Source of the DNA: Octopus sinensis
Taxonomy: Eukaryota
Length of the DNA stretch: 64,000 nt
Assembly: GCF_006345805.1 (NCBI RefSeq)
Contig: NC_043007.1
Location: 20,336,001-20,400,000 of the forward strand
Reading direction: 5' to 3'
Positions 1-64,000 of the stretch are shown here, piece by piece. A program made the position numbers and the translations under genes. Below the pieces are notes generated by a model. It had not been told where the DNA came from and did not search any database. It was given only the letters and a program-made list of their open reading frames with translations. The first letter of the stretch is position 1; every line of letters starts with the position of its first letter.

Positions 1-214
1 AGGGATCTAAACATAGAGGGACAAACAAGGACAGACAAACGGATTAAGTTGATTATATCGACCCCAGTGCATAACTGGTACTTAATTTATCGACCCCAAA
101 AATGATGAAAAGCAATATTGACCTTGGCGGAATTTGAACTCAGAACGTAATGGCAGATGAAATACCACTAAGCATTTTGCCCGGCATGCTAAAGTTTCCG
201 CCAGCTCACCGCCT
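1..214 (-). mobile_element. tRNA-derived SINE, family A (truncated by the window edge)
   Basis: Reverse complement begins GGCGGTGAGCTGGCGGAAACTTTAG (A box) and has GAGTTCAAATTCC (B box). More than 15 copies or units occur in the window. Confidence 0.85.
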
Positions 215-314
215 TCTTGCCACACAGCCATTCCTGCACCTTTATAATAAACTAAAAAAAATTGGGTTCTTTCTCAATCTGTGTTGTTTTAAATCTTATT
301 TCCTTCCGTTTCAG

Positions 315-503
315 ACTGCTATGATTTATATGTGAAAGGAAATTCCAAGAATGGTGTCCATAAAATAAAGCCTATTGCTGCATCGAAATCCCTAGATGTT
401 TTCTGTGATATGAAAAACGGTGGCTGGACTGTAATACAACGACGCCAAGGAGGAACGATAAGCTTTAAGCGAGATTGGAATAGCTACAAAAAAGGCTTTG
501 GAG
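315..503 (+). CDS. Fibrinogen-related domain (FReD) protein, penultimate exon (upstream exons lie outside the window)
   Basis: ttcag acceptor at 313-314. Reads (D)[19 protein letters not shown]...[36 protein letters not shown], the typical FReD start. Donor G|gtaat at 504; phase 1 at both ends. Confidence 0.9.
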
Positions 504-550
504 GTAATATTTTATTTTTAATTATATTCATTTTTCATCAACATTATCAC

Positions 551-777
551 TTAACCCTTTAGTGTTCAGATTATTCTATCAAACGTAATGCTTATTGATT
601 CCCATTGATTTGAATTAATCATGCATTATCTCATATCTTCAAGATCTTGATGGTGTAATTACTTAATGTAGAATAACATTGTAGGGTAGGTGTGAGAGCC
701 TGGATCTGGTCGGTTTGAACATAAAACAGATTAAATATTTTGGCCGGATACGGCCGGTTTAAATACTAAAGGGTTAA
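551..777. mobile_element. piggyBac-type MITE, family 1
   Basis: TTAA|CCCTTTAG...CTAAAGGG|TTAA. Related copies at 42719..42947, 45262..45490 and 61823..62051. Confidence 0.85.
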
Positions 778-1311
778 TGCCCATTTTTCCATGCTTGCCT
801 GAATCTATTAGAGATAGACCTTCCTGTTGCCAACCGTTACTTGTTTCCAAGTAAGATGCCATTTCTACATGGCTGGATTTGTTTTTGCTGGGTATTAAAA
901 ATGATACGATCCTGCTGGTATGACAGCTACCCTTATTAGCAAATATCACATGATGTCAAGGTAAGGAAACACAAACACACACACTCACCACACACACATA
1001 TGCCAGGCTTCTTTCAGTTTCCATCAACCAAATCTACATGCAAGTTTTTGGTCGACCTGATCTACATTAGAAGTCACTTGCCCCAGGTGCCACATAGTGG
1101 AACTGAACCCAGAATCATGTGGTTGGGAAGCCATCTTCTTTATTTCATTATATTTGCCATAAAGGCAGTACATAGAGTAAAATAGCTTTGCGGGCTGGAC
1201 AAGGACATGAAATGAATGATAATGAAAGAAAGATGATAAGGATGGGAGAAGACAGAAAGCGCCCACCAACTTCTTCTTCTCTAAAACATTGTTCTTTAAA
1301 ACCAAACACAA

Positions 1312-1819
1312 AACGGGGTATTAAACCTCTTACAACTTTACCATATTCTGAACGCCTTACTTCCCTGGGCATGGACACATTGAAACTCCGACGCCTGGCA
1401 GCTGACTTGGCAGACACCCATAAAATTATCAACCATCTTACTAACAATAACTCTGAGCACTTTTTCAAACTCCACCCATCTAACACCCATGGACATGTTT
1501 ACAAAGTCAGAAAACAGCACAGCTCCCATGGCTTTCGGAAACATTTTTTCACGCTGAGAGTTGCTGAAGCATGGAACAAACTGCCGGCATCAGTTGTTAG
1601 TTGTCGGAGCACTGCATCCTTCAAAACTTCCATGCTTCCTGAGATTCGCCAACACTACACCTGATTTTCTCCCCTCCATACACACGCAAGCATGTATCTG
1701 ACTCATACACTGTTCACTTCCCAGACATTTGTACATTACTGCATATGCTTTATACGCACTTTTGACAAGTTGTGGTGCACCTGAGCACTGTGTACAATAA
1801 TTTCATTATTATTATTATT
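1312..1819 (+). mobile_element. CR1-group LINE 3' fragment with (ATT)n tail
   Basis: LPYSERLTSLGMDTLKLRRLAADL...[21 protein letters not shown]...SFK followed by a conserved 3' UTR. Other copies at 20131..20383, 37010..37224 and 43357..43659. Confidence 0.85.
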
Positions 1820-2193
1820 TTACAACTTTTCAATTTTTGGACTTAACAGTCCATTACAAACAACATAGTTCAATAATTACATATAATATATATAAATACA
1901 ATACACAAAGCCCCTCCTCCCATACCAGGTTGTACGCTTCCCTTAGGCAATGCTCCAGCTCCAGGTCGGGGACCCAGAAGGTGTATCTAACCATGTCCTT
2001 TGAGAAGGTGTTCATCACCCTGACCATAGCGACATCCGATATGACCTTCGTGGTCACCTGAGTCGTTCAAATGATTGTTTGTGGGATGGACCTAATAAAA
2101 TTAGCGAGAGTACATTCTGTATTTCATATTTCAATCCGATGTCACTATTTCTGCTTGGATAGGATTAGAAAATGTTATATCTTGATAAACTTC

Positions 2194-2829
2194 GGATCTT
2201 TTCCTTTTGAACGGCAGACAATTTCTAGTTAACTAAACACTTTAAAACTTCGTATACTGGTAGAATGTGTCAAAATAAAACATTTTTTTCTCTTGGCTTT
2301 CTTGAGAAAATTGTAATTTGTTTGTTTAACGTAGTTTAATTTTTCGAATTTTAACCAATCCTATGCTCTCTTTTGAGCTAAAATCATTTGCTGCATCTAA
2401 AACTGAGACAACATCCTGTAACTAACCCTAACCCTAACCCTAAAATTTTTTTTTTCTTAATTGTTAAATTAATTTAATTGTTACACGTGTAAAAAAAACT
2501 AAAGCAATGGAATTAAATTAATTTAACAATTAAGAAAAAAAAATTTAGGGTTAGGGTTAGGGTTAGGGGGAGGTTTAAGTTTAGTTACAGGATGTTGTCT
2601 CAGTTTTAGACGCAGCAAATGATTTTAGTTGAATGGAGGTAATCGATTGGTTAAAATTGCCGAAATGCTCGGATTTTCAGACGAAATATCTTACAAACTA
2701 TAGAATTTTCTCAATAAAACCAAGAGAAAATGATGTTTTATAAACACATTCTACCAGTATATGAAGTTTAAAAGTGTTTAGTTAACTAGAAATTGTGTTG
2801 ACATCTGCCGCTCAAAAGGAAAAGATCCT
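2194..2829. mobile_element. Foldback non-autonomous DNA transposon (long TIRs, GG...CC ends, 8-bp TSD; Merlin- or hAT-like)
   Basis: Ends GGATCTTTTCCTTTTGAACGGCAGA / TCTGCCGCTCAAAAGGAAAAAGATCC. Flanking direct repeat TAAACTTC at 2186-2193 and 2830-2837. Arms are ~290 bp. Confidence 0.85.
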
Positions 2830-3499
2830 AAACTTCCAATACATATTTTGGATATTTTCTGAACAACTTGCCATATTAACACTTGATATTTCACATTTAA
2901 ATCTGATGTGAGTATTCATTCTTGGATACGGATTGAAAAATATTATATGCTGATAACTTACATTACCTATTTTTGATATACTTAGAGCAACTCGACTTAA
3001 CAACACTGGATATTTCTATTTTAAATCAGATATGAGCAATTATACTTGGATAGAGATTAAAAAATATTGTATGCTGATAACTAACATTACATACTACCTG
3101 GCAAAGGGAGTGGGGGCAACGCCTCCTCCTCCAGGAGGGGGTGGGGCTGTGGACCTCTTCTATACCCTTATCAATTATACCACCGGGTAAAGGGCAGGGG
3201 CTCCAGAAACCTCTCCCATACCCTTCCAACTCCCCCCCTCCCAAGTATTCCCCTTAACCCTCCTATTACTCACCTTCCATAAAGGTCTTAAGGTTGTACA
3301 TGTACATATTATACATTGGAAAGGGTTAGAGGCAATGTCATGCACCCTACACAAGCCAAACTAACTTAATTTCTCTTGCAAGAAGAGAAGGTGGCATTTT
3401 CTCTCTTTCTCAATATTTAATTATAAGAAATAATATGTTACCAAAACCATTAAAACTTGACTAACTTGATCGATCTGTCACCGAAACAGGATATTAACT

Positions 3500-4200
3500 T
3501 CATTTGATACACTCTTTGCTATCATTTATATGAAGAATTGCAGTGGCAACACTAGCTACCCTGTGGTGAGATGGTATCAACTGTCAATGATCTCAAAATG
3601 CATGTGTTTCCAAACATTGCACAAAACTTTAGCAACAGTCAATGGCTATGTGAGTGAGCCATCTTAGCTCTGCATAATGATGCTTGTTGACAAAATCAAT
3701 TGGGACCTCTTGCAGCTGTTGCCAGGACAAGAACAGTCTTTCAAATCGATTGACACTCGTTGATCAGGACCAAGCTATAGTTTTTCCAACTGAGTTCCTG
3801 AACTCTCTGCAGCCATCAGGGATGCCACTTCATAACTTAACACTTAAAAAGGGGGCCCCAATCATGCTGCACAGGAATCTGGATCTACATCGCCTGTGCA
3901 ATGGCACCAGACTGCTGGTGAAAGTGATGAAACCCCATGTACTAGAGGCAGCAATTATCACTAGGAAATACAAGGGTGAGGATGTCCTTATTCCACGGTT
4001 CCCATTAATCCGATCAGACCTCCTCTTTGAATTTAAACAGCTCCAGTTCCCAGTGAATCTAAGTTTTGCTATGTCAATATACAAATCTCAAAGTCGTTGG
4101 ACTTAACCTTGCTTCTTGCTTCTCCCATGGGCAATTATATGTAGGATGTTTATGAGTTGGAAGTCCCAAAACTCTTTTTATTTGTACCCCAATCAAAGGA
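3500..4200 (+). mobile_element. Degenerate Helitron RepHel fragment (PIF1 helicase C-terminus)
   Basis: FPTEFLNSLQPSGMPLHNLTLKKGAPIMLHRNL...LCNGTRL...FPVNLSFAMSIYKSQ, then frameshifted FSHGQLYV. Contains stops and frameshifts. Confidence 0.85.
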
Positions 4201-4214
4201 CACACTGAAAATAG

Positions 4215-4243
4215 ATGTATGTATGTATGTATGTATGTATGTA

Positions 4244-4284
<41 letters not shown>

Positions 4285-4349
4285 GTGTATGTATGTATGT
4301 ATGTGTGTATGTGTGTATGTATGTATGTATGTATGTATGTATGTATGTA

Positions 4350-4388
<39 letters not shown>

Positions 4389-5200
4389 GTGTATGTATGT
4401 ATGTATGTGTGTATGTGTGTATGTATGTATGTATGTATGTATGTATGTATGTATGTATATGTGTGTGTGTGTATGTGTGTATGTATGTGTGTATGTATGT
4501 GTATGTATGTGTGTATGTATGTATGTATGTATGTATGTATGTATGTGTGTATGTATGTATGTATGTATGTATGTATGTGTGTATGTATGTATGTATGTAT
4601 GTATGCATGTGTGTATGTATGTATGTATGTATGTGTGTGTGTATGTATGTATGTATGTGTGTATGTATGTATGTATGTATGTATGTATGTATGTATGTGG
4701 TATGTATGTATGTATGTATGTATGTATGTATGTGTGTATGTGTGTATGTATGTATGTATGTATGTATGCATGTATGTATGTATGTATGTATGTGTGTATG
4801 TATGTATGTATGTATGTGTGTATGTATGTATGTATGTATGTATGTATGTATGTATGTATGTGTGTATGTATGTATGTATGTATGTGTGTATGTATGTATG
4901 TATGTATGTGTGTATGTATGTATGTATGTATGTATGTGTGTATGTATGTATGTATGTATGTGTGTATGTATGTATGTATGTGGTATGTATGTATGTATGT
5001 ATGTATGTGTGTATGTATGTATGTATGTATGTGTGTATGTATGTATGTATGTATGTATGTATGTATGTATGTGTGTATGTATGTATGTATGTATGTGTGT
5101 ATGTATGTATGTATGTATGTGTGTATGTATGTATGTATGTATGTGTGTATGTATGTATGTAATGTATTTATACACACACATACACACATGCATGTGTGTG
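4215..5200. repeat. ~1 kb compound (TATG)n/(TG)n microsatellite
   Basis: Read directly; source of the spurious CMYV/HTYI ORFs. Confidence 0.98.
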
Positions 5201-5984
5201 CACCATGTATTTATGTACAATAGAATAAAGGTACAAAAATGCAAACAACTGGTACCAGATTAGATTATGACAACATTTATATTTTTCTCGTAAAAAGCAG
5301 GGTGACATGTAAAAAGCACCCACTACACTCGCGGAGTGGTTGGCGTTAGGAAGGGCATCCAGCCGTAGAAACATTGCCAGATCAGACTGGGCCTGATGCA
5401 GCCTTCTGGCTTCACAGACCCCAGTTGAACTGTCCAACCCATGCTAGCATGGAAAGCGAACACTAAACGATGATGATGATGATGATGATGATATAATCTG
5501 AAGGTAGAAATTTAGAAGTTCTACAAAGTTAAACTGTGATTGATTTCAGGATTTATTTTAATAATTTTGTTTATACTCACATCATCTGATAGAATTTTTC
5601 TGAAAATATATTGTTTATCAGAATAGATATATTTATTTCCTTTAACATTCTTTAAACTTCTGAACAACACCAGGTACTTAGGTTAGTGTACAATAAAATA
5701 CAATTACAAACAGACAGAACCCATGTCAGGTCGGATTATGACATTTATATATTTATACATTGCTATAACTTGAGGATAGAAATGAAAGTTACTGGAGTTT
5801 AGATCACAAAAGATGAATAAAACATCAGTTTAAGAATGTTCATAATGGTTGTGATGCATGCTGGTATTCTCCCCCAAACAGTTATGAGCTAAGTCTGTAT
5901 TATATGATATGAGATAATAGGTTAAGGCAGGTCATTGTAATTAGAATCCAAAAGCTGGATGAGAATAATGAAAATGTGCAGCCA

Positions 5985-6192
5985 CTAAAAAATCAATAGA
6001 AGTGACTTTTTTGTGAATTTTCTATCCAAAACCCAATCAAAATGCCCGAAACTTGATACGCCAATTGAATGCCAGCTAGCTGTTTGTGATTGGTCGGAGA
6101 TTTGGACAGTACTCGCATGTATGTGTGCACGCACGCAGCTGTATATGCATGCACTAGCACTATGACCCGGCGTTGCCAGGTCATAGTGCTAG
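5985..6192 (+). mobile_element. Non-autonomous Helitron-like 3' end
   Basis: Near-identical to 54580..54756. Ends in a hairpin plus CTAG|T. Confidence 0.7.
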
Positions 6193-6244
6193 TTTATATA
6201 TATTTCCTGATATCAAACAACTAATTGCTTCTTTTACTTGATAG

Positions 6245-6723
6245 GTATTTATGGAGAACACTGGCTTGGTAATGACAACATTCACTGGTTGACGAACCAA
6301 GGACATTACAGTTTACGTGTGGATTTGACGGACTGGGAAAAGAATAAAGTAACAGCCATTTATGAATATTTTATGATAGATGATGAGAAAAATGGCTACC
6401 GTTTACATGTTGATGGCTTCAGTGGTGATAGCGGGGATTCCTTGAGCAAGCATAATCTGAACAAATTTTCAACAAAAGATGTCGATAATGACTTAGTCAC
6501 GAAACAGTTTGGTGGAAGCTGTGCAAAACGCTTCAGTGGTGCCTGGTGGTATTACAAGTGTTACGCATCAAATCTGAATGGAGTTTTCTATCGTGATGGC
6601 TCAGTAGCAGACAAAAAGTTTGATGGAATTGCTTGGAAATCTTGGAAAAAAGCAAATTATTCACTAATGAAAGTAGAAATGAAGATAAAACCAAAAACAA
6701 AGATAAAGGATTCAAATAAATAA
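6245..6723 (+). CDS. FReD protein, terminal exon
   Basis: atag acceptor at 6243-6244, phase matches exon 315..503. GEHWLGNDNIHWLT...FSTKDVDND...CAKRFSGAWWYYKCYASNLNG is the FReD C-terminal signature. Stop TAA at 6721-6723. Confidence 0.93.
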
Positions 6724-6868
6724 CTATGGCGATTTGGATAAAATTTCTGTAAAAAAAAAAAAAAGAATCCTATTTTAGTATATTGCATTTCGTTTGTCAC
6801 AGCCATTCCATATTTTGTAACATAACTATATCCCCTAATCACATCCATGTTATATATATATATATATA

Positions 6869-7085
6869 GGGAGAGTTTATGAAAAAAAACAAGACGAAGA
6901 CAGGTGGTGTACAAAACAAACAGATGTATTAGTATAACGCTCAGGAATAGAAAAAGTCTTTTATGTTTCGAGCCTATGCTCTTCTACAGAAAGGGACACA
7001 GAAAAAACAAGGAGAGAGAAAAAAAAAGGAGAGAAAAAAAAAGGAGAGAAAAAAGATGTGTGTAGTGGCTAACGATCTATCATGC
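6869..7085 (-). mobile_element. Penelope-like (pLTR-type) repeat carrying a variant hammerhead-like motif
   Basis: Reverse complement contains CTGTAGA-A-GAGC-ATAG-GCTC-GAAAC. Copies at 31545..31735 (+) and 51760..51910 (-). Confidence 0.55.
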
Positions 7086-7351
7086 TACTAAGCCATCACG
7101 ATATATATATAACTGCATATCCCAATCAAAATAATCATTTTAAAGGAATTGAACTGAACAAATGAAATAATCAATGTTTCATAGAATATTTTTGCTGTTG
7201 ATGTAAACAATGAAACATAAATGTTCCTTTATATTTGTACATAATTTTTTCATGAAACTGGTTCTAATAATATTGTATATAATTTCAAGGAAACTGAAAA
7301 GAACTAAAAATATATGATGCATCACTTATTTGGCTATCATTAAAAATATCT

Positions 7352-7578
7352 TTAACCCTTTCGTTACTGTATTTATTTTGAGATGCTCTGTGTTTCTTTC
7401 AATTATTTTAAATATAACAAAGAATTTAGTAAAATAACTTAGTTATCATTCAGTTAGTGTTAGGAACGTAAATTTTGACTAAGGATTGATGGAAGATTTT
7501 AATTGACTAAGGATTGATGGAAGATTTTACCACAGAGCAAAGAGCCGGTTTTGGCTGGGTTAGTAACAAAAGGGTTAA
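7352..7578. mobile_element. piggyBac-type MITE, family 2
   Basis: TTAA|CCCTTTCGTTAC...GTAACAAAAGGG|TTAA. Copies at 13465..13687, 13742..13965 and 63518..63928 (the last has an internal tandem duplication). Confidence 0.85.
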
Positions 7579-8183
7579 CCGTTTTTATTGTTTCTTACAA
7601 TATGTCACACTATTTCTTGTAAATTGACATAGACGTTGTGAGTTGTGAGTCTATGATTTGAAACAATTTTTCTGTCATTAAATATTTCAAATAAATTCTA
7701 AATTAAGTTGATATATTAGGTTGTCTGGAAAGTTCTGGGCATTTTTTTTTGATACGCTAAAAGGGATATAAATAATTGACGTCGGAACCTTAGGCATCCT
7801 TTAAATCAAAACAATGAAATCAAAATAATTTTTAATACAAAACTTTTTTTTTTAAAGAAATTTTATTATATACAATATAATTTACAGCAGAACAAAATAC
7901 TTTATTTCCTCAGGTTAAAAAGAAATTTAAGACTTACATAACTATTGAGAAAGATATCGTAAATTTTGCAAAAATAATTTACTTGATTAAGGAATGTTAT
8001 TTTAGAATAGAAATCAGCTTGAACATTTCACTGTAAAATTCTTTGTTAGTTTACCTCGGCTAAAATTTGGCAGTGATAGCATGTTCGTCACTAAGATAAA
8101 AGTCCTTTATTATTGAAGAGTTAATGAATTTCATAATTATTAAAACATGTATGATAGAAACTAAACACAAGAATTTTATATAA

Positions 8184-8410
8184 GTGGAGAAGGCTAACCA
8201 CTGGATTTGGTTAAAAAGAGATGGTGAGCGATGGCTAGGAGAATATTGAGCTTTATTTGATAACCAGCTGATCCAGCAAGAGGTAGGCCCCGAAACGGCG
8301 CGCATTCTCTCCTGATGACCCCATACAATTGCTGGCTTCTGGTATGCGGAGTTTTTGACTGGTAGCACTTGCATGTGCAAGTTGTTTGCAAGACAATATG
8401 GATGACCATA
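8184..8410 (+). mobile_element. HERO-like RLE non-LTR retrotransposon 3' end (internally deleted)
   Basis: [19 protein letters not shown] plus a 3' UTR shared with 9722..10255. Confidence 0.7.
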
Positions 8411-8594
8411 ATAATCAATGGTATGGTAGGAATCAGAATCTAAAACATATCATAAATAAATTAGTGATCCTTATACATACATAAAGGGTGTATATATTGA
8501 AAGCTGTACTAAACTGTAGTGTTTGTCTTGAGAAAGATTTTCTTATAGACTTATAGTGTTAAAACAATACAGAAAAATGTCAGCAAAAGGCAAA

Positions 8595-8832
8595 GGTCAC
8601 CTATCGTTAATAGTGGAATTGCTGGGTCCTGATTTCTGCTTGCTAACGTCTTCAGCAACAAATATCTGACATCTTATGCCGAGCAAACATCAGCTGCAAG
8701 TTGATACAGTTAAACAATGACTGAAAGGCCACCGGTGTTACATTTAACCAGTAAACTAAACAGAAATGAGCTCAAGAAGCTAATAAGCCGAAATCTGGAC
8801 CCAGCAATTCCACCAATTAGTACTGGGTGACC
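8595..8832. mobile_element. MITE-like element with ~40-bp terminal inverted repeats
   Basis: GGTCACC...AGTGGAATTGCTGGGTCCTGATTTC / GAAATCTGGACCCAGCAATTCCACCAATTAGTACTGGGTGACC. No TSD found. Confidence 0.55.
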
Positions 8833-8933
8833 ATTACCTGCAGCATATATTCTTCTATATTTTAACACTATATGCCAATAAGAGATGTTTTCTCAAGCCA
8901 AATGCTGCAGTTTAGAAAGCTTTTCAATTTCTT

Positions 8934-9320
8934 GCCAGCCTCGGCTGGCCCACGTAAAATGCACCATCTGATCGTGGCCGTTGCCAGCCTCACCTGGCCT
9001 CCGTGCCGGCGGCACGTAAAAAGCACCATCCGATCATGCCCGTTGCCAGCCTCGCCTGGCCTCCGTGCCGGCGGCACATAAAAAGCACCATCCGACCGTG
9101 GCCGTTTGCCAGCCTCGTCTGGCACCTGTGCCGGTGGCACGTAAAAAGCACCCACTACACTCACGGAGTGGTTGACGTTAGGAAGGGCATTCAGCTGTAG
9201 AAACACTGCCAGATCAGACTGGGCCTGGTGCAGCCTTCTGGCTTCCCAGACCCCGGTCGAACCGTCCAACCCATGCTAGCATGGAAAGCGGACGCTAAAT
9301 GATGATGATGATGATGATGA
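8934..9320 (+). mobile_element. Abundant (GAT)n-tailed retroposon, family E, with internal ~62-bp tandem modules
   Basis: GTGCCGGTGGCACGTAAAAAGCACC...GGAAGGGCATCCAGCTGTAGAAAC...CCATGCTAGCATGGAAA...(GAT)n. Other copies include 5300..5491, 11745..12130, 25530..25940, 41853..42110(-), 53755..54127, 56398..56628, 58540..58800 and 60205..60577. Confidence 0.8.
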
Positions 9321-9721
9321 AGTATAAAGATTGCTAATTTTGAACTTGTAGTGTGATGGAGGAAAAAGGACAACAAGAAGCAGACGGGAGAAAGAGATAC
9401 AAAAGGCCTTACCTGTTGACCTCGGCGGAATCAGCGGTCACTCTCACGAATTAAACACATCTTGTCTCTCTGCTCAAACTGACCACCCATGCTTCCTGCC
9501 CACGCATGCCCTGTGTCTGTCTCACCGGCCCCTGCAGTCCCTACTTCCATCCACCTCATCTGCAATCCCCTCCACCAACACCACATAGCTCCATCACAGC
9601 CCTTAACACCACAGAACAAATATTGCTTCCATCAATAATAATGAACGATATTAATTAATTATGTAGAGTTATGTACAGACACGAAAATACAATATACTGC
9701 ACAAGTTATCCCAAGAGAAGA

Positions 9722-10255
9722 AATGCTCCTAACAGATGAACTGGGTGAAAACCCATCACAAGGTCATTCATGGACACTGTTCATGGTCCAGTGGTCATCC
9801 AATATTGTCTTGCAAACAACTTGCACATGCAAGTGCTACCAGTCAAAAGCTCCATATACCGGAAGCCAGCAAGTGTATGGGGTCATCAGGAGAGAATGCA
9901 CGCCGTTTCGGGGTCTACCTCTAGACGGCATCAATGCACACCGACCCCACTCACTGATATGAGGCCCCCGCTTGCTAGATCAGCTGGTTATCAAATAAAG
10001 CTCAATATTCTCCTAGCCATCGCTCATCGTCTCTTTTTAACCAAATCCAGTGGCTAACCTTCACTGTAGATTGGATATCGGTCATGGTGGTATTGACTTT
10101 ACAATGAGTTAGGCCTGACAATAACAACAGTCGTCTCACAATGTGTCCAATGAACCCTCTACATCCAACTTCGATTGGAAAATGTTCTGCTTTCCAGCCT
10201 GTCTGTAAGGAGAAATTTTTCTCTTTAGACAACTTGTGTAGCATATTGTCTTGCC
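9722..10255 (-). mobile_element. HERO-like RLE non-LTR retrotransposon 3' end
   Basis: [18 protein letters not shown]...[17 protein letters not shown] followed by a long 3' UTR. Confidence 0.75.
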
Positions 10256-10794
10256 ATATTCAAATGAACAGGAGCATGTAAAATATTTCTGTACATAACT
10301 ATATTTCATTTAAAGCTGTTTAGTGCATGTCTGATTATACGTAATGACACTTATTTATGGCTGAGATGTATTGAAAAGACAAGACTTATTTAGTTTGAAA
10401 TAATGGTTTAATGTACAATGTTGACTGAACATTTTGAGGATCCAAATCTGAGTTCTGTTAGGATTGAACTTGTAATGGTTCTGCAAGAAAGAAATGAAGG
10501 AATAGAACAGAATTACTGACAATTGAAAGCGATATTGAATGAAGAATATAAAGACAGATATAGAGAAGAAAGCAAAAATAAAAGAATAAAGCCAGGCAAA
10601 AAAATTATATAAAAGAAGGCATGAAATTGCAAGAAGGTGAAAACTATACAGACAAGAAAACATTAGTTAAGAAAGTGATGGAAATCTCTTAAAAGCTATT
10701 AAAGATGGGAAAAAGAACATTAACTGATCCTCAAAGAGTCATGTATCCATCCATTCCCAAATACGACCAACAAAGACAATGGATATTATCCAAC

Positions 10795-11396
10795 CTATTT
10801 CTTTACTACCCACAAGGGGCTAAACACAGAGGGGACAAACAAGGACAGACAAACGGATTAAGTCGATTATATCGACCCCAGTGCGTAACTGGTACTTATT
10901 TAATCAACCCCAAAAGGATGAAAGGTAAAGTCGACCTCGGTGGAATTTGAACTCAGAACGTAACGGCAGACAAAATACCTATTTCTTTACTACCTACCAG
11001 GGGCTAAACACAGAGGGGACAAACAAGGACAGACAAACGGATTAAGTCAATTATATCGACTCTAGTGCATAACTGGTACTTAATTTATCGACCCCAAAAG
11101 GATGAAAGGTAAAGTCGACCTCGGTGCAATTTGAACTCAGAACGTAATGGCAGACGAAAAACCTATTTCTTTACTACCCACAAGGGGCTAAATACAGAGG
11201 GGACAAACAAGGAGAGACAAACGGATTAAGTCGATTATATCGACCCCAGTGCGTAACTGGTACTTATTTAATCGACCTCGAAAGGATGAAAGGCAAAGTT
11301 GACCTCGGCAGAATTTGAACTCAGAACATAACAGCAGACGAAATACGGCTACGCATTTCGCCCGGCGTGCTAACGTTTCTGCCAGCTCACCGCCTT
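10795..11396 (-). mobile_element. Family A SINE trimer (three ~183-bp units, one complete tRNA head)
   Basis: Units start at ~10795, 10978 and 11162 and share the same tail-to-head junction. Confidence 0.85.
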
Positions 11397-12652
11397 ATAT
11401 ATATATTATCCAACCATATCGTTCTTGGTCTACTCATAAGTCTTCTGTCAGTTGGCTCAGCTTGAAGGATCTATCCCGCGATTCTTTCCTGTAACAGTCA
11501 ACCACAGGTGCAGAGTACCAGAGCTGTGACCTCTTGATATGGAAAAGTAGTAGTTTGACCTAGTGAAATTCCATAATCTCTGAGCTACACCCCCTATCAA
11601 GCAACATTACTCCAGAAATCCTTCAGAGATACCACCCCACCAACATTTTGGATACCTGTATTCACAGTCAAACTCTTTTGGTCATTACCCATCATTCATG
11701 AGGAAAAGCAAGAAAACTAGATTGTTAAATCAAGTTTAACCCTATTGAGTCAAGTACATCAACATCAAAATAAATATCAACTGGAATTGTAGTTGTGATA
11801 CCTGTGCCGGTGGCACGTAGAAAGCACCATCCGAATGAGGTCGATGCCAGTGCCGCCTTGACTGGCTTCTGTGCTGGTGGCACGTAAAAAGCACCAACTG
11901 ATCGTGGCCGTTGCCAGCCTCCCCTGGCACCTGTGCTGATGGCACATAAAAAGCACCCACTATACTCACGGAGTGATTGGCATTAGGAAGGGCATCCAGC
12001 AGTAGAAACACTGCCAGATCAGACTGGAGCCTGGTGCAGCCTCCTGGCTTCCCAGACCTCGGTCGAACCGTCCAACCCATGCTAGCATGGAAAACAGACG
12101 TTAAACGATGATGATGATGATGATGATGACATTTGACTGTATCCATTCTACATGTTTTGTGTTCAAACTGACAATATCTGACTTAGATCTACCCTACAAT
12201 GTCATTCTAAAATTAAACAAACACAGCATCGAAATCCAAATGCTACAGTATAATGAATGATTAATGTGGTGCTAGTGGTGTTATGGGCTGTGATGAGCTA
12301 TGTGGTGTTGGTGGAGAGGATTGCTGATGAGGTAGACGGAAGTGAAGATTGCAGGGGCCTGTGGAACAGCCATGGGACATGCGTGGGCAGGAAGCACATG
12401 CGGACAGTTCAAGTTAGTGGTGGCGGTGGTTGCTTCTTTTTCTGTTTTCTTCTTCCTCCATCACACTACAATTCAAAACAATGCAAATAAACAGGCACTG
12501 CTTATGGACAAGGATAGCTGTGTAAAGAAAATGGTGGTGGCAGCAGTGGCGATGGTTGTGGTGGTGGCGGCAGTGGCGATGGTTGTGGTGGTGGTGATGA
12601 TGATGATTCTTATGCTTGTAATTCTTCAATTAAAAATAAATTACCTTCACTG

Positions 12653-21817
<9,165 letters not shown>

Positions 21818-24800
21818 AACCAAGCGTGTGACACAAACAGGGACATGCGTACTCTAAACCGGTGTAAGGAATGGTTTGCCTTTCTTTAAGACGTACTCTC
21901 TCTCACATAAGACCTTTGTTTAGAATTCTTATCAATATCGTCTTAAAAATTTAATTTGAGGCATTCTGAGTCCCATTTACCTCACGTGTATTTATTTACA
22001 TTTGAAGATCATCACTTTCCATAAAATTTTTATTTTTTTATATATGTGGGGGTTAGGGTTAGGGGTGGGGGAAGGGTATCTTTTTTTTTAATTCAGAAAT
22101 GTAAATAAACCCACGTGGGTTTACAAGTGACAGTCATGTTACTAGTAACGAATGATCGCCTAATTTGAATATAAAATTTTAAAAATTGTACTACAAATCC
22201 CCTATTTTAGCACAGGTTAAAACGAACAGCAAATTGGTCGTTATTAGAGAAAGATATTTTCTGCAAATATTTATGCAAGGAATATACTACTATAAATACT
22301 GCAATAAACAAAGATCCCCCAAATGCGCTCTTGGAGGGTCAGCCAACCAAACAGCAACAACAAATAATAATATTTTATGGGTGGAAAACGTTTTAGAGCT
22401 AAAAAATAATTACCTTCACCGGTTAGAACATTAATTTGTTAAACGATGGTTCATTGGCTCGATTTAAGTATAAAAGTTTGTTTCCACCAATCAACACGTT
22501 CCTTTGATAATATCCTCATAGCAAAATCGGACAAGTTGCTTGGCATGGTCCTAGGGTTTAATATTGTCCGGGAAATGTTAAAAAATAGATAGCCTCACCT
22601 TTATACTAGCTCATATACCACATTACTAATTTAAGACTGGACCATGATTGAATAGAAGCTTTGTGAGTAAGCATACATTGCTGTGTATTTATAATTGAAG
22701 TCTTTGTTACGAATGGAAATTCGTTCTGATTGCACGCCTTCATCTCTTTCGATGAGACTCAAGCGTCTGCTCCATTTACCTTTTCTCCCCTCATCTTATT
22801 GATTTTTGTCTTCCAACATAGGTTACATAAAGATTATTCATATCTTTATTTACATTCTTACCTTTCCATTGTTTACAAACTTAAAATTATTATTTTTTTC
22901 AATTAAATACTTCATCGATACAAATATTAAAAGCCAAAATTCATCCAAAATTCGGAACCACTCCAGCCATTAATTCATTTGCTTTGCTTCTGAACTAATT
23001 GTTTATATTACTTTCTTTAAAGTTTCATATTCTATAGCCGCCTTATTATCTATATACCTAAAGCAGATGCTAGCTGCTTCACCTTATTCGCTCATATATT
23101 TATAATTCTTGTTTGAAATGAAATTTATTTCATTAACTCGAATAATAGTTGTATGTGTTTATTTAGAATGCTTATTTATGCGATTCTTCCAACGTTCTCC
23201 TAATTATGATCAGTTGTTCTCTAGTCTCATATCAACAACTCAATATAATACTAATGCATGCATTTTCAGTTTTGGATCTCATTGTGGTTGCATTAGTATA
23301 GTTTACTATTGAACAAGTCGATATATAGTTACAATATATTATATTAGCAAACACCTACTGTTGAATTTTGAAAATGTAATTAATCTTTCAAAACACTCAA
23401 GTTATATATATATATATATATATATGTTTTGTTCTTTTTTCTTTTTCTTTTGTCTTGCTCGATTACGTTTTTGGTTGTTTTGCTAAATGTTTCTTGAGAA
23501 CATTTCTTAGTGGTAAGACCATAGCGGATCTATTTCTAGCATAAGGGTGTCCACATAATGGTTTCCCTCTAATATGTATATGTATATATATATATATAAT
23601 ACAATAATGTGCGCACCAGAAGTGTTTTCTAACTAAATGTTCTCTTATGAGCTGTTTGTTGTGATATTTTGTCCTTATTTCCTTGTTTAGTTTTTGTAAT
23701 CATAACATAATTTTCGATTTATAATCCTTATTTATACTCCAACTTTCCTTTATTGAATTGTTGACTGTCTTTATATATATATATATATATATATACACAC
23801 TTCAAGATATGTCTGGCGATTCGCTGTCGACAAACATTACATAGGTTTGGGGATTTTTTTTTTCTGACTATCTTCCTTGAACTTTCCTTTTTCTTCGTGT
23901 CTTATACTTTTTCGGTTAATTACATCATACTATGTTGGTGTAATCTCAAAGACTTACTACTGAATATTTTACTGGTCATATTGCTTTATATTCAGGCCAG
24001 TGTTGCTTTTCGTGTCTATCTTCAGTATAAAAAAGAGAAAGAGAGAGAAAGAAAGAAATCTCATCAAGCATCTATTCCATCTAGTATTTAATGTATATAC
24101 ATCTAAATAAATATTTTCGCTTACATCACGCACCTCGAGATCACATTTAATGTTTAGAATTCGAGGGTTTTTCTTTGGTATGAAAATGCTTTTTTTTTTT
24201 TTTTTTTTGCCTTTTCTGATTTTATTCTTTACAACTGAAGTGAAACTATTCGAAAGGTTTAATTACGAAAATTGGTTTCATTTCCCTCTTACATTTGTAA
24301 ATATTCCCATTAATGTGTACTATTTCTTCAGATATTTACTGTTAAAATTGACTTTATGAGAACGATTTGATTGCCTCGAGCAAAGACTAACAAAAATATC
24401 AAACTTTATTTTCATCACGACTGTATTTTGCTGTTTTTTTACTTTTTTTTTTTAGTATGGGAATTGTTCTTAAGTATATCAACTGCTATAGAAAGATTAT
24501 ATTTGTACATAATTTCATAATTCTTCTTGTAGGCACCAATCCATTGAGTTACTTAGGAATAGCGGAAGGAAACCTTGCGGCCGACTACGCAAAGAAAATA
24601 GCAAAATAGTAACAGCAAAGGAATTTTTTTCACGGAAAGAAGAGAAAAAACAAAGGTTTGTTAATTCAAAACCATTTTATAAGTTGGTTGTGTTACTATG
24701 CCCTTGATGAAACGCCAAATTCTGCTTGCTCCAGTTGCTATGGTTGAACGAAAAAATAGGATCCAGTCTTATTTAAAAGTTACAGGGAAACTCGCTCCAA

Positions 24801-26658
24801 CATAAAAGCGATCTCAACCAGGCATGTGAAAACCTATTACAAAACAGAAAATGCTGCTCCTATCACCTTAGCTTCTCTAACATTTTCTTACGGACACGCG
24901 GAATCCCTATTTTTCATGTTTGTCACGTTTTTGGTAGCATCATGCCTTGGTTGTGTGTTTTTAATATACTACTGAAACTAGGATAGCAGTATGACAGTAT
25001 ATATGCAAAAATATTCACAAATAGATCGAGATATGATTGGTTTAGCAGTCGAGATTTGATTGGTTTTCAAAAAACAAAAAACCGCTTCACATTCTCATTT
25101 GTTCAATACCATGTGCAGAGACACGTGATATTTGCACCTATCCAACCGAGAAAAACGTGATATTTTCAATTATTTATCATATGCAAAAGACACTGATCAG
25201 GCGAAGTGGCTCTTGTTGAATAATAAATTAATGTTTATGAAGTATAGTAGAAGCTTTCACAGTATGGAAAATCTATTGTGTAGGAATAAAATTTGCTAGC
25301 CAAGTCATTGTTGGAAATTCCACAATAAAAAGTGATGGGAATTTCTACAAGAATTGACCAATGCCAGTCTTTTGTTCAAGACTACAACAGGCTTCAATAC
25401 AAAGTTATATTTCTCCAAAAAATAGAGATAGTACCTTTTGAAACTACTACCATAGGGAAACATATACTACAATGGACCATTTGATTTCAAATTGTTAATA
25501 ATATCATTGAATAGTTTTTTGTATCTGGCACTTGTGCCCGTGCTAGTAGGGTGCCAAGTGCACCATCCAAGCGTGATCGTTGCCAGAGTGGCTAACTGGC
25601 TTCCGTCCCGGTGGCACATATAAGGCAACATTCAAGCGTGATCGTTACCAGCATCACCTTAGTGGCACCTGTGTCGGTGACATGTGTAAAAAGATTCGAG
25701 CGAGGTTGTTGCCAGTACTGTCTGACTGGCCCCCGTGCCAGTGGCACGTAAAAGCACCCACTACATTCTTGGAGTGGTTGGCGTTAGGAAGGGCATCCAG
25801 CTGTAGAAACTCTGTCAGATCAAGATTGGAGCCTGGTGCAGCCATCTGGTTCGCCAGCCCTCAGTCAAAATTGTCCAACCCATGCTAGCATGGAAAGCGA
25901 ACGTAAAATGATGATGATGATGATCATCATCATCATCCTTTAAATCCCAGATGTATTTGGACAATGAAGTTTTTATTGCAACTGTAGCTCATCTTAATGT
26001 TTTTTTTATTAAAGATCTTATGATATCTATGGTCTATGAGAAATGTTTCTCATTCACATTGTTTTGAATAAATCCTGCATTATCTTGTAACTTTGAGGTT
26101 TTGATGATATGATTGTTTACTTTTGAAATGACATTGTAGGGCAGGTGTGAGAAGCCAGATTTAGTTGGTTCGAGCGTTAAAGAAGAGGAATATTTGGGCC
26201 AGATATGGCCAGTTTAAATGCTAAGAGTTAAAGTTTCTGTCTTTTAACAAATGTTATTGTATTAATAAGCATCACAATTTAAAGAACTCTTCATCACAGA
26301 ATAAGTAAAATCCTCTGATATTAAGTTTTTAGAATTATTAGGGGATGATTGGAAATTATATCAGTAGGCTGCAATAGGGGAAGTATTTACCATTATCTAA
26401 ACTGAAAGTCCATATTGGGAGATCTTCTAAATTTGGGTCCTTATGAGGTCTTTTGGGGTCTTTTAGGTCTAAATTGGAGAATTATCGCAGACGTTTCCAT
26501 CTCTATTGAGAATGGTCTTACTACTTCAGTATAGTTGTTTGCATTATATAATTCTCTCACAAGGCTTTTGGCAGCCTGTGGGTATAGTGGAAGACACTTG
26601 CTGAAGGTGCCATGTAGTGGGACTGAAACCCAAAATATGTGGTTAGGAAGCACATTTA

Positions 26659-27101
26659 TGTATATATGTGTATATATGTATGTATATATGTATGTATATA
26701 TGTATATATATATATGTATATATATATGTATATATATATATATATATGAATATATATATGTATATATATATATGAATATATGTATCTATATATATATGTA
26801 TATGTATGTATATATATATGTATATATATGTGTATATATATGAATATATATATGTGTATATATATGAATATATATATGTATATATATATGTATATATATG
26901 AATATATATATGTATATATATATGTATATATATGAATATATATATGTATATATATATATATGAATATATATATGTATATATATATATATGAATATATATA
27001 TGTATATATATATATATGAATATATATATGTATATATATGTATATATATATGTATATATATATGTGTGTATATATATGTGTGTATATATATATGTATATA
27101 T
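26659..27101. repeat. Compound (TA)n/(TATG)/(TATATGAA) microsatellite
   Basis: Read directly. Confidence 0.97.
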
Positions 27102-27426
27102 CATCATTTAAGTTTGCTTTCCATGCTGGCATGGGTTGGACGGTTTGACTGAGGACTGGCGAGCCAGATGGCTGCTCTTGCAACGATCACGCTCGTATGA
27201 TGCTCTTAATACCCTACTTTCTCTGTGTGTGTGTGTGTGTGTGCCTTTGGTGCCAAAATGTAGTCTGCAAAGCATGATCTTTGTCCACTCAGCCATACCA
27301 AATCACCAGCATCCAAACAGCTGCACCCTATCGTCTCATTCCAGTTAGTTATACACAATACCATTACATTCCTTATTGTTATATACCATTTTAAGAAATT
27401 CTGCTCCCTATTGATTTCCCTTCCAG

Positions 27427-27522
27427 ATGGTGAAAGCTGCATATGATCCTGTGCGTAAACTGCCTCGCTATTTGCGAACAGAAGACCTTCCAGTACACAC
27501 TTTTACACCCCAAACATATCAA
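27427..27522 (+). CDS. DICER1: Dicer coding exon 1
   Basis: ttccag|ATG: [32 protein letters not shown]|gtaagt (equivalent of TPRxYQ). The ATG directly follows an acceptor, implying an upstream UTR exon. Confidence 0.85.
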
Positions 27523-30500
27523 GTAAGTCACTGATTTGTTTCATAGTCAATTGTTTGCTAATATTATTTCTTTATTGCCCACAAGGGGCTAAACACAGAG
27601 GGGACAAACAAGGACAGACAAAGGGATTAAGTCGATTACATCGACCCCAGTGCGTAACTGGTACTTAATTTATCGACACCGAAAGGATGAAAGGCAAAGT
27701 CGATCTCAGCAGAATTTGAACTCAGAACGTAGCGGCAGACGAATACCTATTTCTTTACTACCCACAAGGGGATAAACACAGAGGGGACAAACAAGGACAG
27801 ACAAAGGGATTAAGTCAATTACATCGACCCCAGTGCGTAACTGGTACTTAATTTATCGACCCCGAAAGGATGAAAGGCAAAGTCGATCTCAGCGGAATTT
27901 GAACTCAGAACGTAGCGGCAGACGAATACCTATTTCTTTACTACCCACAAGGGGATAAACACAGAGGGGACAAACAAGGACAGACAAAGGGATTAAGTCG
28001 ATTACATCGACCCCAGTGCGTAACTGGTACTTAATTTATCGGCCCCGAAAGGATGAAAGGCAAAGTCGACCTTGGCGGAATTTGAACTCAGAACGTAGCA
28101 GCAGACGAAATACCGCTAAGCGTTTCGCCCGAGGTGCTAACGTTTCTGCCAGCTCGCCGCCTTTTGTTTGCTAATATGAAGTCAAATATTAGGAAGTTTT
28201 ATATGTGTGTGTGTTTCTTTTAATAGTTGTCTGAGAAGAACCGGCATAGTATCTCATCCATGCATATTGATAGTTGCAGTGTATTAGCAAAATAAGTTCC
28301 ACAGTGAAAGGGTAAAAATATCTAATGCTACCTTTAGTTAACCCCTTTTGTTACCATATTTCTGATGATAATCCCTTCCTCTGTTTTAGTTAATTCTCAA
28401 AATAAAAACACACGAAACCCGTTAGATTCACTTCAACGTTTGAATTTAATTTGCCAAAATATTTTCATCACTTTGAGACCGTGACCTATTCACTGACAAA
28501 ATCCTGTGCTGCAGCTTGTCAGTGAACATGTCACGGTCTCAAAGCACCGAAAATATTTTGGTAAATTTAAATGTTGAAGAGAATCTAACGGTTTTTGTGT
28601 GTTTTTAAATGGCTTATAAGCACCTTCCACACTGCAATTGTTTTTGCTTCAGCACAAAATAATAAAGAATTTTAAAAAATAAATAAATAAATGCGTCCTT
28701 TTAAAGCCTAGCCAGGATCATGATCCCGGTTTCCTGGTTTCTATGGAGTATGTGTTCCCCAGCTGGATGTGATGCCAGTCCAATGCAGCGTTACTCATTT
28801 TTGCAATGTGAAATGAAGTGTTTTGCTCAAGAACACAACACATTGCCCGGTCCAGGAATCGAAACCACAATCTTACGATCATGATGCTGACACCCTAACC
28901 ACTAAGCCATGTGCCTCTACAATAAAGAATTTAGGAAAATAAATTCTCTCAGTAATAGACACAAGGCCTGAAATTTTGGAGGAAGAGGGAAGAATTTAGG
29001 AAAATAAATTGATAGACAAATAGATAGATCGATAGACAGACAGATTGATTTCTTTACTGGCCACACAGGGCTAAACACAGAAGGGACAAAATACAAAGTA
29101 GAGCTTTTCTTTTTGGGAAGAAGAGAAGGGAAAAAAACAAAGAAAAAGGTGGGGATGAATTCTGATCAAAAGGGATCGTGAAAAAAAGAAGCGGGGGGGC
29201 AATTCCGATCAAAAGGGATCGTGGGGAAAAAAAGTGGGGCCGATCAATAGAGATCGTGTATCACAGTATTGTCAATGTAAAAAAGGGAGAACAGATTAGG
29301 TTTGTCCGTGGATAGAAAAGCTTATGGAAAAGACCACAGGAACCTTGGGCAATAGTGTCCTGCAAAAAAAAACACATTACAGTAAATGGCTCTCTTTATT
29401 CCTTTTGTTTTTCTTTTTTTTTTCTTTTGGTTCATAGGATTATGCTCAAGCTAGATAGGTTGATAGATAGATATAAATATTGCATGTCTTATAATCTCAT
29501 TTTCCTTTATTTAGCTGGAGTTGCTGGATGCTGCCTTACATCAAAACACAATAGTATGTGTGAATTCACCTCCTGGGAAAACATTTATTGCAGTCATGCT
29601 TATCAAAGAAATGGCTATACAAATAAGACCAATGGTACCTGATATTGCTAAACGCAAGTTTACAGTATTTCTAGTATCATCAGGTGAGTTTAATCTATGT
29701 TATACACCTATATCTCTTGATGACCGATTCTAGCAATGGAGACTCCTTCTCTCACTCTTTCTCTGTGTGTGTGTATGTGTGTGCATGCGCATATGTGTAT
29801 CATCATCATCATCATCATCGTTTAACGTCCATTTTCCATGCTAGCATGGGTTGGATGATTTGACTAAGGTCTGGAAAGCCAGGAGGCTGCACCAGGCTCC
29901 AGTCTGATCTGGCAGTGTTTCTACAGCTGGATGCCCTTCACATAATGGTTGCAAATAAACATCACTGTCACACAAGTGATGCTGCTCATTTTCAGTCCAT
30001 TTTTGAAAAGATGGTTGACAACAGGAAAGGCATTCGGCCCTAGAAAATCTATCTCAGCAAATTACCAAATTCCATCTGACCCATTCAAGCATGGAAAATT
30101 GAACAGTACAATGATGACGATAGTGGTGGTGGTGGTGGTGATGATGACAATAATGATGATGATGATGATAATGATAATGACAGCATGTTGTCCTTTTTCT
30201 TTTCTTTTTGACTATTACTCTCAGCTATGGTCACCATCCAGTGTCAAGTTAATCACAGAACTTGAGGTGATCCAACGAAGCTACACGAAGAAGATAGCCT
30301 CTGTGCAGCATATAAGCTACTGGGAAAGACTCAAGAGATTAAGACTCTATTCCTTAGAGCATAGGCGAGAAAGATATGCCATAATATACATCTGGAAGAT
30401 CCTAGGACTTGTCCCAAACTTTGGCATCGAGAGTTACACAAATACTAGAACTGGGTGCTACTGCATAGTGCCTAGGACTCCAAATTTGCCATCAAGATGT

Positions 30501-33500
30501 AGGACAAGATACTGTGATAGCCTGGGCTTCAGAGGTCCACAGCTCTTCAATATCCTCCCGAAGAACCTGAGAGACCTGAATGGGGTGGATGCAGTTGTCT
30601 TTAAAATAAAACTAGATCTCTTCCTGTCAGGTGTCCCAGATGAACCAACTTCACGGCAGGAGGTGCAGATGAGGGCAGCTGCATCGAACTCTCTCATGCA
30701 CCAAATGGCAATTGCTAAAAAGCACTCGTGAAGTAAAATCATGTAGCAACACCAAATGGCAGTGCCCCAGCATGGCCACAGCTCGTGAGCTGAAACTAGA
30801 TAAAATGAAATGAAATGAAATCCTAATCTGATGTTCTGAAAACCATTTTGATGTCTTTTTTTATTTTTTCTTTGTCTTTCAGTCAATGTAGAGTCACAGG
30901 CCAAAGTCGTCTGCCATCATACAGACCTGTCAGTCGGTTATTACACTGATGATACAGAAATAACAGCCGATCAGGCTGATAAATGGATTCCAGAACTGCT
31001 GACACATCAAGTGTTTGTTACAACAGCTTCAGTTTTTCTCAACATTCTACAGTGTGAATTCTTATCACTTAATCAAGTAAACCTTCTTCTTATTGACGAG
31101 TGTTCCGATATCTGTGTTAGTGAGTCACATAAAGAGGTGAGTGAAGTTACTTTCATTTCGTATTTTGTAAAGCATGAAGACACATGTACTTAAAATCATT
31201 TGTTAAAATGTTCAAAAGTATTATAGGTGCAAAGAAGTACCGAAGACATCCTTGTTTTTATTTCTTATTCTTTTATTTCATTGTTTATTGTTTGTTTGTT
31301 ACAGTCATTGAACTCTCATTGAGCTCTCATTGAACAGACCTATTCTCAAAGGAGGAATCATGGCTGTATCATTGAAAAGTTCAGTCCCGAAGTACTCTGT
31401 GTTTTCTACTATATCCTGAGGTTGACCAAAGCCTTATAAGTGGATTTGGGAGACAAAAACTGAGAAAAAGGTTATCGTATATGATAAGGGTGCTAAAATT
31501 TTTATATGTATATATGTATATGATGATGTCGCCATGATAGATCAGTAGCCACTACACACATTTTTTTTCTTTCTTTGTTTCTCTCCTTGTTTTTTTCTGT
31601 GTCCCTCTCTGTAGAAGAGCATAGGCTCGAAATGTAAAAAACTTATTCAATTCCCGAGTGTTATACTAATACATCTGTTTGTTTTTTTACACAACCTGCC
31701 ATGGTCTTTTGTTTTTTTTGTGAACTCTCCCCATATGGTAATGTCATATGTATATGATAGGGGTGGCTGGTTTTTGGATAAAAGAAAATACAGAAGGATC
31801 AGTTAATTATGATTTTATTCAACATATTCCCCTCTCAGATTCACACACTTATTGCAACCGTCCCTCAGTTTTTCTAAGCCCTGTAAAAGAACTCAGAAGG
31901 TTGAGCCTCCAACCAGGCCTTTCACGATACCCTTAAAATCAGGAACTTTTCAGTATTCCCTCATATATCTTTGTCTTAAAAATTATTTATACTCAATTGA
32001 TTTATTCATTTATTGATTTATATTTTTTAGGTAATGAAAATCTATGAAAAATGTGAAAAAAATTTACAGCCTCGAATTGTTGTGTTGACTGCAGTTTTGC
32101 TGTCTAGTAAATGTCGAGACCCTAACGAACTAGAAAACACCATCAACAAATTAGAGTCCATATTTCACTCAGTTGCTGAGACATCAACTTTAGTTTTCTC
32201 TGAACGCCATGGCACCAGCCCCAAAGAAAATGTGCTGGAATGTAATAGTGACTTTGATGAGATCCAGCAAATGCCAGAAGTTTCTATGATCCTGCAAGAA
32301 TCTTTATTTTTTATCGACGAATGTATCCTTTCTGAGAAGGAGAAAGAAAATATTAAAGATCCTCTGCAAGTTCCTCGCACAGCTCTTGCTCAGTGTCTTA
32401 ACATACTCGATGTCCTAGGACCATGGTGTGCCAATCACATAGCAGAAATGTTTATTAAACAGTTAGAAAAAATTATTGGACATGAACAGTCAGAAATTGG
32501 TAAGCTGCTACTACGTTACACAACAACTCAACTCAGGATTGTGACCAAAACATTTGAGAAGTTATTCAACATTGATTATTGTATTGATGACTTTTTACCG
32601 TTTCTTACTCCGAAAGTTATTAAATTGGTGAATATTCTGCGTGGTTATAAACCAGAATTTGAGTTTGTAATTTTGAGAGATGAAAATGCTGATGGAATGG
32701 AACATTCCGATGACGACACGATGGACGATCTATCTGACTCCGACAGTGATGACTACGTTAATTCATCTCACCACAAGAACGACTTACATATCACTTTGAA
32801 ACACCCAGCTGCTGCTCGAGCAGAGTATTCCGACTCCGATCCTTTGGAACAGGAAGAAGAAAAGAGATTATGTGGACTTATTTTCGTTGATTGCAAATAT
32901 GTCGCGTATGCGTTAAATAAGGTAATTGAAGAGATCTGCGCGTGGGATGAGAATATGTGCTTTGTTAAGAACGGACACATCACTGGTTATAAGTACGGAG
33001 CTAAGAGAGAATCCACGACCTTCCGGAAGCATGAAGAGGTTTTACGTAAATTCCGAATGCAGGAGATCAACGTATTGGTAGCGACGTCTAACTTTGAAGA
33101 ATGTATTGACATACCAAAGTGTAATTTGGTTGTTTGCTTTGATCCACCGAAAGACTACAAGTCTTATAGTCAGTCAAAGGTAACGTTTCACTTTTCATTA
33201 AATGCCAATTGTTATATCATGGACTCTGCTCTCTTTACTCTTATGCTTGTTTCAGTCATTTGACTGCGGCCATGCTGGAGCACCGCCTTTAATCGAGCAA
33301 CTCGACCCCCGGGACTTATTCTTTTGTAAGCCCAGTACTTATTCTGTCGGTCTCTTTTTCCCGAACCGCTAAGTAACGGGGACAGAAACACACCAGCATC
33401 GGTTGTCAAGCAATGCTAGGGGGACAAACACAGACACACAAACACACACACGCATATATATATATATACATATATACGACGGGCTTCTGTTGTTGTTGTT

Positions 33501-36500
33501 GTTAAGCAACAAGACGGGTAAGGGTGATTAGGTGATGGTCTAGGGCTTAGGGGCGGGAGACCCCAGACCTTGGAAAAAAAAAAAAACTTTGGACGTCTTG
33601 TTGTAGTCGAGGGCTCTTCGTTTGACACCCGACACCACTGGGAGGTGGCCCTCGAAGTCGCTGAAAATGGTGATATCCAGGTCCAAATTCTTGGACGGCA
33701 AGAATTTGCTGTTGTAGATGACATATGAGGGTTCTTATTTCTTTACTACCCACAAGGGGATAAACACAGAGGAGACAAACAAGGACAGACAAACGGATTA
33801 AGTCGATTATATTGACCCCAGTGCGTAACTGGTACTTATTTAATCGACCCCCGAAAGGATGAAAGGCAAAGTCGACCTCGGCAGAATTTGAACTCAGAAC
33901 GTAGTGGCAGACGAAATACTGCTAAGCATTTCGCCCGGCATGCTGCCTTTTGACATTTGACATTGACTAGATGCCACATGAGGGTTCTGCTATGCTTTGC
34001 TGGACAAGCTTGCACAGATGAGATGTTTATAGTGACTGAATGTTTGTGCTGTACATTAGCTCACTTCTACCACAAAATCAACATAGCTTTAAACAGGTGC
34101 TCAGTGGAATAATTTGAAAAATACATTTGCTCTTGAAAAAGTTTCAGTCATTATGTTTATACCATAAAAGAAATCATTTGTTCCCCACTATTTACTCTTT
34201 TTTACTCTTTTACTCTTTTACTTGTTTCAGTCATTTGACTGCGGCCATGCTGGAGCACCGCCTTTAGTCGAGCAAATCGACCCCAGGACTTATTCTTTGT
34301 AAGCCCAGTACTTATTCTATCGGTCTCTTTTGCCGAACCACTAAGTTATGGGGACGTAAACACACCAGCATCGGTTGTCAAGCAATGCTAGGGGGACAAA
34401 CACAGACACACAAACACACACATACATATATATATATACATATATATACGACAGGCTTCTTTCAGTTTCCGTCTACCAAATCCACTCACAAGGCTTTGGT
34501 CGGCCCGGGGCTATAGCAGAAGACACTTGCCCAAGATGCCATGCAGTGTGACTGAACCCGGAACCATGTGGTTGGTTAGCAAGCTACTTACCACACAGCC
34601 ACTCCTGCGGCTATATTTATTAATATTTGTTTGTCCTCTCTATGTTTAACCCCCTGTGGGCAATAAAGACATATATATATATATACTTATACATGCACTT
34701 ATACAAATTATATTCCACAGGCTCGTGCACGTGCTCGAAATGCAAGTTTCCTCATGCTAATTGACAGTGAAAAAGCACGACCATTTTTAACAGAACTCAA
34801 TACATACAAAAGAATAGAACAGGTAAATAATTTAAATGTTTTTTTTTTTTATATATATCTTTATGGAAACCTATATTTGTTTGGTAGAAATCTATATTTG
34901 TTCAGTAGCATGATAAAAAAAATTGCATGATAATTCTTTCCACCATAAGCACAGGCCTAAATTTTGTTGAGATGAAGAACACACTACATGATTGCATTGA
35001 CCACAATGCTCAACTGTTAACTTTTTTTTCCGTTGACTCTGAACAGAGAAAGGGAAAGTCAAACAGTGATGGGATTTGAACTCAGAATATAGATCCGAAA
35101 GAAATGCTTTTAAACATTTTGTTTATTGTGCTAACGATTCAGCCATCTTACCACCTTCAAAATTTTCAAGTAATACAACTAGAAATTTCTTGCTTTTTGT
35201 CACAAGTTTCCATAATCTTCAAGAAAGAGAAAAATTAGTTAAGGACATGGGGAAAAGAAAGATAAACTATATATATATATATATATATACATACATATAT
35301 ACAACAATATATATGAACGATAAACTATATATATATATATATATATATACATACATATATGCAATGGGCTTCTTTCAGTTTCTGTCTACCAAATCCACTC
35401 ACAAGGCTTTGGTCGGCTTAAGGCTATAGTAGAAGACACTTGCCCAAGGTGCCATGCAGTTGGACTGAACCCGGAACCATGTGGTTGGTAAGCAAGCTAC
35501 TTACCACACAGCCACTCCTACACCTATATTGAACGAAATAAATCTTGGGGATTTGATTTCTCTGCAACTCAGAGAAACCAATGTCAATACATTGCTATAT
35601 TAACATATGTTTTCTAGGAAACTGGTTTTCTTAGAAAGAATGTACTTTATTTTAAAGCATGTTGTCTGGTGCGAAGATGAAGTAGAGCATACAGTATTCG
35701 TCCATTAAAGTCTATATTTTTTTGTGTTGTTTCAGGTTTTATTGCGAAAATACATAAATAAAGCTGAGCCTTCCAAGGAAGAACTTATACAAATTCTTGA
35801 ACAGTACAACATCCCACAGTCGGTCGTTTTAAATACCAATAACAACACAAACAATAACAACAACAACAACAACAACAATTCTTCTTCTCCCATCACACTG
35901 TTTTCTGCCATCTCTATTGTTAACAGGTCAGTTAAACAAACTCTCTCTCCAAATTCTCTATCAAGAAATTATTATTTTCTACTCTAGGCACAAGGCCTGA
36001 AATTTTGGGGGAGGGGGCCAGTCGATTAGATCTACCCCAGTATGCAAGTGGTACTTAATTTATCAACCCCGAAAGGATGAAAGGCAAAGTCAACCTCATC
36101 AACATCCAGTACATTCAGTACATACTAAGTCGATTATATCAACCCCAGTGCGTAACTGGTACTTATTTAATCAACCCTGAAAGGATGAAAGGCAAAGTCG
36201 ACCTCGCCGGAATTTGAACTCAGAACATAGAGGCAGACGAAATACCGCTAAGTATTTCACCTGGCGTGCTAACGTTTCAGCCAGTTCGCCACCTCAAAAT
36301 TTTATGGGTTTCTACTTATTTTTTTTATAATGATGTCTAAACCAAAGATTAGACTTTTATTATAACTTGTCGATTTTCACTTGACCATTGTGAAGAATTA
36401 ACACCTTGCAATGACCCCACTTGTGCCAGCGCCATGTAAAAAGCACCCAGTATATTCTGTAAAGTGGCAATAAAAAAAGCATTCAGCCATAGAATCCATC

Positions 36501-39500
36501 CCAAAGCCGATACCGGAGCATCATGCAGCCCTGCAGTCCCCTGGATCCTGTCAAACCGTTCAACCTATAATAGCAGGAAAAATTGATGTTAAATAAAGAT
36601 GATGATTATGATGGTGACGGTGATGATATACTATTATTGTAATTGAAAGTTTAGTATTTTCTGTGATAAGTAAACTATAAACAAAGAAATTGTTCAGCTT
36701 ACAAATTATTTTCTTTTTATTCTTTTCTTCAGATACTGTGCTAAGTTACCTAGTGATGCCTTTACTCACCTCACACCCAAATGCACTGTTGAAAAGGTCA
36801 ACGTTAATAACGAAACCCATTATGTTGCTACTCTTAAACTACCAATCAATTCTCCAGTGAAGAAAGATGTTCAAGTATGTTACAAAACTAAATAACTTTT
36901 CTGCTTTTTTTTTTTTTAATTAAAGTTTCAGCTCAGAGCTGCGGCCATGTTGATGCGCCGCCGTTGCTTCATAACTTTCCAAATTCATTTCAGTGTTTGT
37001 TCATTCTCTGAGTGCTGCATCCTTCAAAACTTCCATGCTTTCTGAGATTCGCCAACACTACACCTGATTTTCTCCCCTCCATACACACACAAGCATGTAT
37101 CTGACTCATACACTGTTCACTTCCCAGACATTTGTACATTACTGCATATGCTTTATACGCCCTTTTGACAAGTTGTGGTGCACCTGAGCACTGTATACAA
37201 TAATTTCATTATTATATTATTATTACAACAAGGTGCTGGAAAGCTCCTAGCTTTGGGCAAAAGAAAATACAAGAAGATCAGTAAATTATCATTTTATTGA
37301 ACATATTCCCCTCTCAGATTCACACACTTATTGCAGCAGTCCTTCAGTTTTTCTAAGCCCTGTAAATTAAATTGGAAAGTTGAGCCTCTAACCAGGCCTT
37401 TTGCAATACCCTTAAAGCCAGGAACTTTTCAGCAACCCCCTTGTATATATTCTGTATACTATATTAAATTATATGTGAAGGTGCATGGCTCGGTGGTTAG
37501 AGTGTCGAGCTTACGATTGTGAGGTTGTAATTTGAGGAATATTGCTAAAATCAGAGCTGATTTGATATCAAATATATAATTTGATAAAATGTGATTAATT
37601 CTACCTTTATTAACTTATGAACTATTAAAAATGATTGTTGTAAAAATTCCATGAAATGTTGAACTGAAATTATACTTATTTTTACTTTAGGGAGATGTAA
37701 TGCCAAGAGAAAAGTTAGCTAAAATGTCTGCTGCGCTCAAAATGTGCCAAGAACTCCAAATTCAAGGTAAACAGAAAACTATTATTTGGAAAAATAATTT
37801 TTATACAGGCTTATCTCTGTGGTTAAGAAGCTTGCTTCCCAACCATATGTCTCTGGTTCAATCCCACTGCACAGTACTTTGGATAAGTGTTCTGGGCTGA
37901 CTAATACCCAGTGAGTGGATTTGGTTGACTGAAACTGGAAAAAGCCTGTCATATGTGTATGTGCATATATGTGTGTTTGTGTGTACCCTTCTCTTGATGT
38001 CATGGTTGTAAACGAGCATCACTGTCATACAGGTGAGTTTGTTCATTTCCAGTCATCCATGAAAAACCAGACATTTTGATGTGGTGTGAAAGAAAGAAAG
38101 TTGTGAATCTAGTCGAGTTAATGGTTCCTCATAAAGATAACATGGACGCCGCTCGGGCTCAAAAGATTGACCGTTATGTAAACCTCCTCGAGAAATGTGA
38201 AGATGCAGGCTGGAAAGCGGAGCATTTTCCAATGGAAGTTGGATATAGATGGTTTATTGGACACAGTGTTAGACGACTGTTATCGTTAGGCCTAACTCAT
38301 CATAAAGTCAATACAACCATGACCGATATCCAAACTACAGTGGAGAAGGCTAGCCACTGGATTTGGTTAAAAAGAGACGATGAGCGATGGCTAGGAAAAT
38401 ATTGAGCTTTACTGCACCAGCTTCACATAGCAGCCCTAGACCTTCACAGTAGGTAAATCCACTTTACATTAATATGTTTCTGATAAATTAACTCTTTTTC
38501 TTTACAGGAGAACTAGACGATCACTTCCTTCCGGTGGGGAAAGAGATTTTGAAGCATGAAGAGAAAGAAGCCCTAAAGGATCCTCTGAAATATGGGGAAG
38601 AAGATGAGGCAGAGTGGGAAGAAGAGGAAGAGGAGGAACTCATTGGCTGCCCAAGACCAGGCACCACAAAACGAAAACAGTATTACTTCAAAAAGGTACT
38701 TCTGTGTTTTTACTAGTTTAGAGTAGTACTTCTTTGGGGAGGTGAATGAATTCCATATCACACACACAAAAAGAAAAAAAACCAACATAATTTACAGAGA
38801 TTTATAGACTAAACCATTTGGCTTTTTAGATTCGTGTATCAAACTTTGAAATCCTACCAAAAGTTTATTTTCATTATGTAAAGTACAATTGTGTACAAGC
38901 ATAGGTGTGGGTGAAAAGCTTGCTTCTGAACCATGTGGTCTTGGGTTCAATCCTATTGCACAGCACATCTGGTTGGGAAGCAAAATTCTTATTTCTTTAT
39001 TACCCACAAGGGGCTAAATATAGAAGGGACAGACAAAGGGATTAAGCCGATTACATCGACCCCAGTGCGTAACTGGTACTTAATTTATTGACCCTGAAAG
39101 GATGAAAGGCAAAGTCAACCTCGGCGGAATTTGAACTCAGAACGTAAAGACAGATGAAATACCTATTTCTTTACTACCCACAAGGGGCTAAACATAGAGG
39201 GGACAAACAAGGACAGACAAAGGGATTAAGTCGATTACATAACTGGTACTTAATTTATCGACCCCGAAAGGATGAAAGGCAAGGTCGACCTCAGCGGAAT
39301 TTGAACTCAAAACATAATGGCAGACGAAATACCGCTAAGCATTTCACCCGGCGTACTAACATTTCTGCACCTGAACAAAGAAACATACATTAAGCTTTAA
39401 CCCTTTGTCATTTAATCCGGCCATATTCTGCCCAAATATTCTCCCTGTTCACGTTCAGACTGGCTTGATCATGCCTCTCACACCTGCCTTATGAAAATAT

Positions 39501-42500
39501 TCAATCATGTCATGAAAATCTCAAAGCTACAAGATAATAAATGATTCCATTGAAAACCATGTGAATAAATCAAATAAGAATTACATTTGACAGAGTAATC
39601 TGAACGCTAAAGGATTTTTTTTTTTTACATGTTTCAGTCATTTGACTGCGGCCATGCTGGAGCACCGCCTTTAGTCGAGCAAATCGACCCCGGGACTTAT
39701 TATTTTGTAAGCTCAGTACTTATTCTATCGGTCTCTTTTGCCGAACCGCTAAATGACGGGGACGTAAACACACCAGCATCGGTTGTCAAGCAATGCTAGG
39801 GGGACAAACACAAACACATACACATACACACATATATACGACAGGCTTCTTTCAGTTTCCGTCTACCAAATCCACTCACAAGGCACTGGTCGGCCCGGGG
39901 CTATAGCAGAAGACACTTGCCCAAGATGCCACACAGTGGGACTGAACACAGAACCATGTGGTTGGTTAGCAAGCTACTTACCACACAACCACTCCTGCGC
40001 CTATTTAACCCTTTAATATTTAATCCAGCCATATCCAGTTGAAATATTCTACTTGTTTTATGTTAAAACTGATCATATCCAGCCTCTCACACATCCCCGA
40101 CAATGTCATTCTAAAAATGTGCAAACACACCATTAAAATCACTGAGCTACTAGATAATGCATGATTAATTCAAAGCAATCTGGATAAATAAGCAATAGGC
40201 GCAGGATTGGCTGTGTGGTAAGTAGGTTGCTAACCAACCACATGGTTCCGGGTTCAGTCCCACTGCGTGGCATCTTGGGCAAGTGTCTTCTGCTATAGCC
40301 CTGGGCCGACCAAAGCTTTGTGAGTGGATTTGGTAGACGGAAACTGAAAGAAGCCTGTCGTATATATGTATATATATATGTGTGTGTGTATATGTTTGTG
40401 TGTCTGTGTTTGTCCCCCTAGCATTGCTTGACAACCGATGCTGGTGTGTTTATATCCCTGTCACTTAGCGGTTCAGCAAAAGAGACCAATAGAATAAGTA
40501 CTGGGCTTACAAAGAATAAGTCCCGGGGTCGATTTGCTCGACTAAAGGCGGTGCTCCAGCGTGGCCGCAGTCAAATGACTGAAACAAGTAATAGAGTAAG
40601 AGTAATAGATTTGACAAAGAAACCTGAAGGCTGAAGGGTGAAACACCTGTCTGCTTCTCTCATTCACTCATTTTCAAAACACTAGAACAAGAATGAATTG
40701 TCCTAATCTATTATATAAAATCTGTTCTGTCTGTCTGTGTGTGTCTTCTAGGGTCTCGGGCATCCTCCATCTGATTGCGCTCAAATTTGATATGTAGATA
40801 CCGACGGTATCAGGGCTTGTATAAGTCTTGAAAGAAATTACAAAAATTGATTCCAGGTGAGAATGTGATCAATAAAGCTGTGGGAACGTACATTTGTACG
40901 TGCAAGTATATCAGCTGTTGCGATGTACTTACTGGTACTTTAAACTCTTTGGTTGCATATTTATGTGAATAAAATCGTTTTTCTTTGGAATAGAAAAAAA
41001 AAGTCTATCTTTATTTCTTCTTTTGCTGGTATCTCAAATTTAGGTTAAATCAGTGTTTCTCAAAAGGGAGGCCTATGGGACGGTCGGACAAGTTGTTTTG
41101 TGAAAATTTGGTTTAAATGTTTGACAACTCAGCACCGTCCTTTGGAGGGGGGCGTTTTGGTCGTTGTATATAAAATGATATATACAGCCCCCTATAAGGC
41201 GGCGAGCTAGCAGAAACGTTAGCGCGCAGGGCGAATTGCTTACCGGTATTTCGTCTGTCGTTACATTCTGAGTTCAAATTTCGCCGAGGTCGACTTTGCC
41301 TTTCATCCTTTCGGGGTCGATAAATAAAGTACCAGTTTCGCAGTGGGGTCAATGTAATCGACTTAATCCCTTTGTCTGTCCTTGTTTGTCCTCTCTGTGT
41401 TTAGCCCCTTGTGGGTAGTAAAGAAATATATACAGCCCCCTATGTTCTAGGTGTTTATCAATATAGATCCTTTGAGAAATGAAATTATTTCTCCAGCCCT
41501 ACTTATAATTGTTTATTTGTTGATTCATGTCTGTCTTGTTCAGACTTTTTTCTTGTTGGATTCTCTTTTCCTATTTGACGTATTTAACGAAAAATTAATT
41601 CAATGGAGGATTTTTGTTTTTTTGTTCTTTATAGGCTGCAGATGCTCTGATTAACAACCATGTTGATACTAACCAGCTTTGTTGCTTATATAATATTCAT
41701 ATGGTACTGACTGGACCGATCACAGAAGAGCAAAATACACGTGGAAGGAAGATCTATGTTCCAGAAAACACACCAAGAGGGTTTGGAATCTTGTCTTTGA
41801 AAAACATTCCTCAGGTAAATAATAATAATAATAATAATCATCATCATCATTATTTAACGCCTGTTTTCCATGCTAGCATGGGTTGGACGATTTGACCGGG
41901 GATCTGGGAAGCCAGAAGGCTGCACCAGGCTCCAGTCTGATCTGGCAGTGTTTCTACAGCTGGATGCCCTTGCTAACGCCAACCACTCCGTGGGTGTTGT
42001 GGGTGCTTTTTACGCGCCACCTGCACAGGTGCCAGGCAAGGCTGGCAACGGCCATGATCGGATTGGTGCATTTTACGTACCACCGGCACAGAAGCCAGTC
42101 AAGGCAGCGCTAATAATAATTACAATAACAATCCTTTCTACTATAAGCACAAGGACTGTAATTTTGGTGGGGAGGAGTTCGTTGATTACATTGACTCTAG
42201 TACTTATCATCATCATCATTTAACATCCGCTTTCCATACCAGCATGGGTTGGACAGTTTGATCAGCCATGAGGCTGCACCAGGCTCCAATCTGATTTGGC
42301 ATGGTTTCTACAGTTGGATGCCCTTCCTAATGCCAACCGCTCCAAGAGTGTAGTGGGTGCTTTTTACGTGCCACTGGCATGGAAGCTAGTCAGGCAGCAC
42401 TGGCATAAGATCCACACAGATTAGTCATTGGAGATTATGGTATAATATCTTCTGTAAAACCTAATCAATTGTTTCTTGTTGCTCAGGTGCCGATTAGGAT

Positions 42501-45500
42501 TGATCCATATCTGTTGCTGTTGGGCAGGTGCACACGTTTTAAGCTCCATTTAAGACAACCTATGAATAACTGCCATTCACATGGTACATCATCATCATCA
42601 TCATTTAGCATCTGATTTCTATACTGGTATGGGTTAAGTGGTTTGACTGGAACTGGTAAGCTGGGGAGCTGCACCAGATTCCAATCTGATTTGACATGGT
42701 TTCTACGGCTGGATGCCCTTAACCCTTTAGTGTTCACATTATTCTGCCAAAATCAATGCTTTTTTATCCACATTGTTTTGAACTAATCATGCATTATCTT
42801 GTAGTTATGAGATTTTGATGAGGTAGTTGTTAATTTTTAAAACGATATTGTAGGGTTGGTGTGAGAAACCAGATCTGGCCAGTTCGAACATAAAACAGGC
42901 AGAATACTTTTGGCTGGATATGGCCGGTTTAATTGCTAAAGGGTTAATGGCAACCACTCCAAGAGTGTAATGGGTGCTTTTTACATGCCACCACCATAGG
43001 AACCAATTACGTGACACTGGCTTCACATCATTGTAAAAAATGAAGTCATTTTCCTCCAGGATGAAGAGCAGCAGCATCATCGTCGTCGTCATTTAACGTC
43101 CGCTTTCCATGCTAGCATGGGCTGGACGATTTGACTGTGGGCTGGCAAACCAGATGGCTGCACGAGGCTCCAGTCTTGATCTGGCAGAGTTTCTACAGCT
43201 GGATGCCCTTCATAATGCCAGTAAATAGAAAAATACTCTGTTAATAAATGCATTTCTCTTATTGATAAGTGTGTTAGCTGAAAACCTAAAGCTGCTAGAA
43301 ACGAAGTAAAGTCATATTTTTCTTTAGTGGTGTGAATACATAACTAGAATTGGGTCTAAACAGCACAGCTCCCATGACTTTCGGAAACATTTTTTCATGC
43401 TAAGAGTTGCCGAAGTATGGAACAAACTGCCAGCATCAGTTGTTAGTTGTCGGAGCACTGCATCCTTCAAAACTTCCATGCTTCCTGAGATTCGCCAACA
43501 CAACACCTGATTTTCTCCCCTCCATACACACGCAAGCATGTATCTGACTCATACACTGTTCACTTTCCAGACATTTGTACATTACTGCATATGCTTTATA
43601 CGCACTTTTGACAAGTTGTGGTGTACCTGAGCACTGTATACAATAATTTCATTATTATTTTTTTATCAAAATCTGAAGTACCAAAACACATTTTTAAATG
43701 CTTTGTGGCATTTCATCTGTCTTGATGTTCTGAGTTCAAATTCTGCCATGGTTGACTTTACCTTTCATCCTTTCAGGGTTGATAAAATAAGTACCAGTGG
43801 AGCACTTAGGTCGATGTAATCAGCTTACCCATCCCCCATAAATTGCTGGGTTATGCCAACATTTGAAATCAATCATAAATCTGTATGAATAATTTTGGGA
43901 CAATTTCTCTCTCAACAGGTTCCATGTTTTCCAGTATATACTCGTTCTGGAGAGGTAACTGTATCTCTTGATATGGTTGAGTCAAATGTATCAATAAATG
44001 AAAGTCAACTGAATAAGCTGACAATTTTTCATCGGTTTGTGTTCAGCACAGTACTTCGACTAGAGAAGGATCCTATTGACTTTATGCCTGACGAAGCAAA
44101 AGTGGGTTATCTTATAGTACCTTTGATAGAAGGTTTGTATTTTTCTTTTGTGACTATCTTATTTCGTTTGAACTGGAAAGCAAGAAGCAGTTGTAGTTAT
44201 GTGAGGTTTCACTTTCATTCTCAGAAAACTTACATGCATTACATTTCACACTATGTCTCCTTTCTGTATGCGTATGTATGTATGTATGCATGTGTGTGAG
44301 TGTATATGTATATATGTGTGCATATATATATATGTGTGGAGGCGCAATGGCCCAGTGGTTAGGGCAGCGGACTCACGGTTGTAGGATCGCGGTTTCGGTT
44401 CCCAGACCAGGCGTTGTGAGTGTTTATTGAGCGAAAGAAAACACCTAAAGTTCCACAAGGCTCCAGCAGGGGTTGGTGGCGATCCATGCTGTACTCTTTT
44501 GCCACAACTTCCTCTCACTCTTTCTTCTGTTGGCCTGCTCGCTTAGCCAGCGAGGTGGCATCATTTGAAGGCTAAAACAATGTGAAGCACATTGTGACCA
44601 GCGATGTGTAGCAACATCTGATAGCCTGGTCAGTCACGGTGATCACGGTGATGTATATATGTATGTGTTCTAATTGTTAGTAGCGAGGTTATAAAATCTC
44701 TGATTGGATTTAGAATAAATTTAGAGCTGACTTTTAACGAAGCTTTAAATGAGAAATTAAATTACCATCTAAAATGTTTTATTTCAGAAGATATTAATTA
44801 TTAGAATTTATCCAAATTGCTGTTGAATAGTAATTGATTTCAGATTAGACGGTTGTGTTTGGATCATGTCTCAGTACTGTCTGTGCCAAGATCTTGTACA
44901 TTTAGAATTCGAAACAAGATTAGCAAATGAAAATGCAAAACTGTATAAACTTAAGACCAGTTCAAGTATACTTGTCACCAGTTCGAATATGTTTGAGTGA
45001 TATTTGAACCTGTGAGGGCTTGTCACTGCAGTTTGACTCCAGACAAACTGCAGTGACAAGCCTTTACAAGTTCAAATGTCTTTCAAAGCTTGTATGCTTT
45101 TCTTCACTGCTTCAGACATCTACTTATGTAGTAACAAAAATGGTTAAAGATAAATATAATGGAAATTTTCTTTGTGTAAGTGGGATGAGCATCTATTCAC
45201 CTAAAATTAGTGGATATTATAAAATTTTATATTCAGCTTCTTTGATTTAGAGATGCAATGCTTAACCCTTTAGTGTTCGCATTATTCTACCAAAATTAAT
45301 GCTTTTTCATCCACATTGTCTTGAACTAATCAGGCATTATCTTGTAGCTATGAGATTTTGATGAGGTAGCTGTTAATTTTTAAAACGATATTGTAGGGTT
45401 GGTGTGAGAAACCAGATCTGGCCAGTTTGAACATAAAACAAGCAGAATACGTTTGGCCGGATATGGCCGGTGTAAATGCTAAAGGGTTAAATATATACAT

Positions 45501-48500
45501 CATTGTTTCTTTTGAAATTTAATTAAAACAAGATCAGTTGAATGAAAATATTTTTTTTTTCCTACATGCTTATGTACTTTTATGTTGTATACAGATGACA
45601 GTGGACATCATATTAACTGGAATTTTGTGAATGAAGTCCAGTTTTCCTTCAGCAGAAATCATCCCGATATTTATGATTCAAAAAGAGAGAAATTTAAGTT
45701 TTGCACTGAAGACTTCGAAGATGCAGTTGTGATGCCTTCATATCGCAACATGGATCAACCACAGCATTTCTATGTTGCTGAGATCAAATACGACCTGAAT
45801 CCAAACAGCCCGTTTCCTTCTCCTGAGCTTTACAGGACATTTAATGAGTATTACTCTAAAAAATACGGTCTTCATATCACTAATTTGGAACAACCTTTAT
45901 TGGATGTCGACCATACTTCTGCTCGTCTGAATTTATTAACTCCACGTTACATGAATCAAAAAGGCATCGCTTTGCCAACCAGCAGCGCAGAAACGAAGAA
46001 GGCCCGTCGAGAAAACTTACAGCAAAAACAAATCTTGATTCCAGAATTGTGTGTGGTTCATATCTTCCCTGCTTCTCTGTGGCGTAAAGCCGTGTGTCTT
46101 CCTGCTATTCTTTACAGAATAAACTATCTTTTGATTGCTGAAGAGATTCGTGTCAAAGTTGCCCAAGGAACCAAAATTGGTGTTATTGAAATTCCCAAAG
46201 GCTTTCACTTTCCTAAACTTGATTTTGGTTTTGAAACCAACCCAGAAAAGATTATTGATAATAAAACTGAAAGTGAGATGAAGGTTACAAAAGCCAAGGA
46301 AAACGGAACCTGCACTTCTTTGTCGAAGACTGCCGCAAGTTATAGCAACAAGCTTGTATTTAAAGAAGTTAAAGAAAACAATGAATTAATAAAAAATGAT
46401 TCAGAAAATCAGAAAGATATCAAAGAAATGCCAGTAAGAGAATTGGTAAATAATGTTGAGTGCAAGAAATTAAACTATAAAAAGCCTTTTATAAAGAGCA
46501 GTTCAACAGAATCTCTACATAAAAACTGCAATAAAGATGACTGCAACAGACCTTTGAAGGATTCTAATAGAATTCAAGAGGCCCTTAACGCTGCAGCAGG
46601 AAAGAACAATTATGAGCGGAGAGAAGATTCCGTTAGTACCTCTTCTAGCAGAAGTTATAACCATTCAGAATTTAACAATTTTAAATCCTGCTCTGTGAAC
46701 AACAGCGAAGAAAGGAAATTTCAACCTCAACAATTTACAAATAAGAAAAAGCATGAAAAAGATGCCCAATGGTCAAATGATAACATTAAAGAGGAGAAAC
46801 TGAAAGAGGAAAAGAATAATAAGTCTTTCTCAAAATCTCCTTTTACTAACCTGCAAAATTCTGGTCGAATTCCCAATGGCAGTAAAATGGATTTTAAGAT
46901 AACTTTCGATATTGCAAAGGATTTGAATCCCAAAGACAGTCTTGATTCTTTTAAAGAAACCAGTGAAGTTCCCTCTAATGTTAAATTTCAGAATGACACT
47001 CTAAAGAAAGATCTAGAATCTCTTGATATTCGTTTGATTTGTGATAACAGAAGCTATCCTGAAGGAAACGCTTTCCATCAAATGGATAAGCAAATTCGAA
47101 AAGAAAAGAAAGCTTCAATGACGTTTAGCCAAATAGATGACTTTTATCAGACAAAGTCAACGAAATCTGAAACGGTGAGTTCTACTACAAAAATTGTAGA
47201 AATCACAGATTCAGAAGACCATCTTAAAGACAATACTGACAAGCTTTCTAACGGCAACTGTGATAAAAGTGAATTGAAAAGCATATCTCCTACTTTTAGT
47301 CCCAAAAAAGATCCTGTGTGTAAAACCTCTGTGCAGAATTCTAATAACCAAGCAGGTTATTCTCCAATTGTAGAAACTTGTAAAGAATTGAAAAATAATT
47401 TTAATAATGCTCGTCTTCATTCTTCAAATATAACCATCCCCAATAGCAACACGGATTCTGTAAAAGATGTGGAAGAAAAACTTTGCAGTAACTCAAAAGG
47501 AAATGAGGAAAATTTAAAGACTTGTACATCCACCACCACTTTCTCTTCGAATAAAGACCAACAATGTAATTCATATACAGCTAGCAATCCAAAAGATAGT
47601 GTTGCTCTACACTCTAATTCCACTGCCACAACATTTAATCCTCCCCAGGAGAAAACTTTATCAACAACATCTCCAGACTCTGTTTCTTCATCTAGTCATC
47701 AATTACCAACACCCGCTTCCCATTCATTATCAGTGCTACCTGAGCAAGTGTGTAATCATTCTAATTCATCAAATCAGTCTGTATTTAATTGTACTCAGTC
47801 TACTTCTTCACCGACAGATGATGACAAAGCATCCTCAGATTCAGAGATCACTCCATGTCAGACGGAGCAAACTGCTTCCCACCTTCAGGACTCTACTGAC
47901 CAACCAGAGGTAGCCGTACAAGACACCTCTGCTCCGGCACCTTTACGTGATAGAGACCAACGAGATGTTGAAGCTGTTTCACCACCCATAGTCATACATA
48001 ATAATAATGATGATAATAATAATAATAATAATAACAACAACAATATCAATGTCATTCAAAGCAATTCCCCCATTGATGCAAAAGTACCCCCCTCTAACAC
48101 AAACCAATGCACCACTCCTTTGTCCTCTCATGATAACGCCATCTGTGATAATACAAGACACAATTCCGACTCCGATGTCTTTCAAAATATAACAACATTC
48201 AGTGGCCAGTCAGCAGTAGTAGATATGTCTAAAATATCTGACTATGGCCAATGTGATGACACAACCAATGCAAACCTTGTTTACAGCTATGCTGAGGCTC
48301 AGGAAAAACTTGCTCAGTCTTCAAACACACCACCTCTCTTGTTAGACACCGATATTGAACTGAGTTGTTACATTGGTCCAAGTCCATGCATTATTTTGCA
48401 GGCGCTTACCATGTCAAATGCAAATGATTTTTTCAGCCTTGAGAGATTAGAAACCATTGGCGATTCCTTTCTTAAATATGCTATCACTGTTTACCTTTAC

Positions 48501-51500
48501 TGTCAATACCCAGGTATCCACGAAGGAAAGTTAAGCTATCTACGGAGTAAACAAGTAAGCAATTATAATTTATATCGTCTTGGTCGTAAGAAGGGTCTTC
48601 CTGAGAGAATGGTTTCGGCTAAATTTGAACCTTACGAGAATTGGCTCCCACCTGGTTATGTTATTAATGAAGACCGTAGGCGTGGCCCCGTACACAAAGT
48701 TCACATTTCTTCAAGCAGCAACAAGCAGGACCCCTGTTCACCTGCGAATCAGTGTGGAAGTGAATCGGTCGAAGAAGAAATTCTATCGTCGTCTTTTGAC
48801 AATGAAAAATTATCGGCAAATTTAAACAACGGCATGATGAACTTCATTGAAAACGACAAAATTCCAAGTCATGTACGAAAAGCAAATTTAGAGCAATGGA
48901 AATTCAACCAAGAACTGGAAGAATTAAAACAGTCACAAGAACAAGATGGTGTCAGTGGTTGTGGTAGTTCTACAAATGAAAAGCCGCTTGTTCCATATAG
49001 CTTGCAAACGATTCATAGCATTCCAGACAAAAGTGTAGCAGACTGTGTTGAAGCCCTTATTGGTTGCTATCTGACTTGCTGTGGGAAAAGAGCTGCTCTT
49101 CTTTTCATGTCATGGCTCGGACTAAAAGTGCTTCCTCAAAAGCACATTTTGCAGGAGCAATATGATGAAGTATGTATAAACATCTTTCACTTTTAATGAT
49201 TCAAAATTTGGTATTGGCAGAATTTAAGGTGGCGAGCTGACAGAATCGTTAGCACGCCGGGCGAAATGCTTAGCGATATTTCGGCTGCTGTTACGTTCTG
49301 AGTTCAAATTCCGCCGAGGTCGACTTTGCCTTTCATCCTTTCGGGGTCGATAAATTAAGTACCAGTGATGCACTGGGGTCGATATAATCGACTTAATCCG
49401 TTTGTCTGTCCTTGTTTGTCCCCTCTGTGTTTAGCCCCTTGTGGGTTGTAAAGAAATAGATATTTTGGCTGTTGTTACATTGTGAGTTCAAATTCCGCCG
49501 AGGTCGACTTTGCCTTTCATCCTTTCGGGGTCGATAAATTAAGTACCAGTTACGCACTGGGGTCGATGTAATCGACTTAATACCTATGTCTGTCCTTGTT
49601 TGTCCCCTCTACGTTTAGACCTTTGTGGGTAATAAAGAAATAGGTATTAGCAGAATTTGACTTCAAATTTAAAATTTAAAACAATTTATAATTGTTTCAC
49701 TATTTAAAAAAATGTAATTTCAAGCCATACCTTTAGTCTCAACAAAAAACACCTGTTAAAGATTATATTGCTATCATTTTCTCTTTAGGTTATTTTTTAT
49801 CCATGTTTTTGTAAAATTTGATGTTCCATAATAATAATATTATTAATTATTCAGCTATACTTTTTTGAGAGTGCTCTGCATGATTACCTAAGAACTTTGC
49901 AATAAGTAAGCATAAAAAAATTAAATATATATTCTGTGCAGCTTCCTCCTTGTCCCATAATTTCAAATCTAAACCTTTAATCCCACCAAATATAATGAAG
50001 AAACGATTATCTCCCTTGTACTAACTGTCCATCAGATCAGCGCTTCTCAAACTTTCTGATGTGGTGTACTGGCAGTTTTTTTTTTTTTCTATGTGCCAGG
50101 GACCGGTAATATCTATTAGTAATATTAATTTTTACCGGAAACAATATATATGATGAATATAATAAAAGTTGACAACTTTTTAATCTTGTATTTATTTTGT
50201 AAGCAAATAATACAATATAGGCGCAGGAGTGGCTGTGTGGTAAGTAGCTTGCTTACCAACCACATGGTTCTGGGTTCATTCCCACTGCGTGGCACCTTGG
50301 GCAATTGTCTGCTACTATAGTCTCAGGCCGACCAAAGCCTTGTGAATGGATTTGGTAGATGGAAACTGAAAGAAGCCCGTCGTATATATGTATGTATATA
50401 TATATATATGTGTGTATATATGTTTGAGAGTCTGTGTTTGTCTCCCCAACATCAGTTGACAATCGATGCTGGTGTGTTTACGTCCCCATAACTTAGCGGT
50501 TTGGCGAAAGAGACCAATAGAATAAGTACTAGGCTTACAAAGAATAAGTCCTGGGGTCGATTTGCTCGACTAAAGGTGGTGCTCCAGCATGGCCCCAGTC
50601 AAATGACTGAAACAAGTAAAAGAGAATATTACAAAAGCATCTTATAATATTTCTTTCTTTTCTGGAAACTCACCACCTACCAGCAGCTGATGGCTTGTAG
50701 ACCACCACTTTCAGTAGCACTGCATTAGGGGATTCCATGTGTTTGAAGTACATAATTATATATTTAGTGTAAAAGTCCCAAACTCAATAATGTCTTTATT
50801 TCATTTAAATTTTATTTCAAACTAACAGTATCGCCCGGCGTTGCTCGGGTTTGTTTCGACCATTTAGAATTGGAATTTTTGAAAAGTAAAAAGTTTGCAT
50901 TATGTAGCTTGTTAATCTCTTTAAGTGAACATTTTTCTGGTTGAAATACACCGAAAAATGGCAACACAGCAGTAAAAAAATGGTAAAAAGTAGGGATTTT
51001 CATAGAAAAAAAAGCAGCTTTTTGATGTAAATAATTTTTGCTGTTAACATGGTCTGATTTGAATTTTTTCTTCTACGGAATGAAGAGCAAGCCTTCTTCT
51101 ATCATACTCTCAATTTTGGTCAACTTGCGCCGCTGGGTCTCAGAGGGGATAGTGTTAGTTGAAGGCTACCAAACCTGCCATACACAGACAACTTCAGCTT
51201 TATATATAGAGAGATTTGATGACAACACATCATTAAAAATATGTAATAATTACAGATACATTTCTATTAATATTTATATCATTAATTTTATGATTGTTTA
51301 ATTATGTTCTTCGATATTTTTTTCATAAACATATTTAAACATTTTCTTGTCTTAAGTTAATTGGTTAATTTTTGTTCCTTTAGAATATCACTGAACACCA
51401 ACTGGATGAGCTGGAAACTCCTCTCTCACCACTCCTCACTCATACAATTAACGCTGAAGAAGTTCTTGAACGCTTACTTGATGGCTATGAAACTTTTGAG

Positions 51501-51712
51501 AAAGAGATTGGCTACAAATTCTCTGACCGATCTTATCTCCTACAAGCTTTCACACATGCATCATATCATTATAACACAGTGACTGACTGCTACCAGCGGT
51601 ATGTTTTACTATTTTATAAACTAAATTTTTTCTTGAAATAATTTTAGGAATTACAATTGTTGGTATTTCCTTTATATTACTGTATTCAATGGTATAAAAA
51701 CACTTTGGTGTA

Positions 51713-51743
<31 letters not shown>

Positions 51744-52302
51744 ATATATATATATGTGTAGGGAAAGTTTACGAAAAAAACTAAAGACGAAGACAGGTGG
51801 TGTACAAAACAAAAAGATTTATTAGTATAACGCTCAGGAATAGAAAAAGTCTTTTATGTTTCGAGCCTACACTCTTCTACAGAAAGGTACACAGAAAAAA
51901 CAAGGAGAGATATATGCATGCCTCAATTTCAGCAGTGCATCTTCACATAAAAAAGTTGTTTGTGCATTAAGGCATGTAATATAAGCACAACTCTGCAAGG
52001 TGATGTTTTTGGAGAATAAAATGTGCATCTTGGGGAAATTTCAAATCTGGGTTCTCATTCCTAAAGTATTTTTCGACGATTATGATGATGATGATGACGA
52101 CGACGACGCTGCTGCTGTTGTTGTTGTTGTTGTTGTTTAGGTCACTGCTTGGAATCGAACTTGGAATCTTGGAGTTAGTAGCCTGCGGTATTAACCACTA
52201 CGCCATATGCTCGGGCATATGGCGTAGTGGTTAAGAGCGCGGGCTACTAACCACAAGATTCCGAGTTCGATTCCAAGCAGTGACCTGAACAATAACAACA
52301 AC

Positions 52303-52335
<33 letters not shown>

Positions 52336-55300
52336 TCATGATGATGATGAATAACATTGAAAAATACCTTAGGAATGAGAACCCAGGTTCGAAATTTTCC
52401 CAAGACACCTGATGAAGGCTGGAGGGTATATCAGCTGAAACATTGTGTTAACAACAAACAAGATGAGGACAAATATCTGTTGAATGTAAATAAAGAAGAA
52501 TTTAATTATTTTTTTTTTTCCCTCCTGTGTATGGTATGTCTTTGTAATCTTCCTCAGTAACTAGTTTCTTCTTCTTATTTTTTTTAATTACTATTACTTG
52601 TATTTGAGTCATTGACTTTGAAGTTACACACAAAAAAACAACATATTTATCAAATTATGATTAGTTAAAATTTCCAGTACTGTAACTATTGCTAATGGAT
52701 TTTTATCTCTGAAAAACTAACAAAGCTACTAATATTAGTTCTTATTATTGCTTTCGTGTTTCATTTTTATTGATATACGATTTATTTCTTGAGGAAAATC
52801 AAAGTTCACAGATAAAACTTACTCTTTACTGATAAGATTTTTTCATCTTTTATCTTGATCAGTCATTTGACAGCTGCCATGTTGGGGCACCCCACTGAAA
52901 AATATTTAATCAAATCGATTGACCCCCAGTCCTTATTTTTTCATTCTAAAGCCTGGTACTTTTTTATCAGTCCCTTTTTCTGAACTCTTTGGCATGTAAA
53001 CACACCAGCGCCAGTTGTCAGGTAGTAGTGAAGGACAAACAACGACACATACACACACCTGTATATATACGATGGGCTTCTTTCAGTTTCCATCTATCAA
53101 ATCCACTCGTAAAAATTCGGTTGGCCTGAGGCTATGGTAGAAGACACTTGTCCGAGGTACCATGCTGTGGGACTGAACCCAGAACCATGTGACTGAGAAG
53201 CAAACTTCTTATTTCTTTATTGCCCACAAGGGGCTAAACATAGAGGGGACAAACAAGGACAAACAAAGGGATTAAATCGATTACATAGACCCCAGTGCGT
53301 AACTGGTACTTAATTTATCGACCCCGAAAGGATGAAAGGCAAAGTCGACCTCGGTGGAATTTGAACTCTGTACATAACGGCAGATGAAATACTGCAAAGC
53401 ATTTCGCCCAGAGTGCTAACATTTCTGCCAGCTTGCCACCTTCTTACCATACATCCATGTCATGTTGATGTTTTTTAGAAGTTTATTATTCATAACTTTA
53501 GAGAGGGGACGAAGGCTACTACTGTGTTCAAGGTAGCAGTCATGATGTCAGCATTTTGATACCTGGCACAAATCAAGACACAGGTAACTCTTTTCCAATA
53601 TTCAGCTGGCTTCCAGTTTTCCATGTTAGCTAACTTTTTCTCAACTACATCTTAAATTTTATAAGCCCTAGCCCATCCAAAGTGCTTTGGATCGCAGGAT
53701 GGCCTGCAGAGCTTACCTTGGATCGTAGGGCAACCTGCTGTGCTTGAGGAGACCTATTGAGTCAAGTACACCAACATCAAAAAAATCAAATGGAAATTAT
53801 GGTTGTGATACCTGTGCCAGTGGCACATAAAAGCACCATCCGAACGTGGCCGATGCCAGCGCCGCCTTGACTGGCTTCCGTGCTGGTGGCACATAAAATG
53901 CACCAGCCGATCGTGGATGTTGCCAGCCTCGCCTGGCACCTGGGCTGGTGGCACGTAAAAAGCATCCATTACACTCACGGAGTGGTTGGCATTAGGAAGG
54001 GCATCCAACTGTAGAAACACTGCCAGATCAGACTGGAGCCTGGTGCAGCCTCTGGGTTTCCAGACCCTGGTCGAACCATCCAACCCATGCTAGCATGGAA
54101 AACGGACGTTAAACGATGATGATGATGAAGGCCATTGACTATTCACCAATGCATCAAGCTATTCTGAGAATATCATCAATTAGCCTAAACAACATTGGAC
54201 AGTTGTCTTTTTGAATGATAATTATTGATCATAGCCAATAACTGGTGAAGGCACATGGCTTAATGGTTTAGGTGTTGTACTTATGCTCGTATGACCACGT
54301 GTTTGATTCCCAGACTAGGTGGTACATTGAGTTCTTGAGCAAGACACTTCATTTCATGTGGTCCCAGTCCACTCAGCTTTAAACGAGTAATTCTGTGATG
54401 GAAACCAGGTAATGTCTCTATATATAAACAGCAAAATATCTGTTTGTGTGTGTGGGTCCTTTATACAAATCCACAATTTTTCAGTTAGAAGGCTCGCACT
54501 TTCTATGGTCATTCAAAACCGTCCAAGGGTGGTCGTGCACATCTTTACATTTCCCCAGTCACCCCGTAAAGCCATTAAAAAAATCAATAGAAGTGACTTT
54601 TTTGTGAATTTTCTATCCAAAACCCAATCAAAATGCCCGAAACTTGATACGCCAATTGAATGCCAGCTAGCTGTTTGTGACTGGTCGGAGATTTGGACAG
54701 TACTCGCGTGTATGTGCGCACACATGCAGCTGTATATGCATGCACTAGCACTATGAATCCTAAGACTTGAGATGCTAATGTCCAGAGGTTGATGATGATA
54801 ATGATTATGAACGACTTGTGATTTTTAATTTATAAAACAATACAAAATATGAATTTATTTATTTGATTTTTTTTTTGATTTTTTTTTTTTTTTTTTTTTT
54901 TTTACTAGTCTGGAATTTTTAGGTGATGCAATTTTGGATTACGTGATCACTCGGCATCTTTACGAAGACTCTCAGCGTTATTCTCCTGGGGTTCTCACTG
55001 ACTTACGATCAGCTCTAGTCAATAACAACATTTTTGCTGCATTAGCTGTCAAATGGAACTTCCATAAGTTTTTCAAAGCCATATCTCCGGAACTGTTTAA
55101 TGTGATTGAAAGGTTTGTTGCTCGCCAAAAGGAAAAGGAAGATGAAATAGATTTTGATGAAGAAGTAAGTGTTTTTAATGATGTTCTTGTTTTAATTCTC
55201 TGATCTCTCTACCTAACTGTGGAGTTTGTAAATCCTATCAAAATTTTGTGGGTTTCTTATTTCTTTACTGCCTACAAGGGGCTACACACAGAGGGGACAA

Positions 55301-57818
55301 ACAAGGACAGACAAACGGATTAAGTCGATTATATCGACCCCAGTGCGTAACTGGTACTTATTTAATCGACCCCGAAAGGATGAAAGGCAAAGTCAACCTC
55401 GCTGGAATTTGAACTCAGAACGTAGCGGCAGATGAAATACCTATATCTTTACTACACACAAGGGGCTAAACATAGAAGGGACAAACAAGGACAGACAAAC
55501 AGATTAAGTCAATTATATCGACCCCAGTGCGTAACTGGTACTTATTTAATCGACCCCGAAAGGATGAAAGGCAAAGTCGACCTCGCCGGAATTTGAACTC
55601 AGAACATAGAGGCAGACGAAATACCGCTAAGTATTTCACCTGGCGTTTCTGCCAGTTCGCCACCTCAAAATTTTATGGGTTTCTACTTATTTTTTTTATA
55701 ATGATGTCTAAACCAAAGATTAGACTTTTATTATAACTTGTCGATTTTCACTTGACCACTGTGAAGAATTAACACCTTGCAATGACCTCACTTTTGCCAG
55801 TGCCATGTAAAAAGCACCTAGTATATTCTGTAAAGTGGCTGGCATTAGAAAAGGCATCCAACTGTAGAAACCATGCCAAAGCAGATATTGAATTTGGGTG
55901 AAGTTTTCTGACTTACCAATTTCTATCAAATTGTCCAACACTGCCCGCATGGAAATGATGATGATAGTGAAGTAGTCGTAAGTAAATTTAGTTGATGTGA
56001 TTAGCATCCTTACTTGCTCTGTCTGAATTTTTTGTTTCAAGGATTGTAGTTCTGCTTCTGAGAGTTAGTTATCTTGTACGATCACATCTTCTACTTGAAA
56101 GAGCCATTGAGCAATATTTGGATGGTAGTTCCTCCAGAGTCTGTAGACACAATATATATAAGATGTGGGGAGCTGGTAGAATCATTAGAACATCAAAAAT
56201 TGCTTTAGGGTATTTGTGGCAGCCTTTTACACTTAGAGTTCAAGTCTTGCCAAAGCCAACTTTACCTTTTATTCTTAGTACCAATATGGGGTCATTGGTA
56301 CCAACTGACCTTCCACTCAAAACTCAGAAACAATTGTTGTTGTTCTTATCATCATCATCAAGTTAGTACATGCAAAGGTGGCAAGCCAAGTATTATTCTC
56401 AAACCATCCGACCGTGGCCGTTTGCCAGCCCCGTTTGCCAGCACGTAAAAAGCACCCACTACACTCACGGAGTGGTTGGCGTTCGGAAGAGCATCCAGCC
56501 GGAGAAACACTGCCAGATCAGACTGTGCCTGGTGCAGCCTTCTGGCTTCCCAGACCCCGGTCGAACTGTCCAACCCATGCTAGCATGGAAAGCGGACGCT
56601 AAACGAAGATGATGATGATGATGATGATTTCCTTGTGCTCCTACAATCACTGGTACCAGAACTACCTTGAGGTGCCCTATTTTTTTCAATTTCAATGAGC
56701 AAATCTTTACATTTCCTCCTCCTCTTCCTTATTTAAAAATTTTTTTTTTTTTCCACTAATTTCTTAGTTCCAAGATGAAGGAGAAGAAAGTCCTGATGAA
56801 GAAGTTGTTGAAATGGAAATTCCCAAAGCCCTTGGTGATATATTCGAGTCTGTTGCTGGTGCTATCTATCTTGACAGCAACAGGTCTTTAGATGTGGTCT
56901 GGAAAGTTTACTATCGTATAATGAAGCCACAAATTGGTAAGAAAATTTTATGAAATATTTTGAGTTGGGATAGAAATTTAAATGTTACGTATGTATGCAT
57001 GCAGTGGAGGCGCGTGGCTTAGTGGTTAGGTGTCAGCATCATGATCGTAAGATTGTGGTTTCGATTCCTGGACCGGGCGACGCGTTGTGTTCTTGAGCAA
57101 AACACTTCATTTCACATTGCTCCAGTCCACTCAGCTGGCAAAAATGAGTAACACTGCGATGGAGTGGTGTCCCATCCAGCTGGGGAACACATACGCCATA
57201 GAAACCAGAGAACTGGGCCCATGAGCCTGGCTAGGCTTTAAAAGGGCAAAAAAAAAATATGCATGCATGCATGCATGTATGATTGTTTGCATGTGTGTGT
57301 GTGTGTTTGTATCTCATTGTCTTGACATTGCATATTAGCTGTAAATGAATGTCATTCACTTCTAATTTCTGTAGAATCATGTCTGGCCATGGGAAAATAT
57401 TCCCTTACTTGTAATTAGGTGAGAGTTAGCAACAGATAGGGAATTTGGCTATAGAAAATCTTCCCCAATAAATTTTGTCTGACCCATGCAGACATGGAAA
57501 AGTGGACGTTAAAACAATGACAGTTTCCATCTACCGAATTTCACTAACAAAGTTGACTATGAATCAGGATCGAAAGCATCTGCTCAGATGTGTCACCGCA
57601 AAGAAGACAATGATTGCGAATTTCTTAACCACTTGACCATGTTTTGTCTCTTTGCCTGTGGTTTGCTTGTTTTAAATATTATGAAGTTGTAATGAGTGCT
57701 TAAGAATAACTGTCTGTGATGTGTAGTAGGAAAAAATAAGTCAGATACAACATTCCGGATTCAAACACACCAGCATTGGTTGTCAAGCGATGTTAGGGGG
57801 ACAAACATGGACACATAA

Positions 57819-57870
<52 letters not shown>

Positions 57871-59895
57871 GTATACGATGGGCTTCTTTCAGTTTCCGTC
57901 TACCAAATCCATTCACATGACTTTGGTCGACCCGAGGCTATAGTAGAAGACACTTGCTCTAGGTGCCACACAGTGGGACTGAACCCGGAACCATGTGGTT
58001 GGTAAGCAAGCTACTTACCACACAGCCACTCCTATTTGTTTGTTTGTGTCTTTTTTTTTTTTATTACAGTTTTACATATTCTTCCTTTCAGTACATAGTA
58101 CATTAGAAAACTTTTGTAAAGATTGGTTTTGATGGGATTTGGCTTTTAGGAAAATTATTCTTTCATTTTTCTATCTATAAATATTTGGAAAATTTCCTTT
58201 CATTTCTTTCAGAGAAATATTTGAAAAGTATTCCAAAGTCACCTGTACGAGAATTATTGGAACTGGAACCAGAAACTGCTAAATTTGAGTGAGTATTACT
58301 ATGGATAATATTGGATTTCTGAATCACAAAACTTCACTTGGTCAGAATATTTTGTTATTAAAAATATGGTAGAATTAACATATTAAATGCAAGGAGCACC
58401 GAAAACCTAAGATTTTAATTTTGTTACTAATATATTACTGTATAAAGGCAGTGAGCTGGCAGAAACGTTCTGAGTTCAAATTCCTTAATAAGAATAATCT
58501 ATTTCCTTACACCAACCCTAACATGTCAATCTAGAAATGTACTGGCTTCTGTGCAGGTGGCACATAAAAAGCACCCTTTGAGCGTGGCCGTTGCCAGTAC
58601 CGCCTGACTGGCCCTCGTGCCAGTGGCACATAAAAGCACCCACTACACTCCCGGAGTGGTTTGCATTAGGAAGGGCATCCAGCTGTAGAAACTCTGCCAG
58701 ATCAGATTGGAGCCTGGTGCAGCCATCGGGTTCGCCAGCCCTCAGTCAAAATCATCCAACCCATGCTAGCATGGAAAGCAGACGTTAAACGACGATTATT
58801 ATTTTTATTATTATTATTATTTTTATTATTACCAGTGGTACTGCCATATTTTGGAAGTGTTGTATTAACATCTATAAATGCACTCACCTGTTGTTTGTAT
58901 GTTGATTGTAGTAATCTTTTATCGTTTACTTATTTCAGTCATTAGACTGTGGCCATGCTGGGGCACCATCTTCAAGAAATTGAGTCAAATGAATCGAGCC
59001 CTGTACTCTTTTTTTGTTGTTTATAGCCTGGTACTTAGTCTATCAGTCTCTTTTACTGAGCCTCTAAGTTACAGGGATGTAAACACACCAACACCAGTTG
59101 TCAAGTGTGGCATTTTGGGCACATGCACATATATAAGCACCCACTACACTCACGGAGTGGTTGGCATTAGGAAAGGCATCCAGCTGTAGAAACACTGCCA
59201 GATCAGACTGGAGCTTGGTGCAGCCTCCTGGCTTCCCAGACCTTGGTCGAACCGTCCAACCCATGCTAGCATGGAAAACAGACGTTAAACGACGATGTTG
59301 TTGTTGTAGTGGTGGTGGTGGTGGTGGTGGTGGTGATGTTTGTATTTGTCCTCCATCCCTGCTTGACCACCAGTGTTGGTTTGTTTACGTCCCCATTTCT
59401 TAGCGGTTCAGCAAAAGAGACTGATAGAGTAAGTACCAAGCTTAAAAAAAGTAAGTACTTGCGTCGATTCCTTTGACTACAATTCTTCAAGGCAGTGCCC
59501 CAGCATGGCCGCAGACAATTGACTGAAACAAGTAAGATAAAAGATACATTGGTGTTTAATCTACAATCATTATTTCAGACTCCTAATAATGGGAAATATT
59601 CTGTTGTGTCTGGGGAGAGTCATTTTCCTTTTGTGCCTTATAATGTAACACACTCACCGGTAAAATTTCCACTTTTTTCTTATTTTTATTTTCCTTCAGA
59701 AAACCAGAGAGGACGGTAAATGGTAAAATCCGAGTTACAGTCAAAGTTGCTGGTAAAGGTGTTTATAATGGTGTCGGACGGAATTATCGCATTGCAAAGA
59801 GTGCTGCTGCCAAAAAAGCTTTGAGAATCCTTAAAACTATGCAGTCTCAGGGCTTCATTGCTCAACTGTCAAATGAAAAGATGATGCAAGGATAA
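27427..59895 (+). CDS. DICER1: Dicer-1 endoribonuclease, full gene, 17 coding exons, 7248 nt, 2415 aa (helicase, DUF283, platform/PAZ, RNase IIIa, RNase IIIb, dsRBD)
   Basis: join(27427..27522,29515..29683,30883..31136,32031..33179,34721..34822,35736..35926,36733..36874,37691..37766,38508..38695,41635..41814,43919..44132,45595..49169,51384..51598,54909..55164,56768..56936,58213..58288,59700..59895). All junctions GT-AG with consistent phases. RNase IIIa [12 protein letters not shown]...ADCVEALIG and RNase IIIb [11 protein letters not shown]...[10 protein letters not shown] are intact. Confidence 0.96.
27565..28163 (-). mobile_element. Family A SINE trimer with 14-bp TSD
   Basis: TTGTTTGCTAATAT at 27551-27564 and 28164-28177. 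Confidence 0.9.
28404..28606. mobile_element. Palindromic MITE in Dicer intron 1
   Basis: ~93-bp imperfect arms around the loop AATCCTGTGCTGCAGC. Confidence 0.75.
29515..29683 (+). CDS. DICER1: Dicer coding exon 2 (helicase motif I)
   Basis: [32 protein letters not shown]; donor G|gtgagt. Confidence 0.95.
30210..30821 (+). mobile_element. CR1/L2-group LINE 3' fragment with (TGAAA)n tail
   Basis: DYYSQLWSP...[12 protein letters not shown]...[21 protein letters not shown]...GPQLFNILP...[14 protein letters not shown]...AAASNSL. Confidence 0.85.
30883..31136 (+). CDS. DICER1: Dicer coding exon 3 (helicase motif II)
   Basis: ...[15 protein letters not shown]...[11 protein letters not shown]...HKE|gtgagt. 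Confidence 0.93.
31750..31965 (-). mobile_element. Mariner-derived internally deleted element
   Basis: Minus strand encodes [12 protein letters not shown] (mariner transposase C-terminus) with TA.GAGGG..CTGAAAAGTTCC-type ends. Second copy at 37224..37450. Confidence 0.7.
32031..33179 (+). CDS. DICER1: Dicer coding exon 4 (HEL1 end, HEL2i, HEL2)
   Basis: [11 protein letters not shown]...LGPWCA...LCGLIFVD...[33 protein letters not shown]|gtaacg. Confidence 0.95.
34191..34612 (-). mobile_element. Full-length tRNA-derived SINE, family B, with (TAAAAGAG)n tail
   Basis: Head GCAGGAGTGGCTGTGTGGTAAG, B box GGGTTCAGTCAC, CTTGGGCAAGT core-like motif, tail GGTGCTCCAGCATGGCCGCAGTCAAATGACTGAAAC. Full copies also at 39630..40005(-), 40194..40610 and 50219..50624. 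Confidence 0.88.
34721..34822 (+). CDS. DICER1: Dicer coding exon 5
   Basis: cacag|[34 protein letters not shown]|gtaaat. Confidence 0.92.
35736..35926 (+). CDS. DICER1: Dicer coding exon 6
   Basis: [16 protein letters not shown]...poly-Asn...[11 protein letters not shown](R)|gtcagt. Confidence 0.92.
36733..36874 (+). CDS. DICER1: Dicer coding exon 7 (DUF283)
   Basis: [18 protein letters not shown]...[16 protein letters not shown]|gtatgt. Confidence 0.95.
37691..37766 (+). CDS. DICER1: Dicer coding exon 8 (DUF283)
   Basis: [26 protein letters not shown]|gtaaac. Confidence 0.93.
38067..38411 (+). mobile_element. HERO-like RLE endonuclease domain fragment
   Basis: [38 protein letters not shown]...C...[12 protein letters not shown], the restriction-like endonuclease signature. 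Confidence 0.8.
38508..38695 (+). CDS. DICER1: Dicer coding exon 9
   Basis: [13 protein letters not shown]...[14 protein letters not shown]|gtactt. Confidence 0.94.
39630..40610. mobile_element. Inverted pair of family B SINEs around a piggyBac-MITE remnant
   Basis: 39630..40005 (-) and 40194..40610 (+). Confidence 0.88.
41635..41814 (+). CDS. DICER1: Dicer coding exon 10 (platform)
   Basis: ...[36 protein letters not shown]|gtaaat. Confidence 0.94.
43919..44132 (+). CDS. DICER1: Dicer coding exon 11 (platform)
   Basis: [17 protein letters not shown]...[14 protein letters not shown]...YLIVPLIE|gtttgt. Confidence 0.94.
44336..44652 (+). mobile_element. tRNA-derived SINE, family D
   Basis: GTGGAGGCGCAATGGCCCAGTGGTTAGG (A box), GGTTTCGGTTCCC (B box), (CACGGTGAT)2 tail. 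Confidence 0.75.
45595..49169 (+). CDS. DICER1: Dicer coding exon 12 (PAZ, connector helix, long low-complexity insert, RNase IIIa); 3575 nt
   Basis: [10 protein letters not shown]...FYVAEI...[10 protein letters not shown]...LNLLTPRY...LIPELC...[16 protein letters not shown]...[12 protein letters not shown]...[12 protein letters not shown]...[13 protein letters not shown]; donor GAA|gtatgt. Confidence 0.96.
49227..49645 (+). mobile_element. Family A SINE dimer just downstream of Dicer exon 12
   Basis: Head AGGTGGCGAGCTGACAGAATCG; the second unit starts at the recurrent junction ~49457. Confidence 0.85.
50822..51214 (-). mobile_element. Non-autonomous Helitron
   Basis: Minus strand reads A|TCTCTCTATATATAAAG...CCCGAGCAACGCCGGG hairpin...TTAG|T. 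No TSD; A-T target. Confidence 0.75.
51384..51598 (+). CDS. DICER1: Dicer coding exon 13 (start of RNase IIIb)
   Basis: ...[38 protein letters not shown](R)|gtatgt. Confidence 0.95.
52023..52492 (+). mobile_element. Foldback composite: head-to-head tRNA-like SINE heads plus a Penelope-type tail with a minimal hammerhead-like motif
   Basis: A box 52220-52230, B box 52263-52274, CTGATGA 52409-52415, GAAA 52437-52440; inverted arm 52023..52210. Confidence 0.7.
54415..54756 (+). mobile_element. Non-autonomous Helitron-like element, 3' truncated within its terminal hairpin
   Basis: 5' TCTCTATATATAAAC; body shared with 5985..6192. Confidence 0.7.
54909..55164 (+). CDS. DICER1: Dicer coding exon 14 (RNase IIIb)
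   Basis: [21 protein letters not shown]...[19 protein letters not shown]...|gtaagt. Confidence 0.96.
55258..55665 (-). mobile_element. Family A SINE dimer with 19-bp TSD
   Basis: CAAAATTTTGTGGGTTTCT at 55239-55257 and CAAAATTTTATGGGTTTCT at 55666-55684. Confidence 0.88.
56768..56936 (+). CDS. DICER1: Dicer coding exon 15 (RNase IIIb)
   Basis: ...[40 protein letters not shown]|gtaaga. Confidence 0.95.
58213..58288 (+). CDS. DICER1: Dicer coding exon 16 (dsRBD start)
   Basis: [25 protein letters not shown](E)|gtgagt. Confidence 0.94.
59700..59895 (+). CDS. DICER1: Dicer coding exon 17 (dsRBD, terminal)
   Basis: [44 protein letters not shown]...QG* with TAA at 59893-59895. Confidence 0.95.
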
Positions 59896-60683
59896 CCTGG
59901 ATAGATTGCTAATCAAGGTACATCTGTGATTCCATAATCAGCCATGCGTATCACGGCATGGCTGCAGATCATTGTTTCAACTACTTGGCACCGAGTGTAT
60001 GTGTATATATTTGCTTAATTTGTGTGTGTGGTGGAGAGTTTGGGTGCATGAGAGAGAGAGAGAGAGAGAGAAACAAAGTTTAATTTGTATGTAAGAAGTA
60101 ATCAAGGTTTAATGTCAGATAATGAGTAGTAAGTGTGTTTATGATATAATAATTATTTTTAATTTATGAGTGAATCTTTGCATTTTTCTGGTTAATGACA
60201 TGGGATGTTGGTAATGATCACGCTCGAATGGTGCCCTTTTATGTGCCACAGATACTGGCCTTCGTGCCGGTGGCATGTAAAAGGCACCATTCGAGCGTGA
60301 TCGTTACCAACGTCGCTTCACTGGCACCTGTGCCGGTGGCACGTGTAAAAAGATTCAAGTGAAGTCATTGCCAGTACCACCTGACTGCCCCCCCCCCCCG
60401 TGCCGGTGGCACGTAAAAAGCACCCATTACACTCTCAGAGTGGTTGGCGTTAGGAAGGGCATCCAGCTGTAGAAACTCTGCCACATCACGATTGGAGCCT
60501 GGTTCGCCAGCCCTCAGTCAAAATCGTCCAACCCATGCTAGCATGGAAAGCGGACTTTAAATGATGATGATGATGATAGTCTTCAAATTTAAAATAGAGC
60601 TTTAATTCCAAAGAGAAAGATCTGGGATGGCTTTTAGCCTTTAAAATCATTAAGGCATTGCTAATTTGTATTTTGAGTTTCTA

Positions 60684-60718
<35 letters not shown>

Positions 60719-61662
60719 GTTGCCAGACTTGTGTAAAGAATTTGAAAAAAACGTTAAGTGTTTATATTGTGATTCAAAAATGATGTTTTAATTTTAATTT
60801 TTTTTTTTTTTTCAAACACTTTGATTGCAAGACATAAATTGTAAACGTCCTTATTTACTAACTGAATTCCAGAATCAGTGAAATGGCTCATCCATAATTG
60901 TTAATTACACATTTCATATCTTCATTCTGGTTTTTTCATATTCCACTGTTCATCATTCTATCTAGATTTCTTTTGACACAAATTTGGAACTTCACTAACA
61001 TTCAAAACAAACTTCTCATGCCCATTGTCTGCATACATTTATACTCAACCTTCAAAATGTGGTGTAAAAAAAAGTGAATAGCAAGCTGAAATTATTTCCC
61101 TCTCTTCCTGTCTCTCTTCTCTATTCTTCCTCTCAAATATAACTATTTATTCTTTGTTAAACATTACAAGAAATCATACACACTTAGTCCCAATCTAATT
61201 TTATGTAACACTAAATAATGATAAAAGAAATAATACCAGATCAATTCCTGAGCAATCAGTGTATACACTAAATAACCCTCTACTGCATACCCCCATTGCT
61301 CAACAACATTTGCAACTGTTATATCCATCAGAGGTTATAACGGCATCTTCTAGTGTTACTTCCTCCAGAAACAGCATCCTGTGTGTGAAGTACAGAAGCA
61401 TTCTCTCTGTATTGGCTGTGAAGTTTCATCATGAGTATTTTGACAAATTGTTCTTATTTTTTCAAAATTTTATCTAAAACTAAATCAATATTTAAATTAA
61501 TCCCATGGGAAGTATTAAATAATTATCACTATTATTATATTGTTTAGCTTCTGTTAAGAGTTTTTGAAATTGCAGATTTCATTTTTAACGAAATACGTAA
61601 TTAATGTATGAAGGGAAGATTAAAATTATCAATAAAATGTGGTTTGTAAGAAGTTGATTATA

Positions 61663-62101
61663 CAGGGGTGGGCAAAAGTAAGTATACAGTTTCTTAAAAT
61701 ATGAGTGGAATGTTCTCTTCCTTTCCTATTTCTGTTTTGCCTCAGCAATCCATAAGTCAACTAAGGGATCTGTGGGAAATGTCTAGTTCATTGGAAGCCC
61801 ACTTTTTTGATTTCCAGGGACTTTAACCCTTTAGTGTTCAGATTATTCTATCAAACATAATGCCTATTGATTCCCATTGATTTGAATTAATCATGCATTG
61901 TCTCATATCTTCAAGATATCTTGATGGTGTAATTACTTAATGTAGAATAACATTGTAGGGTAGGTGTGAGAGCCTGGATCTGGTCAGTTTGAACATAAAA
62001 CAGATTAACTATTTTGGCCGGATATGGCCGGTTTAAATACTAAAGGGTCAAGTGAATGCTTGAGTCACAAGCAACTGTATACCTACTTTTGTCTAGCTCT
62101 G
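61663..62101. mobile_element. Tc1-like MITE with a nested piggyBac MITE (61827..62047)
   Basis: TA|CAGGGGTGGGCAAAAGTAAGTATACAGTT ... AACTGTATACCTACTTTTGTCTAGCTCTG. Confidence 0.65.
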
Positions 62102-64000
62102 TTATTATTTCAATGAAATTACAATAACTTATGATTTTACATCTTTACGATATTCTTTGCTGATTTTGTAGTTCTGATTTCTTTGTTTTAGTTCCTATAG
62201 ACTCGTTAATTTTTCATAGTCTCTGTTAATTTATATCCTTCTATTCAAACACATATTTAGTCTACCACTGTCACATGCATTTCCTTCTTTTATTTCTATC
62301 ATATCTTCCCTTTATTCCATTATTGTTATTTTATTCTTCTTCTCCCTGTTATTTTATTTCCATCCCCTGTAAGTGTTGTGTATGGACTTTGAATTGGTTA
62401 AAAAAAAAAATCTCGCTATAGCCATTATCAACTGTCTGCTGCTCAAACGAAAACCTGCTGTATCCTATAATTTATATTTTTTTATTAACCTGAAAATATG
62501 TCGTAAACCAAGTACTTCCGAGTTTCGTGTGATATTGTTTTGTGTAGTTTCACTGAATCCTTTTATTTCATCCATATCTCCTAATTTAGGAAGCTATCCC
62601 TTTGAAAGAAATAGCTGTTACCGATTCTTTTCCTGACAGCTTATGTCAGTCCATTATCTCTATTTGTCTGCAGATTTATAAAATGTTAAACGATGTTGTC
62701 TTGGTAAATTCTGTGATGTTTCTGGATGTTGTACCAGATTTCCTCAAATCTAATAACCATTTTTCATTTTCCAGTGGTATGATGTAATATTGTTGGATAC
62801 CTACAAATAAAAGTTAATTTTCTTTTTCTGTTCAGAATTTTATCTCTAAAAATCTTCCAACAAAGAGAAAAAAGTAAATAAAATATGAAAGTTATTTCTT
62901 CTTTTCTTTTCATTTTTGGTGTAATTGTGAATATATTTATGAATTCCTTTTTTTTTTTTTTTTTTTTTTTTTCCTGATCCATTTTTAATATTTGTTTGTT
63001 CCAAAGCTCAAAATTGAGTACTGATATTTTACGAAAAAGTATAATTTTAAAATAACTGTTTGTTGAATTTTACTTATTTTGTTCATTTCAAGTTGTTGTT
63101 GTTTCTTTTATTTGCTGAACCAATATTCCAAAATAATTGCACTCCAAATCTTTTATTTGCTTCCTTATTTTTGTATTTCTTCAAATATATTTTTAAAATC
63201 AAAATACCATTACTATTGCTGGTATGACCTTCAAAACAATATTTTCTACACATTGTTCTCTTCCAAAATGTATTTACGAAATATTTCTTTCATCTACTCC
63301 AAGATTATTCTTCTGCTAGTTTTATGGACACCATCTTTTTTTCTTAGTTGATTTATTTTAGTGAACTTCAGAGTTGTTAGTCAATGTGAGAAAAACTCAT
63401 TTTAGTTTTAAAATATTTTAACTAAATTTCTAATAACTTGCATTGAAGCTTCCAACAGAATATTGCTTTTATGATAAGCATTTTTTTTTTAATGTGTGGA
63501 GGTAGTTAAGAGAGACTTTAACCCTTTCATTACTGTATTTCTGTTGAGATGCTCTGTGTTTCTTTCAATTACTTTAAATATAACAAAGAATTTAGTAAAA
63601 TAACTTAGTTATCATTAAGCTGGTGTTAGGAACATAAACTGTGACTAAGGTTTGGTGGAAGATTTTAATTCAAAACTTTTGGAAACAAGACATTTGTACT
63701 ACAGAACCAGAACTGGTTTCAGCCATTTGAGATGCTCTGTGTTTCTTTCAATTACTTTAAATATAATAAAGAATTTAGTAAAATAACTTAGTTATCATTC
63801 AGCTAGTGTCAGGAACATAAATTGTGACTAAGGTTTGGTGGAAGATTTTAATTCAGAACTTATGAAAACAAGACATTTGTACTCAGAGCCAGAGCCGGTT
63901 TCAGCCGGGTTGGTAATGAAAGGGTTAAGCCAGTCTCATATAGTTCTATATCATGTTTTGTACAATCCACTATATGAGGAAAGGAGGAAAAGGTTATATA

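What the first reader, a model, noticed from the sequence alone, without database searches (positions are those of the whole stretch)
29563..34741. Dicer helicase with five SF2 ATPase motifs degenerate while both RNase III sites are intact
Seen, against the recalled human DICER1 consensus: motif I NSPPGKT vs NTGSGKT (29563-83); motif II DECS vs DECH (31095-106); motif III LTAV vs LTAS (32085-96); motif [11 protein letters not shown] vs ATSIVEEGVD (33081-110); motif VI SYSQSKARAR vs SYVQSKGRAR (across the exon 4/5 junction). The domain keeps full length and an open frame, so the fold appears retained while catalysis decays. Established: arthropod Dicer-1 enzymes specialised for miRNA have a degenerate helicase, whereas ATP-dependent processive siRNA production needs these motifs. 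Inference: an ATPase-deficient, miRNA-specialised Dicer, which would bear on antiviral RNAi and dsRNA handling in a lineage with heavy A-to-I editing. The degeneration may be shared with other protostomes, so novelty needs checking.
Basis: partly seen in the sequence, partly recalled or inferred. Interest (0 to 1): 0.72.

Follow-up and report, generated by a model that had tools for sequence, protein, structure and literature searches.

The report
Cephalopod Dicer with eroded helicase ATPase motifs
This is the intact, single-type Dicer gene of an octopus-like cephalopod whose helicase has lost several conserved ATP-site residues while its RNA-cutting sites are intact; the same erosion occurs across molluscs and is already published, so the finding is real but ordinary.

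Summary
All five motif strings are at the stated coordinates. They sit in a 17-exon, 2415-aa Dicer gene (27427-59895, + strand) with every Dicer domain and RNase IIIa/IIIb signatures matching mammalian Dicer.

The five substitutions hit positions conserved in 76-96% of 124 non-mollusc Dicers. The charged catalytic residues survive: Walker A Lys, Walker B Asp-Glu, and motif VI Gln/Arg/Arg. The first Pro of SPPGKT aligns with Drosophila Dcr-2 G31, and the G31R mutant hydrolyses ATP poorly.

The helicase is predicted to keep the Dicer fold (pLDDT 81.6; TM 0.66-0.70 to human, mouse and fly Dicer-1). It is under purifying selection against cuttlefish.

The erosion is not specific to this gene. All seven other mollusc Dicers I aligned, plus one metagenome contig, lack the canonical motif I, and many are more degenerate. 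Cuttlefish shares DECS and SK|ARAR but has TAT and EEG, so the motif III and V changes are lineage-specific.

Published work already reports mutated DECH boxes in Mollusca including Cephalopoda, a "likely inactive" helicase, one Dicer gene in octopus, and no Dicer-2. Loss of ATPase activity is plausible but untested, and "miRNA-specialised paralogue" is the wrong frame.

The parts
27427..59895 (+). Complete Dicer (Dicer-1 clade) coding region: 17 coding exons, 7248 nt of coding sequence, 2415 aa
   Evidence: Gene model built from tblastn hits and splice sites. Every junction is AG/GT and there is a single open frame. Pfam finds the full Dicer architecture.
27427..27522 (+). Exon 1: start codon, ends ...FTPQTYQ
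   Evidence: 58-61% identical to the N-termini of the Sinanodonta and Haliotis Dicers. GT donor present.
29515..29683 (+). Exon 2: Hel1 with motif I
29563..29583 (+). Motif I (Walker A), NSPPGKT against NTGSGKT. Lys and Thr are kept. The Thr-Gly-Ser is replaced by Ser-Pro-Pro, and the first Pro aligns with Dcr-2 G31.
30883..31136 (+). Exon 3: Hel1 with motifs Ia to II. This is the fastest-evolving coding part compared with cuttlefish (52% identity).
31095..31106 (+). Motif II (Walker B), DECS against DECH. Asp-Glu are kept and His becomes Ser. Shared with Sepia pharaonis.
32031..33179 (+). Exon 4: motif III, Hel2i (partner-binding domain), an acidic linker, and Hel2 with motifs IV, V and the first half of VI
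32085..32096 (+). Motif III, LTAV against LTAS. Sepia and a second cephalopod contig have LTAT.
32280..32579 (+). Dicer partner-binding domain (Hel2i), well conserved
   Evidence: Pfam PF20930, 99.7 bits. pN against Sepia is 0.13.
33081..33110 (+). Motif [11 protein letters not shown] against ATSIVEEGVD. The Gly-to-Cys change is specific to this lineage; Sepia has ATSNFEEGID.
33162..33179 (+). Motif VI, first half (SYSQSK), at the end of exon 4
34721..34822 (+). Exon 5. It begins ARARAR, the second half of motif VI. Gly becomes Ala while Gln, Arg and Arg are kept. Shared with Sepia.
35736..35926 (+). Exon 6: linker with a poly-Asn run and the start of the Dicer dimerisation domain (DUF283)
36733..36874 (+). 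Exon 7: Dicer dimerisation domain
37691..37766 (+). Exon 8
38508..38695 (+). Exon 9
41635..41814 (+). Exon 10: platform domain
43919..44132 (+). Exon 11: platform domain
45595..49169 (+). Exon 12 (3575 nt): PAZ, connector, a long low-complexity insert, and RNase IIIa
48441..48479 (+). RNase IIIa signature [13 protein letters not shown] (catalytic Glu and Asp present)
49026..49064 (+). RNase IIIa second signature [13 protein letters not shown] (catalytic Asp and Glu present)
51384..51598 (+). Exon 13: start of RNase IIIb
54909..55164 (+). Exon 14: RNase IIIb with the [11 protein letters not shown] signature
56768..56936 (+). Exon 15: RNase IIIb second signature [13 protein letters not shown] (56825-56863)
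58213..58288 (+). Exon 16
59700..59895 (+). Exon 17: Dicer dsRBD and the stop codon (59893-59895)

Best explanation
The window carries the intact Dicer gene (Dicer-1 clade) of a coleoid cephalopod, probably an octopod. According to the literature it is the only Dicer type in molluscs.

The RNase IIIa/IIIb centres, PAZ/platform and dsRBD are canonical, so the enzyme should dice RNA measured from the PAZ/platform end. The N-terminal helicase is still a folded, selected domain (Hel1, Hel2i, Hel2), but its nucleotide site has been eroding. The Gly, His and Ser residues that shape the P-loop and couple the motifs have been replaced, while the charged residues remain.

I infer that ATP binding and hydrolysis are strongly weakened or lost. 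On this reading the helicase works as an ATP-independent scaffold: a clamp for pre-miRNA loops and a docking site for a dsRBP partner through Hel2i, as in vertebrate Dicer and insect Dicer-1.

The erosion is old and stepwise:
- A non-canonical motif I occurs in every mollusc examined.
- DECS and SK|ARAR are shared with cuttlefish.
- TAV and EEC arose after the split from the cuttlefish lineage.

Shown: sequence, gene structure, domain content, sharing across taxa, predicted fold, purifying selection. Inferred: loss of ATPase activity and the scaffold role.
For: - **Gene and domains:** 17 GT-AG exons, one open frame, 2415 aa. Pfam finds Dicer_PBD, Helicase_C, Dicer_dimer, platform, PAZ, two RNase III domains and Dicer_dsRBD. 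The DEAD domain scores only 23.5 bits, below its 26-bit cut-off.
- **Family assignment:** the best solved relatives are human and mouse DICER1 (E = 1.5e-108), against Dcr-2 at 1e-28.
- **RNase III signatures** match mouse Dicer.
- **Rarity of the substitutions:** all five hit positions conserved in 76-96% of 124 non-mollusc Dicers. The window keeps 11 of 16 key motif residues. That places it in the degenerate mode of a bimodal distribution, with other molluscs (8-15) and insect Dcr-1 (7-10); 98 of 132 sequences score 15 or more.
- **Functional precedent:** the position equivalent to Dcr-2 G31 is Pro here, and G31R cripples ATP hydrolysis and siRNA production.
- **Fold retained:** AlphaFold2 gives pLDDT 81.6 and pTM 0.78. 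Foldseek TM is 0.66-0.70 to human and mouse Dicer and to Dcr-1.
- **Selection against Sepia:** pN is 0.30 in Hel1 exon 3, 0.13 in Hel2i and 0.07 in Hel2, against a saturated pS of 0.72-0.9.
- **Sepia genomic exons:** DECS, TAT, EEG and SK|ARARAR.
- **Other molluscs:** Haliotis, Lymnaea, Elysia, Sinanodonta, Ylistrum and Dreissena, plus one unnamed mollusc-like metagenome contig, all lack the canonical motif I.
- **Literature:** the DECH box is mutated in Mollusca, Annelida and Cephalopoda, the helicase is called 'likely inactive', and there is no DICER2 or siAGO (PMC11114477). [quoted passage not shown] There is one Dicer gene in O. bimaculoides (PMC4793324).
Against: - No activity data exist for any mollusc Dicer.
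- All charged catalytic residues are retained (Lys of GKT, Asp-Glu, Gln, both Arg). This is unlike other molluscs, which lost several of them, so residual or altered nucleotide binding is possible.
- Motif content predicts Dicer ATPase poorly. Human Dicer has perfect motifs but is reported inactive in PMC10159624 and active in PMC11658451.
- dS against Sepia is saturated, so selection is shown only qualitatively.
- Motif I could not be read in another cephalopod. The Sepia exon lies outside the DNA I could fetch.
- No transcript data were available.
- Copy number rests on the literature, not on this window.
Confidence: 0.7

Rival explanations
1. The helicase is re-tuned rather than dead. It keeps GKT, DE and Q..R..R, so it may still bind ATP, and perhaps hydrolyse it slowly, using the nucleotide as a conformational switch or for limited dsRNA handling.
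For: The Walker A Lys/Thr, Walker B Asp-Glu and motif VI Gln/Arg/Arg are all retained, whereas other molluscs lost several of these. Hel2, which carries motifs IV to VI, is the most constrained part of the helicase (pN 0.07). G31R Dcr-2 still hydrolysed about 20% of the ATP in 60 min. One paper reports that the human Dicer helicase can hydrolyse ATP (PMC11658451).
Against: Two prolines sit in the P-loop, where backbone amides normally bind phosphate (general knowledge of P-loop NTPases). The conserved His, Ser and two Gly residues that link motifs II, III, V and VI are also gone. Hel1 evolves three to four times faster than Hel2. The DEAD profile falls below its Pfam threshold.
Confidence: 0.2
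2. The genomic motifs are corrected at the transcript level, either by A-to-I recoding or by alternative exons carrying canonical motifs.
For: Coleoid cephalopods recode many transcripts (general knowledge). No RNA data were available to exclude this directly.
Against: The codons are tca-cct-cct, tcc, gtt, tgt and gct. None can reach the consensus residue by A-to-G changes. tblastn with six canonical or mollusc helicases finds only one hit per helicase segment in the whole window, so there are no duplicate or mutually exclusive exons. Sepia encodes DECS and ARAR in its genome too.
Confidence: 0.03
3. The locus is a decaying paralogue or pseudogene, or an assembly artefact, and a canonical Dicer lies elsewhere in the genome.
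For: The Hel1 profile score is low and exon 3 diverges quickly.
Against: The gene has 7248 nt of uninterrupted open frame with 17 canonical splice junctions. The RNase III, PAZ and dsRBD domains are strongly conserved, with 92% identity to Sepia in RNase IIIb. pN is far below pS throughout. The literature finds one Dicer in octopus and no Dicer-2 in molluscs.
Confidence: 0.02

Closest known systems
Mollusc DICER1, for example Octopus bimaculoides XP_014781475.1 as analysed by Formaggioni et al. 2024 (PMC11114477)
   Same: Both are the single Dicer-1-type gene with the full domain set and a mutated DECH box. The helicase is judged 'likely inactive', and there is no Dicer-2 or siAGO partner pathway.
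   Different: That paper scored only motif II and writes the cephalopod box as 'ECSN'. Here, and in Sepia, the box reads DECS followed by D. This work adds motifs I, III, V and VI and separates cephalopod-wide changes from lineage-specific ones.
Vertebrate Dicer (human and mouse DICER1; PDB 5ZAK, 7XW3, 7YYM)
   Same: It is the closest solved relative by sequence (E = 1.5e-108) and by predicted fold (TM 0.65-0.70). It is a single Dicer that processes substrates from the PAZ/platform end and uses the helicase as a scaffold for pre-miRNA and a TRBP-type partner.
   Different: Vertebrate Dicer keeps all 16 key motif residues, yet has little or no ATPase activity. This protein has lost 5 of the 16.
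Insect Dicer-1 (Drosophila Dcr-1, PDB 8DFV and 8DGI)
   Same: It has degenerate helicase ATPase motifs (7-10 of 16 key residues retained) with intact RNase III centres. The beetle sequence even shares the QSKARARA form of motif VI. Predicted fold TM is 0.70.
   Different: Insects pair Dcr-1 with an ATP-driven Dcr-2, whereas molluscs reportedly have no second Dicer. Dcr-1 lost the Walker A Thr and the Walker B Glu (the Fopius sequence also lost the Lys), which are all kept here. Sequence similarity is much lower (E = 5e-37 against 1e-108).
Drosophila Dicer-2 and AncD1D2 (ATP-dependent, processive helicases)
   Same: Same three-lobed RIG-I-like helicase fold.
   Different: Those enzymes have canonical motifs I to VI. 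The window replaces the residue equivalent to Dcr-2 G31, whose mutation cripples ATPase activity.

Membership tests
Dicer (metazoan Dicer-1 clade) | Domain order: helicase (Hel1, Hel2i/PBD, Hel2), DUF283, platform, PAZ, RNase IIIa, RNase IIIb, dsRBD | tested here: met
   Pfam finds all domains in order on the 2415-aa model. The DEAD (Hel1) match is present but at 23.5 bits, below its 26-bit cut-off.
Dicer (metazoan Dicer-1 clade) | Catalytic acidic residues in both RNase III signatures | tested here: met
   [36 protein letters not shown] and [15 protein letters not shown] align with mouse Dicer.
Dicer (metazoan Dicer-1 clade) | Closer to Dicer-1 and vertebrate Dicer than to arthropod Dicer-2 | tested here: met
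   The helicase gives E = 1.5e-108 to human DICER1 and 1e-28 to Dcr-2. The best database hits are mollusc 'endoribonuclease Dicer' proteins. No phylogenetic tree was built.
Catalytically competent RIG-I-like/DExH (SF2) ATPase | Motif I with the xTGxGKT P-loop | tested here: not met
   The motif reads NSPPGKT. GKT is kept, but the Thr-Gly-Ser is replaced by Ser-Pro-Pro. That Gly is present in 101 of 124 non-mollusc Dicers.
Catalytically competent RIG-I-like/DExH (SF2) ATPase | Motif II DECH | tested here: not met
   The motif reads DECS. His is present in 114 of 124 non-mollusc Dicers. Asp-Glu are retained.
Catalytically competent RIG-I-like/DExH (SF2) ATPase | Motif III TAS/TAT, motif V EEG.D, motif VI QxxGRxxR | tested here: not met
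   The motifs read TAV, EECID and QSKARAR. Gln, Arg and Arg are retained.
Catalytically competent RIG-I-like/DExH (SF2) ATPase | Measured dsRNA-stimulated ATP hydrolysis | not testable with these tools
   This needs recombinant protein.
miRNA-specialised Dicer paralogue (arthropod Dcr-1 type) | Coexists with a second, ATP-dependent Dicer that makes siRNAs | not testable with these tools
   Only one 64-kb window is available. The literature reports one Dicer in O. bimaculoides and no DICER2 in Mollusca, which argues against membership.
miRNA-specialised Dicer paralogue (arthropod Dcr-1 type) | Degenerate helicase motifs with intact RNase III centres | tested here: met
   The window retains 11 of 16 key motif residues, against 7-10 in insect Dcr-1. 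RNase III centres are intact.

The most novel reading that the evidence does not exclude
Cephalopods, unlike other molluscs, kept every charged catalytic residue (Lys, Asp-Glu, Gln, Arg, Arg) and replaced only the Gly, His and Ser residues. The helicase might therefore be a nucleotide-binding but non-translocating switch, selected so that the sole Dicer does not thread long dsRNA. That would leave long duplexes to ADAR in a lineage that recodes heavily. The further changes in this lineage (TAV, EEC) would then be adaptive rather than drift.
Probability: 0.07. Interest if true: 0.6.

Novelty: already known. Interest (0 to 1): 0.2.

Why it matters
The finding bears on whether the only Dicer of cephalopods can use ATP to process long or viral dsRNA, or whether it is limited to ATP-independent cleavage measured from the PAZ end, as in vertebrates. 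That affects how antiviral defence, endogenous siRNA production and experimental RNAi should be expected to work in these animals.

The question has already been raised for molluscs as a whole. Aderounmu et al. 2023 and Formaggioni et al. 2024 both flag degenerate mollusc Dicer helicases and call for biochemistry. This locus adds a motif-by-motif description and a rough order of events within cephalopods, not a new phenomenon.

Tried and rejected
- **First homologue search.** The word-indexed search with the full 558-aa helicase returned only 31 hits, all under 1000 aa, and no cephalopod or named mollusc. The acidic low-complexity linker probably flooded the candidate list.
- **Second homologue search.** A query without the linker gave more mollusc fragments but still no cephalopod. 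The exhaustive representative search was what found the molluscs and Sepia.
- **Species identification.** An exact look-up of the large exon-12 ORF found nothing on record.
- **Motif I in a second cephalopod.** The Sepia locus starts about 3.4 kb upstream of exon 3 and holds no exon 2. The ENA cephalopod contig ends 67 bp upstream of exon 4. A metagenome scan with the exon 2 peptide found only another non-cephalopod mollusc.
- **dN/dS.** Synonymous sites against Sepia are saturated (pS 0.72-0.9 or higher), so only pN values and the pN-to-pS contrast are usable.
- **First gene model.** I initially ended exon 6 at 35818, which deleted the conserved ...ISIVNR|YCAKL segment. A sensitive tblastn search corrected the end to 35926.
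- **Rejected readings.** Restoration by RNA editing is excluded by the codons. Alternative canonical exons are excluded within this window. A pseudogene is excluded by the open frame and selection.

Full report

Yes.
- NSPPGKT at 29563-29583
- DECS at 31095-31106
- LTAV at 32085-32096
- [10 protein letters not shown] at 33081-33110

The fifth motif is split by an intron. Exon 4 ends ...SYSQSK at 33179 with a GT donor, and exon 5 starts at 34721 after an AG with [10 protein letters not shown].

A phmmer search of the assembled helicase against all solved structures gives human and mouse DICER1 as best hits (E = 1.5e-108). The alignment is collinear over the whole helicase. It places the five strings opposite NTGSGKT, DECH, LTAS, ATSIVEEGVD and SYVQSKGRARA.

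**2. What is the gene?**

I built the gene model from tblastn hits of fish, bivalve and cuttlefish Dicers, then inspected each splice site.
- It has 17 coding exons from the ATG at 27427 to the stop at 59893-59895.
- Every junction is AG/GT and there is one open frame of 2415 aa.
- Exon 1 (27427-27522) is 58-61% identical to the N-termini of the Sinanodonta and Haliotis Dicers.

Pfam finds the full Dicer architecture: Dicer_PBD (Hel2i), Helicase_C, Dicer_dimer, platform, PAZ, two RNase III domains and Dicer_dsRBD. The DEAD (Hel1) profile scores only 23.5 bits, below its 26-bit cut-off, which itself reflects the degenerate Hel1.

The RNase IIIa and IIIb signature segments align with mouse Dicer with all four acidic pairs present. 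'Both RNase III sites intact' is therefore confirmed.

**3. Whose gene is it?**

An exhaustive search of 1.84 billion representative proteins gave molluscs as the best full-length hits:
- Haliotis asinina (48% identity) and Sinanodonta woodiana (49%)
- Ylistrum balloti, Lymnaea stagnalis, Elysia marginata and Dreissena polymorpha

It also returned a partial Sepia pharaonis DICER1 at 79% identity. The window therefore comes from a coleoid cephalopod that is clearly diverged from cuttlefish, most likely an octopod. I could not name the species.

**4. How unusual are the substitutions?**

I aligned 132 Dicer helicases. Among the 124 non-mollusc sequences, the replaced residues are strongly conserved:

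| Motif | Conserved residue | Count of 124 | This window |
|---|---|---|---|
| I | Gly | 101 | Pro |
| II | His | 114 | Ser |
| III | Ser/Thr | 94 | Val |
| V | Gly | 119 | Cys |
| VI | Gly | 115 | Ala |

The window's own residues are absent or nearly absent at those positions outside molluscs.

I then scored 16 key motif positions per sequence. The distribution is bimodal:
- 98 of 132 sequences keep 15 or 16.
- The window keeps 11, alongside other molluscs (8-15), Ciona (9) and insect Dcr-1 (7-10).

One pattern is specific to this protein. Every lost residue is a Gly, His or Ser, while every charged catalytic residue is kept: Lys of GKT, Asp-Glu, Gln and both Arg.

**5. Is the change shared, and when did it arise?**

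I fetched the Sepia pharaonis genomic locus (L002) and read the exons its annotation skips:
- Motif II is DECS, the same as here.
- Motif VI is SYSQSK|ARARAR, the same as here.
- Motif III is TAT. A second cephalopod contig, L001, also has TAT.
- Motif V is ATSNFEEGID, with Gly kept.
- The Sepia exon carrying motif I lies outside the DNA I could fetch.

All seven other mollusc sequences, from six species, lack the Thr-Gly of motif I (GSNSGKA, GSIAGKT, GATSSCM, GCPNSKL, GSSSGRM, GCSESKL). So does one unnamed, mollusc-like metagenome contig (GASSGKM). Many have also lost Lys/Thr, the Glu of DECH or the Gln of motif VI.

The sequence of events is therefore:
- motif I erosion before or early in mollusc radiation;
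- His-to-Ser and Gly-to-Ala before the octopod-decapodiform split;
- Ser-to-Val and Gly-to-Cys later, in this lineage.

**6. Is the domain still functional as a fold?**

AlphaFold2, run with a 40-sequence alignment, gives mean pLDDT 81.6 and pTM 0.78. Only the N-terminal tail and the acidic linker have low confidence.

Foldseek matches the Dicer helicase in human and mouse Dicer and in fly Dcr-1, with TM normalised to the query of 0.66-0.70. It matches AncD1D2, Dcr-2, MDA5 and RIG-I at about 0.5-0.6.

Against Sepia, nonsynonymous divergence is far below the saturated synonymous divergence of 0.72-0.9:
- Hel1 exon 3: pN 0.30
- Hel2i: pN 0.13
- Hel2: pN 0.07

Amino-acid identity is 52% in exon 3, 79% in exon 4 and 92% in RNase IIIb. 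The helicase is thus under purifying selection, weakest in the ATP-binding lobe Hel1.

**7. Can transcripts repair the motifs?**

The codons are tca-cct-cct, tcc, gtt, tgt and gct. No A-to-G change converts any of them to the consensus residue, so A-to-I recoding cannot restore the motifs.

tblastn with six canonical or mollusc helicases finds one hit per helicase segment in the window, so there are no alternative exons. I had no RNA data.

**8. Mechanism.**

The first Pro of SPPGKT aligns with Drosophila Dcr-2 G31. The evidence is the ungapped offset, where query residue 2 matches chain residue 14 of the 1722-aa chain. I checked that offset against Dcr-2 numbering (G31, K34) recalled from memory, and no residue-level alignment to Dcr-2 was printed.

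G31R Dcr-2 is 'very inefficient at hydrolyzing ATP', cannot process blunt dsRNA and largely loses siRNAs in flies (PMC7668257). From general knowledge, proline lacks the backbone NH that P-loops use to hold phosphate.

I therefore consider it likely that ATP binding or hydrolysis is strongly reduced, with confidence of about 0.7. On that reading the helicase serves as an ATP-independent clamp and partner-docking platform, as in vertebrate Dicer and insect Dcr-1.

This is an inference. Motifs predict Dicer ATPase activity poorly. Human Dicer has perfect motifs, yet it is reported inactive in PMC10159624 and active in PMC11658451.

**9. Comparison with what is known.**

- Formaggioni et al. 2024 report that the DECH box is mutated in Annelida and Mollusca, naming Cephalopoda. 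They say the helicase is 'likely inactive' there, and that molluscs have DICER1 but no DICER2 or siAGO (PMC11114477). Their supplementary figure includes the O. bimaculoides Dicer.
- Aderounmu et al. [quoted passage not shown]
- Rosani et al. 2016 list one Dicer gene in O. bimaculoides.

The 'miRNA-specialised paralogue' framing does not fit, because there is no second Dicer.

What I did not find published is incremental: the five-motif description for a cephalopod, the retention of all charged residues, and the order of events relative to cuttlefish.

**10. Verdict.**

I classify the finding as already known and score interest at 0.2.

Noticed in passing
window 6238-6723 (+): An open reading frame encodes a fibrinogen C-terminal globular domain (Pfam PF00147, E = 2.7e-45). 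It is probably an exon of a fibrinogen-related protein gene about 20 kb upstream of Dicer.
   Followed up: partly
window 3684-4106 (+): A fragment encodes a Pif1 helicase 2B domain (PF21530, E = 5e-16). It is probably a remnant of a Helitron-type or Pif1-like element.
   Followed up: partly
window 4074-5263: A simple repeat of about 1.2 kb reads as HTYIHTYI... or MYVCMYVC... in every frame. It coincides with a strong local GC skew of +0.44.
   Followed up: no
window 29946-30728 (+), inside Dicer intron 2: A 261-aa open frame with no Pfam hit. From memory, it looks like the tail of a retroelement ORF.
   Followed up: partly
window 1188-1664, 19757-20254, 43328-43507 (+): Three copies of a repeat whose translation ends ...[37 protein letters not shown]. 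This is a dispersed element family of unknown type.
   Followed up: no
window 27593-28171 (+); related copies at 36001-36327, 39148-39390 and 55232-55733: There are three tandem units of about 180 bp (translation [37 protein letters not shown]...). Dispersed relatives lie in several Dicer introns, which suggests a SINE-like or satellite repeat.
   Followed up: no
window 35830-35880 (exon 6) and roughly 46300-48200 (exon 12): The coding sequence contains a poly-Asn run between the helicase and DUF283, and a low-complexity insert of roughly 600-700 aa between the PAZ connector and RNase IIIa. These bring the protein to 2415 aa. Other mollusc Dicers are similarly long, at 2181-2541 aa.
   Followed up: partly
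L002 (Sepia pharaonis CAHIKZ030000030.1), locus 3437-3691, 9884-11026 and 18059-18160: The deposited Sepia DICER1 model (CAE1142787.1, 1211 aa) omits the Hel1 exon, the first ~37 codons of the exon-4 orthologue (with motif III) and its Hel2 half, and the following exon that carries the second half of motif VI. It ends in a long F/S/L-rich read-through. The missing exons are present and intact in the genome.
   Followed up: yes
PMC11114477, text and supplementary figure S5: The paper writes the cephalopod DECH box as 'ECSN'. This window and the Sepia genome both read D-E-C-S followed by D. The likely cause is a one-column alignment offset or a typographical slip.
   Followed up: partly
alignment (P0052 Ciona intestinalis; P0042 Scomber scombrus; P0114 Henosepilachna): Similar erosion has arisen independently elsewhere. 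Ciona Dicer keeps only 9 of 16 key residues, including an EDC in motif V. The mackerel sequence has DDCH. The beetle sequence shares QSKARARA with this cephalopod.
   Followed up: partly
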